Counted from the first letter of the stretch, positions 1 to 64,000 are shown. The stretch: 64,000 bases of DNA from an uncultured Elusimicrobia bacterium (GCA_964561135.1 CAZLOB010000070.1:3248-67247), one strand, 5' to 3'. The notes: generated from the sequence alone by a model not told the origin. Made by a program: numbers and translations.

Positions 1-90
1 GTTAAACAAAAACTTTTCGGTAACCTATAGGGAGACATAATGTTGTGATAAAAAATAAAACTATTTAAAATTTTTTGTCTTAGCCAACAA

Positions 91-558
91 TGAAAAATTT
101 TTCTCACAAGTTGAATAATAAACATAAAATTTGATACCATTTTAACAACAAGTTAGTAACATATATTATGAAAATGAAAACTTACTGGAGAGATTGCAAG
201 ATTGCAGTTGAATACATGATAAATATATGAATGCCAACTGAAAAAGAAAAGTTGATGTAATCTTTTATTATCTGTTGTAGAATCTATGTTAAAAGCTAAA
301 CTGTACTTGAAGAACTTATCATTTTCAAAATAGGTATATTGGTTACAAAATTTTATCGTCAGATATAACAGACTATCTGCAAGAATGAGGCCTAACAATA
401 TATCCTTTACAACCAAAAGAAGTTCTTTATGTAGGTGACTGGTCTAAACGAGATATAGTTGTAGCAAAAAAGTTGGACAATCCACAGTGTTTGCACATTG
501 GGGTAAACGTCCTGGCATAAAAGATACAGGAACAAATGCTATTCGTTTAATTGAATAA
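91..558 (+). pseudogene. decayed HAD-superfamily hydrolase paralog (multiple stops and frameshifts)
   Basis: Piecewise + strand translation gives IKFDTILTT, MKMKTYWRDCKIAVEYMINI and the tail PKEVLYVGDWSKRDIVVAKKVGQSTVFAHWGKRPG..IRLIE*. These parallel the intact HAD gene at 37705..38427 (IFDLDNTLMDFMKMKRAAVDAAADAMIDAG; PKETLMIGDWAERDIVGAKQLGIWTVFARYG). No intact + ORF. Confidence 0.45.
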
Positions 559-583
559 GTTTTTGATGTGATAAGAAAAATTA

Positions 584-1003
584 ATGAAGAAGAAAAATAA
601 AAAATTGTTTGTATTAAAACTTCTCTGTTTCTTTTTATGTGCAGTATTATGTTGGCTTGTAGTAAAAAATTTTTTAAAACCAAAATTTTCAATTGTTGAG
701 TATGTTTTAGAAGGTAAAAAATATAAACTTTATTTAGCTGATGAACCGTATAAATGGCAACACGGCCTTATGTTTGTTAAAAAGTTGAAAGATATTGATG
801 GTATGCTATTTGTTTTTCCAGAGAAGAAACATCGTGTGTTTTATAATAAAAACACATATCTTGATTTAGAAGTTTACTGGATAAATGGCAGTAGTGTTGT
901 AGGTAAAAATTTTTTACCGTCAATAAAAAGGTCTAAAAAAATTGTATATCTACCTTCGCCACAAGAAGTTGATAAAGTTGTAGAGATTATAAAATACAAA
1001 TAA
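584..1003 (+). CDS. DUF192-like secreted protein
   Basis: ORF track; N-terminal hydrophobic signal/anchor (KKLFVLKLLCFFLCAVLCWLVV); core ADEPYKWQHGLMFVKKL..GMLFVFPEKK..FYNKNTYLDLEVYWI resembles DUF192. Confidence 0.7.
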   Translation: MKKKNKKLFVLKLLCFFLCAVLCWLVVKNFLKPKFSIVEYVLEGKKYKLYLADEPYKWQHGLMFVKKLKDIDGMLFVFPEKKHRVFYNKNTYLDLEVYWINGSSVVGKNFLPSIKRSKKIVYLPSPQEVDKVVEIIKYK

Positions 1004-1094
1004 TTTTTAAAAGAAGGGAATATGAGGTAAAACATAAAATTTGTTATTTTTCTGACGAAAAAATATTGTTTCATAAAAAATTTTTAAATTTTTG

Positions 1095-1123
1095 TTGACA
1101 TTTTTGAAATAATGTATTATAAA
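1095..1123 (+). promoter_or_regulatory. sigma70-type promoter (TTGACA, 17-nt spacer, TATAAA)
   Basis: TTGACA at 1095-1100, 17-nt spacer, TATAAA at 1118-1123, about 55 nt upstream of the riboswitch P1 helix. Confidence 0.55.
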
Positions 1124-1180
1124 TAGTAATTAGAAGAGGAAAAAAATTTAGAAATTAGTTCTTTGTTAAAGTTTTGTTTC

Positions 1181-1256
1181 GGCCCGTATAATCTGCAAAA
1201 ATATGGTTTGTAGAGTTTCTACGGGACGAACCGTAAACTTGTCTCTGCTACGGGCC
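1181..1256 (+). promoter_or_regulatory. purine riboswitch aptamer, guanine-type (C at the specificity position)
   Basis: P1 ggcccgta(1181-1188)/tacgggcc(1249-1256). J1/2 tataat. P2 ctgcaaa/tttgtag with loop atatgg. J2/3 agtttctac. P3 gggacga/ttgtctc with loop accgtaaa. C1248 lies directly 5' of P1-3'. Near-identical in the conserved joints and loops to the B. subtilis xpt aptamer. Confidence 0.88.
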
Positions 1257-1339
1257 AGCAGGACACATATAACCCTATAGGCAGGTTGAAAGCCTATTTT
1301 TTTTAATTTGTGTCTGCTGGCCCGTAGAGAAGTTTTTTT
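1248..1339 (+). terminator. riboswitch expression-platform hairpin plus U7 (overlaps the P1 3' strand)
   Basis: ctacgggccagcaggacaca (1248-1267) pairs with tgtgtctgctggcccgtag (1309-1327): 19 bp with one bulge. tct/aga extends the stem. ttttttt at 1333-1339. Confidence 0.6.
1277..1304 (+). terminator. small hairpin plus U8 inside the platform loop (pause site or weak terminator)
   Basis: ataggc(1277-1282)/gcctat(1292-1297), 9-nt loop, followed by a T run to 1304. Confidence 0.3.
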
Positions 1340-1348
1340 GTTCTTGAA

Positions 1349-1412
1349 GGACCAGGGAACATACAGGTTCTGCGCATCTTACGAAAATGTTTGTTCCCTG
1401 GTCTTTTTTTTT
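1349..1412 (+). terminator. third leader hairpin plus U9
   Basis: ggaccagggaaca (1349-1361) pairs with tgttccctggtc (1392-1403), then nine T (1404-1412). The loop is large (~30 nt). It overlaps the ORF-track start at 1387. Confidence 0.45.
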
Positions 1413-1470
1413 ATATATATTGGTAATTTTGGCTACGAGAGCAATAAATCTTTTCTTTCTAGTTTATTTT

Positions 1471-4400
1471 ATGAAAATTAAAGTTTTATTAGCTTTTGTT
1501 TTATTCTTTGTATCATCTTCCACTTCTTATACTGCTAACTTATTAAACAACGCAGGATTTGACGAACTTCCTGCATTAACAGGATGGACACGTAGTGGAA
1601 CACTTTCAAGCGGTGTTGTAACTTCACCTGTTACAAATGCTCCGTATGCAGCAAGGATTTCTACATCCGCTTCTACAGGAAATAAAGCTTTATATCAAAA
1701 TGTGAATGTGTATGAAGGTAAAAGATATGTTTTATCAGGTTATGTATACTTAGTTGTTGCGCAAGGAGGTGAATCTGTCGGGTTAGGACTGAAACCCGGA
1801 GGAGGTGGTGTTGCATCAAGCTGGTTTCCAGATGTTTCAAATTCAACATCAGCAACTACTCAAGATAGATGGGTATATTTAACACTAAGTACAAAAGTCC
1901 CTTTTGGTGTGTCAACTTATGGTATTAATGTATATCTTCGTACTTCAGGTGCGCTATCAACATGGGCTACTGGATATTTTGACGATATTTCTTTTGTATT
2001 CATAAGTTCGCCACCAGGAAAAGTCACAAATTTTGTTGCTGAGACAGGAAGAGTTGGTGGAGAGATAAATTTATCATGGGTCTGTGCAACTGCTACTATT
2101 GGATATGAAGATGATTTACCGCCAGGATGTTCTTTTTATATACAATACGCAAGTTGGACAGGGGTGAACTTTTCAACATTGACTCTTCCTAACCCACCAC
2201 CAGGTGTGTATCATATATGGATACCAACAGGTCCTGTGGTTTATGGAACAAATTGTTACTACACAATAGCTGGTCTTCAAGAAGGTGTAACTTATTATTT
2301 TAGAATTTGGGTAATAGATAATTCTGGTAACTGGTCCGAGATTTCTGACAGTGCAACAACACAGGCTCAAATTACACCACAACCACCAAGTAATTTAGAT
2401 GTTTTTTCAATATCTTCATCAACAATAAGGCTTAAATGGACACCTTCAAATGCTGTATGGTACAGAATTGAACATTCATCAGTATCTAATTCTGAAAGTT
2501 GGGTTTTTAGGTCAACTGTAGTAGCAAAAGCAGGTGAGTATATAGATGATAATTTAGTTCCGAGTTGTACTTATTGGTATAGAATGTTTGGTATTAATTC
2601 TGCAGGTATTGTGAATTGGTATCAGCCAAGCAATATAGTAAAAACAATAACTTATCCTGCAGCACCAATAAATTTTACTACACAAACAATCTCAGCAACC
2701 TCAATTGTTTGGATATGGGAACCTATTGGTTATGCTGATGGGTTTATAATCTATCAAGCAACATCACCAAATACAGAAGTAGTAAAAATTCCGTTTGGTA
2801 TTAATACTTACGAAGAAACAGGTCTTTCAACAAACACTGCGTATGGTAGGTATATTCGTGCGTTTAACAGTAGTGGTTTCAGTGAATTATCAGCTAAAAC
2901 TACTGTTTATACATTAGCAGCGACACCTGTAAACCTTTCGTTTATTGCTGTACACTATACAAGTGTAACTTTTAGTTGGTCTGCTAATGGTAATCCTTTA
3001 GGAACAAGATATGAAGTGTCACAATCAATTGATAATTTCCAAACTAATTTTTCTACTCCTATTCCTTACACCTATGAAACCGTTGTGACTATAAGTGACC
3101 TTGTTCCTTCAACTACTTATTATTTTAGAGTTAGAGCGTTTAATAATGATGATGTGCCTACAAGTTTTTCTATAGTTATAAACACGACAACACTATCTCT
3201 ACCACCACCAGATATTTGTATCACAGAAGTTTTAGCAAACGATTCTCATTCTACTGAAGGTCCTGGCGAGTTTGTAGAAGTTTACAACCGTGGCTTGGTA
3301 GAAGTAGATTTAGCAGGTATGTTTTTATGTGGCGAAGGTGATACTAACGATAATATTGTTGATTACACAGGCCATAATGATTTAGGTCAGCCTGGGACTA
3401 TACTTTATCCGGGATGGTACGCTCTTATTGTAGACCCTGACTATGACGGATGGTATAATGATTGTATCCAACAGCATGCCGATTTAAATAAACTGATAAT
3501 GTTAACAATACACCAAGATAGTACTTTAGGTAGTAGTAGATTAGCCAACACTTTTGAGTCAGTATGGATAGTTTCAGGAACTGTTGTTTTAACTTCGTTT
3601 ACTTGGGTTTCAGATGCAGGTAATGGTAAATCTTGGGAAAAGATAGATTATTTGGGTCCAGCAATTGACAGGTCTGATTCATGCAACTGGGCTGTGTCAA
3701 CACATCAGTCAGATAATAATTCTTATTGCACACCTGGATTTTTAAACAGTGTATCAGGAAGCGGTCCACCACCGTTACTACCGTCTCAAGAAGATATAAA
3801 CCCCTCAGATGTTGTTATAAACGAATTTTTATATGATGCTGTTTCCACAGATAATGGTAATGAATGGATTGAGTTATATAACAATCTTTCAACAATGAGT
3901 GTAAATCTTGCTGGTTGGAAGATACAAAAATCTACAGGTCCTACATTAGATGTTGCTGTATGGACAGATTTGTTTGTAATAACTTCTGGCAGTATTTCTC
4001 CTAATGGATACTTTTTATGTGCACAATCAACCGCTGCAGTAAAATATCAAGCAGATTTTACATATTCTGACTCAGCAACAATGAACAATTCCGCTCCGTC
4101 TGCAATACGATTGGTTACACCTTCAGGTAAAGAGATCGACAGGGTAGCGTATGGTGGTGCAAGGTCAGACAATTTAGCAGAAGCTGATAAAGCAACGGTT
4201 GGTGCTTCTGTAGGACAAAGTTTGTCAAGATCTCCTGATGGAAAAGATACTAATAATAACTACAACGACTTTATAATGTTATCAAACCCTACACCTACAA
4301 ATTCATCAGGTCCTGACAAGATACCTCCTGCTTCAATTACTGACCTTGCTGCAGAAACAGGACAAAATCCAGGTGAGATTATTCTTAGTTGGACAGCACC

Positions 4401-7400
4401 TGGTGATGATGGTTTATTGTATAACAACACTAAAGAAGCATATTATATTGTAAAATATGCTACTTACCCTGTAAAAGAGTCTACAACCATATGGTGGCAA
4501 CAAGCAGTAGAATATGTTCAACAATGGAATGTTGCATCACAGGGGCTGAAAGAACAAAAAGTTTTACAAGGGTTCATCCCAGGAACAACTTATTATTTTG
4601 CTATAAAAACAGTTGATGATAGTAGGAATGTATCAGATATTGATATCAATGCACAAGATCTTTCAACACAAGCAAAAGCTTATGCACAAGTTGGTTCCAT
4701 TGGTTCTTTAATACGGATAAATGAAGTTGCACCTGACCAAACTTCTACTGCAGGATATGATTGGATTGAATTCTATAACGCGTCGACACAAGCAATAAAT
4801 GTTTTCGGATGGAAGATATATGAAGTGTATACGAGTTCAACAGAACCAATTGAAATAATAGAAGCAAATTGGTTCTTCCCAGCAAACAGTTATCTTGTGT
4901 TAAGATTTGGTCAACAACAAAGAAATATGACAGTGCCACAACAAATATCGCCAAATTGTTACGAACTTTATACAGATAAACCGGGCCTTGCCGCAACTGA
5001 TAACATTATAGTTTTAGCTGATAAAAATGACAATTGGATAGATGTTGTTTGTTATACAGATAGAAGTGGAAGTATATCAAATGCTACTCGGTTCCGACAA
5101 GCATACAACTATGCTGTTTCTATAAATGAATGGTATGGACCCTATGCAGATGAGACAAACGATGATGAAATAGAATACTGTTGTGCATCAACATTGTTTA
5201 TGTCATCAGACAGGTCTTTAGCACGGGATGAATCTTCAACCGACGGAACAAACCCGTCTGTTAACGAATGGTATTTAACTCTAACACTGACATGTGGTGC
5301 ACCTAATTCAGGTATAGACAAAATACCACCAGCCGCTGTTACAACACTACAAGCAACTGCTGGCCCTAACCGTGGACAAGTGAAACTTTCCTGGATATCA
5401 GTTGGTAATGATGATTATACAGGCACAGCAGCAGGATATATGTTAAGATTTAATACATTTCCTATTACAGAAGAAAACTTCTTTCATTCATCAACAAATG
5501 CTGACAGAATCTCAAAAGATAAAAAAACAGATACTATCTATATGAAACCAAAAATAGCTGGAAAAATTGAAACAACTGTCGGTGTATTACCTGTTGGACA
5601 AACTTATTATTTTGCATTAAAAGTATTAGATGAACGTGTTAACTTTTCAGCAATATCTAATGTAGTGTCTTTTGTCCCACCGAATGTTGTTGGGTCTAAT
5701 ATAAGAATAAACGAATTCGCAGTATTAGAATCAACACATACAGGTGGTGATTGGGTTGAGTTGTATAACGCGTCAGAAGATCCTGTTAACATTAAAGGGT
5801 GGACACTGTGGGGTATAAAAGTAGCAGAAACAACTCCGTCTAAGATAAAAAAGTTTCCTGATATTACCTTAGCTCCAAAAGATTATCTTGTGGTAAACTG
5901 TGTCTTGGGGACGGATGAAACAACTTCAAAAGGTGAAAATGGATATTGGGATGTGTACACAAATTATGATATAAAAGGGTTTGACGGTGTTTTATTTTTA
6001 ACTGATGAAGGTTTTAGTAGTGATTATGATAATATAGTAGATTTTGTAGCATATACATCTGGTGGTGTTTCCTCGTGGAAGGATATATGGAATACAGCAT
6101 GTGATTGTAATCAATGGTCACCATATATAAATACTGATGCTGAAGGTGTAAACTACGCAGTAGATTGGTCTTCAGGGCAAACAGGTTTCTCTTTAGGTCG
6201 GGATAGGTTTTCAACTGATAATGACAATATTCTCCATAATGCAAGAGATGATTGGAAATTATTTCGTGTTCCAACAAAAGGATATCAAAATGATGATATC
6301 CCACCTGCTGCTATTACTTATATTGTTGCAACTTATGGTGAAACAGAAGGTTCGATTAAACTTACATGGATAGTACCTGGTGATGATGAGTTCATTGGGG
6401 TAAATTATGGCAAGTATGAGATAAAATATGCTACATTTACAGTTGAAACTTCATCAACAGTATGGTGGCAACAGATTTCTAAAAGAAGTGAATACAGTGG
6501 GGTTGTTGAAGTTAAAATAGGTGTTGATATTTCAACAACGCAACCATATGAAACTGTAAGTTATACAATTACAAGATTGTTCCCAGGGTTAACTTACTAC
6601 TTTGGAATAAGGACATACGATGATATAGGAAATGTTTCTGAGTTAGATTTGTATTTATCAAACAACGAGCCTGTTTTTGCAGTAGCGTTTGATACAATAC
6701 CTGCAAAAGTTCAAAATCTTAATTTCTTTGTAAAAAACAAAACTATAGAATTTAGCTGGGATAAAAATAAAGAACTTGATTTTGACCGTTATGAGATATA
6801 CTGTGATTCAGGGGTGGGATTATTCTTTGTTAGTGCTACTACAAATACTTGGTTTGAACACAAAGGATTAAAAAATGGGCTAACCTACTATTATGAACTT
6901 TATGCAGTAGATATTAAACAAAACAAAAGTTTACCAACTTTTGGTTACACAATACCAAAAATGTCACCTCCGACAAAACTTTCTGCCGAACATTATGGTT
7001 GGTATGTAAATCTTGAATGGCAACATTCAGTAGATTATACTGCTGATAATTTCTTAATGTATAAAATATATCGTAGTAGTTCTCAACACGGTTCTTATGT
7101 AAGTATATCAACTACTACTAATAATTTTTATAAAGATAACAATATTCAAAAAGGCAGTTGTTATTACTATTATATTGTATGTGTAGATAATGATTACATT
7201 GAAAGCGAACTTTCAAACATTGCAGTAGCTGTACCTGATCTTATTTCGCCAAAATTTGTACATATTTCAAAACTAACTTCTCGTGATTTAGCTAAAGATA
7301 TTGCAAAAATTGACATTAAAGTTGTAGATGACAGGTTTGAAGAAGGAGATAGACAAGGTAAATTAGTTTCTTTAGAAGGAAAATATAAAGTTATTGGTTC

Positions 7401-7848
7401 TCAAGAAAAATATAGTGTAAAATTTGATCCAGATTTTATCGCAGGTTTAAAAGAATATACTGGTCAAGCAGAATTTGACTTCACTTTGATAACAATTGGT
7501 GATAAAGGTATAGAATATCAATTTATTGCAAAAGATGAAGTTAATATATCATCTTTTCCAATAGATGGAAGTTGGTATAAAGTTGAACTGCCTAAAGACC
7601 TACCTCAACAAAAGTTTATAACTGACCAAAACCCAGAGGTTGTTTTTGGTAGCAACGTTGAAGAAGTTATAATTTATGACCAATTTGGTAATAAAGTTTG
7701 GGGGAAAACTAAACAGTTTGAAAATCAACTGATAGTATGGAAAGGGAAAGATAAAAATGATAAAAATGTAGAATCAGGTACGTATATATATCAAATTAAA
7801 ACAAAAGATGGGAAACGTAAGTATGGTGTAGTGATTGTAGTGAAGTGA
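1471..7848 (+). CDS. giant secreted surface protein: CBM-like N-domain, FN3-like repeats, four lamin-tail-domain (LTD) modules, C-terminal FlgD-Ig/T9SS-CTD-like tail
   Basis: Track ORF 1387..7848. Start moved to ATG 1471 (MKIKVLLAFVLFFVSSSTSYTA signal-like). LTD motifs: ITEVLAND..EFVEVYN, INEFLYD..EWIELYN, RINEVAP..DWIEFYNAS, RINEFAV..DWVELYNAS. FN3-like YYFRVRAFN and YYFAIKTVDD. Tail ..GTYIYQIKTKDGKRKYGVVIVVK. Confidence 0.85.
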   Translation: MKIKVLLAFVLFFVSSSTSYTANLLNNAGFDELPALTGWTRSGTLSSGVVTSPVTNAPYAARISTSASTGNKALYQNVNVYEGKRYVLSGYVYLVVAQGGESVGLGLKPGGGGVASSWFPDVSNSTSATTQDRWVYLTLSTKVPFGVSTYGINVYLRTSGALSTWATGYFDDISFVFISSPPGKVTNFVAETGRVGGEINLSWVCATATIGYEDDLPPGCSFYIQYASWTGVNFSTLTLPNPPPGVYHIWIPTGPVVYGTNCYYTIAGLQEGVTYYFRIWVIDNSGNWSEISDSATTQAQITPQPPSNLDVFSISSSTIRLKWTPSNAVWYRIEHSSVSNSESWVFRSTVVAKAGEYIDDNLVPSCTYWYRMFGINSAGIVNWYQPSNIVKTITYPAAPINFTTQTISATSIVWIWEPIGYADGFIIYQATSPNTEVVKIPFGINTYEETGLSTNTAYGRYIRAFNSSGFSELSAKTTVYTLAATPVNLSFIAVHYTSVTFSWSANGNPLGTRYEVSQSIDNFQTNFSTPIPYTYETVVTISDLVPSTTYYFRVRAFNNDDVPTSFSIVINTTTLSLPPPDICITEVLANDSHSTEGPGEFVEVYNRGLVEVDLAGMFLCGEGDTNDNIVDYTGHNDLGQPGTILYPGWYALIVDPDYDGWYNDCIQQHADLNKLIMLTIHQDSTLGSSRLANTFESVWIVSGTVVLTSFTWVSDAGNGKSWEKIDYLGPAIDRSDSCNWAVSTHQSDNNSYCTPGFLNSVSGSGPPPLLPSQEDINPSDVVINEFLYDAVSTDNGNEWIELYNNLSTMSVNLAGWKIQKSTGPTLDVAVWTDLFVITSGSISPNGYFLCAQSTAAVKYQADFTYSDSATMNNSAPSAIRLVTPSGKEIDRVAYGGARSDNLAEADKATVGASVGQSLSRSPDGKDTNNNYNDFIMLSNPTPTNSSGPDKIPPASITDLAAETGQNPGEIILSWTAPGDDGLLYNNTKEAYYIVKYATYPVKESTTIWWQQAVEYVQQWNVASQGLKEQKVLQGFIPGTTYYFAIKTVDDSRNVSDIDINAQDLSTQAKAYAQVGSIGSLIRINEVAPDQTSTAGYDWIEFYNASTQAINVFGWKIYEVYTSSTEPIEIIEANWFFPANSYLVLRFGQQQRNMTVPQQISPNCYELYTDKPGLAATDNIIVLADKNDNWIDVVCYTDRSGSISNATRFRQAYNYAVSINEWYGPYADETNDDEIEYCCASTLFMSSDRSLARDESSTDGTNPSVNEWYLTLTLTCGAPNSGIDKIPPAAVTTLQATAGPNRGQVKLSWISVGNDDYTGTAAGYMLRFNTFPITEENFFHSSTNADRISKDKKTDTIYMKPKIAGKIETTVGVLPVGQTYYFALKVLDERVNFSAISNVVSFVPPNVVGSNIRINEFAVLESTHTGGDWVELYNASEDPVNIKGWTLWGIKVAETTPSKIKKFPDITLAPKDYLVVNCVLGTDETTSKGENGYWDVYTNYDIKGFDGVLFLTDEGFSSDYDNIVDFVAYTSGGVSSWKDIWNTACDCNQWSPYINTDAEGVNYAVDWSSGQTGFSLGRDRFSTDNDNILHNARDDWKLFRVPTKGYQNDDIPPAAITYIVATYGETEGSIKLTWIVPGDDEFIGVNYGKYEIKYATFTVETSSTVWWQQISKRSEYSGVVEVKIGVDISTTQPYETVSYTITRLFPGLTYYFGIRTYDDIGNVSELDLYLSNNEPVFAVAFDTIPAKVQNLNFFVKNKTIEFSWDKNKELDFDRYEIYCDSGVGLFFVSATTNTWFEHKGLKNGLTYYYELYAVDIKQNKSLPTFGYTIPKMSPPTKLSAEHYGWYVNLEWQHSVDYTADNFLMYKIYRSSSQHGSYVSISTTTNNFYKDNNIQKGSCYYYYIVCVDNDYIESELSNIAVAVPDLISPKFVHISKLTSRDLAKDIAKIDIKVVDDRFEEGDRQGKLVSLEGKYKVIGSQEKYSVKFDPDFIAGLKEYTGQAEFDFTLITIGDKGIEYQFIAKDEVNISSFPIDGSWYKVELPKDLPQQKFITDQNPEVVFGSNVEEVIIYDQFGNKVWGKTKQFENQLIVWKGKDKNDKNVESGTYIYQIKTKDGKRKYGVVIVVK

Positions 7849-7858
7849 ACAGGTTTTT

Positions 7859-7908
7859 AGTTCAAAGTTTAAAGTTCAAAGTTAAAATTAAAAGTTTAAA
7901 GTTTAAGT
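7859..7908 (+). repeat. AAGTTNA-type heptad microsatellite array
   Basis: agttcaa agtttaa agttcaa agttaaa attaaaa gtttaaa gtttaag read directly; 7-nt period. Confidence 0.8.
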
Positions 7909-7926
7909 AAGAGAAAAGAAGAAAAA

Positions 7927-8272
7927 TGAACAAAATAAATAATAAAGAATTAAATTTTGAGAATTTAGAAGTGTATCAAAATTACTAAAAATTTTCCTAA
8001 ACAAATACAATTTTCTTTAGCAGACCAATTAAGAAGAGCATCGTTGTCAATTTGTAATAACATTGCAAAAGGATGTGGCAACACACGATAAAAGAAAAGA
8101 ATTGTTTTACAATTACGTTTTAAACTCTGCAAGAGAATATTTCCCTGGTTTAGAAATTACTCTAAAACAAAATTTGATAACTAATAAAATATATTCAGGT
8201 TTAAGGGAGGAATGTTTGATTATTTGTAAAATGTTAAAAAAGTTAATTATCTCATTAGATAAAACTAGAATA
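7927..8272 (+). pseudogene. four-helix-bundle protein (23S rRNA IVS protein / Avd family), frameshifted
   Basis: Three frames together give MNKINNKELNFENLEVYQN / KNFPKQIQFSLADQLRRASLSICNNIAKGCGNT / DKRKELFYNYVLNSAREYFPGLEITLKQNLI..ECLIICKMLKKLIISL. This matches the family pattern LEVWQ..FPK.E.y.L..QLrRAa.SI..NIAEG. At least two frame breaks. Confidence 0.6.
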
Positions 8273-9235
8273 AAAAATTTGTGTTTTTTAATCTTCTTTA
8301 AACTTTTAACTTTTAACTTTCAACTAACAGAGGCAGCTTTTCAAAATACAGCATGGTCTGTTTCTGCAGAGAGTATGGGTGGTGTTGCTGTTGCTTACAG
8401 CAATGAACCGTTTGGCGTTTTTTATAATCCAGTAAATATTGTAAATGTTGAAACTAAAAGTTTACAAATTGCTTATTTAAAACCATATCTTGCTTTAGAA
8501 AATATTGATATAAATTTAAACACCATTGCTTTTGTGTTACCTAAAAAATATGTGTCTTTATCAGCAGCAGTTGGGATGTATAATGTGAACAATTTGTATT
8601 ATGAAACTACAACTATTTTTTCATTTAGTACAATATTGAAAAAATTTTTTGATAACTTACCATATATATCAATTGGGACAAATTTAAAATTTTTAACAAA
8701 AAGATATAAATTTGATGAAGGAATTTTAAACTATCAACCAGAACTAAAAAATAAAAATTCAACAACTGTTTTCTCAACAGATATCGGATTAATTACAAAA
8801 ATGCTAAAAGATAAACTTTCGTTAGGAATAGCAATAAAAGATGTTAACCAACCTAATGTGGCTGTAGTCTCATCTGAAGATATTGTTCCTTTGACAGTAA
8901 GTTTTGGTGGAACATATAATATTGGCGATATAAAAACAATACTATATTTTGAAGATTTTACTGTAGGGTGTGAACTAAGATATAGAAACCAAACATGGGG
9001 AACTACACAATCAAAACTTTTTTATGGGATAGGATTTCAAACTTATTTTAATTTTCATACAATAGCAATTCGTGCAGGAATAAATAAAGAATCTATAAAT
9101 TTTGGTTTTGGATATAATGGTATAAAACTTTCGCAAAAAATTCTTATGAATATTCAATACGGATTCGGTTTGTCAACAGTTGTTTTTGACAATTCTGCTG
9201 GTACACATAGGATCTCTTTTGAGATACAACTCTAA
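8231..9235 (+). CDS. predicted outer-membrane beta-barrel protein (FadL/PorV-like N-terminal motif)
   Basis: Track ORF 8063..9235, whose first ~56 codons are the four-helix-bundle remnant. ATG 8231 gives a signal-like MLKKLIISLDKTRIKNLCFLIFFKLLTFNFQLTEA. AESMGGVAVAYSNEPFGVFYNPVNI motif and alternating beta-strand pattern. Confidence 0.6.
   Translation: MLKKLIISLDKTRIKNLCFLIFFKLLTFNFQLTEAAFQNTAWSVSAESMGGVAVAYSNEPFGVFYNPVNIVNVETKSLQIAYLKPYLALENIDINLNTIAFVLPKKYVSLSAAVGMYNVNNLYYETTTIFSFSTILKKFFDNLPYISIGTNLKFLTKRYKFDEGILNYQPELKNKNSTTVFSTDIGLITKMLKDKLSLGIAIKDVNQPNVAVVSSEDIVPLTVSFGGTYNIGDIKTILYFEDFTVGCELRYRNQTWGTTQSKLFYGIGFQTYFNFHTIAIRAGINKESINFGFGYNGIKLSQKILMNIQYGFGLSTVVFDNSAGTHRISFEIQL
8296..8325 (-). 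repeat. AAGTTNA-type heptad array, inverted relative to 7859..7908
   Basis: ctttaaacttttaacttttaactttcaact is the reverse complement of agttgaaagttaaaagttaaaagtttaaag. Confidence 0.75.
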
Positions 9236-9335
9236 CAGAAGTCGATATTTGAATGTTGGCTTTTGGAGTGTTGTTATTAAACGGCTGCTCAAAAATAAAT
9301 TGTAAAGGCAGAAAATAAAAAATAATAAAGAAAGG

Positions 9336-10736
9336 TTGTATTATGTGATGTATACAATCGTATTTATTGTATTTTTAATACCTTCTTTTTTTTCATCTTT
9401 ACTATTATATTCACAGATAAATGTTTATTTTACTGACCCGTATAACGATGTCCCATCAATAAGTTTTCTTTCAACGGCGAAAAAACCTATTGATTTTGCA
9501 TTAAAAGATTTTATTGATTCTGTATCACCACAAACAACAATGTATGTTTGCATTTATGAAGTGAATAATACTACAATAACTACTGCGATAGATACCGCAG
9601 TGAACCGCAGGGTAAAAATTTATGCTATTTTTGGCAAAGATGTTTCAACATCTGTATTCAAAAGTAGTTTTGAATATAAAAAGATTGGTTTTTCATCACA
9701 AATTATGCATAATAAATTTGTTGTAGTAAAAAGTTCAAAGGTATGGACTGGTTCTTATAACTTCACAGTTTCAGCTACATATGACCAAGATAATTTTGCA
9801 TTAGAAATTTTTTCTAAAGAACTTGCAGAAATTTATGAAAAAGCATTTCTGTATATGTGGGATCATGGTAATGATATAACCATATCCACAAGGATTGCTG
9901 AGTTTAATAATAAATCTGTTGATTTTATTGACGGGACAAAAATTACTGTTTATTTTAATCCGTATTCACAAAATCCACAGTTAAAAAATGTTTTAATAGA
10001 CAACTGGTACGATGTTTTTGAAGAAAAACCAAAAATAAAAAATTTATATTTTACAGTTGCATGGTTTACTTTGGAAGATGTTAGTGATATCATTAAAATG
10101 TTAAGAGATAAAAATGTAGATATTTTTGGTATCATTGATGATGATAGCCAAAATTTTAGTATGTATCAAAAATTAAGAAATTATGGTATATCAATATATT
10201 TTGATGCAAGAAGAACTTTTTATGGTGAAGGGCTTATGCATCACAAGTACTGTGTTGTAGATCCGTTTACAAAAAATGCAAAAGTTATCTGTGGTTCTGC
10301 AAACTGGTCTGATGCAGCATTAACTTCAGAAAGTAATAAAAATTATGAAAACCTTCTTGTGATAGAATCACAAAAAATTGCAGAAGTGTTTTATAAAGAA
10401 TTTTTAAGGTTATACAACAAGACTGTTTCACAACAAGTTTCTACTTCTTTATCCGATGAGATGATTGAAAATATAATTTTTTATCCAAATCCTGTAAAAG
10501 AAAAACTTAATATAAAGTTTAAACCAAACTTCAGTGTTAAAGAAATAAAACTTTTAATAGTTTCGTTATACGGTGTAAAAATTTATGAAAAAAATTTAGA
10601 TTTTGTTTCTGGGATAGAAAACAAAATTGAAGTTGAGTTACCAAAAGATATTTCTTATGGATTATACAATATCATTCTTCGTGTTAAAGGTTTTAATGTT
10701 CAAAAAGATTATGTTAAGAAGATAGTTGTGAAGTGA
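9336..10736 (+). CDS. secreted phospholipase-D-superfamily (two HKD-like motifs, Nuc-like) protein with CTD-like tail
   Basis: MHNKFVVVKSSKVWTGSYNFT and HHKYCVVDP..VICGSANWSDAAL. N-terminal hydrophobic segment. C-terminal IIFYPNPVKEKLNIKF...YVKKIVVK. The start could be ATG 9348. Confidence 0.75.
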   Translation: MYYVMYTIVFIVFLIPSFFSSLLLYSQINVYFTDPYNDVPSISFLSTAKKPIDFALKDFIDSVSPQTTMYVCIYEVNNTTITTAIDTAVNRRVKIYAIFGKDVSTSVFKSSFEYKKIGFSSQIMHNKFVVVKSSKVWTGSYNFTVSATYDQDNFALEIFSKELAEIYEKAFLYMWDHGNDITISTRIAEFNNKSVDFIDGTKITVYFNPYSQNPQLKNVLIDNWYDVFEEKPKIKNLYFTVAWFTLEDVSDIIKMLRDKNVDIFGIIDDDSQNFSMYQKLRNYGISIYFDARRTFYGEGLMHHKYCVVDPFTKNAKVICGSANWSDAALTSESNKNYENLLVIESQKIAEVFYKEFLRLYNKTVSQQVSTSLSDEMIENIIFYPNPVKEKLNIKFKPNFSVKEIKLLIVSLYGVKIYEKNLDFVSGIENKIEVELPKDISYGLYNIILRVKGFNVQKDYVKKIVVK

Positions 10737-11716
10737 GTAGGTATAAAAACAACAGTGGACAGCAGGTTGTGAAAATAAAAAAACAAAAAAATATTTTCGT
10801 TATTCTATTTAAGTATTGTAGAAACTTTTTGTTATTTATTACACACTGTTTTCATTTTGTACTTTTTTCCTACATGCTACTTACTATATACTTTCTTGTT
10901 TTCTTTTCACCTGCTTATGGTTTTCTCTTTGAGCCATACTTCCTTGCATATTCAGCAGAAGAGACAGTTTATATGCAAGCATTAAAAGTTTTGTCTGAAG
11001 GAAAAGAATCAGCTGGGAACAACCCTGCAGGTTGCGCTCTTGAAAATAAAAAATCTGTTTCTTTTGGATTCACAAGTTTGAATTTAAAAGATAATTTATC
11101 AAGTATAAAATTGTTTTTGCCCAAAAAGATTGCTAATTTAGTGATATCTTTGAAACATGCAAACTTTGGTGAGACAGAGTTTGTTTCAGAAAATTTTGAT
11201 GTAAAAAAAGATAGATTGTATTCTTTAATTTTAAATACATCTTTAGGTAAAGAAATGTTTATACCAGGACTGTTTTTAGGGATTGATTTAAATTTTGGTA
11301 ATATGAAACTTGATGAAACAATACAAACATTTGGTACTTTGTGTGGAACAAGATATATGATAAATTTTGGTTCGATAGAACTTCATCTTGGATCAATTTT
11401 TGGTTCATATTTTGCTAAAAATGAGAATCTATTTTTTTATGCATTTGGTATAAAATATTATCTTCCTGAATACAAAAGTTTTTTATCTTTAGCTTATAAC
11501 AAAAATGTTTATGAATTTTTAACTATAACATTTGAAATGGACTTGATAAAAAATTTCTTGTTAATTATTGGATATGAAGCTTTTAGCCGACAATTAAATG
11601 TCAGCTATTCTTTAGGTGGGGAATTTAAGATAAAAAATTTTGAGTTCATTTTATCAACAAGATATAATATAAATTTATATCCTACACTAAGTTTATCAAT
11701 AAGTTATTCATTATGA
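10733..11716 (+). CDS. predicted outer-membrane beta-barrel protein
   Basis: ORF track. Internal ATG 10874 gives MLLTIYFLVFFSPAYG signal-like start. NNPAGCAL motif. Amphipathic strand pattern to the C-terminus (LSLSISYSL). Start uncertain. Confidence 0.5.
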   Translation: MSRYKNNSGQQVVKIKKQKNIFVILFKYCRNFLLFITHCFHFVLFSYMLLTIYFLVFFSPAYGFLFEPYFLAYSAEETVYMQALKVLSEGKESAGNNPAGCALENKKSVSFGFTSLNLKDNLSSIKLFLPKKIANLVISLKHANFGETEFVSENFDVKKDRLYSLILNTSLGKEMFIPGLFLGIDLNFGNMKLDETIQTFGTLCGTRYMINFGSIELHLGSIFGSYFAKNENLFFYAFGIKYYLPEYKSFLSLAYNKNVYEFLTITFEMDLIKNFLLIIGYEAFSRQLNVSYSLGGEFKIKNFEFILSTRYNINLYPTLSLSISYSL

Positions 11717-12735
11717 ATAAAAAATTCTTTTTTATTTTATTTTTTTTAATTTTCCCATTTATCGTTCACTCTTTACCACCATTAATAATAACAGAAGTTG
11801 CACCAGGTGAAGCATCAACAAAAGATTGGATTGAAATTTTTGTTTCTTCTTCAGGTAATTATAACGGATATAAAATCTACAGTGGTTATCCAAAAAGAGT
11901 AATAAAAATCTTACCTTCAAGAGAATATAAAAGAGGTGATATCATAGTAATCATGATGAACACTTCTTTAGAAGATGCGCAAACAAAACAAAATTATTGG
12001 ATATTTTATTCTACTGATACAACAGGGCTTTATGATTCTGAGGGTTTTGTGTATATTACTACTCCTTATGACAACTGGATCGATGCAGTTGGTTGGTCAA
12101 ACAGGGATGGTTCTATAGCAAAAGATGCAATAGACGCTTATAACGAAATGAAACAAAACAATATGTGGAAAGAAGGTCCTCAAGTCGCTGACGGGAATAA
12201 CGATGTTGAAGTACAGAACTCTTTGGTTGACTGGTCATTAGGTGCAAAAACAGATGCTGCGTCTATACAAAGACGGAAAGATTTTTTTGGCTTACCAATG
12301 GATGCTGACTCAATCTATGATTGGTATTATTCAAAAATAGCAACTTTTGGATACGGATATAAAGAAGTTGTTTCAGAAACACAAAAAATAGTTGAAGTTG
12401 ATAAAAACACAAATCCGTTTTGTCCTGAGGATATAAACAATAGTTTTGTGAAAATAAATTTTAATATAGAAGATTTTGATGCAAAAAAAACTATAGTTAT
12501 TTACGATATCACAGGCAAAGAAATTATAAAACTATTAGATAAAGATAGATTACCCAATGGCGACCTTTCAACATATTCTTCAGTGAGGGCAGGAAGTATA
12601 ACTTGGGATGGTAGAGATTCATCCTCTAAACGTGTTCCAACTGGTGTATATATTGTATATTTTGAAGCGTATAATCCTACAAATGGTAAAAGATACATTA
12701 GTAAAGATGTTGTTATTGTAGGGAGGAAGTGGTGA
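11713..12735 (+). CDS. secreted lamin-tail-domain protein with FlgD-Ig/CTD-like tail
   Basis: Signal peptide MNKKFFFILFFLIFPFIVHS. LIITEVAPGEASTKDWIEIFVSS and NWIDAVGWSNRDGS match LTD modules 3 and 4 of the giant protein. Tail TIVIYDITGKEI..GVYIVYFEA..DVVIVGRKW. Confidence 0.75.
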   Translation: MNKKFFFILFFLIFPFIVHSLPPLIITEVAPGEASTKDWIEIFVSSSGNYNGYKIYSGYPKRVIKILPSREYKRGDIIVIMMNTSLEDAQTKQNYWIFYSTDTTGLYDSEGFVYITTPYDNWIDAVGWSNRDGSIAKDAIDAYNEMKQNNMWKEGPQVADGNNDVEVQNSLVDWSLGAKTDAASIQRRKDFFGLPMDADSIYDWYYSKIATFGYGYKEVVSETQKIVEVDKNTNPFCPEDINNSFVKINFNIEDFDAKKTIVIYDITGKEIIKLLDKDRLPNGDLSTYSSVRAGSITWDGRDSSSKRVPTGVYIVYFEAYNPTNGKRYISKDVVIVGRKW

Positions 12736-12743
12736 TAGTGATG

Positions 12744-12770
12744 TTAAAAGTGAAAAAGTTGAAAGTTTTA
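12744..12770 (+). repeat. AAGTTNA-type heptad/octad repeat
   Basis: ttaaaagtgaaaaagttgaaagtttta immediately after the stop codon at 12735. Confidence 0.6.
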
Positions 12771-12781
12771 ACAATAGAAAA

Positions 12782-12905
12782 TGTAAGACAAGGATTTATC
12801 CTTGCAATAATTTAAGTTTTTGTGTCGTAATTAGTATGGATTGAATCGTCAGTTACAAAAAACTTTGCTCTGGTCCTTTATGCAAACTTAAAAGTTTGTC
12901 CTACA
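12782..12905. repeat. TGTAGGGCA-family hairpin element (degenerate copy, inverted termini)
   Basis: tgtaagacaagg-attt-atccttgc (12782-12805) and gcaaac-ttaaaa-gtttgtcctaca (12882-12905). Termini TGTAAGACA / TGTCCTACA are inverted repeats. Confidence 0.6.
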
Positions 12906-12920
12906 TTTTTAGAAGAAAAA

Positions 12921-14375
12921 ATGAACTTTAAACTAATTTATATCTACATATTTATACATTTACTTATTCACACATTTACTACTTATCTTTATCCTTTATT
13001 TGAAGAAAAAGATCTTTTTGCAAACACTGCAGCGTTATGTAATGCGTATACAGCTGCTGATGACAATGTTGTTTGTGTATATTATAACCCAGCAGGTATT
13101 TTCAATATACCAAAAGGTGGTTTCTATTTTTCAAATACAAAATTTTATAGTATTGACGAACTTGCATCAAATACAATATCTGTTTCTTTAGATGTTAAAC
13201 ATTTTGGCAAAGTTGGTTTTTTGTATAATATTTTTGGTTTTGATTTGTATAAAGAAAACTTATTAAAATTTGTTTATGCGAACAGTATTTTAAGAAAGAT
13301 TTCGTTTGGTATAGGAATTAATTCTTTATCTGTGAATATAAAAAACTATGGTTCTAAAAGTTTCCTAAGTATTGATTTAGGTGTTTTAGCAGAAGTTACA
13401 AGAAGTTTTCTTTTAGGATTTTATATAAAAAATTTTGATATACCAAAAGTTGCTGAAGATGAAATTGTTACACATACACTTGTTACAGGAGCGAAAATTG
13501 CTCCTTTAAAAGATGTGTCAACATATATTGATGTTGTAAAAAAAACAGAACAAGATGTTTTTGCAAGAATTGGCGAAGAAATAAAACTTAATATAATAGA
13601 TAGTTTGATAACAATATTTCGTTGTGGTGTTGAAATAGCAACAAAGGTCAAACCTGCAAAATATGCGGTTGGTTTCGGGTTAGGATATAAAATAGGTTCT
13701 TCAGAAATTATAATTGATTATTCTTATTTGTTACACACAATTTTAGGTAGCCAATATCTTGTTTCTTTAAGCATAAGTTTTGGTAAAAAAGAAAAAGAGT
13801 TTTTTGAAGAAATAAAACCTACAGGACAAAAAAGAAAAGCAGCGGTCAAAAAAATAGAACTTCAACCAAAATCTATAAATATTAATACTGCAACTATAGA
13901 AGAACTTGCAGAACTGCCTGGTATTGGTCCATCAACTGCACAAAAAATTGTTGAATATAGACAAAAGATAGGAAAATTTATTTCTGTTGAACAGCTGCTT
14001 GAGGTACCTCGTATCGGTACTCTTACGCTACAAAGAATAAAACCATATATAACTGTTGAAGTAGAAGAAAAACAAATACAAGAAGTAAAACCAGAAGTTG
14101 AAAAGAAACAAAAAGAAGAACAGTTGTTTATTCCACCACTTGATCTACCATCACAAGAAAAAATAGAAGTAAAAGAAGAAAAACAAAAGTTTAATTTGAA
14201 TACTATAACAGAGGAAGAGTTAATTAATTTAGGTTTCTCTTCAACTGCTGCAAAAAATGTTATAAGATATAGAATAAAAGTTGGTAAATTTAAATCAGTT
14301 GATGAACTATATAAAATACCATTTGTTGAGAAATCGTTGGTTGATAAACTTAAAGAAAAGTTTTATGTTGAATAA
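12921..14375 (+). CDS. outer-membrane beta-barrel (FadL/PorV-like motif) fused to two ComEA-type helix-hairpin-helix DNA-binding modules
   Basis: N-terminal half: NAYTAADDNVVCVYYNPAGIFNI plus strand pattern. C-terminal half: NINTATIEELAELPGIGPSTAQKIVEYRQKIGKFISVEQLLEVPRIG and LNTITEEELINLGFSSTAAKNVIRYRIKVGKFKSVDELYKIP, separated by K/E-rich linkers. Confidence 0.75.
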   Translation: MNFKLIYIYIFIHLLIHTFTTYLYPLFEEKDLFANTAALCNAYTAADDNVVCVYYNPAGIFNIPKGGFYFSNTKFYSIDELASNTISVSLDVKHFGKVGFLYNIFGFDLYKENLLKFVYANSILRKISFGIGINSLSVNIKNYGSKSFLSIDLGVLAEVTRSFLLGFYIKNFDIPKVAEDEIVTHTLVTGAKIAPLKDVSTYIDVVKKTEQDVFARIGEEIKLNIIDSLITIFRCGVEIATKVKPAKYAVGFGLGYKIGSSEIIIDYSYLLHTILGSQYLVSLSISFGKKEKEFFEEIKPTGQKRKAAVKKIELQPKSININTATIEELAELPGIGPSTAQKIVEYRQKIGKFISVEQLLEVPRIGTLTLQRIKPYITVEVEEKQIQEVKPEVEKKQKEEQLFIPPLDLPSQEKIEVKEEKQKFNLNTITEEELINLGFSSTAAKNVIRYRIKVGKFKSVDELYKIPFVEKSLVDKLKEKFYVE

Positions 14376-14378
14376 ATA

Positions 14379-16598
14379 ATGGTTGTAATATTATTCTTAA
14401 TTTCAATTTTTTGTTTTCAAAACTTATTCTGTGTAGAATTCAAACTTAATTCTTCAACACATACAACAGAAAAATTTTTGTCTGAAGAAGAACAAACATT
14501 AGAAGAATTATATGAAGAAATTGATAAAATAGAAGAAGAAACAGTTAGTGTTTATTTTCAAGAAGAGATACATTTATATCAAGAAGATGAAGGTTTTTTA
14601 GAATCATTACAGCAAAACCCGTTGGATTTGAACACTGCAACTTATCTTCAACTTAAATCTCTTCCTGGTATAACTGATGAGTTAGCACGGAAAATTGTCC
14701 GTTATAGAAGGTTAAATCCGTTTAAATCAAAATCTGAACTTAAAAAAATTGTTGATGCAGAGGTTTATAATAAAATATCACCTTTTGTTATTGTAGATAA
14801 AGTAAAAAAAGCAGCACAACTTAACGGACAAGTAAGAATAAGATTTTATCCTGAAGAAAAGACAGAAATTAAAACATATTATCAACCTAAAGAAAAGTTT
14901 GAACAACCATATTATTTTTACAATAGGACACAACTTTCTTATGGTGATAAACTTTCGTTAGGATATGTTTTTTTACATAAACCTAATGAAAACGTCCCTT
15001 CTTTAGAAAGTTTCAGTTATCTACTTCGTAAATGGTGGGTAAGGTTAAACTCAATAGGTCTGTTCGATAAAATAATTTTTGGTAATTACAAAGCAGGGTT
15101 TGGTTATGGTATGGTGTTTCACGAGAACGCTGCTGTATCAAATTTAGTAGGTTCTGTTAAACCGAAGATGCGTGGGTTAAGAGAAGATAAAAGTACTGCG
15201 GATAATGCATATCTTTATGGTTTGGGTTTTGAAAGTAATATAGGTAATCTTGAATATTCCATTTTTTATTCGCAGAAAGATTTGATCACAAAAACAACTG
15301 TGTTTACAGAAGTTGTTCAAACAGATGAAGAAGAGCAAACAATTGTTTCTTCCTATACAATTGACGATTTAATTGACATTCGTAACGACTATGTTGAATA
15401 TGATAAATATTTGTTAGATTATGATGTAAACATAGAAACATCAACAATTAACAAACTGCCAAAAAGAAAAGTTCAAGAACAACTTGTAGGAATAAATTTT
15501 TTGTTCCCAATAGATGTATTTAAAATAGGTTTTTGTGGGTATTATGCAAGATATGACAACCCTTTTGATCCTGATAAAACAAAAGTTTCTGGCTATGATC
15601 TTGTAGACAAGTATTCAGAACGATGGAGGTATGTTTATCGCGGGGATAACTTAGTAGTAGGAAGTTTATATTTTGAGTTTCCTTTAGATAAACTTATATT
15701 TTTTAGTGAATTAGCACAAAGTAAAGCATATTTTTCACAACAGTCAACTTCTACATTTTCTTCACAACTTGGTAGTGGAGTAAACCTGGGTATTCTTTTA
15801 TTTTTAAGTCGAACAAAGTTTTATTTGTTATACACATATCTTGAACCAACTTTTTATTCACCATTAGGTATACCAATAAAAATTTATGATTATCCTAACA
15901 GTCAACGAGGTATAAAAATTGGTAATAGTTATAAATTCAAAAATGGTGAGATAAACTTTTCATATGGTACAGCTGAATTATTTAAAGGTATCTGGAGTGG
16001 ACATTGGAGTTCTGAACAACCACGGTTCCCATCAAGATATAACGAAATTTTTTTTGAAACAAAATATAAAGTTTTTAAAGATATTGAACTTTATTTCAGA
16101 ACAATAGATGATTTAAGAGAAAGATACATAGACTTAAAAACTTATGGTCTTTCATTAGAACAGCAACTTGTTCAAACACAACAGTTAAGGATAAAAAATA
16201 GGTATCAAGTGTCAACAAGTATATTAAAAGACACAATATTAAAGATAAGATATGACCATCAATGGCAAAAGTTTATAGATTACGGAAAATCATATTATGG
16301 TGAACAACTTTGTGCTGAACTAAAATATAAATTTTGGGGTTTTACAATAAACAGCAGATTCTGTATTTTTAATTCTGATGAACAAGTATATTTAAGTTAT
16401 CTTGAGCCAAAATGGTATAACTTGTATATGTTAGAAACTGAAGAAAATGCTGGGGGAGATAAATTTTATTTTACTTTTTCATACAAAATTTCAAAAAATA
16501 AAATTTTGTGGCTCAGGTATAGATATAAGTTTTATACAACAAAAGTTGTTGATCCGACAGATACTGAATTTAGAATACAAATAGATTATGGGTTTTGA
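14379..16598 (+). CDS. ComEA-type HhH module fused to a large predicted outer-membrane beta-barrel
   Basis: Signal-like N-terminus, acidic stretch, LDLNTATYLQLKSLPGITDELARKIVRYRRLNPFKSKSELKKIV, then ~600 aa of Y/G/F-rich alternating sequence ending ..EFRIQIDYGF (terminal aromatic residue). Confidence 0.7.
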   Translation: MVVILFLISIFCFQNLFCVEFKLNSSTHTTEKFLSEEEQTLEELYEEIDKIEEETVSVYFQEEIHLYQEDEGFLESLQQNPLDLNTATYLQLKSLPGITDELARKIVRYRRLNPFKSKSELKKIVDAEVYNKISPFVIVDKVKKAAQLNGQVRIRFYPEEKTEIKTYYQPKEKFEQPYYFYNRTQLSYGDKLSLGYVFLHKPNENVPSLESFSYLLRKWWVRLNSIGLFDKIIFGNYKAGFGYGMVFHENAAVSNLVGSVKPKMRGLREDKSTADNAYLYGLGFESNIGNLEYSIFYSQKDLITKTTVFTEVVQTDEEEQTIVSSYTIDDLIDIRNDYVEYDKYLLDYDVNIETSTINKLPKRKVQEQLVGINFLFPIDVFKIGFCGYYARYDNPFDPDKTKVSGYDLVDKYSERWRYVYRGDNLVVGSLYFEFPLDKLIFFSELAQSKAYFSQQSTSTFSSQLGSGVNLGILLFLSRTKFYLLYTYLEPTFYSPLGIPIKIYDYPNSQRGIKIGNSYKFKNGEINFSYGTAELFKGIWSGHWSSEQPRFPSRYNEIFFETKYKVFKDIELYFRTIDDLRERYIDLKTYGLSLEQQLVQTQQLRIKNRYQVSTSILKDTILKIRYDHQWQKFIDYGKSYYGEQLCAELKYKFWGFTINSRFCIFNSDEQVYLSYLEPKWYNLYMLETEENAGGDKFYFTFSYKISKNKILWLRYRYKFYTTKVVDPTDTEFRIQIDYGF

Positions 16599-16746
16599 TT
16601 TTCTTGTTTTTTTAAAGCTGCGGAGGGGGTGTGCCCAATATAGTAATAATAAGTTGTGTTTAAACACTTATACTTTATTTTATATTCGGAAAATTGTTTG
16701 TAAAATGTCAGAATAAAAATTTTTTAAAAATTTTTTAAAAATTTTG

Positions 16747-16775
16747 TTGACAAAACACAAAATTTTGTTCTATAT
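16747..16775 (+). promoter_or_regulatory. sigma70-type promoter for the pilin gene with a palindromic spacer
   Basis: TTGACA 16747-16752, 17-nt spacer containing the palindrome acaaaattttgt (16757-16768), ctatat 16770-16775. Phased A/T tracts upstream (16716-16746). Confidence 0.45.
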
Positions 16776-16844
16776 ATATTATTAGGGCAGGGGTGGTTAT
16801 TTATACATTCCCCAAAACTATGCCCTGAAAGGAGGTGAATAAAA

Positions 16845-17339
16845 ATGATAAAAAAATCTAAAGGTTTTACTTTGATAGAATTAATGGTAGTAGTTGTTAT
16901 ACTTGGTATACTTGCGGTAGTTGTTGCGCCGAGAATCCCTGACCTTGTCAAAAAAGCAAAAGAAGGTGCTACAAAAGGTTCTCTCTCTACACTCAGGTCT
17001 ACTTTGAACATATATTATAGTGATACTGAAGGATTTTATCCAGCAACTCATTGGAGTAAGGATGATGCTGCGGATGGATATAAAGATGTTAGTAATGTTC
17101 TTCACGAATCTTTAGTGCCAAAATATATAAAAGCAATACCTATGGTTAAATTACCTACTGCTCATAAGGACGATTCTGATAGAGTAATTGTATACAAAAA
17201 TCTTCCTTCAACTCTTACAGATGAAGATTTGGGCTATGGTTGGGGATATGGTTCCGTATATGGGACTGAGACATATGGAAATATAATTGTTAACTGTATA
17301 CATACAGATACTAGTGAGAAATATTGGTATGAATATTGA
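16845..17339 (+). CDS. type IV pilin / pseudopilin with prepilin N-terminal methylation motif
   Basis: MIKKSKGFTLIELMVVVVILGILAVVVAP. Strong SD aggagg 16830-16835. Confidence 0.9.
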   Translation: MIKKSKGFTLIELMVVVVILGILAVVVAPRIPDLVKKAKEGATKGSLSTLRSTLNIYYSDTEGFYPATHWSKDDAADGYKDVSNVLHESLVPKYIKAIPMVKLPTAHKDDSDRVIVYKNLPSTLTDEDLGYGWGYGSVYGTETYGNIIVNCIHTDTSEKYWYEY

Positions 17340-17349
17340 TCATTTAAGA

Positions 17350-17391
17350 TAGGCAGCTTGGTGGTTAGCCAGGCTCCCTATTCTCGTTTTT
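17350..17391 (+). terminator. rho-independent terminator after the pilin gene
   Basis: taggcagcttgg / ccaggctcccta stem (one mismatch, one G-U), loop tggttag, T-rich tail ttctcgttttt. Confidence 0.5.
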
Positions 17392-17408
17392 ATTAATAAA
17401 AAAAATAA

Positions 17409-18170
17409 ATGTTTTTATTCTTAGTATTTATATTAGGTCTTATCTTTGGTAGTTTTGCAAATGTTTTAATTTATAGGATACCGCGCAAAATTTCTATCCT
17501 TTATCCAAATTCGTTTTGTCCACATTGTGGCTCATCTATAGTTTGGTATGATAATATACCACTATTAAGCTATATTTTTCTTTCTGGTAGATGTAGGATT
17601 TGTAATAAAAAAATTTCTTTACAATATCCCATTGTTGAACTTTTATGTGCAATTTTATCTGTGTTTGCATATTTGAAATTTGGTATTGATAAAATGTGGA
17701 TTTTTTTTAATTTATTTTTTATTCTTTTGGTTATAAGTGTTATTGATATTCAAACTACAGAGATACCTAATGTATTATCTTTTTATCTAATAATTTCTGG
17801 AATATTTTTTTCAATTTTTAATCCAGCCTTAGGTAAAAAAGTTTTGATAGGAGATACTATGTATATAAGATTAGTAAACTCGTTGATAGGTGGAATCTTT
17901 GGATTTGTAATTTTTTTCTCAATACAACTTTTAGGAGACAAAATTTTTAAGAGACCTATTTTAGGTGGTGGCGATGTAAAACTTTTAAGTGGTATTGGTA
18001 CATATTTAGGTGTTCAATCGTTGTTGAAAATTATATTTTTTTCATCGTTAGTAGGGACAATTTATGTGTTTATTTTAAGCATTGTAAAGAAAAGAAAACT
18101 TTTTGGCGAGTACATCCAGTTTGCACCGTTTATTTCTATTGGTTGTCTAATATATGTATTCTTACTTTAA
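17409..18170 (+). CDS. pilD: prepilin peptidase (A24 family)
   Basis: Cys-rich N-terminal CPHCGS..CRICNK, multiple TM segments, GGGDVKLL motif. Confidence 0.88.
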   Translation: MFLFLVFILGLIFGSFANVLIYRIPRKISILYPNSFCPHCGSSIVWYDNIPLLSYIFLSGRCRICNKKISLQYPIVELLCAILSVFAYLKFGIDKMWIFFNLFFILLVISVIDIQTTEIPNVLSFYLIISGIFFSIFNPALGKKVLIGDTMYIRLVNSLIGGIFGFVIFFSIQLLGDKIFKRPILGGGDVKLLSGIGTYLGVQSLLKIIFFSSLVGTIYVFILSIVKKRKLFGEYIQFAPFISIGCLIYVFLL

Positions 18171-18720
18171 ATTTTTGTTTTAAAGGTTTTAAAAATTTGT
18201 AATGTAGAGGAGTAAGACCGTCTAGAAACAAACTTTCTTCCAATGGTAAAAGGTCACAACCAACACATTTGTTTGTAGTATAACTTCTTTCTAAAACAAA
18301 GTTGTCATATATTGGTGACCCCCAAAAAATTGTTTGATAAGAATTAAAATTTTTTATTTTTAAAACTTTATCTAAACTTACCCATTCAGTCCCAGTATAA
18401 ATTTCTATTTTTAATTTTGGAGAAAATTTCTTTGTATAAATTTTATCCCATAATTGCCAATCTATCATTGCAAATGCTGTCTGTAGTTCTCTAAGCGAAG
18501 ATGAAGTTGTGAACACACAAAAATCTTTTAGCCATGGGTAACCATTAAAATAAAATAGAAAATATTTTTCTTTCAACGAAAAGTTTGGCATTGCATCAAA
18601 TATAATAAATCTGTTTTCTTTTGAGACATAAATTGTTGGGAAGATATTTTTTTGTTTTTGTTTACAGTTTGAAAGAAAAACACAAGGTAAGCTTAAAAAA
18701 ATAATTATTAGTTTTTTCAT
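18136..18720 (-). CDS. hypothetical lipoprotein
   Basis: MKKLIIIFLSLPCVFLSNC lipobox-like signal. The only convincing minus-strand CDS. Its 3' end overlaps pilD by 35 nt. Confidence 0.55.
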   Translation of the reverse strand: MKKLIIIFLSLPCVFLSNCKQKQKNIFPTIYVSKENRFIIFDAMPNFSLKEKYFLFYFNGYPWLKDFCVFTTSSSLRELQTAFAMIDWQLWDKIYTKKFSPKLKIEIYTGTEWVSLDKVLKIKNFNSYQTIFWGSPIYDNFVLERSYTTNKCVGCDLLPLEESLFLDGLTPLHYKFLKPLKQKFKVRIHILDNQ

Positions 18721-18788
18721 TTTTGATAAATATAATTTTGTCTTTAACAGTTGTTTTTAGATACAAAATTTTATTATTAAGTTCAACT

Positions 18789-20633
18789 ATGGTGAGTGAA
18801 ACGTATCAAAAGATTTTTGTATGTTTACTTTGTATTTTTTTTGTTTTAGTTCCTTTATTGCCAGATGTACAAATTTCTCGTCCAAAGTTGTTGTGTATAG
18901 AATTGATAAGTTTTCTTTCATTGTGTATGTACTTTATTTTTGTGATATTTGAGAATAAGGTTTTATATCCTAAAAACAAGGTTTTTGTTTTAGCTTTTGT
19001 ATTTTTGGTATATATTTTGTTAAGATATTTCTTTTTTTCAGATAGAACTGTTGCATATAACGAAATAAAAAGGTGGGTATTAAGCTTTTGGTTGTTATAT
19101 TTGATAAGCGTTATTGGGGAAAGAAATTACAAAATTTTGATAACTTTTTATATTATTGGAAGTTTTTTATCAGTGTTATATGGTTTGTTGCAACATACAG
19201 GCGGAGTATATAGGATACAAGTACCAAAGTTTGACCGTGTGATGAGCATGTTTGGCAATCCAATATTTTTTGCAGTACATATAATAAATTTTTTACCAAT
19301 AGTTTTTGGTAGAATATTGGTAGAAAAAAATTTTTTTATCAAAACGACATACTTTATAATTTTTGTTATTTCACTAATAACTCTTTATTATACAAAAACA
19401 CGTGCTGCGTTTATTGGTTTGTTTGTTTCTATCGCGATGTTTATTTACTTAATGTTAACACGAAAACAGAAAGTTAAGTATTTACTTTCTTTGTTTTTTT
19501 TATTTTTTATATTTGTTTTTGTAACAAAAAATATTTGGTTAAGACAACAAGCACACATTTTAATCTGGCGTGATAGTATAAAGATGTGGTTGTCAGAACC
19601 ATTTTTTGGTGTAGGTCTTGGTAAGTTTCATATAGAATTTGTTAATTTTGCGTCAGAAGAATTAAGAAAAATATGGCCTCAGAGACAATGTATCATTAAC
19701 GATGCACATAATGAATATATCCAACTACTTGTTGAGAATGGTGTTTTTGGATTTATAATTTTTTTGTTGTTTTTATTTTATTTTTTTAAATTTGTGGTTA
19801 AATTTGTTAAAGAAACAACTAATTTTGAACTTAAGATAATAACTTGTTCTTTGTTATGTGGAGCAGTAGCTGTTTTGGTACAAAACTTTTTTAGTGTTGA
19901 TTTACGCTTTATTATTTCTAATGTATATCTGTTTATAACATTGGGATTTATTTTTGGTTATACTTCTGAAGTTAAACAGAAAGAATTAATATTTAATTCT
20001 TTAGTGTTGAAAACTTTTAGTTTAATAATATCTCTTTTTGTTTTAGGCATTATTTCGTTTTCGTTAAAACAGAAGACATTAAGTTTTTTAAGTTTGTTAC
20101 ATTTTACCAAAAACGGAATCAAATTTAGAATTGATGATACAGGAGGAGGATTGTTACAACAAATTTTACGACCATATCTTGCTTATTATAAGTTGAAACA
20201 AGAAAAAGATTTTTTTGATGAAAAAATATTAGATGCTTTAAACACTATAAAAGAACTTGAAGAACTTAAACAAAAATATCCTAATAAATCCATAATTTAT
20301 GAAAAGTTAGCTTGGGTTTATGCTAAAGAAAGAAATTTTCAAAAAGCAGTAGAGAATTACTTAATAGCAATAAAACTTAATCCTAATTCGTATTCAGCAT
20401 ATAACAACCTTGGTAACATAATGTTCCTTACAGGAAATAGACAAAAAGCAGTTGAGTTTTATAAAAAATCTATTGAAATTAACCCAAACCAAATTGATTC
20501 AAGGTTAAACTTAGGAATTCTATATTATTATGAAGGAGAATTAAATCTTGCTGCTGAACAGTTTAAAAAGGTTTTAGAGCTTGATCCAAATAATGAAAAA
20601 GCTATAGTTTATCTTAAGAAAATGAGAGAATAA
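18789..20633 (+). CDS. O-antigen ligase (Wzy_C)-like polytopic membrane protein with C-terminal TPR repeats
   Basis: Track ORF 18723..20633; first ATG at 18789. AHNEYIQLLVENGVFGFIIFL motif. C-terminal TPR-like AWVYAKERNFQKAVENYLIAIKLNPNS, AYNNLGNIMF..AVEFYKKSIEINPN. Confidence 0.75.
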   Translation: MVSETYQKIFVCLLCIFFVLVPLLPDVQISRPKLLCIELISFLSLCMYFIFVIFENKVLYPKNKVFVLAFVFLVYILLRYFFFSDRTVAYNEIKRWVLSFWLLYLISVIGERNYKILITFYIIGSFLSVLYGLLQHTGGVYRIQVPKFDRVMSMFGNPIFFAVHIINFLPIVFGRILVEKNFFIKTTYFIIFVISLITLYYTKTRAAFIGLFVSIAMFIYLMLTRKQKVKYLLSLFFLFFIFVFVTKNIWLRQQAHILIWRDSIKMWLSEPFFGVGLGKFHIEFVNFASEELRKIWPQRQCIINDAHNEYIQLLVENGVFGFIIFLLFLFYFFKFVVKFVKETTNFELKIITCSLLCGAVAVLVQNFFSVDLRFIISNVYLFITLGFIFGYTSEVKQKELIFNSLVLKTFSLIISLFVLGIISFSLKQKTLSFLSLLHFTKNGIKFRIDDTGGGLLQQILRPYLAYYKLKQEKDFFDEKILDALNTIKELEELKQKYPNKSIIYEKLAWVYAKERNFQKAVENYLIAIKLNPNSYSAYNNLGNIMFLTGNRQKAVEFYKKSIEINPNQIDSRLNLGILYYYEGELNLAAEQFKKVLELDPNNEKAIVYLKKMRE

Positions 20634-20670
20634 CAATTTTGAATGTATTAAATATAACCAAAATTTGCAT

Positions 20671-21852
20671 ATGAAACAAGAAAGTTTATGTCAACATTTT
20701 GGTATCTGTGGAGGATGTCAATCACAAGATATAGATTATAATCTACAGGTTTTCCAAAAACAAAAATTTATAGAAGAAAAATTTAAAGATTTTGAAATTG
20801 TTGAACTTTGTCAAATAATTCCTTCACCACAAATATGGTATTATAGAAACAAAATGGAATTTGTTGTTGGTAAAGAAAAAACAGGTAAGATTGTTTGCGG
20901 ATTACGAGAGAAAGGAAAGTTCTATAAAATTGTTGACCTTGCTGAATGTAAAATAAGTTTTGAAAAAACATCACAGATACTTAACATTTTTAAAAATTGG
21001 GTCAAAGAGTGTTCATTTGAACCATATAATCTTATAACTCACAAAGGTAAAGTAAGGTACCTTGTTGTAAAAGAAGCAAAAACAAATAACAAAATTTTGT
21101 TAAATCTTATAGTTACAGGAACAAAATATCAAATTGAACATAATGAATACAACTTTTATACATCTTTTGTTGAAGAATTTAAAAAAATACCAAATGTTGC
21201 TTCAATATATTTGTCAATAAACAACAAGTTGTCTGACAATGCCGTTGCTGAAGAAATTTTACATTTATACGGTGAAAAATACATAGTTGAAGAGATAAAT
21301 GGAGTTTTATATAAAGTATATCCACAAACTTTTTTACAAACAAATACGAAATGTTGTGAGTTGTTATACAAAGTTGTTTTAGACGAAGTTGAAGAAGGTA
21401 ATGTTTTAGACATTTATTGTGGGAGTGGGGGGCTTGCTTTACAAATTGTTAAACATAAATCATATGTAGATAAAATAATAGGAGTAGATTCCTCTAAAGA
21501 AAACATTGATACTGCAAATGAAAACTGCAAAATAAATAACTGTACTGACAATATAGAGTTTGTATGTTCAACTGCAGAAGAATTTATACAAAAATTGTGG
21601 AAGTCAAAATTTTTGACAAACCTTTCAACTGTTATTGTAGACCCGCCAAGACCAGGTTTGAGTAAAAGAGTAAAATCAATACTTTTAGATTTGTCTGTGA
21701 ACAAAATAATTTATGTTTCTTGTAATCCTAATACACTTTATGAAGATTTGAAAATTCTTCTTAAATTTTATAAAATAAAAAGATTAGTACCTATTGATAT
21801 GTTCCCTCATACACCACATGTGGAATTAATTTGTGTATTAGAACACAGATAG
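20671..21852 (+). CDS. RumA/TrmA-family RNA (uracil-5-)-methyltransferase
   Basis: CQHFGICGGCQSQ cluster, SAM motif VLDIYCGSGGLAL, VDPPRPG, catalytic region YVSCNP. Confidence 0.8.
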   Translation: MKQESLCQHFGICGGCQSQDIDYNLQVFQKQKFIEEKFKDFEIVELCQIIPSPQIWYYRNKMEFVVGKEKTGKIVCGLREKGKFYKIVDLAECKISFEKTSQILNIFKNWVKECSFEPYNLITHKGKVRYLVVKEAKTNNKILLNLIVTGTKYQIEHNEYNFYTSFVEEFKKIPNVASIYLSINNKLSDNAVAEEILHLYGEKYIVEEINGVLYKVYPQTFLQTNTKCCELLYKVVLDEVEEGNVLDIYCGSGGLALQIVKHKSYVDKIIGVDSSKENIDTANENCKINNCTDNIEFVCSTAEEFIQKLWKSKFLTNLSTVIVDPPRPGLSKRVKSILLDLSVNKIIYVSCNPNTLYEDLKILLKFYKIKRLVPIDMFPHTPHVELICVLEHR

Positions 21853-21863
21853 TAGAAAAAATG

Positions 21864-21907
21864 TGAAAAAGTAAGAAAGTTAAAAGTTGAAAGTTGAAGG
21901 TTGAAAA
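21864..21907 (+). repeat. AAGTTNA-type heptad/octad array abutting the pcrA start codon
   Basis: gtgaaaaa gtaagaaa gttaaaa gttgaaa gttgaag gttgaaaa followed by ATG 21908. Confidence 0.75.
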
Positions 21908-24145
21908 ATGAAAGAATTATTGTTACAACTTAATGAACAACAACGTGCCGCAGTAGAATATATTTATGGTCCTATGGTAGTATTTGCTGGTGTAGGGACA
22001 GGTAAAACACGAGTGATTACATATCGTATTGCATATTTGTTAAGTTTAGGTGTTGATCCGTATAACATATTAGCTGTTACTTTTACGAATAAAGCTGCTT
22101 GTGAAATGAAAGAAAGATTATCCTCTCTTTTCCCATATAAAGCCGAAAAAGTGTGGATCTCAACTTTTCATTCTTTATGTGCAAAAATACTGTATACTGA
22201 AGCAGAAAATTTTGGTATAAAAAGGAATTTTGTAATCTATGACGAAGAGGATTCTGTAAAGCTTATTAAAGAATGTATTAAAGAAATGTCAATACAGCAT
22301 ATTGGACTTTCAGTATATGATATATACGACACAATTTGTAGAGCAAAGGATAATTTAATTGATCCTGATTCATATAGAATTAACACCATTGTTTTTCAAC
22401 AATATCCAAGAGAAATAATCGCTGAAATATACTTAAGGTATCAAACAAAGCTACAACAAAATAATGCGTTAGACTTTAGTGATCTTATAATGAAGACAGT
22501 TCAGTTTTTAAAAGATGAAAAATTTACTGAGATAAGAAATAAATATGCAGAGAGGTTTAAATATATACATGTTGATGAATTTCAAGATGTTAACCATGCA
22601 CAGGTTGTATTGCTAAAAATTTTGTCTTCTGTCCATCATAACATATGTGTAGTAGGTGATGATGATCAAAACATATATTCTTGGCGTGGTAGCGATGTGA
22701 AATATTTGTTAAACTTTAAAAAAGAATTTTCTACACAAGATCTTCAGGTTAAAGAATTTAAAATTACTCAAAATTATAGATCAAAAAAAACTATTTTAGA
22801 AGTTTCAAACAAACTTATAAGTCATAATAAATTTAGAGTAAAAAAAGAACTTTTTAGTAATATTGAAGGAGATTTTAAAAATGATATAAAAATAAAACAA
22901 TGTCAAAACGAATATGATGAAGCAGAATTTGTAGCAAAAGAAATACTTAAACTGCAACAAATACCAGAGTTTAAAAACGCATCAGTTGCTGTTTTGTACA
23001 GGACAAACTCACAATCTCGTATTTTTGAAGAAGTGTTTAGTGAATATAAGATACCATACAAAATTGTTGGTTCGGTTGCATTTTTTGAAAGGAAAGAAAT
23101 AAAAGATATAATAGCATACTTACGTGTATTAGTTAACCCTGAAGATAGTATTTCTTTAAAACGTATTATAAATACTCCACATAGAGGTATAGGTGAGACA
23201 ACTATTCTTTATCTTGAAACTTTGGCTAAGGAAAATAAAACTTCTTTATGGGAACAAATTGTTAAGATTGATGATACGGAACTTTCGTTAAAAGTAAAAA
23301 ATGCTGTATGGAAGTTTTTATCTTTGTATGATATGTTGAAAAAATACAAAGATACGATGTATCCGTCTGAATTTATAAAATTTTTAATTGAGAAAACTAA
23401 ATACATTGATATGATAGGAGATAAAAATGAACGTATTGCAAATATTGAACAATTGGTAGATATTGCAAAAAGATTAGAAGTACAAAATAATATTTCTACA
23501 GTAGAAGATTTTTTAAATAATATCTCACTTTTTACATTAGCAGATACAGAAGAAAAAATTGAGTTTAAAAACCAAAGTTTTAATTTGAAAGAAGTTGTTT
23601 TGATGACATTGCATGTAGCAAAAGGGCTTGAGTTTGATGTGGTTTTTATAGTAGGTTTAGTTGAAGGTATTTTACCTATTTGGTGGGTTAAAGAAGAAAA
23701 TATTGGATATAAAAGTCCAATTTATCTGTTTAATAAAAATACAGATCTTTTAGGTATAGAAGAAGAACGAAGGTTATGTTATGTTGGTATTACACGAGCA
23801 AAAAAAATGTTGTATTTAACATATTATTTAAAACGTTCATTGTGGGCTGAAGAACAACCTTCTGTTCCGTCAAGATTTTTAGAAGAGATTTTAAAAGAAT
23901 CTGGGAAATTTAAGTTTACACAATTTAATGTTGTTCCTGAAACTGAAGAAATAGAAAAAGTTGATTTTTTAACAACCGGAGAATATGTTGTACATGATAG
24001 GTTTGGTATAGGAAAAATAGTAGATATTTTAAAAGAACCACCATATGATAAAGTTGTTGTGGTGTTCCAAAACGGGCAAAAGAAAAAATTAAGTTTAAAA
24101 CATACAAAACTTAGAAAACTTAAAGGGTATAACATTAATCAATGA
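21908..24145 (+). CDS. pcrA: ATP-dependent DNA helicase, UvrD/PcrA/Rep family
   Basis: AGVGTGKT Walker A, HVDEFQDVN, QNYRS, TLHVAKGLEFDVVFIVG, C-terminal VVHDRFGIGKIVDI. Confidence 0.9.
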   Translation: MKELLLQLNEQQRAAVEYIYGPMVVFAGVGTGKTRVITYRIAYLLSLGVDPYNILAVTFTNKAACEMKERLSSLFPYKAEKVWISTFHSLCAKILYTEAENFGIKRNFVIYDEEDSVKLIKECIKEMSIQHIGLSVYDIYDTICRAKDNLIDPDSYRINTIVFQQYPREIIAEIYLRYQTKLQQNNALDFSDLIMKTVQFLKDEKFTEIRNKYAERFKYIHVDEFQDVNHAQVVLLKILSSVHHNICVVGDDDQNIYSWRGSDVKYLLNFKKEFSTQDLQVKEFKITQNYRSKKTILEVSNKLISHNKFRVKKELFSNIEGDFKNDIKIKQCQNEYDEAEFVAKEILKLQQIPEFKNASVAVLYRTNSQSRIFEEVFSEYKIPYKIVGSVAFFERKEIKDIIAYLRVLVNPEDSISLKRIINTPHRGIGETTILYLETLAKENKTSLWEQIVKIDDTELSLKVKNAVWKFLSLYDMLKKYKDTMYPSEFIKFLIEKTKYIDMIGDKNERIANIEQLVDIAKRLEVQNNISTVEDFLNNISLFTLADTEEKIEFKNQSFNLKEVVLMTLHVAKGLEFDVVFIVGLVEGILPIWWVKEENIGYKSPIYLFNKNTDLLGIEEERRLCYVGITRAKKMLYLTYYLKRSLWAEEQPSVPSRFLEEILKESGKFKFTQFNVVPETEEIEKVDFLTTGEYVVHDRFGIGKIVDILKEPPYDKVVVVFQNGQKKKLSLKHTKLRKLKGYNINQ

Positions 24146-24450
24146 AAAAAATCTCTAAAGAAGAAGTACAACATATTGCATATCTATCACGGCTAGCATT
24201 AACTGATGAAGAACTTGAACTATATTCAAAACAGCTAGAAGTTATATTAGAATACATGGACAAACTAAATAATATTGATACAACAAATGTTGAACCTGTC
24301 TCAAGTATCGTTATGTTATATAAAAACATAGAAAAAAAACCTTATTATAGAGAAGATGTGCCAAAAGAAAGTAACTGTAAAAAAGAAATACTACAAAATG
24401 CTCCACAAAGAGTTCAAAATTATTTCAAAGTAGAAAAAGTGATTGAATGA
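24142..24450 (+). CDS. gatC: Asp/Glu-tRNA amidotransferase subunit C
   Basis: EEVQHIAYLSRLALTDEELELYSKQLEVILEYMDKLNNIDTTNVEP. Confidence 0.85.
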   Translation: MKKISKEEVQHIAYLSRLALTDEELELYSKQLEVILEYMDKLNNIDTTNVEPVSSIVMLYKNIEKKPYYREDVPKESNCKKEILQNAPQRVQNYFKVEKVIE

Positions 24451-24472
24451 TTTTATTTTTTAGGAGGAAATT

Positions 24473-24667
24473 ATGGCAAGAAGATGTTTATTATGTAATA
24501 AAGGTCCAAAAGCAGGCAAAAATGTTGCCCATTCTAAAAAGACAACCCCAAGAAGGTTCCTGCCTAATGTCCAAAAAAAAGTTTTTAGGTTTAAAGGAAA
24601 AGTTTATAAAGGATATATTTGTACAAGATGTATGAGGACTTATAAGTCAGAAATAGTATATCTCTAG
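24473..24667 (+). CDS. rpmB: 50S ribosomal protein L28
   Basis: [36 protein letters not shown]; SD taggagg upstream. Confidence 0.9.
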
Positions 24668-24669
24668 TA

Positions 24670-25473
24670 ATGAATAATAAGAATGTTCTAAAGATTAAAG
24701 ATACTGAAATAGAGATTTTATTTTTAAATGTTTATAAAAAAACCGTAGCGGATAATGTTTGTAAAATTGATGATTTAAAATTAGAAAACATAAAAGAAGT
24801 TCTTAAAAATTTTTTTAAAAAATTAAATAGACATGTAAACTCTGTCACAATATTTGTTAGCACTAAAAATAAGATAGATAAAACTGTTTTAGTTTCGGCT
24901 ACAAAAGTTATTGTCGAAGAAATAACAAAGTTCGTTCTTGAAAACAGAGATTTTTTTATAAAGAAAATATCAATAATTTTAAACGATAAAAAAATTTATA
25001 AAATTTTTTCTAAAATTGCTTCTGACCATATCGGATATATTAATAGGAAAATAGGTCTTTATCCAATACCTACCGTTGATATAATAATTGAAGTAAAGAC
25101 CAAAAATAAAAAAGGTGTTGTTTTAATAGAGAGAAAAAATCCGCCGTATGGATGGGCGATACCAGGCGGTTTTGTTGAATATAACGAATCGTTAGAATTT
25201 GCTGCAATAAGAGAAGCAAAAGAAGAAACAGGACTCAAGATAAAAAATTTAAGACAGTTCCATACTTATTCAGAACCAGGTCGTGACCCAAGATTTCATA
25301 CAATATCAACTGTGTTTATAGCAGAAGCAAATTCTTTACCTAAAGCAGCTTCAGATGCAAAAAATGTTGTTGTTGCAACAAAAAAAGAAATTTTGTCAGG
25401 TAAATACAATCTCGTTTTTGACCACAAAAAAATTTTAGAAGATTATTTTAAAACAAAAAGGACAAAAATATGA
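24670..25473 (+). CDS. NUDIX hydrolase with an uncharacterised N-terminal domain
   Basis: Nudix box [24 protein letters not shown] in the C-terminal half. Confidence 0.75.
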
Positions 25474-26477
25474 AGGTTTTAGTTACTGGCGCAGCAGGGT
25501 TTATAGGATTTCATTTGGCTAAAAGGTTGTTAGAAGAAAATTATGATGTTATAGGTGTAGACAACTTGTGTCCATACTATGATGTTAAATTAAAAATTGA
25601 TAGAATAAAACAAATAGAAAACTATAAAAATTTTAAATTTATAAAATCAGATTTGAAAGACAAAGAAGAAGTGTTTAATTTGTTTAAAGAGACAGGTTTT
25701 GATTATATTTTACATATGGCAGCTCAAGCAGGTGTAAGATATTCATTAAAAAATCCTTATCAATATATAGATAGCAACATTCTTTCAACTGTAAATCTTT
25801 TTGAAGCGACAAAACTTTATCCAACAAAACATTTTGTTTTAGCATCAACAAGTTCTGTATATGGAGCAAACAAAAGTATACCTTTTTCTGTACACCATAA
25901 TGTTAATCATCCAATATCGCTATATGCAGCAACAAAAAAATCTGCTGAACTTATAGCTCATACTTACTCTGCTTTGTTCAATATCCCAACTACTGTGTTA
26001 AGATTTTTTACAGTATATGGACCATGGGGAAGACCTGATATGGCCTTGTTTGTTTTCACAAAAAATATTATTGAAGATAAACCAATTGATGTATATAATT
26101 ATGGCAAAATGAAAAGAGATTTTACATACATTGATGATGTTGTGGAGAGTGTGGTTCGTATTATGAAAAAGATACCGCAGCCGGATCCTAACTGGGATGC
26201 GACAAATCCTGATCCTGCAACATCGTTTGCACCATATAAAATTTACAATGTTGGGAACAACCAGCCAGTTGAATTGATAAGATTTATAGAAATTATAGAA
26301 GAATGTTTAGGGAAAAAAGCTAAAAAAAATTTTCTTCCATTACAGCCTGGCGATGTTGTGGAAACATATGCAGATATTGATGAGTTGGTAAAAGATATAG
26401 GATATAAACCGCAAACACCAGTTGAAGTTGGAATTAAAAGATTTGTTGAATGGTATAAAGATTACTATAAAATTTAA
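25470..26477 (+). CDS. NAD-dependent sugar-nucleotide epimerase (UDP-glucuronate 4-epimerase-like)
   Basis: [36 protein letters not shown]. Confidence 0.85.
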
Positions 26478-26481
26478 AATA

Positions 26482-27591
26482 ATGAAAGTTTTGTTTATTT
26501 TTGGCACTCGACCAGAAGCAATAAAACTTGCTCCGTTGATCATAGAGTTTAAAAAATATAAAAATTTTATAACAAAAGTTTGTGTCACTTCTCAGCATAA
26601 AGAGATGTTACAACAAGTAATCAAGTTTTTTGATATATCTACAGATTATGATCTTTCAATCATGGAACATAATCAAACTTTGTTCCAAATTACATCGAAG
26701 ATTATTCAAAGAATAGAGTCAGTCCTTGACGATTTTAAACCTGATATAATTTTTATTCAAGGTGATGCTTCTTCAGCTTTTTTAAGTGCATTAGCTGGGT
26801 TTTATAAAAAAATAAAAATTGCACATGTTGAGGCTGGGTTGAGATCTTATAACAAATACGCTCCTTTTCCTGAAGAAATAAATCGTGTTTTAATTTCGCG
26901 TATAGCAGATTACCATTTTGCACCCACTGTTTTAGCAAAAAAAAATTTGGAAAAAGAAGGAATTAGAAAAAATGTTTGGGTAGTAGGTAATACTGTTATA
27001 GATGCATTATTGTTAGCATTAAAGATTGTTAAAAATTCTGATGACAAATATAAAAATTATTTTAAATTTTTAGATTTTAACAAAAAGATAATTCTTGTGA
27101 CCGGTCATAGAAGAGAAAGTTTTGGTGAACCATTTAGACAAATATGTTTAGCGATAAAAGAGATAGCACAAAAGTTTAAAGATGTAGAAATTGTATATCC
27201 TGTTCATCTTAATCCAAATGTTAGGAAACCTGTTTTTGAGATATTGGCTGGATTAAAAAATGTTCATTTGATAGAACCACTATCTTATCCACATTTTGTT
27301 TGGTTATTAGAAAAATCTTATTTAGTACTTACTGATTCTGGTGGGATACAAGAAGAAGCGCCTTCGTTAGGAAAACCTGTGTTAGTTATGCGGGAGGTGA
27401 CTGAAAGAATTGAAGGAATAAAAGCAGGTACAGCGAAACTTGTTGGTGTAAAAAAAGATAGTATTGTAGAAAATACTGTTGAACTTTTAACAAATAAGAA
27501 TTTGTATGAAGGAATGGCAAAGAAGAAAAATCCTTATGGTGATGGAAAGTCTGCTAAAAGAATTGTAAAGATAATAAGTAAAATTTTGTAA
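26482..27591 (+). CDS. wecB: UDP-N-acetylglucosamine 2-epimerase (non-hydrolysing)
   Basis: [54 protein letters not shown]. Start placed at ATG 26482. Confidence 0.88.
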
Positions 27592-27602
27592 ACAATGGAG
27601 GA

Positions 27603-28484
27603 ATGAAAAAAAGCATGAAGGTATATATTAATGGGAAATTTTATGAAAAAGAAGAAGCAAAAATTTCTGTGTTTGATCATGGATTATTATATGGTGATGG
27701 TGTATTCGAAGGTATTAGAAGTTATAATCGTCGTGTTTTTAAATTAAGAGAACATGTTGAGCGTCTTTATAATTCTGCAAAAGCTATTATGTTGGAGATA
27801 CCGATTAGTAAAGAAGAAATGGAAAAAGCAATTATTGAAACTTTAAAAATTAACAATCTTTCAGATGCGTATATAAGAGTGATTGTTACTCGTGGTATTG
27901 GCGATTTAGGTCTTGATCCTAGGAAATGTTCTTCACCGTCAATAATTATTATAACAGACAAAATTGTTCTATATCCACAAGAGTTGTATGAAAAAGGTTT
28001 AGAAATAATTACCGTCTCTACAAGAAGAAATATTCCGACTGCATTAAATCCTGCTATAAAATCGTTGAATTATCTAAACAATATTTTTGCAAAAATAGAA
28101 GCGATACGTGCTGGTTGCGAAGAAGCTATAATGCTTAATTTTGAAGGATATGTTGCAGAATGTACCGGAGATAATATTTTTATTGTAAAAAATAATGTAC
28201 TTATTACTCCACCGATATATGTTGGCGCACTACCTGGTATTACACGAGAAACTGTCATGGATATCGCAAAAACAAAACTTAAACTCTTAGTTAAAGAAGA
28301 ACCATTTACTATATACCATGTATATGTTGCAGATGAATGTTTTCTTACAGGTACTGCTGCTGAAGTTATTCCTGTGGTAAAAGTGGATAATAGAATAATA
28401 AAAGATGGCAAGCCTGGAGAGATTACTAAACAAATTATTAGAGAATTTCACGAATTAACTCGTACCACAGGTGTGCAATATTAA
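27603..28484 (+). CDS. ilvE: branched-chain amino acid aminotransferase (class IV)
   Basis: [41 protein letters not shown]. Confidence 0.85.
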
Positions 28485-28519
28485 AATTATAGGTCCAAAT
28501 CTTTTCTCTCCATTAAAAC

Positions 28520-29065
28520 ATGTGTGTTAAAGAGATAAAAATAACAAAAATTTTGCCCTGTTTAGTAAACGAAAACAGAATTAGGTTCCATGCAGAACTT
28601 GATACAGATATTTCAGACTTTATGCCATATTTAAATAGAGTTATTAACGGGGCAATTTATAACCATCAAGCACATACTTTAACAATAAAAAAAGAAGGCC
28701 TTGTTACTTTGTATCCGAAAGAAATTGTTGCAGGACAAGTTAAGGATGTACAAACGGCATATAAAATTTGTGATTGGATAAAACAACAGATAAATTTTGT
28801 GTATGAGAACAAAGATAAAATAGAACCATTGTATGAACGTAGAGGACAAATTTCACCAGTTGAAATCTACAAGTTTCTTCCACAAAAGAATTGTAAGGAA
28901 TGTGGTGAACAAACTTGTATAGCTTTTGCATGTAAAGTTTTGTCTGAAGAAAAAAGTATATTATTATGTAAACCACTTTTTGAGTTAGAATATGAAGAAA
29001 AAAGGAAAATGTTGTTTAAAATTTTAAAAGATTGTAAATATAAAATACCTGAAGTTTTCGTATGA
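28520..29065 (+). CDS. Fe-S cluster domain protein (CdhE/RnfB-type N-terminal Fe-S motif)
   Basis: LPQKNCKECGEQTCIAFACKVL cysteine motif; the rest is unassigned. Confidence 0.5.
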   Translation: MCVKEIKITKILPCLVNENRIRFHAELDTDISDFMPYLNRVINGAIYNHQAHTLTIKKEGLVTLYPKEIVAGQVKDVQTAYKICDWIKQQINFVYENKDKIEPLYERRGQISPVEIYKFLPQKNCKECGEQTCIAFACKVLSEEKSILLCKPLFELEYEEKRKMLFKILKDCKYKIPEVFV

Positions 29066-32000
29066 ACGAGTTTGTCCATTTACATCTGCATACAGAATAT
29101 TCTTTATTAGACGGTGCATGTAGAATATTTGATAATAAAGAACAGCCTGCAGATATTTTTCTTCTTGCACAAAAATATGGTATGTCTTCTTTAGCAATAA
29201 CTGATCATGGAAACATTTTCGGAGTAATAGAGTTTTATAAAGCAGCAACATCTTCCGGAATAAAGCCTATTATAGGATGTGAGATATATATTGATCCACA
29301 AGATATTGTTGCTGACCAAAGGAAAAGTTTTCATCTTACCGTACTTGTGAAGAATAATGATGGGTATAAAAACTTACTGAAGTTGTTAAGCAAAGGATAT
29401 GTTGAAAATTTAGTTGCGTCAAAAGGTAAAATAAAAAAAGAGTGGTTTGAAGAATACAAAGAAGGATTAATTATTCTTTCTGGGTGTTTAGAAGGAGAAA
29501 TACCTTATCTTTTGTTAAACAATAGACCTGAAGAAGAAATTAAAAAAGTTGTAGGTTTTTATATTGATGTTTTTGGAAGAGAAAATTTTTATATCGAACT
29601 TATGGATAACAATTTAGAGGAACAAAAGAAAGTTTTGCCCAAACTTTATGAAATAGCAAAAAAGTTTGATTTAAAAGTTGTTGCTACAAACGATGTTCAT
29701 TATGTAAGAAAAGAAGATGCGAAACTACATGAGATTTTATTATGTATAGGTACAAGGACAACTTTAAACGATCCTAACAGGTTAAGATTTGAAACAGAAG
29801 AGTTTTATTTTAAATCTCCACAACAAATGATACAAATTTTTAAAGATTGTCCTGAAGCAATAAAGAACACTGTTGAAATTGCTCATCAATGTAATGTGTT
29901 GTTGGAATTTAATAAATTGTATTTACCAAAATTTGATTTACCTGAAGGAGAAACAGCTGACAGTATGTTAGAAAAACTTTGTTATGAAGGACTTAAAAGA
30001 AGGTTTGAACATATTAGTATAGAGTATACACAACGTTTACAGCATGAACTTGAAATAATTAAACAAAAAGGTTTCTCTGCATATTTTTTGATAGTACAAG
30101 ATTTTGTTAACTATGCACGACAAAATAATATTATGGTGGGGCCGGGTCGTGGGTCAGGAGTGGGGTCTCTTGTAAGTTATTGTTTAAATATAACAGATGT
30201 TGATCCTGTTAAATACGGGCTATTATTTGAACGTTTCTTAAACCTTGCAAGAAAAGAATTGCCTGATTTAGATATTGATTTTGTAGATTATGGTAGAGAC
30301 AAAATAATAGAATATGCAAAAAATAAATATGGAGAAAAAAATGTTGTACAAATTATTACTTTTAGTACAATGAAGATAAAAAATACTGTACGTGATGTAG
30401 CACGTGTATTAGGTTTACCTGTGAGTTTAGCTGATAAGATATCAAAGCTTATTCCCTCGCCTGATATGAGTGTAGAAGAAGCTATATCACAAGTTGAAGA
30501 AATCAAAGAACTTTATGAAAAGGATGAGAATGTAAAAAAAATTTTAGATTATGCAAAAGATATTGTTGGTAGGCCAAGACATACCGGTATACATGCATCT
30601 GGTGTGATAATTTCAAGTGGAGATATTACTGAACATACTGCATTGTTTAGAAGATCAAAAGAAGATCCCGTTACAACTCAATATTATGATGAGATACTTT
30701 TGGAATTAGGTTTGCTTAAAGTTGATTTTTTAGGGTTGAAAACACTTTCTGTTATTGAAGAAACAGTTAAGTTAATTGAACAATATCATGGTGTTAAAAT
30801 TAATATAAACGAAATTCCTTTAGATGATAAAAAAACATTTAAACTTTTACAAGAAGGAGAAACAACAGGTGTTTTTCAGTTAGAATCCTTAGGGATGCAA
30901 GATTTGTTAAGAAAACTAAAGCCAACGGTTTTTGAAGATATTATAGCATGTATAGCGTTATACAGGCCAGGGCCTATACGTAGCGGTATGGTAAACGAGT
31001 TTGTAGAACGAAAACATAAAAAGAAAGAAATTGTTTATGATCATCCACTATTAGAGGATATTTTGAAAGAAACATATGGGGTAATTGTATACCAAGAACA
31101 AGTGATGAAAATAGCGCAGGTTCTTGCTGGTTTTACACCTGAAGAAGCAGATGAACTACGTTCGGCAGTTGCAAAAAAAGTTGTTGAAAAAATTGAGAAA
31201 ATGGAAGAAAAGTTTATGTCCGGTGCTAAGAAAAACGGTGTGAGTTCGTCTGTTGCAAAGAAAATTTTTAAACAAATACTGAATTTTGGTGAATATGGGT
31301 TTAACAAATCACATGCTGCTGCTTACGCTGTAACTTCATACAGATGTGCATACCTAAAAGCACATTATCCAGCTGAATATATGGTTTCTTTGTTAAACGC
31401 AGAGATACGTTCAGGAGCAAGAATCAAATCACAAAGTAAAGATGAAACAGATTTTAGAAGATTTTTATTGGAAGTAGAAAAGATGAATTTTAAACTTTTG
31501 CCACCAGATGTAAATTATTCAGATGTATATTTTACAAAAGAAACTGATAAAAGTATACGTTATGGGTTGTTAGGAATAAAAAATATTGGTGAAGCAGCAG
31601 CTGAGTTTATCGTTGGGTTGAGAAAAAGAATAGGAACAATAAAATCTTTTGAAGATTTTATTCGTTTTATTGACAACAAAGAAGTTAACAAACGTGTCTT
31701 AGAAGCACTTATTTTATCAGGTGCGATGGATTCTTTATATAAAGATAGATTGACACTTGAAGAAAAATGTAAAGTAAGAAAAATGTTTTTAAATATGATA
31801 GAACAGAAAAAAACTAAGGGAGTACATCAACAAATGTTGTTTTCAACTTCTGAAGAACAAGGGTTTTCAGATAAATTTACTGAACAAGAGATACTTTTTT
31901 ATGAGCACCAACTTACTGAGATATATTGGTCAGGGCATCCTTTAGAAAAACATTTAAACGAAATAAAAGGTATTGCTACCGGTACAATAATTGAGCTGCC

Positions 32001-32514
32001 TAACCAGTTGGAAAAAGTAAAAGTTGTGGGTATGATTTCTTCAATAAAAAAGTTTTTAAGTCATAACAAACAACCGTTTGTAAGGTTTGTTTTAGAAGAC
32101 TTAACCGGAGAAATAGAAGTTATTGTATTTAGTAAGTTATACGAAGAAGTTAAATCAGTAATACATAAAGGGAGTGTAGTATATGTTGAAGGAAAACTTG
32201 ATATCCAAGAAGAAGAAAGAAAATATATAATTGCTGAAAAGATAGACCTGTTTGAAAAAATAAAAGAACAGATATATAAAAACAAGTCAAAAATTTATAT
32301 AACAATTTCAAATGTTGGTGTAGATGATGAGTATATTAACAAGTTGAAAAAAATTATAGAAAAATATCCTGGTAATACGAAAGTTTATTTTAGAGTCATA
32401 ACACAAAATTTTGACGAAGTGACGATTGAAACGGAATATAAAATTCTTCCTTCAAGCAAGGTTTTGTCAGAATTAAAACATCTGATTGGTGAAAATTGTT
32501 ACCAGTTGGAATAA
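29062..32514 (+). CDS. dnaE: DNA polymerase III alpha subunit
   Basis: PHP motif FVHLHLHTEYSLLDG, GPGRGSGVGSLVSYCL, FNKSHAAAYA, C-terminal OB-fold region. Confidence 0.95.
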   Translation: MNEFVHLHLHTEYSLLDGACRIFDNKEQPADIFLLAQKYGMSSLAITDHGNIFGVIEFYKAATSSGIKPIIGCEIYIDPQDIVADQRKSFHLTVLVKNNDGYKNLLKLLSKGYVENLVASKGKIKKEWFEEYKEGLIILSGCLEGEIPYLLLNNRPEEEIKKVVGFYIDVFGRENFYIELMDNNLEEQKKVLPKLYEIAKKFDLKVVATNDVHYVRKEDAKLHEILLCIGTRTTLNDPNRLRFETEEFYFKSPQQMIQIFKDCPEAIKNTVEIAHQCNVLLEFNKLYLPKFDLPEGETADSMLEKLCYEGLKRRFEHISIEYTQRLQHELEIIKQKGFSAYFLIVQDFVNYARQNNIMVGPGRGSGVGSLVSYCLNITDVDPVKYGLLFERFLNLARKELPDLDIDFVDYGRDKIIEYAKNKYGEKNVVQIITFSTMKIKNTVRDVARVLGLPVSLADKISKLIPSPDMSVEEAISQVEEIKELYEKDENVKKILDYAKDIVGRPRHTGIHASGVIISSGDITEHTALFRRSKEDPVTTQYYDEILLELGLLKVDFLGLKTLSVIEETVKLIEQYHGVKININEIPLDDKKTFKLLQEGETTGVFQLESLGMQDLLRKLKPTVFEDIIACIALYRPGPIRSGMVNEFVERKHKKKEIVYDHPLLEDILKETYGVIVYQEQVMKIAQVLAGFTPEEADELRSAVAKKVVEKIEKMEEKFMSGAKKNGVSSSVAKKIFKQILNFGEYGFNKSHAAAYAVTSYRCAYLKAHYPAEYMVSLLNAEIRSGARIKSQSKDETDFRRFLLEVEKMNFKLLPPDVNYSDVYFTKETDKSIRYGLLGIKNIGEAAAEFIVGLRKRIGTIKSFEDFIRFIDNKEVNKRVLEALILSGAMDSLYKDRLTLEEKCKVRKMFLNMIEQKKTKGVHQQMLFSTSEEQGFSDKFTEQEILFYEHQLTEIYWSGHPLEKHLNEIKGIATGTIIELPNQLEKVKVVGMISSIKKFLSHNKQPFVRFVLEDLTGEIEVIVFSKLYEEVKSVIHKGSVVYVEGKLDIQEEERKYIIAEKIDLFEKIKEQIYKNKSKIYITISNVGVDDEYINKLKKIIEKYPGNTKVYFRVITQNFDEVTIETEYKILPSSKVLSELKHLIGENCYQLE

Positions 32515-34666
32515 AATTTTTTCTTTTCTATTATATTATTTGGTTTACTTCATTTTTCTTATCTATTTTTGCTTCATAATAATTTACCATATCATATTTT
32601 TTTCATTTTGTAGATACACATCGCAAGATAAAATAAAAGAAATATACGGAAAAATATTCTGGAAACAACAAACTAAAGCTAACAGTTATATAATTCTTAC
32701 ATCTGGTAAAGACAAATTTTTCTTTTTTATTCCCAACGATATTTATGAGGAATTAAAAATTGGAGATTTTGTCCTTCTGAAGACAGTTCTAAAAGACATA
32801 TCGTTTAGAAACAAACAAGAGTTTTATTTATATAGTTCCTTTAACGTTAGCAAGTACGGATATGTAGAAGAAGTTTTGAGAATAGATAAGAACAAAAGTT
32901 TTGTATACAAACTTATTAATTGGCTGTTATTTACAATAAATAGTTTGAAAGAAAAACTTGTTGAATTAGTAAATACAAATTTGAATCAACCTTATAGTGG
33001 TATTATTTTAAGGTTGACTTTAGGGTATAAAGATGTTGAATTAGATGAAATTCTTAAATACTTTCAAGATGCTGGAGTTGCTCATGTTTTGGTAGTAAGT
33101 GGTCTTCATGTAGGTCTTATTTATACTTTTTGGTATTTTATTTTAAAATTTTTTATTTTTGACAAAAGGATAAGAATAATTTTTGTTTCTTTGTTAATTT
33201 TATTTTTTATGTTTCTTACAGGATGTTCACCGCCAGTTGTAAGGTCAACAATGATTATTTTATCATTTTGTATAGCAGAACTACTGCATAGAAAACAACA
33301 GCCTATCCGGTCATTAATTATTGCTGCATTTGTAATTTTGTTGGTAAATCCAACAAATTTATTTAGTGTTTCATTTCAATTGTCGTTTATTGCATGCTTT
33401 GGTATTATATATTTTTATCCTTCATTTTATTCTTCTTTAAAAAATTTCATTGAAAAAACTCATCCTATTTTGAGTTTTATAGTTAAACTTTTTTTAGTTA
33501 CAACTTCGGCACAAATTGTAACACTTCCAGTTGTTGCGTATTATTTTAATAAATTTTCAATAATTAGTTTTTTAAGCAACATTTTTGTTATACCTATAAC
33601 GACTATTTTATTATGGTTGTGCATGTTTGGTTATATAACGAGTTTTTTAACAAAGTTGAATATTATTTTATGGGAAACGATAGAATTGATAACTTTTATT
33701 TATATAAGTTTAGTGAAATTTTTTTCACAAATACCGTATTGTGTAATAAATGTCGCTAAACCTTTTATGTTGAGTATAGTTATTTATTTCTTTGTAATTA
33801 CTATCTTTGTTCCTATTTTACTGAAGAAAGGTAAATATAAAAGTTTTGTATTTATTGTGATAGTGGCTATATGTGTTCTTTTTATTAATTTTCGTTTTAA
33901 AAAAAGATTAAAAATAACATTTTTAGATGTTGGTTTAGGTGATTGTGTTTTGGTTCAAACAGCAAATAAAAACATTTTGATTGATACAGGTGATTCAACT
34001 AAAACTGCAATGTATAAAATATCACCTTATTTGAGAGAAAAGGGTATTTTTACAATACATTACTTATTAATTACACATCCACATTATCCACATTATGGAG
34101 GGACGGAATTTTTAATTAATAATTTTAAAATTGAAAATATTTTTTTAAACGAAATTATCCATCCTCACAATCTTGAATATCAGAAATTGGTTGATAAAAT
34201 TAGACAAAAGAATATCAAATTATGTTTCATAGATAAAGTAAAAACATTGAAGTTTTCTGACACAGAAATTGTTTTTGAACCAAACATAGTAGATTTTTCC
34301 TATGATGAAGAAACTTTTTATGATGATAATTCAGTTTTTGTGAAAATAAAATATAAAGATTCCGTAATATTTCTTACCAATGATATTCCTTTAAAATACT
34401 TAGTAAGAAAAATGTGTAAAAACACACTATTTTTTCAATTTCCAAGACATGGAAAGTATAAAGAAGATCTGTTAGAAGTAAAGGAGGGACTATCTTTTAA
34501 ACCAAAATTTTTGGTTGTCTCTACTGATAAATACCTTACTGAGATAAAAAAAATTGGAATTCCTGTATATACAACTGTTGAACATGGAAATGTATCGATA
34601 ATTGTTAGAAACTTGAAGTTGAAAAATATAAAGAAAACTTTGCACGGAACTGTTATCTATATGTAA
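32486..34666 (+). CDS. comEC: DNA internalisation competence protein ComEC/Rec2
   Basis: Competence domain GVAHVLVVSGLHVG, polytopic TM region, C-terminal MBL domain ITFLDVGLGDCVLV..THPHYPHYGG. Start codon uncertain. Confidence 0.85.
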   Translation: MVKIVTSWNKIFSFLLYYLVYFIFLIYFCFIIIYHIIFFSFCRYTSQDKIKEIYGKIFWKQQTKANSYIILTSGKDKFFFFIPNDIYEELKIGDFVLLKTVLKDISFRNKQEFYLYSSFNVSKYGYVEEVLRIDKNKSFVYKLINWLLFTINSLKEKLVELVNTNLNQPYSGIILRLTLGYKDVELDEILKYFQDAGVAHVLVVSGLHVGLIYTFWYFILKFFIFDKRIRIIFVSLLILFFMFLTGCSPPVVRSTMIILSFCIAELLHRKQQPIRSLIIAAFVILLVNPTNLFSVSFQLSFIACFGIIYFYPSFYSSLKNFIEKTHPILSFIVKLFLVTTSAQIVTLPVVAYYFNKFSIISFLSNIFVIPITTILLWLCMFGYITSFLTKLNIILWETIELITFIYISLVKFFSQIPYCVINVAKPFMLSIVIYFFVITIFVPILLKKGKYKSFVFIVIVAICVLFINFRFKKRLKITFLDVGLGDCVLVQTANKNILIDTGDSTKTAMYKISPYLREKGIFTIHYLLITHPHYPHYGGTEFLINNFKIENIFLNEIIHPHNLEYQKLVDKIRQKNIKLCFIDKVKTLKFSDTEIVFEPNIVDFSYDEETFYDDNSVFVKIKYKDSVIFLTNDIPLKYLVRKMCKNTLFFQFPRHGKYKEDLLEVKEGLSFKPKFLVVSTDKYLTEIKKIGIPVYTTVEHGNVSIIVRNLKLKNIKKTLHGTVIYM

Positions 34667-34717
34667 ATTGTAATTTACAACTATAGATTTTTGTCTTGTT
34701 TTTTTGTATCTAAAATT

Positions 34718-35467
34718 ATGAAATTATTAATAAAACTTAGTGGTAAAGTTATTGACAATGAAAAACAACTTGATGATTTCGTTAAATTTATAAAAGAAAG
34801 ATATAATAAAGATAAGATTTTAATTGTTCATGGTGGTGGTAAACAGATTTCTTTGTGGATGCAGAAACTTTCAATACAGCCAACTTTTGTTAATGGTTTA
34901 AGATATACTGATGAACAAACTTTAGAAATTGTTGTAAGTGTTCTTTGTGGTTTAATAAACAAGTTTCTGGTTTGGAAGTTTATTGAGCAGGGTATTATAA
35001 AAACAGTTGGATTGTCTTGTGTTGATAATAAATTACTTGTTACACAAATTGACAAAAATTTGGGTTTTGTTGGAAGAGAAGCAAAACAGATAAATTTCGC
35101 AGTGTTAGATTTGTTGTTAAAAAATGGATATATTGTTTTGTTATCTTCAATTGGTTTAGCAAAGGATAAAAAAAAATTAGTTGTTGTAAACATAAATGCT
35201 GACGATGTTGTTTCTTTAATAGCGGTTAAGTTTAAACCTGACAAAATTGTATTTTTGTCAGATGTAGAGGGTGTTTTTGATTGTAAAAATAAAGTTATAA
35301 AATATCTTAGTGTTAAAGAAATTGATAAATTAATAGAACAAAAAACTGTTTCAGAGGGTATGATACCAAAATTACAGTCAATCAAGACACTTTTTTTATC
35401 AGCAAAAGTAAAAGAAGTTTTTATCACAAACAATATTAGAAAAGAAGGGACAAAAATAGTAAAATAA
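34718..35467 (+). CDS. argB: acetylglutamate kinase
   Basis: MKLLIKLSGKVI, IVHGGGKQIS, NGLRYTD, NINADD. Start at ATG 34718. Confidence 0.85.
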   Translation: MKLLIKLSGKVIDNEKQLDDFVKFIKERYNKDKILIVHGGGKQISLWMQKLSIQPTFVNGLRYTDEQTLEIVVSVLCGLINKFLVWKFIEQGIIKTVGLSCVDNKLLVTQIDKNLGFVGREAKQINFAVLDLLLKNGYIVLLSSIGLAKDKKKLVVVNINADDVVSLIAVKFKPDKIVFLSDVEGVFDCKNKVIKYLSVKEIDKLIEQKTVSEGMIPKLQSIKTLFLSAKVKEVFITNNIRKEGTKIVK

Positions 35468-35469
35468 AA

Positions 35470-35790
35470 ATGACTCATATAGATAAAAAACTTTTGTTTT
35501 TTTTAGGGAAACAAAATTTTTTAAAAGTTAAAAATTATCCTTTATTTTATAAAAAAGTGTGGTTAGAAGTTTTAAAAATACCAAAAGGAGAAGTAAGAAC
35601 ATATAAATGGGTTGCAGAAAAAATTGGTTATCCAAAAGCATACCGTGCTGTTGGTAAAGCATTAAAAGAGAATCCTTTGCCTGTCTTAATACCTTGCCAT
35701 AGAGTTATAAAATCTTCAGGTGAAATAGGTGGGTATTCACAAGGAATAAACAAAAAAATTAAGCTTCTAATGAAAGAGATGCGCCCGTAG
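35470..35790 (+). CDS. ogt: methylated-DNA-protein-cysteine methyltransferase (C-terminal domain only)
   Basis: YKWVAEKIGYPKAYRAVGKAL..NPLPVLIPCHRVI active-site motif. The last 10 nt overlap tRNA-Arg. Confidence 0.85.
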   Translation: MTHIDKKLLFFLGKQNFLKVKNYPLFYKKVWLEVLKIPKGEVRTYKWVAEKIGYPKAYRAVGKALKENPLPVLIPCHRVIKSSGEIGGYSQGINKKIKLLMKEMRP

Positions 35791-35854
35791 CTCAATTGGA
35801 TAGAGCGTCTGGCTACGAACCAGCAGGTTGCGCGTTCGAGTCGCGCCGGGCGCA
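35781..35854 (+). tRNA. tRNA-Arg (anticodon ACG)
   Basis: Manual cloverleaf: acceptor GCGCCCG/CGGGCGC, D stem GCTC/GAGC, anticodon loop CTACGAA, T arm GCGCG-TTCGAGT-CGCGC. CCA not encoded. Confidence 0.9.
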
Positions 35855-35994
35855 AAATAAAACTTTTTAAAAAACCTATCAATATAAGTATTTTATCTTA
35901 TCTTTTGAGAAAAGTTGGTTTTTAAAAGAAATGAGATAAAAATTATGACTTTTTAAAATTGGGTTTGGTAAGGAAAAGGAAGAGCAGAAAGAAG

Positions 35995-36080
35995 TGCCGA
36001 AGGAGGGAGTCGAACCCTCACGGCCGTCAAAGGCCACTGGTTTTTGAGACCAGCGTGTCTGCCAATTCCACCACTTCGGC
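35995..36080 (-). tRNA. tRNA-Leu (anticodon CAA), long variable arm
   Basis: Reverse complement reads GCCGAAG TG GTGGAATTGGCAGACACG CTGGT CTCAAAA ACCAG, variable arm, GAGGG TTCGACT CCCTC CTTCGGC A. Confidence 0.9.
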
Positions 36081-36169
36081 TTTAAGTTTTTAATAATACA
36101 AAAATTATTCTTTATTGTCAAGTGCGTTTATTGAATTTAGCCTTAAAAATTTATATTCATAAAAGAATT

Positions 36170-36856
36170 ATGACACTTGATGTTAATCGAATACAAAAAA
36201 ATTTTGAGAAACTTAAACAAGAGGTTGAAAAATTTTCAAAAGATGTTAAAATTGTAGTTGTTACGAAATATATTAAAGATATTGAAGTTATAAAAAAGCT
36301 AGCTGAGATTGGTGTCACAGATATCGCTGAAAACTATGCACAAGATTTGGTTTATAAATATCACTATTTAGAGAAAGATGGGGTTAACAAAAATTTTAAC
36401 TGGCATTTTATAGGTCATCTACAAAAAAATAAAGTTAAAAAAGTTGTCCCTATATGTGAGTTAATACAATCTGTTGATTCTATAGAACTTGCTAAGAAGA
36501 TTGATTTTGAAGCAAAAAAAATAAATAAATCTCAAAATTGTTTAATTGAGCTTAAAGTTTCTGAAGAAGAGACAAAGTTTGGTATACCAAAAGAAGAGAT
36601 ATTTAAGTTTGTAGAAGAACTGAATTCTTTAAATTTGACAAATATTAAACTTGTAGGATTAATGACAATGGCTCCATATTTTGATGATCCAGCTAAAACA
36701 AGACCTTATTTTAAACAGGCGTATGAAGTGTTTAAATTTTTGCAACAAAAAATTACTGGTTTTAACATTTTGTCAATGGGTATGAGTAATGATTATAAAA
36801 TAGCGTTGGAGGAAGGATCAAATATGTTAAGAATTGGGAGTTTGTTATTTAGTTAA
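36170..36856 (+). CDS. yggS: YggS-family pyridoxal-phosphate homeostasis protein
   Basis: VVTKYI, ENYAQDL, WHFIGHLQKNKVKKV, SVDS..LA, LSMGMSNDY. First ATG at 36170. Confidence 0.85.
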   Translation: MTLDVNRIQKNFEKLKQEVEKFSKDVKIVVVTKYIKDIEVIKKLAEIGVTDIAENYAQDLVYKYHYLEKDGVNKNFNWHFIGHLQKNKVKKVVPICELIQSVDSIELAKKIDFEAKKINKSQNCLIELKVSEEETKFGIPKEEIFKFVEELNSLNLTNIKLVGLMTMAPYFDDPAKTRPYFKQAYEVFKFLQQKITGFNILSMGMSNDYKIALEEGSNMLRIGSLLFS

Positions 36857-36870
36857 ATGGGGTAGCCAAG

Positions 36871-37680
36871 ATGAAATATAAAGTTGGAATAATAGGATGT
36901 GGGAACATGGGTAAAATTTTGGTTGACGCAGTTGTATCAACAGTTTGTAAAGAAAATGTTTTTTGTTTTGATATTGATTTAAAAAAGTTGGCTGAGATTA
37001 AAAAGTTGTATAAGGTAAACATATGTTCTTCTAACAAAGATGTTGTTTTAAATTCTGACATAATAATTTTTGCAGTGAAACCACAACAGATGAAACAAGT
37101 TGTTGAAGAAATAAAAGATTTTATAGATAATACAAAAATTGTAGTATCTATTGCTGCTGGCGTGAAACTTGAGTTTTTTAACAAAAATTTAAAAAATGTT
37201 GCTGTTATAAGAGTTATGCCAAATTTGCCAATAAAAGTTTCCTGTGGTGTTTCTGCGATATGTAAAAACAAGTTCTGTAGTAAAGAAAAATATGAATTTG
37301 TGAAAAAAATTTTTTCTAAAAAAGGAGTTGTTGTTGAAGTTAAAGAAGAATTTATGGATTTAATTACGGCTCTTTCAGGGTCAGGGCCAGCATATATTTT
37401 CTATATTTCAGAGATAATACAAAAAATTGCTTTAAAATTAGGATTGAATAAAAAAATTGTACCTGAATTAGTTAACTTTACAATATTAGGTGCAGCAAAA
37501 ATGTTAACTGAAGAAAAACTTTCTGCTGAAGAGTTAAGAGTTGCTGTTACTTCAAAAAAAGGTACTACTGAACAAGCAATAAAAACTTTTAAATTTTACA
37601 ACCTAGAAAAAATATTTTATAATGCAATAAAAAAAGCAGTATCTCGTGCAAAAGAAATCTCTAAAGAAGTCAGTTCATAA
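36871..37680 (+). CDS. proC: pyrroline-5-carboxylate reductase
   Basis: VGIIGCGNMG, VMPNLP, SGSGPAY, VTSKKGTTE. Confidence 0.88.
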   Translation: MKYKVGIIGCGNMGKILVDAVVSTVCKENVFCFDIDLKKLAEIKKLYKVNICSSNKDVVLNSDIIIFAVKPQQMKQVVEEIKDFIDNTKIVVSIAAGVKLEFFNKNLKNVAVIRVMPNLPIKVSCGVSAICKNKFCSKEKYEFVKKIFSKKGVVVEVKEEFMDLITALSGSGPAYIFYISEIIQKIALKLGLNKKIVPELVNFTILGAAKMLTEEKLSAEELRVAVTSKKGTTEQAIKTFKFYNLEKIFYNAIKKAVSRAKEISKEVSS

Positions 37681-37704
37681 ACTTTTCTACTAGGAGGTTG
37701 TATT

Positions 37705-38427
37705 ATGATAAAAGCGGTGATATTTGATTTAGATAACACACTTATGGATTTTATGAAGATGAAACGCGCTGCAGTTGACGCTGCAGCTGACGCAATGATT
37801 GATGCTGGTTTACAGATGCCTAAACAAGAGTTGATTGATAAAATTTATAGCACCTATTGGAAAGAGGGGATTGAAGACCAACAAATTTTTGATAAAGTTT
37901 TGTTACAAGAGTTTGGTTATATTGATTATCGTATACTTGCTGCTGGGATTATTGGCTATCGCAGAGCAAAAGAAGCAAATTTATGTACTTATCCACATGT
38001 TCATCTTACATTGACAGAACTTATGAAACGTGGTATAAAAATGTGTATTGTTTCTGATGCACCAAAACTCCCAGTATGGATGAGGATAGTTTCATTAAAT
38101 TTACAACATTATTTTGAATTTGTCCTCACATTTGAAGATACAGGTGAACGAAAACCTTCTCCTAAACCATTTATGATGGCGCTTGAACGGTTAGGAACAC
38201 AGCCTAAGGAAACACTTATGATTGGTGATTGGGCTGAACGCGATATTGTTGGTGCAAAACAGTTAGGTATTTGGACAGTTTTTGCACGATACGGAGATGA
38301 GTTTAACACACAAAACTCAGGTGCTGATTTTGAAATCACAGATATAATACAACTTTTAGATGTAATTGAGAGAATAAAAGAAAAAGATCAGTTGTTATTG
38401 TTTGGTGAAGAAGGTAATAAAAAATGA
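37705..38427 (+). CDS. HAD-superfamily hydrolase
   Basis: IFDLDNTL motif I, VSDAP, GERKPSPKPF, IGDWAERDI. Confidence 0.8.
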   Translation: MIKAVIFDLDNTLMDFMKMKRAAVDAAADAMIDAGLQMPKQELIDKIYSTYWKEGIEDQQIFDKVLLQEFGYIDYRILAAGIIGYRRAKEANLCTYPHVHLTLTELMKRGIKMCIVSDAPKLPVWMRIVSLNLQHYFEFVLTFEDTGERKPSPKPFMMALERLGTQPKETLMIGDWAERDIVGAKQLGIWTVFARYGDEFNTQNSGADFEITDIIQLLDVIERIKEKDQLLLFGEEGNKK

Positions 38428-38648
38428 AGGTTTACGGAGTAATTGACAGAATCGAAGATGGAAAAATTGTAGTTGTAAATTTAGTTGATAGAGACGGTAT
38501 TATGTATTTACCAAAAGAAATGTTTAATTTTAAAATATATGAAGGGTTATGGTTAATAATAGAAATTAATCCTGATGAAGAGGAAACAAATAAGATGAAG
38601 TTAAAAATAAAAAAGTTGCAAGAAAAACTATTAAAAAGAAAGAAATGA
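38424..38648 (+). CDS. DUF3006-like small protein
   Basis: MKVYGVIDRIEDGKIVVVNLVDRDGIMYLPKEMF..EGLWLIIEINPD pattern. Confidence 0.6.
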   Translation: MKVYGVIDRIEDGKIVVVNLVDRDGIMYLPKEMFNFKIYEGLWLIIEINPDEEETNKMKLKIKKLQEKLLKRKK

Positions 38649-38649
38649 A

Positions 38650-39513
38650 ATGTCAAAAATTATAAAGTTTGTCTTATTTATTCTTCTCTTTTTTCTTACC
38701 TTTTGTTTTTCTTCTCTATTAAAGGTATATTTTATTGATGTTGGTCAAGGTGATGCTGCTTTTATAATAACACCGAATAACTATACAATGCTTGTTGACG
38801 CAGGCGACCGAGATGAGTTTCATGATTATGGTAAAGATGTATGTTCTTTTATTAAAGATCAACTAAAAATTAATAAAATAAATGTTGCATTAATATCGCA
38901 TCCACATAAAGACCATATCGGTGGGATGATATACATTTTGTCAAATATGAAAGTAGAAAAATTTTATGATCCTGGTTTTCCTTATCCTTCATTAGTATAT
39001 TTTGAACTTCTTGAAATTGTTAACAAAAAAAAGATAAAGTATTATTTAGCACGAGGTGAAACTTATATAAATCTTGATCCACAAGTAGAGATAAAAATTC
39101 TTTATCCACCGAAAAATTTTGTTTTTGACACACCAAACGATAATTCTGTTGTTTTAAGGATTAGGTATAAAAAAATATCTGTTTTGTTTACTGGGGATAT
39201 AGAAGCAAATGCAGAGAAAGTTATTGTTAAAAAATATAAAAACAGGCGAAAAGAAATAAGTTCAAACATACTTAAAGTGCCACATCATGGATCCGCAACT
39301 TCTTCAACATACGAGTTTATAAAACTTGTAAAACCAGAAGTAGCAATAATTTCTTGTGGGAGAAATAACAGGTTCGGACATCCTCATTATAGAATACTAA
39401 GACGTTACGAAGATTATGGTGTAAAAATTTTTCGTACTGATATAGACGGGCCAATAGAGGTTATTATTGATGGAAAGGATTACAAAATTAAAAGGTTTAA
39501 ATATAGTAATTAA
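38650..39513 (+). CDS. secreted/anchored metallo-beta-lactamase-fold hydrolase (ComEC C-terminal-domain-like)
   Basis: Signal/anchor, VYFIDVGQGDAAFI, canonical SHPHKDHIGG, KVPHHGS. Confidence 0.8.
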   Translation: MSKIIKFVLFILLFFLTFCFSSLLKVYFIDVGQGDAAFIITPNNYTMLVDAGDRDEFHDYGKDVCSFIKDQLKINKINVALISHPHKDHIGGMIYILSNMKVEKFYDPGFPYPSLVYFELLEIVNKKKIKYYLARGETYINLDPQVEIKILYPPKNFVFDTPNDNSVVLRIRYKKISVLFTGDIEANAEKVIVKKYKNRRKEISSNILKVPHHGSATSSTYEFIKLVKPEVAIISCGRNNRFGHPHYRILRRYEDYGVKIFRTDIDGPIEVIIDGKDYKIKRFKYSN

Positions 39514-39534
39514 AAATTAGGTGGAGGTGAAACA

Positions 39535-40038
39535 ATGGAGGGACTTAAAATGATTAAAACAAGAAGAAGTATCAGACAATACATAAAAAAAGAAATACCA
39601 GACGAAATTATCACTGAGATAATTGATTGTGCAAGGTTAGCTCCAACGGCAAATAATAAACAACCATGGTTATTTGTGGTTATAAAAAATGAAGAGTTGA
39701 AAAAACAGATTGCTGAAATTACAGATTACGGTAAGTTTATAAAAGATGCTGATTGTTGTGTAGCAGTTTTTTGTGAAGATACAAAATATTATCTTGAGGA
39801 CGGTTGTGCTGCTACTGAAAACATTTTGCTTGCCGCATGGTATTTTGGTATAGGTAGCTGTTGGGTTGCCGGAGATAAAAAGTTTTATGCTGAAAAAATT
39901 AAAGATCTGTTAGGTGTTAAAAAAGAATATAAATTAGTAAGTCTAATTTCTTTAGGTTATCCTGATGAAACAGAATTAAAAAATGTACAAAAAGTAAAAA
40001 AGAAAAGTTTAAAAGAAGTTATGATTGTAAAAAAATAG
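39535..40038 (+). CDS. nitroreductase family protein
   Basis: IKTRRSIRQY, ARLAPTANNKQPW; SD ggtggaggtga upstream. Confidence 0.8.
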   Translation: MEGLKMIKTRRSIRQYIKKEIPDEIITEIIDCARLAPTANNKQPWLFVVIKNEELKKQIAEITDYGKFIKDADCCVAVFCEDTKYYLEDGCAATENILLAAWYFGIGSCWVAGDKKFYAEKIKDLLGVKKEYKLVSLISLGYPDETELKNVQKVKKKSLKEVMIVKK

Positions 40039-40042
40039 TTTT

Positions 40043-40459
40043 ATGAAAAACAATGTAAAATTTGAATATTCAGCAGGCGGTATTGTTGTTAACGATAATA
40101 AAGAAGTTTTGTTGATAAAAACAAAAAATTTAAAGAATGAAACAGTTATCACTTTCCCAAAAGGACATATTGAAAAAAATGAATCTGCTTTAGAAGCGGC
40201 TATACGGGAAGTAAAAGAAGAAACAGGTGTTGAAGCATTTGTAATAAAAAAAATTAAAGATGTTGAATATTGGTTTGTTCATCAAGGGCAAAAAGTTCAT
40301 AAAAAAGTTTTTTGGTTTTTGATGAAACCTGTTAAGATTGGCGAATCAAAAAATGTTGAAGTTGATGAAGTTTTTTGGTATGATATAAATAAAGTAGACC
40401 AAATTCTTTCGTACAAATCAGATAAAGAATTAATTGCTGAAGTAAAAAATTTAATTTAA
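40043..40459 (+). CDS. NUDIX hydrolase
   Basis: Nudix box GHIEKNESALEAAIREVKEETG. Confidence 0.8.
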   Translation: MKNNVKFEYSAGGIVVNDNKEVLLIKTKNLKNETVITFPKGHIEKNESALEAAIREVKEETGVEAFVIKKIKDVEYWFVHQGQKVHKKVFWFLMKPVKIGESKNVEVDEVFWYDINKVDQILSYKSDKELIAEVKNLI

Positions 40460-40473
40460 GAGGTAAAAAAACT

Positions 40474-40791
40474 ATGCAGAAACAAGAAAAACAAAAATAT
40501 ACTTTTGAACAAGCTTTACAACGACTTGAAGAAATTGTTAACAAACTTGAATTAGGTAATGTTCCACTTGAAGAAACAATTAGTTTGTTCCAAGAAGGGA
40601 TGGAGTTGATAAATTTTTGTAACCAAAAACTTGAAGAAGTGAAACATAAAGTTGAAATCGTGATAAGGACAAAAGAAGGTTTTACTTTACAACCTTTTGA
40701 TGTAAAAACAGGGTATAAAAATCAGTTAGAGGGAAAAGAAGAAATTGAAGAGATTGAAAAAGACGAGGAAGAAGATGAAGGATTGTTCTGA
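40474..40791 (+). CDS. xseB: exodeoxyribonuclease VII small subunit
   Basis: FEQALQRLEEIVNKLELGNVPLEETISLFQEGMEL; conserved xseB-ispA-dxs order. Confidence 0.85.
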   Translation: MQKQEKQKYTFEQALQRLEEIVNKLELGNVPLEETISLFQEGMELINFCNQKLEEVKHKVEIVIRTKEGFTLQPFDVKTGYKNQLEGKEEIEEIEKDEEEDEGLF

Positions 40792-41662
40792 ATTGTTAGA
40801 AAAAGATACAAAATGGTTTTCAGACAAGTTTAAAATTTTGGTAGAAAACTATCTACAAGAGTTACAACAAAGATATAAAAAAATTGTTTTTTATTCATTA
40901 TTCCCCGGTGGGAAACGAATTCGACCTTTGTTAATGTTTGCTTGTGGGAAAATGTTAGGAGTAAAAAAAACTTGTCTTTTTTATCCAGCAGCTGCTGTTG
41001 AGCTTATCCATAACTACTCTCTTATACATGATGACCTTCCTTGTATGGACAATTCTGATTACCGAAGAAACAAGTTAACTGTTCATAGAAAATTTGGTGA
41101 AGCATCTGCAGTTCTTGTAGGTGATGCTTTGCTAACATTAGCATTTGAAGTTTTATCTAACTGGGATGAAGAACCTGAGATTAAAGTTAAAGTGATAAAT
41201 TTGTTGTCAAAAATAAGTGGGTTTGGCGGGTTAGTTAAAGGACAATTGATGGATATTGAAAGTTGGGATATGCCAGCTAAGTCTTCTTTAAATTTGAAGA
41301 GATTTTTAGAAGAACTTGTAATAAACAAGACTTCAAAATTAATCCAGGTATGTTTTATTATTCCAGCAATTGTTTGTAGGTTAAATAAAGGCAAAATTAA
41401 TAAATTGTCAAAGATAGGTTTAAACTTTGGTTTATTGTTTCAAATTACTGATGATATAATTGATTATTCTGCTGGAGAAGATAAACAAAATCTTACATTT
41501 CCAAAATTGTATGATGTTGAAAATTTAAAAAAAATTGTCAAAGATATAGAAAATGAAACTTTGTTTTTTTTAGATAAACACTTTGGCCCACAATCTTTTT
41601 ACCTAAAATTTTTGTTAGAAAGAATTGTTAACAGAGTAACATGGAACTCCTTAACAAAATAA
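40775..41662 (+). CDS. ispA: polyprenyl (farnesyl/geranylgeranyl) diphosphate synthase
   Basis: LIHDDLPCMDNSDYRR and ITDDIID aspartate-rich motifs. ATG 40775 chosen over the TTG at 40745. Confidence 0.85.
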   Translation: MKDCSELLEKDTKWFSDKFKILVENYLQELQQRYKKIVFYSLFPGGKRIRPLLMFACGKMLGVKKTCLFYPAAAVELIHNYSLIHDDLPCMDNSDYRRNKLTVHRKFGEASAVLVGDALLTLAFEVLSNWDEEPEIKVKVINLLSKISGFGGLVKGQLMDIESWDMPAKSSLNLKRFLEELVINKTSKLIQVCFIIPAIVCRLNKGKINKLSKIGLNFGLLFQITDDIIDYSAGEDKQNLTFPKLYDVENLKKIVKDIENETLFFLDKHFGPQSFYLKFLLERIVNRVTWNSLTK

Positions 41663-43530
41663 ATTCACCACAGGATTTAAGAAAACTTAGTTTAGAAGAA
41701 TTAGAACAACTTGCAGAAGAAATAAGAAGTTTTATAATTGAAACTATTTCAAAAACAGGCGGCCATTTAGCAGCAAGTCTTGGTACTGTTGAACTTACTA
41801 TTGCATTACATTATGTTTTTAATACTCCATTAGACAAAATTGTATGGGATGTTGGTCATCAGACTTATGCACATAAAATTTTAACTGGTAGAAAAGAATT
41901 TTTTCACAAGTTAAGACAATATGGTGGTATAAGTGGTTTCCCAAGAAGAGAAGAGTCTGAGTATGATGTGTTTAATGTAGGTCATGCATCAACCGCAGTA
42001 TCAGCAGCGTTAGGTATAGTAGTTGCTCGTGAGTTAAATAAAGAAGATTATAAAGTTATTGCAGTAATAGGGGATGGTTCTTTAAGTGGTGGTCTTGCTT
42101 ATGAAGGGCTTAACCATGCGGGACATCTTGGTTATGATTTTATTGTTGTACTAAATGATAATACAATGTTTATTTCAAAAAGTGTTGGTGCTGTTGCAAA
42201 AATGTTGGTAAGATTGTTGACTTTGGGGTTGCTTAAAAAAATTGAACAAAAAATAGATAAGTTCTTACGAAGGTTAAAATATATAGGTAATGTTATTCTT
42301 CGTGTAGCAAAACGGTTTAAACTTTTACTTTTTCCGGGTATGTTATTTGAAGAAATGGGTTTTGCGTATGTAGGTCCTGTAGATGGACATGATTTAAAGT
42401 CGCTTTGCGAAGTGTTTAGAAGTATAAAAAATTTTAAAGGACCGGTTGTGGTCCATGTCTTGACAAAAAAAGGCAAAGGGTACAAGCCTGCTGAAGAAAA
42501 ACCTGAAAAGTTTCACAGTGTAGCTAAATTTAATGTGTTAACTGGAGAAATTGAGAAGAAAAACGATAGGTTAACATTTACTGAGGTTTTTAGTAAAACA
42601 ATAGTTTCTTTAGCGGAAAAAGATAGACGTATTGTTGGGATTACAGCAGCGATGACTGAAGGTTGTGGCCTTGAAGAATTTTCAAAACTTTTTCCAGAAA
42701 GATTTTTTGATGTAGGTATTGCAGAAGAACATGCAGTAACTTTTGCTGCAGGGTTGGCAACAAAGAATTATATTCCAATATGTGCTATATATTCAACTTT
42801 TTTACAACGTGCGTTTGACCAAATTATACACGATGTTTCTTTACAAAACTTACATGTTGTTTTTGTTTTAGACCGTGCTGGTATTGTGGGTGAAGATGGG
42901 CCAACACACCATGGCTGTTTTGACCTTTCTTATTTGAGGTTAATTCCTAATATGACAATAATGGTACCAAAAGATGGTAATGAACTTAAAGATATGTTGT
43001 ATACCGCAATATACCATATTGATGGACCAGTTGCTATAAGATATCCTAAAGATTTTGTTGTTGAAAAAAACATTGATGTTGATAAATTTGGAAAAATAGA
43101 TGTACCAAAGGCACAAATAATATATGATGATAAAGAAAGCAAAATGTGTTTTTTAGTACTTGGACCAAAAATTTATATCCTTAAAGAAATACTTGAGACA
43201 ACAGATTATAGATTTTCTGTTGTTAACATGCGTTTTTTAAAACCTATGGATGAAGAAATATTGAAAAAAGTTTGTAATTCTCATAATATATTAATTACTG
43301 TTGAAGAAAATACTATTGTTGGGGGGTTATTTTCTGCAGTTAGTGAGTTTGTAGCTAGGAATCATTATCAAGTAAAAATTTATCCTTTTGCTTTCCCTGA
43401 CAGATTTATTACTTTTGGTAAAAAAGAAATTTTGGAAGAAGAGGTTGGTCTTTCAATTAAAAATTTTTTAGCATTTGTTAAAAGTTTAAATAAAGGGAGG
43501 GACATCGATGAAGGTTCTAATGTTAGGTAA
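41641..43530 (+). CDS. dxs: 1-deoxy-D-xylulose-5-phosphate synthase
   Basis: GGHLAASLGTVELTIALHYVF, WDVGHQTYAHKILTGR, GDGSLSGG, GEDGPTHHG. Confidence 0.95.
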   Translation: MELLNKINSPQDLRKLSLEELEQLAEEIRSFIIETISKTGGHLAASLGTVELTIALHYVFNTPLDKIVWDVGHQTYAHKILTGRKEFFHKLRQYGGISGFPRREESEYDVFNVGHASTAVSAALGIVVARELNKEDYKVIAVIGDGSLSGGLAYEGLNHAGHLGYDFIVVLNDNTMFISKSVGAVAKMLVRLLTLGLLKKIEQKIDKFLRRLKYIGNVILRVAKRFKLLLFPGMLFEEMGFAYVGPVDGHDLKSLCEVFRSIKNFKGPVVVHVLTKKGKGYKPAEEKPEKFHSVAKFNVLTGEIEKKNDRLTFTEVFSKTIVSLAEKDRRIVGITAAMTEGCGLEEFSKLFPERFFDVGIAEEHAVTFAAGLATKNYIPICAIYSTFLQRAFDQIIHDVSLQNLHVVFVLDRAGIVGEDGPTHHGCFDLSYLRLIPNMTIMVPKDGNELKDMLYTAIYHIDGPVAIRYPKDFVVEKNIDVDKFGKIDVPKAQIIYDDKESKMCFLVLGPKIYILKEILETTDYRFSVVNMRFLKPMDEEILKKVCNSHNILITVEENTIVGGLFSAVSEFVARNHYQVKIYPFAFPDRFITFGKKEILEEEVGLSIKNFLAFVKSLNKGRDIDEGSNVR

Positions 43531-43783
43531 ATATTCAACAGATGCAATAAAAAGTATATCAAAAGAACGGACAAAAAAAGTTGTCAAATTAGTTGAAAAA
43601 CTGAATGGTAAAATTTATGCTATGTATGCTTTAGTAGGTGAGTATGATTTAGCATTCCTAGTTGAATTGAACTCTATTGAAGATATTGTAAAACTTTCTA
43701 TAGAACTTGCAAAATTGACAGGTATATCTTTTATGTCACTTCCAGCAATTGATGTTGAAAAATTTGATGAACTTGTTGGATAA
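43508..43783 (+). CDS. GYD-domain protein
   Basis: MKVLMLGKYS..AMYALVGEYDLAFLVE pattern; SD agggaggg upstream. Confidence 0.65.
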   Translation: MKVLMLGKYSTDAIKSISKERTKKVVKLVEKLNGKIYAMYALVGEYDLAFLVELNSIEDIVKLSIELAKLTGISFMSLPAIDVEKFDELVG

Positions 43784-43792
43784 ATACATTTG

Positions 43793-44251
43793 ATGAGTAA
43801 GAAAAATAAATGTATTGTAGAAATTATACCTAAAGTTGTTTCTTCATATACATCTTTACTGCAAGAAATCCATTCTTTAGGGTTTGATAAAATTGATAAT
43901 GTTGAGATAAAAAAGATATATTCTTTGGAAGGAGATATAAATAAAAAAGAAGCAGTTTTTATCACAAAATCGTTACTTGCCGATCCTATATCAGACTCGT
44001 TTAAAGTGTATCTTTTCTTTAAAAAAATACCAAATGTTGTTGTAGTAAACATTTGGTACAGACCCCAAGTTTTAGATGTTGAAGCGATATATGTCGAAAA
44101 AGCTATAAAATATCTTGGGTTTGAAAAAAAAGTTGTGGTGCATTCTGGAAAACAAGTATGTTTTAGTCCGCAAATTGACAAAAAAAGTGTAGAGTATATT
44201 ATTGAAAAAATCTTTATGAATCCATTAATTCAATATTATGAAGTTATATAA
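43793..44251 (+). CDS. purS: tandem (duplicated) PurS-like FGAM synthase subunit
   Basis: Two PurS-like halves (VEIIPKVV..LQEIHSLGFDKIDNVEIKKIYSLEG..LLADPISDSFKV and VVVNIWYRPQVLD..AIKYLGFEKK..IFMNPLIQYYEV), directly upstream of purL. Confidence 0.6.
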   Translation: MSKKNKCIVEIIPKVVSSYTSLLQEIHSLGFDKIDNVEIKKIYSLEGDINKKEAVFITKSLLADPISDSFKVYLFFKKIPNVVVVNIWYRPQVLDVEAIYVEKAIKYLGFEKKVVVHSGKQVCFSPQIDKKSVEYIIEKIFMNPLIQYYEVI

Positions 44252-46622
44252 TATCATCAATATTTTAGATGCAACTGATAAGGAACTAATTGAGATAAGT
44301 AAAAAAGGGTTGTTAGCTTTATCTTTGGAAGAAATGCGTGCTATTAAAAAATATTTTTCGTCAAAAAAAAGAAACCCAACCGATTGTGAACTTGAAACTA
44401 TTGCTCAAACTTGGTCGGAACATTGTAAACATAAAACATTAACTGCTGAAGTTGAGCTTAAGTTTAAAAAAAATGGGAAAGTCGTAAAAGTAAAAAAATA
44501 TAAAAATGTTTTAAAAGAAACTATTTTTGAGGTAACAAAAAATATAAACCATCCTGATTGTTTATCTGTTTTTGTAGACAATGCTGGTATTGTAAAGTTT
44601 GACAGAAATTATGGCGTTGCTTTTAAGGTTGAAACACACAATCATCCGTCTGCTTTAGAACCGTATGGCGGTGCAGCAACTGGTATCGGAGGGGTGATAA
44701 GAGATATAATTGGCTGTGGTCTTTCAGCGAAACCTGTTGCTAATACTGATGTATTCTGTTTCGGTAATCTTGATTATGATAAAGAACTTCCTAAAGGTGT
44801 GTTTCATCCAAAAAGAATTTTTAGAGGTGTTGTATCTGGGGTAAGGGATTATGGGAATCGTATGGGTATACCTACAGTGAACGGCGCAATAATTTTTGAT
44901 GATGGTTTCGTATATAATCCGTTAGTATATTGTGGTTGTGTGGGAATAATTCCTATTGAAAAGATAAACAAAAGAGTTTACCCAGGACAAGTTATAATTC
45001 TTGTTGGTGGAAGGACAGGACGTGATGGTATCCATGGGGCAACTTTTTCATCAGATGCGTTACATGATAAGCTGCCAACTTCTGTTGTACAAATCGGTGA
45101 TCCTATAGTAGAAAAAATGATGTTGGATGTGATTTTGAAAGCAAGGGATTTAGATTTGTTTACAGCGATAACAGATTGTGGTGCTGGAGGGTTATCTTCT
45201 GCTTGTGGTGAACTTACAAAAGAATGTGGTTGTAGGGTATATCTTGAAAAAGTACCTTTGAAGTATAAAGGTTTGTTACCATGGGAAATATGGCTTTCTG
45301 AGTCACAGGAACGTATGGTCCTTATAGCTGATAAAGATAAAGCAGAAAGATTTTTAAAGCTTTGTCAAAATGAAGATGTGGAAGCAACAATTATCGGAGA
45401 AGTGACCGACACAAAAAAACTTGAGGTGTTTTATAACAATGAAAAAGTTTGTGAGTTAGACATGGATTTTTTACACAACGGTTTGCCAAAAAGAAAGTTT
45501 AGTTTGACTTATAATCTAACACCTAAGAATTTAGAAAAACAGTCAGTTGTGATAAAACAACCCTTAGAAGAAATATTTTATAAGATTATTTCTCATCCGA
45601 ACGTAGCTTCAAAAGAATGGGTTATAAGACAGTATGATCACGAAGTACAAGCAAATACAGTACTGAAACCTCTGTGTGGAGACCAACAGTCAGATTTTTA
45701 CTCACCACAAGATGCTTCAGTAATATATCCGTTTAATATCAAAGGATTGCAACATACTAAAAAAGCTGTTGCTATAAGCTGTGGAATAAAACCTTCTTTA
45801 GGTAAAATAAGCATAGAAAGGATGACAGAGTATGTTATTGATGAAGCGATAAGAAATTTAATTTGTGTTGGGGCAAAATTAAATAAGATTTTTTTGTTAG
45901 ATAATTTTTGCTGGGGTGAACTTAACAAAAAAAATTTAGCTGAACTTTTTGTAACATGTGAGGTAGCAAAAAATGTTGCATATAAGTTTAAGATACCTTT
46001 TATTTCAGGAAAAGATAGTTTAAACAACTATTATCTGCTTGGAGAAAAAAAAGTTTCAATACCATCAACTTTGTTAATTTCAGGTTTAGGAGTTATAGAA
46101 GATATAGATGGTATTAAAACTTCGTATTTTAAATCTTCAGGGAATCATATTTTACTTATTGGGAAATTTAAAGTTTATTTAGCAGGGAGTGTTTTTTGCG
46201 AATGTATTAAAAAGTCGTATTCTTGTTATGCTTTAGATGTTGAAACAGCAAAAAGAATATATAGTTTTGTTAACGACTACAATGATTATTTTTTAGCTTT
46301 ACATGATGTTTCTGATGGTGGGTTGATAACTACTGTTGTAGAAAGTTGTTTTGCAAATAGGTGTGGAGCTGAGTTAGAAATAAAAAATAAAAATATTGTT
46401 GAATTTTTATTTTCAGAGCCAACATCATGTATAATTGCAGAAGTTGAAGAGAATAAATTTAATGAGTTGGTCAATCTTATGCAGCAAAAACATATACCTT
46501 ATATCTATTTAGGTAAAACTAAAAATGAACCATATGTAGTTGTTAAACAAAAAGATAAAGAAGTTTTAAAAATTTCAGTTGAACAAGCATATAAGTTATG
46601 GTCAAAAAAAATAAGTTTGTAA
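44238..46622 (+). CDS. purL: phosphoribosylformylglycinamidine synthase subunit PurL
   Basis: ETIAQTWSEHCKHK, ETHNHPSALEPYGGAATGIGG, SESQERM. Confidence 0.95.
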   Translation: MKLYNIINILDATDKELIEISKKGLLALSLEEMRAIKKYFSSKKRNPTDCELETIAQTWSEHCKHKTLTAEVELKFKKNGKVVKVKKYKNVLKETIFEVTKNINHPDCLSVFVDNAGIVKFDRNYGVAFKVETHNHPSALEPYGGAATGIGGVIRDIIGCGLSAKPVANTDVFCFGNLDYDKELPKGVFHPKRIFRGVVSGVRDYGNRMGIPTVNGAIIFDDGFVYNPLVYCGCVGIIPIEKINKRVYPGQVIILVGGRTGRDGIHGATFSSDALHDKLPTSVVQIGDPIVEKMMLDVILKARDLDLFTAITDCGAGGLSSACGELTKECGCRVYLEKVPLKYKGLLPWEIWLSESQERMVLIADKDKAERFLKLCQNEDVEATIIGEVTDTKKLEVFYNNEKVCELDMDFLHNGLPKRKFSLTYNLTPKNLEKQSVVIKQPLEEIFYKIISHPNVASKEWVIRQYDHEVQANTVLKPLCGDQQSDFYSPQDASVIYPFNIKGLQHTKKAVAISCGIKPSLGKISIERMTEYVIDEAIRNLICVGAKLNKIFLLDNFCWGELNKKNLAELFVTCEVAKNVAYKFKIPFISGKDSLNNYYLLGEKKVSIPSTLLISGLGVIEDIDGIKTSYFKSSGNHILLIGKFKVYLAGSVFCECIKKSYSCYALDVETAKRIYSFVNDYNDYFLALHDVSDGGLITTVVESCFANRCGAELEIKNKNIVEFLFSEPTSCIIAEVEENKFNELVNLMQQKHIPYIYLGKTKNEPYVVVKQKDKEVLKISVEQAYKLWSKKISL

Positions 46623-47383
46623 AACCAAAAGCAATTGTTATACGTGTAGGTGGGACAAATTGTGATTTGGAGACAGTAAATGTTTTGAATTTAGTAGGTT
46701 TTGATACTGATTTGGTGCATATAAACGAGCTTATAAGAAATGAAAAAAGTTTGCTTGATTATAATTTACTTGTTATCCCTGGGGGATTTTCTTTCGGCGA
46801 TTATATCTCTGCAGGGAAAATTTTTGCAATAGAAATGTATTATAGATTGTGTCCTCAGATTGAAAGGTTTATAAGTAATAAAAACAATTTTGTTGTTGGT
46901 ATTTGTAATGGTTTTCAAGTTTTAGTAAAACTCGGCCTTTTACCATATAGAGATTTTTTACAAAAAGCAACACTAACTTATAATGATTCTGGCAAGTTTG
47001 AATGTAGATGGGTTTATTTGAAAGTTAACAAAAACAATCCTTCACCATTAAAAGAACTTCCAGAAATTATACAACTTCCAGTTGCTCATGCTGAAGGAAA
47101 ATTTTTTGCTGACAAAGATGTTATTGAAGATATAAAAAACAACAATCAGATTTTGTTTCAATATTGTGATAAAGACGGAAATACAAATGTAGATTATCCA
47201 TTAAATCCAAATGGTTCTGTTTTAAATATAGCTGGAATTACAGATAAAACAGGTAGAATCATTGGTCTTATGCCTCATCCTGAAAGGTTTGTGCTTCCCA
47301 TTCATCATCCTTTGAGTTACAAAAATGAAACCCCAGCTTTTGGTAAAAAATTTTTTGAACTTTTGAAACTTGCTATTCAATGA
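46598..47383 (+). CDS. purQ: phosphoribosylformylglycinamidine synthase glutaminase subunit PurQ
   Basis: PGGFSFGDY, GICNGFQ, MPHPER. Confidence 0.9.
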   Translation: MVKKNKFVKPKAIVIRVGGTNCDLETVNVLNLVGFDTDLVHINELIRNEKSLLDYNLLVIPGGFSFGDYISAGKIFAIEMYYRLCPQIERFISNKNNFVVGICNGFQVLVKLGLLPYRDFLQKATLTYNDSGKFECRWVYLKVNKNNPSPLKELPEIIQLPVAHAEGKFFADKDVIEDIKNNNQILFQYCDKDGNTNVDYPLNPNGSVLNIAGITDKTGRIIGLMPHPERFVLPIHHPLSYKNETPAFGKKFFELLKLAIQ

Positions 47384-48120
47384 AAGAAAGAATTGATAAA
47401 CTTTTGGTAGAAAGAGGATTTGTTGAATCTCGCACAAAAGCACAAAAAATTATTTCTGAATTTGGAGTAAAAGTTGATGAACAAATTGTTAAAGATTCTT
47501 CAAAAATGGTGGATAAAAGTAGCAAAATAGAAATAATCCAGCAGTATGAATATGTTAGTGCTGGTGGATATAAACTTGAGGGCTTGTTAAAAACAGGGTT
47601 TGTCGATGTAAAAGATAAAGTATGTTTCGATGTAGGGTCATCAACAGGAGGTTTTGTAGAATGTCTTTTAAGATTTGGTGCAAAGAAGGTTTATTGTTGT
47701 GATGTTGGTAAAGGTCTTCTACATCCAAAGCTTCGTTCTGACAAAAGGGTGGTTTTGTTTGAAGGTGTAAATTTTAGATATTTTGTTGAGTTAGGATATA
47801 AAGAAAAAATAGAAGACAAAATAGATGTTTTTACAATAGATGTTTCATTTATATCTTTAACAAAAATACTTCCTGTAGTAAAAAAAATAGAAAAGACGCC
47901 ACATGTCGTTATAGCTTTGATTAAACCTCAGTTTGAGTGTGAACCAAAGTGTGTAAAAAAAGGTGTTGTAAGAGAAGAAAAATATAGGTTAGAAGCAGTA
48001 CAAAAAATTGTTTCTTTTGCAGAAAGCTTGGGATATAAAAAAATTGTTACTGAAGAATCAAAGATAAAAGGTAAAGAAGGTAATATTGAATATTTTGCTG
48101 TATTTGGTTTAAACCAATAA
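47380..48120 (+). CDS. tlyA: TlyA-family rRNA 2'-O-methyltransferase
   Basis: RIDKLLVERGFVESRTKAQKII (S4 domain), DVGSSTGGF, DVSFISL. Confidence 0.88.
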   Translation: MKERIDKLLVERGFVESRTKAQKIISEFGVKVDEQIVKDSSKMVDKSSKIEIIQQYEYVSAGGYKLEGLLKTGFVDVKDKVCFDVGSSTGGFVECLLRFGAKKVYCCDVGKGLLHPKLRSDKRVVLFEGVNFRYFVELGYKEKIEDKIDVFTIDVSFISLTKILPVVKKIEKTPHVVIALIKPQFECEPKCVKKGVVREEKYRLEAVQKIVSFAESLGYKKIVTEESKIKGKEGNIEYFAVFGLNQ

Positions 48121-48121
48121 A

Positions 48122-48224
48122 TGTAGGGCAAACCTTCTGGTTTGCAATATATTACGCAAGGCTAAAGCCTTGCCCTACAAGTAAAAAAATGATATACAAA
48201 TGTAGGGTAAACTTTTAAGTTTGT
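48122..48224. repeat. TGTAGGGCA-family hairpin elements (three units)
   Basis: tgtagggcaaacc-ttct-ggtttgc (48122-48145), gcaaggc-taaa-gccttgccctaca (48156-48179), tgtagggtaaac-ttttaa-gtttgt (48201-48224). Confidence 0.8.
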
Positions 48225-48232
48225 TTAATAAC

Positions 48233-49648
48233 ATGCAAAATTTATACAGAAAAATTTTTTTTACAACAACAAAATATGTTTTTTTAAGAAACTTTTTTAT
48301 GTGTATTACTGGGCTTCTCAACATTTTTATTGTCCGTTTACTTGGTCCTTCTGAGTATGGAAAATATTCGTTAGTATGGCAACTTATTGCTACAATAGGA
48401 CCAATTCTTTCTTTAGGATGGCAATCAACACTTGCAAGATTTATACCTGAAAAAAATGATGTAGAAAAAAAAGTTTTGTTCACACAGAGTTTTTTAAGTG
48501 TTTTAGTAGTGTCTTTTATATTTTTTCTTTTTGGATTTTTTATTATTCAATTTTTTCCAAAAATTATACCTATAGAAATTAAAAATTTAAAATTTATTTT
48601 TTTAACATTTATAATCTTGGTAGCATTTTTTAATGTTTTTGAAGGTTTTTGGCGTGGATTAGGAAAGTTTAACGATTGGACAATTATTGATGGTATCCGT
48701 TCAAACTTGTCTTATGTTTTAGCAGTACTTTTATTAATTTTGGGTTCTAAATATTATCAAACGATATTGTATAGTAGTTTTGTATTTGCATTATTTTTTG
48801 CAGTTTTAATAATTTTTTGGTTAAAGAATTATTTTTATTTGGATACTAAATTTTTTCAAATAGAAAAAGAAGTTATAAAATTTGCTTTTTTTATGTTTGT
48901 TGGTCAGATAAGTTATCTTTTTATTTCAACTATAGATTTGGTTTTACTTCGTGCTATGTTGAAAGATTCTACTGAAGTTGGCATTTATAGCGCAGGTATA
49001 AGAATACCAAAGATGATTGAAACAATGTTTATAGGTGTTTTGCCAACACCATTTCTTTATTATTTTACATCACAAGAAACCAAACATTTGAAAGGAAAAA
49101 TTTTAGAGTTTGGAAGTAGATTTCTTGCTGTAATTTTTGGTTTTGTTTCAACAGTTTTATTTTCTTTCTCAAGAGAGATAATTTTAATCCTTTTTGGTCA
49201 ACAATATGCTAATAGTGTCTTTGTTCTTCAAATATTTTGTTTTACCTTGTTTATTTTAGCATTTCTTATTTTGTTTTCTTCATATTTTTATTCAATTAAT
49301 AAACCTCAAATTCTTTTGGTCCTAGGAATACTTCACTTTGTTTTGATTAGTTTGTTTAGTTTTTTGTTAATACCAAAATATAAATCACAAGCACCTGCTA
49401 TAAGTTATATTTTTAGCTTGTTAGTTTACACTATTGTGGTTTTGTTTATTGTTAAAGACTTTAAATTTTTTAAAAATTTTGTTTCTATCGTTTTAGTAAT
49501 TTTAATTTCATATTTTTTGAGTAAAAATTTTTTAATTTATTTAATGCCAATTATTTATTTTGTTTTAATATTTTTATTCAAAATAATTAAATTTTTTGAA
49601 GTTGGAAAGTTTATAGGGTTTTTAAAAGATAGATATGAAATTACATGA
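48233..49648 (+). CDS. polysaccharide flippase (Wzx/MOP superfamily)
   Basis: ~12-14 TM segments and a typical N-terminal region ..NIFIVRLLGPSEYGKYSLVWQL. First ATG at 48233. Confidence 0.75.
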   Translation: MQNLYRKIFFTTTKYVFLRNFFMCITGLLNIFIVRLLGPSEYGKYSLVWQLIATIGPILSLGWQSTLARFIPEKNDVEKKVLFTQSFLSVLVVSFIFFLFGFFIIQFFPKIIPIEIKNLKFIFLTFIILVAFFNVFEGFWRGLGKFNDWTIIDGIRSNLSYVLAVLLLILGSKYYQTILYSSFVFALFFAVLIIFWLKNYFYLDTKFFQIEKEVIKFAFFMFVGQISYLFISTIDLVLLRAMLKDSTEVGIYSAGIRIPKMIETMFIGVLPTPFLYYFTSQETKHLKGKILEFGSRFLAVIFGFVSTVLFSFSREIILILFGQQYANSVFVLQIFCFTLFILAFLILFSSYFYSINKPQILLVLGILHFVLISLFSFLLIPKYKSQAPAISYIFSLLVYTIVVLFIVKDFKFFKNFVSIVLVILISYFLSKNFLIYLMPIIYFVLIFLFKIIKFFEVGKFIGFLKDRYEIT

Positions 49649-50363
49649 AGTTATTTGGACAAAACAAAAAATCAAAGATTTGTGGCAAATTTATGAGAAT
49701 GTTTTTGAATTAGAACAAGATAGATTTTTGGATGAAAACTTTTACATTAATCTTTTAAACTATGTGAAAAAATTTGTTAGACAAAAAGGAAAAGTATTAG
49801 ACATTGGTTGTGGTGTAGGGACATTAATTAATATGCTCTATAATAGAGGATACGATTGTTATGCAACAACTTTAAACGAAGAAAGTTTAAATATGTTAAA
49901 ACAAAAGTTTTCAAATAAAAAAATTAATTTTTATGTAGCTGACATCACTGAGTTACCTTTTAAAAATGACTTTTTTGATTACATTTTTGCAACTGAAGTT
50001 TTGGAACATTTGTTAGACAAAGATTTAATTTTGGGATTAAAAGAAGTAAAAAGAGTTTTAAAACCGCAAGGAAAATTTATAATTACTGTTCCATATAAAG
50101 AAAAATTGCAGAAAGTAGTGTGTCCTGATTGTGGGGCTGTTTTTGTAGCATCACAACATATGAGAGTTTTTAATGAAGAGGTAATGTTCAATATATTACA
50201 TACAGTTGGATTTGATATAAAATATTGTAAACTTGTAGCTAAAATTCCTATTTCAGGTAATTTTTTAAAGGATAGTTTTAAAAAACTTTTAGCTCTTATA
50301 GATAAAAGAATAATTTCTTTTATGTACGGAAGTGCTTTTATTACAGTGGCAATAAAAATGTAG
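49635..50363 (+). CDS. class I SAM-dependent methyltransferase
   Basis: VLDIGCGVGTL, FDYIFATEVLEHL, LKPQGKFII. Confidence 0.8.
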   Translation: MKLHEVIWTKQKIKDLWQIYENVFELEQDRFLDENFYINLLNYVKKFVRQKGKVLDIGCGVGTLINMLYNRGYDCYATTLNEESLNMLKQKFSNKKINFYVADITELPFKNDFFDYIFATEVLEHLLDKDLILGLKEVKRVLKPQGKFIITVPYKEKLQKVVCPDCGAVFVASQHMRVFNEEVMFNILHTVGFDIKYCKLVAKIPISGNFLKDSFKKLLALIDKRIISFMYGSAFITVAIKM

Positions 50364-50366
50364 ACT

Positions 50367-51326
50367 TTGGTTGAAATTATAAAGAAAATGAACATTCTTT
50401 TAGTTTATCTTAGACGTAAATGGTCTGTTGTTGAATATTTTGAGAAAGCATTAAGGAAGATCGCTGATGTTGAAGTTTTTGATTTTGCTAACACGCCGTA
50501 TTGGGGTGATTTTAGGTTTAAACTGCCATTTTATATACCTAAAGGAATACCAGTATCTGTAAAAAATGTTTTGAAAAAATTCAATAAGAAATTTGATTTA
50601 ATAATAGAGGTGACCTCAGCAGGACAATATCATCTGGTTGGATATAAGAAAGTAGATATTCCTAAGATTTTATGGGCTACTGATGTTTATCGATTTGATC
50701 AAAGAAAGTTCATGTTATGGATGAAAGATGATTTTGACTACATTTTTTCTTCACAAAAAAATTTTTTAGAAATATTTAAGCCAAAAAAGGTCTTTTGGTT
50801 ACCATATGCAGCTGATCCTGAAATTTATAAAAAGTTTAATTTACCAAAAGTTTATGACATTGTTTTTGTGGGGAATATTAATCCATCAGTATATTCTGAG
50901 AGAGTAAGATTATTAAAACTAATTGGTGAAAGGTTTAACTTAAAAGTTTTTACTAATATTTATGGTGAAGATGTGGCAAAAATTTATTCTCAAGCAAAAA
51001 TTGTTTTTAATAAATCTTTAGCTGGTAAGTTAAACATGCGTGTATTTGAAGCTCTTGCAACAGGAAGTTTTCTTTTAACTGATAGATTAAAACCTGAGGT
51101 AGGACTTGAAGAACTTTTTGAAGATAAAAAACACCTTGTATTATATGAAAACGAAAAAGACTTGTTAGAAAAAATTGATTACTATTTAAGACATGTATCA
51201 GAACGCGAAGAGATTGCTTTTAATGGTTACAACGAAGTTTTACAAAAACATACATATGACTTGCGTGCTAAACAAATGTTAAAAATGGTTTATAATAGTT
51301 ATGAAATACCATCGCCAAAATTATGA
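50367..51326 (+). CDS. CgeB-family glycosyltransferase-like protein
   Basis: IVFVGNINPSVYSERVRLLK, NMRVFEALATGSFLLTD. Start may be ATG 50388. Confidence 0.65.
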   Translation: MVEIIKKMNILLVYLRRKWSVVEYFEKALRKIADVEVFDFANTPYWGDFRFKLPFYIPKGIPVSVKNVLKKFNKKFDLIIEVTSAGQYHLVGYKKVDIPKILWATDVYRFDQRKFMLWMKDDFDYIFSSQKNFLEIFKPKKVFWLPYAADPEIYKKFNLPKVYDIVFVGNINPSVYSERVRLLKLIGERFNLKVFTNIYGEDVAKIYSQAKIVFNKSLAGKLNMRVFEALATGSFLLTDRLKPEVGLEELFEDKKHLVLYENEKDLLEKIDYYLRHVSEREEIAFNGYNEVLQKHTYDLRAKQMLKMVYNSYEIPSPKL

Positions 51327-52011
51327 TATAGACAAAATTTGTCCGCTTTGGGCAGATTATCAAGTAGTACAATTGATTACACCTGGTTCAACAATTTTAG
51401 AAATAGGTTGTGCAACAGGATATATTGGAAAGTTTTTAAAGGAAAAAAGGAATTGTAAAATGTATGCTGTAGAAATTGATAAAGAAGCAGCAGAACTTGC
51501 AAGACCATATTATGAAGAAATTATTGTTGGTGATGTTGAAGACGAAGAAATTTTAAAACAACTGCCAACAAAATTTTTTGATTACATATTATGTATGAAC
51601 GTTTTAGAACATCTAAAATGGCCACAAAAGGTTTTGGTAAATTTAAAAAAATTTCTTAAAGATGATGGTTGTTTGATCGCTTGTATTCCTAATGTTGCTC
51701 ATTGGTCAATACGACTTAAACTTTTATTTGGCAACTTTGATTATGAAAAAGGACTGTTTGGGAGTGATCATGGTATAGCTTTATTAGATAAGACGCATTT
51801 GCGATTTTTCACTTTAAAGACGATGAAGAAAATGTTTTTAGAAACTGGTTTCAAAATTGAATTTATTTCTTTTGATCCTGATAAAGGTATTCCTAAACTT
51901 CATGGTTTTTTTTTACGAATACCTACTGGGTGGAAAATTCTGAAATTTTTTTACTCTTTATGGCCAACATTATTTGCAGGACAGTTTGTTTTTAAATTGA
52001 AACTTAAATAA
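51301..52011 (+). CDS. class I SAM-dependent methyltransferase
   Basis: ILEIGCATGYIG, FDYILCMNVLEHL, LKDDGCLI. Confidence 0.78.
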   Translation: MKYHRQNYDIDKICPLWADYQVVQLITPGSTILEIGCATGYIGKFLKEKRNCKMYAVEIDKEAAELARPYYEEIIVGDVEDEEILKQLPTKFFDYILCMNVLEHLKWPQKVLVNLKKFLKDDGCLIACIPNVAHWSIRLKLLFGNFDYEKGLFGSDHGIALLDKTHLRFFTLKTMKKMFLETGFKIEFISFDPDKGIPKLHGFFLRIPTGWKILKFFYSLWPTLFAGQFVFKLKLK

Positions 52012-52026
52012 AGAAAATTTTAAGAA

Positions 52027-53157
52027 ATGAAAATAGATATAGTTATTCCATTTTTTTATCCAATAATAGGTGGAGCAGAAATGTATGCTTTTGAATTATC
52101 TAAAAGACTGGTTAAAAGAGGATATCATATTAAAGCTCATACCTCTATTTTTAGTTTGTCAAATGATAAATTTACCGAGTACGATGAAGTTGAAGGGATA
52201 AAGATATTTAGGTATAGACCATTTTTTAGAAAGTATTATTATTTTTGGTTTTGGATGCCAAAAATAATAGATACTGACATACTTCATGTTATGGGATACG
52301 GACATATGTGTTTTAGTTTGACAATTTATAAATACCATAAAAAATTCCCAATCATTAACACTCCAATAGGTGTTTCAGCTCTTATTGAAGGTCCTAAATC
52401 GAAATGGTTAAGAAGACAATACGATAAATTTATAGGAGTAAAACAACTTAAAATATGCAAAAAAATAATAGTTTTGGCAGACGAAGAAAAAGAATGGTGT
52501 ATAAAAAGAGGAATAAGTGAAGAAAAAATAAAAAAAATTCCCGTGGGAATACCTGAGGAAAGTTTTATTGCTTATAATTCAGAGAAAATAAGAAAAAAAT
52601 ATAATCTCAAAAAATATATTTTATACTTAGGTAGGATACATATACAAAAGGGAATTGCTGATCTTTTGAAAGCGTATGAATTGGTTGCTAGAAAGTTTAA
52701 TGATGTTGAGTTAGTTATTGTTGGTCCTGACGGAGGTTATTTAAACGATGCTAAAAAGTTAGTAAACGATTTTAATTTAGGAAATAGAGTAAAGTTTATT
52801 GGTTTTGTTCCAAATGAAGAGAAATATGAAATTGTTGCAGGATGTGAGTTTATGGTTTTACCAAGCAAATATGAATTACAAGGGATAGTGTTGTTAGAAG
52901 CAATGACACAAGGTAAACCTGTAATTGCTACAAACGTGGGTGGAATACCCGATTTTGTTAAAGACGGGATAAATGGGTTTTTAATAAACTATGGTGATAT
53001 AGAAGCTTTAGCTGATCGTATGTTAGTTTTGCTTACAAATGAAGAATTAAGAAAGAGGATGGGAGAAAATGCAAAAATTACTGCTAAAGGGTATCATTGG
53101 GATAAAATTATAGATGAATATGAAAAATTATATAAAGAAGTGTTAATGAATAAATGA
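52027..53157 (+). CDS. glycosyltransferase, GT4-like (GT-B fold)
   Basis: GGAEMYAFELSKRL, LPSKYELQGIVLLEAMTQGKPVIATNVGGIPDFV. Confidence 0.85.
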   Translation: MKIDIVIPFFYPIIGGAEMYAFELSKRLVKRGYHIKAHTSIFSLSNDKFTEYDEVEGIKIFRYRPFFRKYYYFWFWMPKIIDTDILHVMGYGHMCFSLTIYKYHKKFPIINTPIGVSALIEGPKSKWLRRQYDKFIGVKQLKICKKIIVLADEEKEWCIKRGISEEKIKKIPVGIPEESFIAYNSEKIRKKYNLKKYILYLGRIHIQKGIADLLKAYELVARKFNDVELVIVGPDGGYLNDAKKLVNDFNLGNRVKFIGFVPNEEKYEIVAGCEFMVLPSKYELQGIVLLEAMTQGKPVIATNVGGIPDFVKDGINGFLINYGDIEALADRMLVLLTNEELRKRMGENAKITAKGYHWDKIIDEYEKLYKEVLMNK

Positions 53158-54347
53158 AAATAGCGTTTAATGCAATACGTGTTTCAAATAAAGCAGGCTC
53201 AGGGTTTGATACTTTTATTATAAACTTTGTTAACGAATTCGCAAAATATGTATATTCGAATAAGTTAGATATTGATTTTGATGTTTATACTTTATATCCA
53301 AAACATTTTCCTGAAGTAAAAAAAGAAAATATAAAACAAGTAAAAATACCATTTATAAAACAAGATAAAAAAGTATATAAACCAAATCAAACAAAACATA
53401 AAAATCTTTCTCACCTTTTCACTTTCTCACTTTCTCACTTTCTTCCTCGTTTACTCAAACACTTCCTTGCTGACTATTTCCGTATGTTTTGGACACAGTT
53501 TGTTTTTCCATTTTATGCGAGAAAATACGATTTAACAGTTGCATTGACAGAATATGATGCTTGTTTGTTTTTAAACAAACAAATTGTTATTATACATAAT
53601 ACAGTACCGTTTTTGTTTCCAATGTTTCCTGCTAAATATAAGTTTTATACTTATAAACTGTTACCAAAAATTCTGAAAAGATGTCAAAAAATAATTGCTG
53701 TTTCTAATACCTTAAAAGATGAATTAATTAAAATGTTTTCACTTGAAGCACAAAAAATTTTTGTTGTTTATGAAGGTGTTGACACAAGAATTTTTCATCC
53801 TGCAGAAGAAGATGAAATTTTATCGATTAAAAAACAGTATGGAATTAAAACTGATTTCATTTTGATTGTAGGGCACAGTCATCCAGTAAAAAATTTTACT
53901 GGTGTTATTGAAGCGTTAAAAATAGTATTAAAGAAACATAAAGTAAAATTAGTTGTTGCAGGGTTATTTGAAAAGAAATTCACAATAAACGATAACATAA
54001 TTTACATTGGTCATGTACAAAATTCACAGCTTTATATTCTTTACTCAGCAGCAAAATGTTTTGTCTTTGCTACTTTACATGAAGGATTTGGTTTACCACC
54101 GCTTGAAGCGATGGCTTGTGGTTGTTCTGTAGTTGTTTCGGATAAAGGTTCGTTACCTGAAGTGTGTGGTGATGCTGCTATATATGTTGACCCGTATGAT
54201 CCACAAAGTATTGCTGATGGTATAATTAAAGTTTTATCTGATGAAAATTTGCGACAAAAATTAATACAAAAAGGGTTTGAACAGGTTAAAAAATTTTCTT
54301 GGGAACAATCAGTTGAGAAATTTTTAAAAGTGTTGACTTCTTCTTAG
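53154..54347 (+). CDS. glycosyltransferase, GT4-like (GT-B fold)
   Basis: ATLHEGFGLPPLEAMACGCSVVVSDKGSLPEV. Contains an in-frame CACTTTCT repeat insert. Confidence 0.85.
   Translation: MKIAFNAIRVSNKAGSGFDTFIINFVNEFAKYVYSNKLDIDFDVYTLYPKHFPEVKKENIKQVKIPFIKQDKKVYKPNQTKHKNLSHLFTFSLSHFLPRLLKHFLADYFRMFWTQFVFPFYARKYDLTVALTEYDACLFLNKQIVIIHNTVPFLFPMFPAKYKFYTYKLLPKILKRCQKIIAVSNTLKDELIKMFSLEAQKIFVVYEGVDTRIFHPAEEDEILSIKKQYGIKTDFILIVGHSHPVKNFTGVIEALKIVLKKHKVKLVVAGLFEKKFTINDNIIYIGHVQNSQLYILYSAAKCFVFATLHEGFGLPPLEAMACGCSVVVSDKGSLPEVCGDAAIYVDPYDPQSIADGIIKVLSDENLRQKLIQKGFEQVKKFSWEQSVEKFLKVLTSS
53406..53446 (-). repeat. octad repeat (reverse complement GAGAAAGT-type) inside a glycosyltransferase CDS
   Basis: ctttctcaccttttcactttctcactttctcactttcttcc, encoding NLSHLFTFSLSHFLP. 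Confidence 0.7.
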
Positions 54348-54400
54348 TATTTATTGTATTTTTAAATTACGAAGTTTAAAACAAGAAGCAAAAGTCTACG

Positions 54401-54694
54401 TCACTTACATTAGAAGAAAGGGTTTCATATTTAGAAGGATGTGTTGTATGAATAGAAGATGCGGTTAAAAGAATTGAGTATAGTATATAGTCTTTCTCAA
54501 CATATTGATCGTTTAGAAGAAACAATGGAAAGATGATTTGAACTTTTAGAAGCAAGAATAGTAGGTGTTGAAGGACGTTTTGAAGCGATTGATAGAGGTC
54601 TTGAGATGATTGATAAAAAGTTTAATTGGGTAATAGGTATTATGTTTTCTCTTGGCTTACATTATTTATAGCTATTTTGCTAAGAGTAAAATAA
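54401..54694 (+). pseudogene. decayed copy of the coiled-coil/C-terminal-TM small protein gene at 54731..55018
   Basis: Fragments SLTLEERVSYLEGCVV*IEDAVKRIEYSI*, LSQHIDRLEETMER*FELLEARIVGVEGRFEAIDRGLEMIDKKFNWVIGIMFSLGL, ..FIAILLRVK* require at least 3 stops and at least 2 frameshifts. Collinear with the downstream copy. Confidence 0.6.
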
Positions 54695-54820
54695 AGCGGT
54701 ATAAAATTTTATCTCTTAAAGAAAAAAAGTATGCCCCAGATATTAGAAGAAAGAGTTTTGTATTTATAGGGTAAAGTTGAGGGTGGGGAGGGGCCTATTA
54801 AGAAGATTAGTACAGATATT

Positions 54821-55018
54821 TTGATACTTTCAGAATGTATTGACCATCTTGAAGTAACAATTGATAACAGGTTTGATGTGTTAGAAGAAGGAATTGATAG
54901 AAGGTTTGAATCAATAGATAGGCGATTCGAATTAATTGATAAGAAATTCAACTGGGTTATTGGACTTATATTTTCTTCCTGGATAACACTTTTTTTAGCT
55001 ATTGTGTTGAAGCGATAA
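54821..55018 (+). CDS. small coiled-coil protein with C-terminal TM anchor (RFExID repeats); possibly truncated
   Basis: Track ORF (TTG start): IDNRFDVLEEGIDRRFESIDRRFELIDKKFNWVIGLIFSSWITLFLAIVLKR. The frame extends upstream to ATG 54731 but is broken by TAG 54767-54769. Confidence 0.45.
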   Translation: MILSECIDHLEVTIDNRFDVLEEGIDRRFESIDRRFELIDKKFNWVIGLIFSSWITLFLAIVLKR

Positions 55019-55060
55019 TTAGCAAAGTTGAAAAATTACAAAGAGGAGGGCAAAAATTTT

Positions 55061-56092
55061 ATGTCAAGAGAAGAAAAATTAAAGGCACTTAATCTTGCAA
55101 TTTCACAAATTGAGAAAGAATTTGGTAAAGAAGCTATAATAAAATTAGGTGAGAAAAAAACTCTTGCTGTTGAAGTTATACCAACAGGTGTGCTAACTTT
55201 AGATTTAGCGATAGGTGTCGGAGGTGTACCAAGAGGAAGAGTAATAGAAATCTTTGGTCCAGAGGCATCTGGTAAAACAACATTGGCATTAACAATAGCA
55301 GCTGAGGCTCAAAAACAAGGTGGTATTGCTGCAATGATTGATGCTGAACATGCTTTTGATCCAAGGTTCGCAAAAATTCTTGGGGTAGATGTTGAAAATC
55401 TTTATGTTTCACAACCAGATTATGGCGAGCAAGCACTTGAAATTGCTGAAACGCTTGTCCGAAGTAACAGTGTTGATGTAGTGATTGTAGATTCGGTAGC
55501 AGCCTTAGTGCCAAAAGCTGAACTTGAGGGAGAAATGGGTGAAACACAAATTGGGCTACAAGCACGTCTTATGTCGCAAGCGTTAAGAAAACTTGCCGCT
55601 GCTGTAAATAAATCAAAGTCAATCATAATTTTTATAAATCAAATAAGACAAAAAATAGGTGTTGTATACGGTTCACCTGAAACAACAACAGGTGGCCTAG
55701 CATTAAAATTTTATGCTTCGTTACGACTTGAAGTGAGAAGAGGCGATTCTATAAAATCTGGTGATGAGACAATAGGTTATTGGGTAAAAGTGAAGGTTGC
55801 AAAAAATAAAGTTGCGCCACCGTTTAAAGAAACAACTTATGAATTTTATTTCCAGAAAGGTATTGATAGAATAGGTGCTGTATTAGACGCTGCTGTTGAA
55901 GAAGGATTAATAGAGAAAGCTGGTTCTTGGTATACATATAAAAACGAAAAATTAGGGCAGGGAAGAGAACAAGTTAAAAATTTTCTTATAAACAATCCTG
56001 AAGTTGTAAAAGAAATTGAGACAACAATAAGAAAAAAATATTTTGCTCAAGAGGAACAAAAGGGACAGGAAGAAAAACAATCAAAAAAATAA
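55061..56092 (+). CDS. recA: recombinase A
   Basis: [51 protein letters not shown] agaggaggg 55042-55050 supports ATG 55061. Confidence 0.95.
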
Positions 56093-56126
56093 TTTGTGCT
56101 TACCAATAAAAAAATAAATGTAGAAC

Positions 56127-56158
56127 ATCTTGTCTTATGACAATACAAGATTTTTTTT
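56127..56158 (+). terminator. rho-independent terminator after recA
   Basis: atcttgt (56127-56133) / acaagat (56145-56151), followed by T8. Confidence 0.65.
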
Positions 56159-56400
56159 CTTTCGGTATAAATTGGAGAAATTATGTTAAGAATGTTGTAA
56201 ACGAGTATGTAATAGAACAAGCAAAGAAAAGTTTGTTAAAATACCTGCCTCAAGAGAGGTTTGAGAACAAAATATTTATAGATGTAAGCTGTGGTAGCGA
56301 TAGTTTTTCTTTAGCTAAAAAGTTATAAGTTTTGATTAGGCGATAAAAGATTTACAAAAAATATATTTAACATCTTAAGAGCTAGCTGCAAATACTGGTT
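56137..56400 (+). pseudogene. remnant of a class I SAM methyltransferase
   Basis: Track ORF ends ..KIFIDVSCGSDSFSLAKKL*. The next frame continues KVISFD*AIKDL (GxGxG-like motif then a GAKKVIxxD-like strand). The 5' end lies inside the recA terminator. Confidence 0.4.
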
Positions 56401-56411
56401 GTAACGAGTTT

Positions 56412-58349
56412 GTGTTCAAAAAAACAAATATGAAGTTATTATTTATCTCATCAACTTTTCCTTATCCACCAAACGAAGGTATTAAACTTCCAACATTTTA
56501 TCTTATAAAAGAATTTTCTAAACGATATCAGTTGCATCTTTTGAGTTTTTGTTCCCCTCCAGAAAAAAAATTTCTTAACAAAATTAAAGAATATTGTGCT
56601 GAAGTGTTTTTGATAGAATTTGTCCCTTCAAAGAGTTTTATAAAAAGAGTTTTTTATACTTTTTTTTCAAAACAGCCGTACAATGTGAAACAATTTTTTT
56701 CTATTAATATGAAAAACAAAATATTAGAGCTTGTTGAAAAAGAAAAATTTGATATTTTATTTTTTGATTTTTTCCCAATGGGTTATTATAGCAAATTTGT
56801 TGTTTCACCTATACCTAAGGTTTTTCATTATCATGATTCTATGAGTATGAATTTTTATAGAAATTTTTTAGTTGAAAAAAATTTTTTAAGGCGAGTTTAT
56901 TGGGGCAAACAATCTAAGAAAGTTTTAAATTTTGAGATGAGATTGCCTTTATGGTTTGACAAAATAACTGTTGTTGCAAAAAAAGATAAAGATTGGCTTA
57001 TTAAAAATGCAAAGATAGATGAAGATAAAATTGAAGTTGTACCCAATGGTGTTGATTTAAAACATTTCAAGTTTTATACTGAAGAAGAAAAATTTGAGAT
57101 TAAAAAGAAACTTAATATTAAAGGACCATCAATTATTTTTAGAGGGATAATGAGTTTTAAACCTAATATTGATGGATGTTTATGGTTTTTAAAAAATGTT
57201 TTCCCTTTGTTAAAAACAGAAATAAAAAATTTAAAATTTTTTATTGTGGGTCCTAATCCACCAAAAGAAGTTTTAAAATATAAAAATAATAATGATGTTA
57301 TAATTACAGGATATGTAGAAGATATAAGAGAATATATAGTTGGATGTGATGTCAATATTTCTTCATTAGTTTCTGGTTCAGGGATAAAAAACAAGATTTT
57401 AGAAGCGTCAGCGTTAGGTATACCAACTGTTGCAACATCAATTGCAGCTGAGGGTATTCCTGAACTCAAAGATAATGAAAATATTTTAATTGCTGATGAT
57501 CCACAAGAGTTTGCTAAAAAAGTTATAAGTTTGTTAAATAATAAAGAACTATACAAAACAATTTCAAATAATGCAAGAAAACTTGTCGAAGAAAATTATA
57601 CTTGGGAAAAACAAGCAAAAAAGTTTTTTGAGATTTTTGATAAATTAATAGAAGAGTATAAAACAAAAAAAGTTTCTATTATAGTTCCTGCATATAATGA
57701 AGAAAAAACAATTGGTAATGTGTTAGAAAAATTAAATTCGCTTGACTTTGGTTTAGAAAAAGAAATAATAGTTGTAGATGATGGTTCAACAGACACTACA
57801 CGGTTTGTTGTTGAAAAATTTAAAAATGATAGTTTAAAAATTATTTCTCATAGAATGAATCAAGGTAAAGGTGCAGCAATAAAAACTGGTATACAAAATT
57901 CAACAGGTGATATAATAGCAATTCAAGATGCGGACTTGGAGTATGATCCACATGAGTTAAAAACTCTTATGCAACCAATAATTGATAAAAAAACTTTTGT
58001 TGTTTACGGTTCACGGTTTTTAAAAAAGAATCCTTGTATTTACAAAAGTTATTACTTAGGTAATAAATTTTTAAGTTTTTTGGTTTCGTTTTTGTTTGGT
58101 CAAAAAATTACTGATTCATATACATGTTATAAATTGTTTCATAAAAAAGTTTTTGAAAGAATAGATATAGAAAGCCAAAGGTTTGAGTTTGAAGCAGAAA
58201 TTACTTGTAAAATTTTAAAAAACGGATTTAAAATTTTAGAGTTGCCAATTTCATATAATCCGCGTTCAATACAACAAGGTAAAAAAATTAAGTTTAAAGA
58301 TGCTATAATTGGAGTGTTAACAATATTAAAAATTAAATTTTGGAGTTAA
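56412..58349 (+). CDS. bifunctional glycosyltransferase: N-terminal GT4-like (GT-B) fused to C-terminal GT2 (GT-A)
   Basis: N-terminal half: SGSGIKNKILEASALGIPTVATSIAAEGI. C-terminal half: VSIIVPAYNEEKTIG, VVDDGSTD, QDADLEYDP. Start may be ATG 56430. Confidence 0.85.
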   Translation: MFKKTNMKLLFISSTFPYPPNEGIKLPTFYLIKEFSKRYQLHLLSFCSPPEKKFLNKIKEYCAEVFLIEFVPSKSFIKRVFYTFFSKQPYNVKQFFSINMKNKILELVEKEKFDILFFDFFPMGYYSKFVVSPIPKVFHYHDSMSMNFYRNFLVEKNFLRRVYWGKQSKKVLNFEMRLPLWFDKITVVAKKDKDWLIKNAKIDEDKIEVVPNGVDLKHFKFYTEEEKFEIKKKLNIKGPSIIFRGIMSFKPNIDGCLWFLKNVFPLLKTEIKNLKFFIVGPNPPKEVLKYKNNNDVIITGYVEDIREYIVGCDVNISSLVSGSGIKNKILEASALGIPTVATSIAAEGIPELKDNENILIADDPQEFAKKVISLLNNKELYKTISNNARKLVEENYTWEKQAKKFFEIFDKLIEEYKTKKVSIIVPAYNEEKTIGNVLEKLNSLDFGLEKEIIVVDDGSTDTTRFVVEKFKNDSLKIISHRMNQGKGAAIKTGIQNSTGDIIAIQDADLEYDPHELKTLMQPIIDKKTFVVYGSRFLKKNPCIYKSYYLGNKFLSFLVSFLFGQKITDSYTCYKLFHKKVFERIDIESQRFEFEAEITCKILKNGFKILELPISYNPRSIQQGKKIKFKDAIIGVLTILKIKFWS

Positions 58350-58351
58350 AT

Positions 58352-60298
58352 ATGTGTGGGATAGTTGGTGTTTATAACTTTGGTAGTAAAAAAGAAGTAA
58401 GTAAAGACATACTTAAAAAAATGTGTGATGTTATTATTCATCGTGGCCCTGATGAAGAAGGATATTATGTTGCTTCAAAGTTTAAAGTTCAAAGTTTAAA
58501 GTTAGAAAATGAAACTGTTGGTGATATTGGGTTAGGCATAAGAAGATTGGCAATTATTGATTTACAGACAGGTAGCCAGCCTATACATAATGAAGATAAT
58601 ACATTATGGATAGTTTGCAACGGTGAGATTTATAATTTTTTAGAGTTAAAAGAAGACTTACTTAAAAAAGGACATAAATTTTATACAAAAACAGATGTTG
58701 AAACAGTTGTTCATCTTTATGAAGATTTTGATATTGATTGTTTGAAACATCTTCGTGGAATGTATGCCTTTGCTTTATGGGATCAGAAAAAACAAAGATT
58801 ATTTTTAACAAGAGACAGAGTTGGTAAAAAACCACTTTATTATACAATACATAACGGAAGTTTAATTTTTGCATCAGAAATAAAAGCCATCCTTCAATAT
58901 CTAAATTTTACGCCAGAGATAAATTTTGAAGCGATAAATTATTTTTTAACTTATCAGTATATCCCTCAACCAATAACAATATTTAAAGGTATTTTTAAAT
59001 TGCCACCGGCATCGTATATGCTATGTGATAAAAATGGTAATATAAAAATAGAAAGATATTGGAAGTTAGATTTTAGAAAAAAACAAAATATCACTTTTAA
59101 TGAAGCAAAACAAAAAATAAAAGAAATTTTAACTGAAGCAACAAAGTTGCGTCTTATAAGTGATGTTCCGATAGGTGCGTTTTTGTCAGGCGGGCACGAT
59201 TCAAGTATTATTGTTGGACTTATGACCCAAAATTCTACACAAAAAGTAAAAACTTTTTCTGTTGGATTTAAAGAACAAGATTTTTCAGAATTAAAATATG
59301 CAAAAATTGTCGCTAAACATTTTGGTACAGAACATACTGAAATTATAGTTGAGCCAAAAATGGCCGAAGTTTTACCAAAACTTGTTTGGTTTTATGACCA
59401 ACCTTTTGCTGATACATCTATGGTACCATCATACTATGTGGCTAATGTTACAAGAAATTATGTTAAAGTAGCTTTAAATGGTGATGGTGGAGACGAAAAT
59501 TTTTGTGGATATTTAAGATATCCTGCAATAAAACTTGCTTCGTTGTTTCCGTTTGAACTTTTAGGGAACAATTTTTATACTGAAGTTGGTAAAGTTATAC
59601 CTTTAATTGAAACAACATCTGCGAAAAATAAACTTAAATATTTTAAACGATTTTTCACTGCTTTAGGTAATCCAACACCGGTAAGACAAGTTCTTTGGCA
59701 TTGTTTTTTTACTAATGAACAAAAAGATTTTATTTATTCTGATTTTATGAAGTCAGTTGTAAATCAAAATGTATACCATTATTTGATAGATACTTATCAT
59801 ACAGCAAAAGCTTATGATATAATTGATAAAATATCTTACACAGATATAAATACTTACTTGCCAGAATGTTTGCTTGTCAAGATGGATATTGCATCAATGG
59901 CAAACTCGCTTGAAGTACGTTCACCGTTTTTAGATCATAAGCTTTTAGAATTTACAGCAACAATTCCTTCAAGTTGGAAGTTAGGATATGGATTTATAAC
60001 AAAGTATATTTTGAAAGAAACTTTTAAAGATTTTTTACCTAAAGATATAATAAAAAGACATAAACAAGGTTTCGGTTTACCAATTGGGAAATGGTTGAGA
60101 TATGAACTTAAAGATTTTGTTAAAGAAATACTTTGTTCTGAAAAGTTTATCTTTCGTGGTTTGTTTAATTATAAAAACATAAAAGTTTTGCTTGAAAAAC
60201 ATTTTTCTGGTAAAGAAGATCATGGATACAGAATTTTTGCTTTGGTAAATTTAGAATTGTGGTTTAGGATTTTTGTAGATAAAGAAAATGTTTTATAA
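58352..60298 (+). CDS. asnB: asparagine synthase (glutamine-hydrolysing) family amidotransferase
   Basis: MCGIVG N-terminal nucleophile requires ATG 58352. HRGPDEEG, SGGHDSS. In-frame heptad-repeat insert at 58476-58506. Confidence 0.88.
   Translation: MCGIVGVYNFGSKKEVSKDILKKMCDVIIHRGPDEEGYYVASKFKVQSLKLENETVGDIGLGIRRLAIIDLQTGSQPIHNEDNTLWIVCNGEIYNFLELKEDLLKKGHKFYTKTDVETVVHLYEDFDIDCLKHLRGMYAFALWDQKKQRLFLTRDRVGKKPLYYTIHNGSLIFASEIKAILQYLNFTPEINFEAINYFLTYQYIPQPITIFKGIFKLPPASYMLCDKNGNIKIERYWKLDFRKKQNITFNEAKQKIKEILTEATKLRLISDVPIGAFLSGGHDSSIIVGLMTQNSTQKVKTFSVGFKEQDFSELKYAKIVAKHFGTEHTEIIVEPKMAEVLPKLVWFYDQPFADTSMVPSYYVANVTRNYVKVALNGDGGDENFCGYLRYPAIKLASLFPFELLGNNFYTEVGKVIPLIETTSAKNKLKYFKRFFTALGNPTPVRQVLWHCFFTNEQKDFIYSDFMKSVVNQNVYHYLIDTYHTAKAYDIIDKISYTDINTYLPECLLVKMDIASMANSLEVRSPFLDHKLLEFTATIPSSWKLGYGFITKYILKETFKDFLPKDIIKRHKQGFGLPIGKWLRYELKDFVKEILCSEKFIFRGLFNYKNIKVLLEKHFSGKEDHGYRIFALVNLELWFRIFVDKENVL
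58476..58506 (+). repeat. AAGTTNA heptad repeat inside the asnB coding sequence
   Basis: caaagtttaaagttcaaagtttaaagttaga, encoding SKFKVQSLKLE. Confidence 0.75.
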
Positions 60299-61305
60299 TG
60301 AAAGGAATACTAATAGATAGATTTGGCCGCAACATAAATTATTTACGTGTATCAATTACTGATAGATGCAACCTAAGATGTATTTATTGTAATCCTGAAG
60401 CAAATATTATATATAAAAATCAACAGCAGATACTTACATATGAAGAAATTTTAAAAATTGTTAAAGTATGTGTTGATTTAGGTATAACCAAAATACGACT
60501 TACCGGCGGCGAACCTTTGGTAAGAAAAGATGTAGTTTATTTTGTTAGTTTATTATCGAAAATAAAAGGTATTGAAGATCTTTCTTTGACCACGAACGGA
60601 GTTTTTTTGGAAGCATATGCTAAAGACTTAAAAAAAGCAGGGTTGAAAAGAATAAATATTAGTCTGGATACACTTGATAGAGAAAAATACAAATTTATAA
60701 CAAAATTTGACGGATTACACAAAGTTTTAAATGGTATAAATAAATCTTTAGAAATTGGTTTTTATCCTATAAAAATTAATGTAGTTGTGATGAAGAATAT
60801 AAACGAAGATGAAATTATAGAGTTTGCAAAATTGACATTAAAAGAACCACTACATATAAGATTTATAGAATATATGCCGATAGGATGTACTAAAGATGAA
60901 TGGAAAGAAAAGTTTGTTCCGTATAACAAAATAAAAAATTACTGCCAAAGTTTAGGTGTCTTGAAAGAGATAAAAATTTTTGATAATAATACTGCTATAA
61001 CAAGTTACCAATTTGAAAATGCTAAAGGGACGATATCTTTTATTAGTCCTGTAAGTAAACCTTTTTGTGAAAGATGTAGTAGACTACGACTAACTTCTGA
61101 CGGTAATTTAAGATCATGTTTGTTTTCCTCACAAAAGGTTGATCTTAAAAAAATTCTTCGGAATAATAATGTAAACAATCAAGTTGTTTATAATGCATTA
61201 AAACAGAGTATAATCCATGCTGTAAAAATTAAACCTAAAGAATCTCAGATTCTTTGTAACAATTATATTTATAAAGAATTAACAATGTGTCAAATTGGTG
61301 GTTAA
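60298..61305 (+). CDS. moaA: GTP 3',8-cyclase (molybdenum cofactor biosynthesis protein A)
   Basis: YLRVSITDRCNLRCIYC radical-SAM motif, RLTGGEPL, C-terminal CxxC..RLTSDG. Confidence 0.9.
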   Translation: MKGILIDRFGRNINYLRVSITDRCNLRCIYCNPEANIIYKNQQQILTYEEILKIVKVCVDLGITKIRLTGGEPLVRKDVVYFVSLLSKIKGIEDLSLTTNGVFLEAYAKDLKKAGLKRINISLDTLDREKYKFITKFDGLHKVLNGINKSLEIGFYPIKINVVVMKNINEDEIIEFAKLTLKEPLHIRFIEYMPIGCTKDEWKEKFVPYNKIKNYCQSLGVLKEIKIFDNNTAITSYQFENAKGTISFISPVSKPFCERCSRLRLTSDGNLRSCLFSSQKVDLKKILRNNNVNNQVVYNALKQSIIHAVKIKPKESQILCNNYIYKELTMCQIGG

Positions 61306-61348
61306 AGTGTATAAAGTTAACAAGATTGCTTTAAAAGGGGGACAAAAA

Positions 61349-62254
61349 ATGAACTTTTTGTTAAATTTTGTTCATCATTTGAAACATTATGTATTAGATA
61401 TTAGTGTTGTATTACTTATAGGATTTTTATTAAGTGGTATATTTTATGAATTTGTACCACAAAGTATAGTTAAAAAATATCTTGTTAAAAAAAATTTTTT
61501 TACATTGTTAACTATAATTCTTATAGGTATGATTTTGCCGATATGTTGTATAGGTAGTTTACCAATGGCGATCGGGTTCAGACAAAAAGGTGTAAAACTT
61601 GGAAATGTCTTAGCATTTTTAGTTGCAACACCTGCTACTTCTGTAACATCGGTTTTGTTAACATTAAAATTTTTTGGACCATCGTTTACAATATATCTTT
61701 GTATAAGTGTTTTAATTTTAGGGTTTGTTATAGGTATTTTAGGTAATATTCTTGATAAAAAATTATCTTTTGATAAGACAGAAAATGTTTTTCATGCAAT
61801 AGATTTTTTTTCACAGTTTTTACCTAAAAAAACTTTTTTAGAAAAAATAAAATCAGCATTAAATTATGCGTTTGTTTATTTACCAAAAGAAATTGGTTTA
61901 GAAATTTTAATAGGGTTGCTACTTGCAAGTTTTATCAGTAGTTTAAACATAGTAAAAATTTTTGTTGAGAATTTTTTAGTTGGTATCTATGGATATTTAT
62001 TTTCAGTAATTTTTGGTGTTTTAATGTATATATGTTCAACAGCATCAGTGCCATTGGTTTACGCATTGCATCACCAAGGATTATCAATAGGGCCATCTTT
62101 AGTTTTGTTAATTTTAGGACCGCTTACAAGTTATGCAACATTGCTTGTTGTAAGAAAAGAGTTTGGATATAAAATTTTAATTTTTTATTTGACAACAATT
62201 ATCATTTTTTCTTTAATAAGCGGGTATATATTTGATGTGTTAAAAAATTTATAA
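61349..62254 (+). CDS. DUF318/ArsP-type permease
   Basis: LPICCIGSLPMAIG and MYICSTASVPLV motifs, about 8 TM segments. SD aaggggga before ATG 61349. Confidence 0.7.
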   Translation: MNFLLNFVHHLKHYVLDISVVLLIGFLLSGIFYEFVPQSIVKKYLVKKNFFTLLTIILIGMILPICCIGSLPMAIGFRQKGVKLGNVLAFLVATPATSVTSVLLTLKFFGPSFTIYLCISVLILGFVIGILGNILDKKLSFDKTENVFHAIDFFSQFLPKKTFLEKIKSALNYAFVYLPKEIGLEILIGLLLASFISSLNIVKIFVENFLVGIYGYLFSVIFGVLMYICSTASVPLVYALHHQGLSIGPSLVLLILGPLTSYATLLVVRKEFGYKILIFYLTTIIIFSLISGYIFDVLKNL

Positions 62255-62258
62255 ATAT

Positions 62259-62380
62259 GCAAACCTAAAGGTTTGCCCTACATTTTTTGTTGTTATATAT
62301 AGGGTTATACATTGATTTGTTTTTATATGTAGGTTATATTATTTTGTTATTATATATGTAGGGCAAGGCTTTAGCCTTGC
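62259..62380. repeat. TGTAGGGCA-family hairpin elements (outward-facing pair plus degenerate half sites)
   Basis: gcaaacc-taaa-ggtttgccctaca (62259-62282), tgtagggcaaggc-ttta-gccttgc (62357-62380). Degenerate tatagggttata and tatgtaggttata lie between them. Confidence 0.8.
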
Positions 62381-62401
62381 GACAAAAAACACATTAATAC
62401 T

Positions 62402-63316
62402 ATGAACGAAACGGTAGAAAAAATAAATCAGCTTAAGAAACAAAAGAACGCTGTTATTCTTGCTCATAACTACCAACTTCCAGAAGTACAGGATATTGCT
62501 GACTATTTAGGCGATTCTTTAGATTTGTCAATGAGGGCAAAAAATACTGATGCTGATATAATAGTTTTTTGTGGTGTACATTTTATGGCTGAAACTGCAT
62601 ATATATTGTCAAAAAAAACTGTGCTTTTACCTGATATAACTTCAGGATGCCCCTTAGCTGATATGATAACAAAAAATGATGTTTTAGAACTTAAGAAAAA
62701 ATATCCAGGTGTCCCTATTGTCGGATATATTAATACATCAGCAGAAGTTAAGTCAGAGATAGATTATTGTTGTACATCAGCAAACGCAGTTGAGATTGTA
62801 TCAAAAATACCTTCAGATAAAGTTATATTTGTTCCTGACAAATACTTAGGAAGTTTTGTGAAAAGAAAAGTTAAAGATAAAGAAATAATTTTGTGGGATG
62901 GATATTGCCCTACACATTTAAAAATTTTAGATGAGGATATAAAAAAATTAAAGAAAAAATATCCTTTAGCAAAAGTTGTTGTTCATCCTGAATGTAATTT
63001 AGCAGTACAAGAACTTGCAGACGAAGTATGTGGTACTTCTGGGATGATAAAGTATGTTAAAAATAACCCACAAGTTAAAACATTTATAATTGGTACAGAA
63101 GTTGGTATGTGTTATAGGTTAAAAAAATTGTTTCCAGAACAAGAATTTATTCCGGCGTCAGAACTCGCAGTGTGCCCTAATATGAAAAAAAATACTTTGG
63201 AAAAGATTTTGTTTAGTTTAGAAGAAGAACAACCACAAGTTGTTGTAGATGAAGAAATATTAAAAAAAGCTTATAACTGTATAGAAAGAATGTATACTTT
63301 GATGGGAATTCAGTAA
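62402..63316 (+). CDS. nadA: quinolinate synthase
   Basis: ILAHNYQLPEVQDIADYLGDSLDLS, CGVHFMAET, VVVHPEC. Confidence 0.9.
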   Translation: MNETVEKINQLKKQKNAVILAHNYQLPEVQDIADYLGDSLDLSMRAKNTDADIIVFCGVHFMAETAYILSKKTVLLPDITSGCPLADMITKNDVLELKKKYPGVPIVGYINTSAEVKSEIDYCCTSANAVEIVSKIPSDKVIFVPDKYLGSFVKRKVKDKEIILWDGYCPTHLKILDEDIKKLKKKYPLAKVVVHPECNLAVQELADEVCGTSGMIKYVKNNPQVKTFIIGTEVGMCYRLKKLFPEQEFIPASELAVCPNMKKNTLEKILFSLEEEQPQVVVDEEILKKAYNCIERMYTLMGIQ

Positions 63317-63323
63317 AAATAAA

Positions 63324-64000
63324 ATGAAAGTATATTTAGATAACCATTCAGCAACAAAACTTGATGAACGTGTGTTTGAAGCAATGTTACCATACTTAAA
63401 AGACTATTATGGTAATCCACAAAGTATGCATGATTTGGGTTCACAGACAAAACAAGCAATCGATCTTGCAAGAGAACAAGTTGCAAGTTTAATAAATGTA
63501 AATGCAAACGAGATTTATTTTACTTCTTGTGGTTCTGAATCAAATAATCTTGCGATAAAGGGAGTAGCTTTAGCATACAAGGATAAAAAAAAGCATATAA
63601 TAGTGTCACAAATTGAACATTTTTCTGTTTTAAATTCAGCGAGACGGTTGCAAAATTTAGGTTTTGAAGTTTCATATCTTCCTGTTGACAAAGAGGGCTT
63701 TATTTTATTAGACGAACTTGAGAAATCAATTAAAGAGGATACTATTTTGGTTTCAATTCAACATTCAAATCCTGAAATTGGAACAATACAAGATATAAAA
63801 AAAGTTGTTGAAATATGCCATAAAAGGGGTGTTTTAGTACATACAGATGCAGTAAGCAGTTGTGGTGTTGTACCAATTGATGTGAAAGAACTTGGTGTGG
63901 ATTTACTTTCTTTATCAGCAAACCAGTTTCACGGACCTAAAGGTATAGCTGCGTTGTATATAAAAAAAGGTGTAAAAGTAGTTCCTTTAATCGATGGTGG
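63324..64000 (+). CDS. cysteine desulfurase (NifS/IscS, class V aminotransferase), 3' end beyond the window
   Basis: Own translation from ATG 63324: MKVYLDNHSATKLDERVFEAMLPYLKDYYGNPQSMHDLG..EIYFTSCGSESNNLAIKG..VHTDAVSS..LSANQFHGPKG. Open to the window edge, so absent from the ORF track. Confidence 0.85.
   Translation, partial: MKVYLDNHSATKLDERVFEAMLPYLKDYYGNPQSMHDLGSQTKQAIDLAREQVASLINVNANEIYFTSCGSESNNLAIKGVALAYKDKKKHIIVSQIEHFSVLNSARRLQNLGFEVSYLPVDKEGFILLDELEKSIKEDTILVSIQHSNPEIGTIQDIKKVVEICHKRGVLVHTDAVSSCGVVPIDVKELGVDLLSLSANQFHGPKGIAALYIKKGVKVVPLIDG

What the first reader, a model, noticed from the sequence alone, without database searches (positions are those of the whole stretch)
12921..16598. 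ComEA-type DNA-binding modules fused to predicted outer-membrane barrels (two adjacent genes)
Gene 12921 has an N-terminal barrel-like half and then two HhH modules (about 13876-14050 and 14193-14372) separated by K/E-rich spacers. Gene 14379 has a signal peptide, an acidic stretch, one HhH module (about 14620-14800) and then ~600 aa of barrel-like sequence ending in DYGF. In characterised systems ComEA is a soluble or inner-membrane-anchored periplasmic protein. Covalent fusion to outer-membrane barrels would place a DNA-binding ratchet at the outer membrane, or make the barrel a DNA conduit or receptor.
Basis: partly seen in the sequence, partly recalled or inferred. Interest (0 to 1): 0.7.

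Follow-up and report, generated by a model that had tools for sequence, protein, structure and literature searches.

The report
Outer-membrane barrels fused to ComEA domains
Two adjacent genes of an Endomicrobiia bacterium really do join ComEA-type DNA-binding modules to predicted outer-membrane beta-barrels, inside a conserved locus with a secreted nuclease, which makes them a candidate for the unknown way these bacteria get DNA across their outer membrane.

Summary
Gene A (12921-14375) is a signal peptide, a 14-strand PorV/FadL-like barrel, and two HHH_3/ComEA modules on K/E-rich disordered linkers. Gene B (14379-16598) is a signal peptide, an acidic stretch, one HHH_3 module and a barrel of about 26-28 strands ending in DYGF.

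The barrels are confident AlphaFold2 models. By the usual topology of outer-membrane proteins, all three HhH modules should face the periplasm.

Neither fusion is unique. A profile of the gene B barrel without any HhH finds 238 cluster representatives, and most carry one or two N-terminal HhH modules. Members occur in Endomicrobiia and many Bacteroidales. A small barrel followed by a large HhH-barrel is conserved from Endomicrobiia to Paludibacteraceae.

In Endomicrobiia the pair sits in a conserved run of same-strand genes. These encode a giant LTD/FN3 surface protein, a PLD (NucT-like) nuclease, further PorV-like barrels, a pilin and a prepilin peptidase. ComEC lies 16 kb downstream.

The best reading is an outer-membrane DNA capture and import module with ComEA-like ratchets tethered to the outer membrane. 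Function is inferred, not shown. No characterised member of either family was found. I rate it a new variant of a known kind, of moderately high interest.

The parts
12921..14375 (+). Gene A, 484 aa: signal peptide, PorV/FadL-like 14-strand barrel, two ComEA-type HhH modules on disordered K/E-rich linkers
   Evidence: ORF. Pfam and NCBIfam. AF2 mean pLDDT 79.7. Foldseek top hit 8gl6_F, PorV.
13116..13781 (+). Gene A barrel, aa 66-287, 14 beta-strands. It is preceded by an N-terminal segment (aa about 27-65) that contains the NPAG motif and fits a FadL/PorV-type hatch. The last strand ends ...SLSISF.
   Evidence: AF2 DSSP, pLDDT about 90. Foldseek PorV, FadL, TodX, OmpG. Weak NCBIfam PorV/PorQ hit, E 5e-7. 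Sequence.
13872..14054 (+). Gene A HhH module 1, aa 318-378, with canonical LPGIGPSTAQKIV and VPRIGTLTLQRI hairpins
   Evidence: HHH_3 aa 318-378. TIGR00426. PDB ComEA 8dss E 8e-21. Sequence.
14193..14372 (+). Gene A HhH module 2, aa 425-484. It is more degenerate: GFS replaces GIG and the second hairpin has no glycine.
   Evidence: Second HHH_3 stretch. The tandem aligns with EEPD1 9yi2 over aa 318-483, E 2e-29. Sequence.
14379..16598 (+). Gene B, 739 aa: signal peptide, acidic stretch, one HhH module, large C-terminal barrel ending DYGF
   Evidence: ORF. Pfam. AF2 pTM 0.75. Foldseek.
14616..14786 (+). Gene B HhH module, aa 80-136. The first hairpin, LPGITDELARKIV, is intact and the second is degenerate.
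   Evidence: HHH_3 E 5e-12. Sequence.
14820..16592 (+). Gene B barrel, aa 148-738. About 28 DSSP strands, so the barrel is probably 26-28 strands. No Pfam, NCBIfam or PDB sequence relative.
   Evidence: AF2. Foldseek gives only generic large barrels, TM at most 0.46. No PDB sequence hit at E up to 10. The profile finds 238 cluster representatives.
9336..10736 (+). Context: secreted PLD-family (NucT-like) nuclease with two HxK/HKD halves and a T9SS-type C-terminal domain (CTD)
   Evidence: PLDc_2 x2 E 4.6e-31, Por_Secre_tail 26.2 bits. NucT NF010492 E 1.3e-12. HKD motifs. Conserved synteny.
10733..11716 (+). Context: third PorV/FadL-like barrel paralogue. Its start overlaps the end of the nuclease gene.
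   Evidence: hhalign against the gene A family: probability 96.8%, E 2.4e-10, full length.
11713..12735 (+). Context: secreted protein with a conserved N-domain and a T9SS/FlgD-Ig-like CTD. In distant Endomicrobiia it is fused to the PLD nuclease.
   Evidence: Alignment A8. Weak NCBIfam PorZ and PorU C-terminal hits. PLD fusion in L005 and L006. LTD identity of the N-domain not confirmed.
8063..9235 (+). Context: PorV-like barrel paralogue 1
   Evidence: NCBIfam PorV_fam E 9e-8. hhalign against the gene A family: probability 99.8%, E 1.2e-30.
1387..7848 (+). Context: giant surface protein, 2153 aa as listed, with 4 Lamin Tail Domains, 3 FN3 domains and a CHU_C-type CTD. The true start is probably the Met at nt 1471.
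   Evidence: Pfam. N-terminus. CTD conserved in orthologues. Synteny.
1164..1270 (+). Context: purine (guanine-type) riboswitch aptamer in the leader of the giant gene. Seen only in this window, not in the relatives examined.
   Evidence: Rfam RF00167, 54.1 bits against 37. Absent in L001, L002, L004-L006 and L082. L002 and L004 start inside the giant gene and L001 has no giant homologue, so the informative absences are L005, L006 and L082. Fold.
16845..17339 (+). Context: type IV pilin or pseudopilin directly downstream of gene B
   Evidence: N_methyl E 9.5e-10. GspG, PilA and ComGC N-terminal hits. Conserved position in L001, L002, L004, L081 and L082.
17409..18170 (+). Context: prepilin peptidase (PilD)
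   Evidence: A24_N_bact and Peptidase_A24. Conserved position.
32486..34666 (+). Context: ComEC, the inner-membrane DNA channel with a metallo-beta-lactamase domain, 16 kb downstream
   Evidence: Pfam Competence E 1.9e-58 and Lactamase_B.

Best explanation
Genes A and B encode two subunits of an outer-membrane module that handles extracellular DNA. Gene B provides a large monomeric barrel of about 26-28 strands. Gene A provides a small PorV/FadL-like 14-strand barrel.

Both carry ComEA-type HhH modules that should lie on the periplasmic side: one at the N-terminus of B and two on long flexible tethers at the C-terminus of A.

Proposed sequence of events (inferred):
1. Surface proteins of the same locus, namely the giant LTD/FN3 protein and the CTD-bearing protein encoded at 11713, hold DNA at the cell surface.
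2. The secreted PLD/NucT-like nuclease cuts it.
3. A DNA end or fragment passes the outer membrane, most plausibly through the gene B barrel.
4. The tethered HhH modules bind it non-specifically at the periplasmic mouth and prevent back-sliding, as soluble ComEA does in Vibrio.
5. The DNA is handed to ComEC for import, for recombination and/or as a nucleotide source.

Shown here: the domain architecture, the predicted barrel folds, the family distribution, the conserved synteny and the tight gene coupling. Inferred: sidedness, DNA binding, the conduit role of gene B, an A-B complex, and the end use of the DNA.
For: Architecture:
- HHH_3 and ComEA-repeat matches lie above curated cut-offs, and the modules match solved ComEA structures.
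- Both barrels are confidently predicted, with outer-membrane-only structural neighbours.
- Both barrels end in an aromatic residue: gene A ...SISF, then the linker; gene B ...DYGF.

Coupling of A and B:
- The gap is 3 nt here. In relatives the genes overlap or abut.
- The pair is older than Endomicrobiia. In 29 of 72 Bacteroidales loci a barrel gene of about 274 aa sits directly upstream of the HhH-large-barrel gene. That small barrel is homologous to the gene A barrel: disjoint profiles give probability 99.3%, E 2.5e-20.

HhH is integral to the gene B family:
- A barrel-only profile finds 238 representatives.
- 56 of 70 sampled carry HHH_3.
- Of 133 full-length members, 92 have one module, 12 have two and 29 have none. 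The modules are always N-terminal.

DNA context in Endomicrobiia:
- The conserved gene order is DUF192, LTD giant, PorV-like barrel, PLD nuclease, barrel, CTD protein, A, B, pilin, PilD.
- In distant members the nuclease is fused to the CTD protein directly upstream of A and B.
- ComEC and RecA are in the window.

Literature:
- Soluble periplasmic ComEA promotes DNA uptake into the periplasm in V. cholerae (PMC3879209, abstract).
[quoted passage not shown] - LTD domains accompany extracellular nucleases (PMC6085458 and PMC8289736).
- Barrel-based outer-membrane DNA uptake and utilisation loci with secreted nucleases exist in Bacteroidota (PMC12478041 and PMC8459023).
Against: - There are no experimental data for any member of either family.
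- Sidedness is inferred only from the general rule that termini and extra domains of outer-membrane barrels are periplasmic. Model coordinates and PAE were not available, so I cannot say whether the gene B HhH hangs below the barrel or plugs it, nor whether the lumen is open.
- Two of the three HhH modules have degenerate second hairpins.
- In Bacteroidales the HhH-barrel gene is not next to nucleases or competence genes. Its neighbours are DUF4294, lgt, ychF and a rhamnosidase.
- 43 of 72 Bacteroidales loci lack the small barrel within 10 kb.
- P. gingivalis already has an ordinary anchored ComEA that is essential for competence, so the barrel family is not simply 'the ComEA' of Bacteroidales.
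- Some Endomicrobiia gene B orthologues have no HhH at all.
- Whether this genome also has a secretin or a canonical ComEA elsewhere is unknown.
Confidence: 0.5

Rival explanations
1. DNA utilisation only. The locus is a nutrient-scavenging device, a functional analogue of the Bacteroidales ddb loci. Surface nuclease products (oligonucleotides) enter through the barrels, the HhH modules retain them in the periplasm for further breakdown, and the purpose is purine, phosphate or carbon supply rather than genetic transformation.
For: - A purine riboswitch heads the locus in this window.
- A secreted PLD/NucT-like nuclease is the most constant partner and is even fused to the CTD protein in L005 and L006.
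- ddbABCDEF shows that a nuclease-plus-barrel locus can serve DNA catabolism, and that it is related to a transformation system.
- From memory, not checked here: H. pylori NucT is reported to serve purine salvage.
Against: - The riboswitch is absent from the relatives whose upstream region could be checked: L005, L006 and L082.
- The window carries a purL-like gene, so de novo purine synthesis is at least partly present.
- ComEC, RecA, a pilin and PilD are present.
- HhH/ComEA modules bind long duplex DNA rather than short oligonucleotides (established knowledge).
- This rival differs from the best explanation only in the end use of the DNA.
Confidence: 0.2
2. Secretion and anchoring device for CTD proteins. 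Gene B acts as a small SprA-like translocon and gene A, with its two paralogues, as PorV-like shuttles or anchors. These export and hold the three CTD-bearing proteins (LTD giant, PLD nuclease, protein 11713) on the surface. The HhH modules are structural or regulatory, not the DNA path.
For: - The best structural match of gene A is PorV bound to a substrate CTD (8gl6_F).
- The locus has three PorV-like paralogues, each directly downstream of a protein with a T9SS-type CTD.
- Each of the three CTD classes is conserved among its own orthologues and only weakly similar to the other classes.
- HhH-like folds also occur in non-DNA roles, seen here as T2SSK and PsbU hits.
Against: - The A-barrel plus B pair also occurs in Paludibacteraceae with no CTD protein or nuclease among the recurrent neighbours.
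- Most gene B relatives keep one or two ComEA-type modules, which a pure protein translocon would not need.
- L005 and L006 have two CTD proteins but only one PorV-like barrel.
- Gene B has no detectable similarity to SprA. Foldseek hits are generic.
- No other T9SS component was seen in the window.
Confidence: 0.15
3. Surface-exposed DNA receptors. The HhH modules are displayed outside the cell, as in autotransporter-like export, and act as adhesins for extracellular DNA in biofilm matrix or as the first DNA receptor.
For:
- Long flexible linkers would suit display.
- The locus is otherwise rich in surface proteins.
Against: - Known outer-membrane barrels with an even strand number have both termini in the periplasm (established knowledge).
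- Gene A has 14 strands, and gene B is not an autotransporter-type 12-strand barrel.
- Gene B's HhH follows the signal peptide directly, like the periplasmic N-terminal domains of other outer-membrane proteins.
Confidence: 0.1

Closest known systems
ComEA / ComE1 (V. cholerae, B. subtilis, T. thermophilus): periplasmic or membrane-anchored competence DNA receptor
   Same: The same HHH_3-type double helix-hairpin-helix module. The same expected compartment, the periplasm. The same genomic company, ComEC and a pilin with PilD. The likely mode of action is the same: non-specific duplex binding that biases DNA inward.
   Different: Here the module is covalently joined to outer-membrane beta-barrels instead of being soluble or anchored in the inner membrane. 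There is no SLBB or oligomerisation domain. The full-length ComEA model TIGR01259 is not reached (101 and 24 bits against 152). The modules are split over two proteins, and two of the three are partly degenerate.
PorV (T9SS) and the FadL/TodX family of 14-strand outer-membrane barrels
   Same: The gene A barrel is a 14-strand barrel with an N-terminal NPAG-containing segment. Its best structural match is PorV in the substrate-bound T9SS complex (TM 0.60 normalised to the target), followed by FadL and TodX. It sits next to proteins with T9SS-type CTDs.
   Different: It falls below the NCBIfam PorV/PorQ cut-off (29.5 bits against 90). It carries about 200 extra C-terminal residues with two HhH modules. 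Elusimicrobiota are not known to have a T9SS (from memory), and none was seen here.
DdbC-DdbD of Bacteroides (ddbABCDEF) and RA0C_RS04915/04920 of Riemerella anatipestifer: barrel-based outer-membrane DNA uptake and utilisation
   Same: A locus that combines secreted nucleases, surface DNA-binding proteins and an outer-membrane barrel, without a secretin. It is linked both to DNA catabolism and to natural transformation.
   Different: Those barrels are TonB-dependent transporters with a carboxypeptidase-regulatory domain and a DUF5689 lid. Gene B shows no Plug, TonB_dep_Rec or CarboxypepD_reg match and only generic fold similarity. The Ddb proteins carry no HhH. The nucleases are of different families.
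PilQ secretin with a type IV competence pilus
   Same: The proposed job is the same: passage of DNA through the outer membrane to ComEA and ComEC. A pilin and a prepilin peptidase lie directly downstream of gene B.
   Different: Gene B is a monomeric beta-barrel, not a multimeric secretin, and has no Secretin domain hit. A barrel of 26-28 strands could pass a DNA duplex but not a pilus (inference from known barrel sizes).
OmpA-type architecture (barrel plus periplasmic domain)
   Same: An outer-membrane barrel whose last strand ends in an aromatic residue, followed by a linker and a soluble periplasmic domain (gene A).
   Different: The periplasmic domain binds DNA (predicted) rather than peptidoglycan. 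The barrel has 14 strands, not 8.

Membership tests
ComEA (HHH_3 / TIGR00426 repeat region) | Double helix-hairpin-helix module matching PF12836 / TIGR00426 above the curated cut-off | tested here: met
   Gene A: HHH_3 125 bits against 27, TIGR00426 95 bits against 53.1. Gene B: HHH_3 46.2 bits against 27. PDB ComEA 8dss E 8e-21.
ComEA (full-length protein, TIGR01259) | Whole-protein match to the comEA model, i.e. small protein with N-terminal anchor or SLBB plus C-terminal HhH | tested here: not met
   Gene A 101.1 bits and gene B 24.2 bits against a cut-off of 152.35. No SLBB domain. The rest of each protein is a beta-barrel.
ComEA | Non-specific dsDNA binding and a requirement for DNA uptake | not testable with these tools
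   Needs EMSA and genetics. Only context supports it.
ComEA | Located in the periplasm or outer face of the cytoplasmic membrane | tested here: inconclusive
   Signal peptides and an even-stranded barrel imply periplasmic termini by the general rule. No coordinates or topology experiment.
PorV/PorQ (NF033709) | Sequence match above the curated cut-off | tested here: not met
   Gene A 29.5 bits against 90 (E 5e-7). Paralogue 8063-9235: 32 bits against 90.
PorV / FadL fold | 14-strand barrel with an N-terminal hatch segment | tested here: met
   AF2: 14 strands at aa 66-287, pLDDT about 90. Foldseek: 8gl6_F E 1.2e-9, TMt 0.60; FadL 3pgu E 4.8e-9. NPAG motif in the alignments.
PorV (functional) | Works with a T9SS translocon (SprA) and binds cargo CTDs | not tested
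   CTD-bearing neighbours exist. No T9SS core gene is in the window.
TonB-dependent transporter | 22-strand barrel with an N-terminal plug domain and a TonB box (PF07715 / PF00593) | tested here: not met
   No Plug or TonB_dep_Rec Pfam hit in gene B. Foldseek TM at most 0.46 to OprC and BtuB. About 28 strands. A TonB-box-like E-T-V-x-V string at aa 58-63 was judged by eye only.
Secretin (PilQ / GspD) | Secretin C-domain (PF00263) with N-domains; multimeric channel | tested here: not met
   No such Pfam or NCBIfam hit in genes A or B or in the annotated ORFs of the window.
Ddb / R. anatipestifer outer-membrane DNA transporter | CarboxypepD_reg-TBDT barrel paired with a DUF5689 protein | tested here: not met
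   Neither domain is found in the locus. Features taken from PMC12478041 and PMC8459023.

The most novel reading that the evidence does not exclude
The small PorV-like barrel and the large HhH-barrel form a previously unrecognised, secretin-independent outer-membrane DNA translocon with built-in, outer-membrane-tethered ComEA ratchets. It would be conserved from Endomicrobiia to Bacteroidales. It would supply the missing outer-membrane step of DNA uptake in diderm bacteria that lack a complete type IV pilus and PilQ machine.
Probability: 0.3. Interest if true: 0.85.

Novelty: new variant of a known kind. Interest (0 to 1): 0.65.

Why it matters
How DNA crosses the outer membrane is understood only for secretin and type IV pilus systems. 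A TonB-type system in Bacteroidota has recently been proposed as well.

For Endomicrobium the question is stated as open in the literature. These bacteria keep and express comEC, comF and dprA, together with an unexplained pilD and pilins, yet have no complete pilus machine (PMC8809381). For P. gingivalis the entry route to the periplasm is also called unclear (PMC11532111).

A conserved pair of outer-membrane barrels with ComEA modules attached, placed between a secreted nuclease and a pilin with PilD, gives concrete genes to test. If confirmed, it would add a new kind of outer-membrane DNA gate and a new way of deploying ComEA, tethered at the outer membrane.

It would also assign a role to a widespread family of about 680-residue proteins in gut Bacteroidales (hundreds of 50%-identity cluster representatives), currently annotated only as 'helix-hairpin-helix domain' proteins.

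Tried and rejected
1. Is the protein at 11713-12735 an LTD protein? Its N-terminus looks LTD-like by eye (LPPLIITEVAP...DWIEIF). hhalign against an LTD of the giant protein gave probability 0.85%, and a PDB profile search gave nothing useful. I do not call it LTD.

2. Is the purine riboswitch a conserved regulator of the locus? It is present in the window. It is absent at the gathering threshold from L001, L002 and L004-L006, and at E up to 1 from the equivalent spacer of L082. L002 and L004 start inside the giant gene and L001 lacks a giant homologue, so only L005, L006 and L082 are informative. It is a lineage-specific addition and cannot carry the functional argument.

3. Is there genetic evidence from P. 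gingivalis? The 'ComEA' essential for competence (PGN_0421) was located by the published primers in a metagenome contig, at L090 877-1581. It is a 234-aa protein with an N-terminal hydrophobic anchor, not a barrel fusion. This lead is rejected.

4. Is the R. anatipestifer HhH protein RA0C_RS02645 a family member? Its length and sequence could not be obtained from the paper or its supplements. Unresolved.

5. Does gene B have a specific structural relative? Foldseek gives only generic large barrels and the PDB sequence search gives nothing.

6. Do Bacteroidales neighbours of the HhH-barrel gene point to DNA? They do not. The recurrent neighbours are DUF4294, lgt, ychF, a rhamnosidase and a radical SAM protein.

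7. A first hhalign of the Bacteroidales small barrel against the gene A family shared three sequences between the two profiles. I discarded it and repeated it with disjoint sets.

8. The genome scan with the very diverse alignment A5 failed for lack of a conserved stretch. A1 was used instead.

Full report
**What is there**

The window has about 28% G+C. Its proteins have their closest named relatives in Endomicrobiia, phylum Elusimicrobiota. The two ORFs of the finding are real: gene A at 12921-14375 (484 aa) and gene B at 14379-16598 (739 aa). Both are on the + strand and three bases apart.

- Gene A has two HHH_3 modules (E 1.2e-36), at aa 318-378 and about aa 425-484.
- Gene B has one, at aa 80-136 (E 5e-12).
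- Gene A passes the NCBIfam model for the ComEA helix-hairpin-helix repeat region, 95 bits against 53.
- The gene A family profile matches solved ComEA structures (8dss E 8e-21, 2duy E 1e-12). The tandem of two modules aligns with human EEPD1.
- The spacers are K/E-rich (46-48%). The gene B N-terminal stretch is 34% D+E. Gene B ends in DYGF.
- Only the first module of gene A has two canonical glycine hairpins. The other two modules have a degenerate second hairpin.

**The barrels**

AlphaFold2 was run with family alignments.

Gene A (mean pLDDT 80, barrel about 90) has:
- a signal-peptide helix;
- an N-terminal segment with short helices;
- 14 strands at aa 66-287;
- two disordered linkers, at aa 291-314 and 382-420;
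- two helical HhH domains.

Foldseek against the PDB puts PorV first, as chain F of the substrate-bound type 9 secretion complex 8gl6 (E 1.2e-9, TM 0.60 on the target). FadL, TodX and OmpG follow.

Gene B (pTM 0.75) has a signal peptide, a disordered acidic stretch, the HhH domain, and then about 28 strands from aa 148 to the last residue. It resembles only large barrels in general: TonB-dependent transporters, MtrB and the FimD usher, with TM at most 0.46. It has no Pfam, NCBIfam or PDB sequence relative.

Neither is met.

**Which side?**

I could not inspect coordinates. Bacterial outer-membrane barrels with an even strand number have both termini in the periplasm (established knowledge). 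On that rule:
- the two modules after the last strand of gene A (which ends ...SISF) should be periplasmic;
- the module between the signal peptide and the first strand of gene B should also be periplasmic.

The gene A linkers, of about 25 and 45 disordered residues, would let the modules reach several nanometres below the outer membrane. This is inference.

**How widespread**

A profile built from the barrel only was scored against 1.84 billion cluster representatives. It used the window barrel plus six orthologues that lack HhH.
- It found 238 proteins at E up to 1e-3.
- Of 70 sampled, 56 carry HHH_3.
- Of 133 full-length members, 92 have one module, 12 have two and 29 have none. The modules are always N-terminal.
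- 89 of the 133 end in F, W or Y.

A scan of one genome per species found the family in Endomicrobiia. At 20-26% identity it also found it in many Bacteroidales: Paludibacteraceae, Bacteroidaceae and Prevotellaceae, including Phocaeicola barnesiae DSM 18169 and Paraprevotella xylaniphila YIT 11841.

The gene B architecture is therefore old and common, though unnamed. The gene A fusion (PorV-like barrel plus HhH) is essentially confined to Endomicrobiia, with a few distant metagenomic relatives.

**A conserved pair**

In 29 of 72 Bacteroidales loci, mostly Paludibacteraceae, a gene for a protein of about 274 aa lies directly upstream of the HhH-barrel gene on the same strand. The protein has a signal peptide and an aromatic C-terminus.

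A profile of these proteins matches the Endomicrobiia gene A barrel over its full length: probability 99.3%, E 2.5e-20, with no sequence shared between the two profiles. 'Small PorV-like barrel, then large HhH-barrel' is thus a two-gene unit that predates the split of these lineages. Endomicrobiia added HhH modules to the small partner. In Endomicrobiia the two genes abut or overlap, as expected for co-produced subunits.

**The locus**

In Endomicrobiia the pair lies in a conserved same-strand run:
- DUF192;
- a giant surface protein with four Lamin Tail Domains, FN3 domains and a CHU_C-type C-terminal domain (CTD);
- a PorV-like barrel;
- a secreted PLD-family nuclease with both catalytic HxK motifs and a Por_Secre_tail;
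- another barrel;
- a secreted protein with a conserved N-domain and a T9SS/FlgD-Ig-like CTD;
- gene A and gene B;
- a type IV pilin and a prepilin peptidase.

The two extra barrels are paralogues of the gene A barrel, with hhalign probabilities of 99.8% and 96.8%. In the window, each of the three PorV-like barrels follows a CTD-bearing protein. The three CTD classes are each conserved among orthologues.

In two distant Endomicrobiia the nuclease is fused to the CTD protein immediately upstream of genes A and B. There, gene A has one HhH and gene B has none. The nuclease and the barrel pair are therefore the constant core.

ComEC lies at 32486-34666 and RecA at 55028-56092. No secretin was seen among the ORFs annotated.

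**Explanation**

The most economical reading is an outer-membrane DNA capture and import module.
1. Surface proteins and the nuclease engage and cut extracellular DNA.
2. DNA passes the outer membrane, most plausibly through the large gene B barrel.
3. Three tethered ComEA-type modules at the periplasmic face bind it and bias it inward.
4. ComEC then takes over.

A barrel of 26-28 strands is of the size class of LptD and the ushers. It could admit a 2-nm duplex but not a pilus (inference). The pilin and PilD next door may contribute a short pseudopilus.

Whether the DNA ends up as genetic material or as food is open. Both uses are documented for the related concept in Bacteroidota: ddbABCDEF and the R. 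anatipestifer transformation genes. I put 0.5 on this mechanism as a whole. Confidence in the architecture itself is much higher.

**Rivals**

- Pure nutrient scavenging differs only in end use. It is favoured by the riboswitch, but the riboswitch is not conserved.
- A PorV-type secretion or anchoring device for the CTD proteins fits the PorV similarity and the barrel-CTD pairing. It does not explain why most gene B relatives keep ComEA modules. Nor does it explain why the pair exists in Paludibacteraceae without such neighbours.
- Surface display of the HhH modules contradicts the usual topology rule.

**Comparison with the literature**

- Soluble periplasmic ComEA drives uptake in V. cholerae (PMC3879209).
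- For Endomicrobium endosymbionts, the authors list conserved, expressed comEC, comF, comM, dprA and recA. They state that the outer-membrane route is unclear and that retained pilD and pilins are puzzling (PMC8809381). The pair described here lies directly upstream of exactly those two genes.
- For P. gingivalis the entry route to the periplasm is also called unclear. Its essential ComEA proved to be an ordinary 234-aa anchored protein. No published genetics yet bears on the barrel family.
- I found no paper describing a ComEA module fused to an outer-membrane barrel. The library searched is not complete.

**Verdict**

It is a new variant of a known kind: ComEA-type DNA receptors in an uncharacterised architecture anchored in the outer membrane, paired with an uncharacterised large barrel. 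It is testable and bears on an explicitly open question.

Noticed in passing
window 1164-1412 (+): A purine riboswitch aptamer (RF00167, 54 bits; C at the specificity position, so guanine-type) sits in the leader of the giant LTD surface-protein gene, an unusual target. The 3' half of P1 is also part of a long alternative hairpin (1244-1331, about -45 kcal/mol) followed by U7, which resembles ON-type (pbuE-like) switches. A second strong hairpin with U9 follows at 1346-1412. No match was found in relatives L005, L006 and L082.
   Followed up: partly
window 1387-12735 (+): There are three successive pairs of 'secreted protein with a T9SS-type C-terminal domain, then PorV/FadL-like barrel' (giant/8063, PLD nuclease/10733, 11713/gene A), in a phylum not known for type 9 secretion. 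Each CTD class is conserved among orthologues. This could mean dedicated barrel anchors for CTD proteins.
   Followed up: partly
window 14550-14567 (gene B aa 58-63) and alignment A1: The acidic N-terminal stretch of Endomicrobiia gene B orthologues keeps an E-[TS]-[VT]-x-[TV] string (EETVSV here) that looks like a TonB box. This was judged by eye only, and no TonB gene was looked for.
   Followed up: partly
L005 6494-8467 and L006 7255-9225: In distant Endomicrobiia the PLD nuclease and the CTD protein are one 657-aa polypeptide directly upstream of genes A and B. There, gene A has one HhH and gene B has none.
   Followed up: yes
window 584-1003 (+): A DUF192 gene lies upstream of the giant gene in the window, L005, L006 and L082/L083. 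It may belong to the locus.
   Followed up: no
window 18136-18720 (-): A conserved 194-aa ORF with a lipoprotein-like N-terminus (LSNC) and no family match lies on the opposite strand. It overlaps the end of the prepilin peptidase gene and is conserved in L001, L002 and L081.
   Followed up: no
window 29062-34666 (+): ComEC (32486-34666) overlaps the end of the DNA polymerase III alpha gene (29062-32514) by 29 nt, which suggests co-transcription.
   Followed up: no
L007-L080 (Bacteroidales): The HhH-large-barrel gene of Bacteroidales is often next to a divergently oriented DUF4294 gene (33 loci). In 43 of 72 loci no small barrel partner lies within 10 kb.
   Followed up: partly
L090 877-1581: P. 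gingivalis comEA (PGN_0421), located by the published deletion primers, encodes 234 aa with an N-terminal hydrophobic anchor and extra C-terminal sequence after the HhH domain. An OMP-like 260-aa ORF ending ...DISF lies 2.8 kb downstream (4365-5147).
   Followed up: partly
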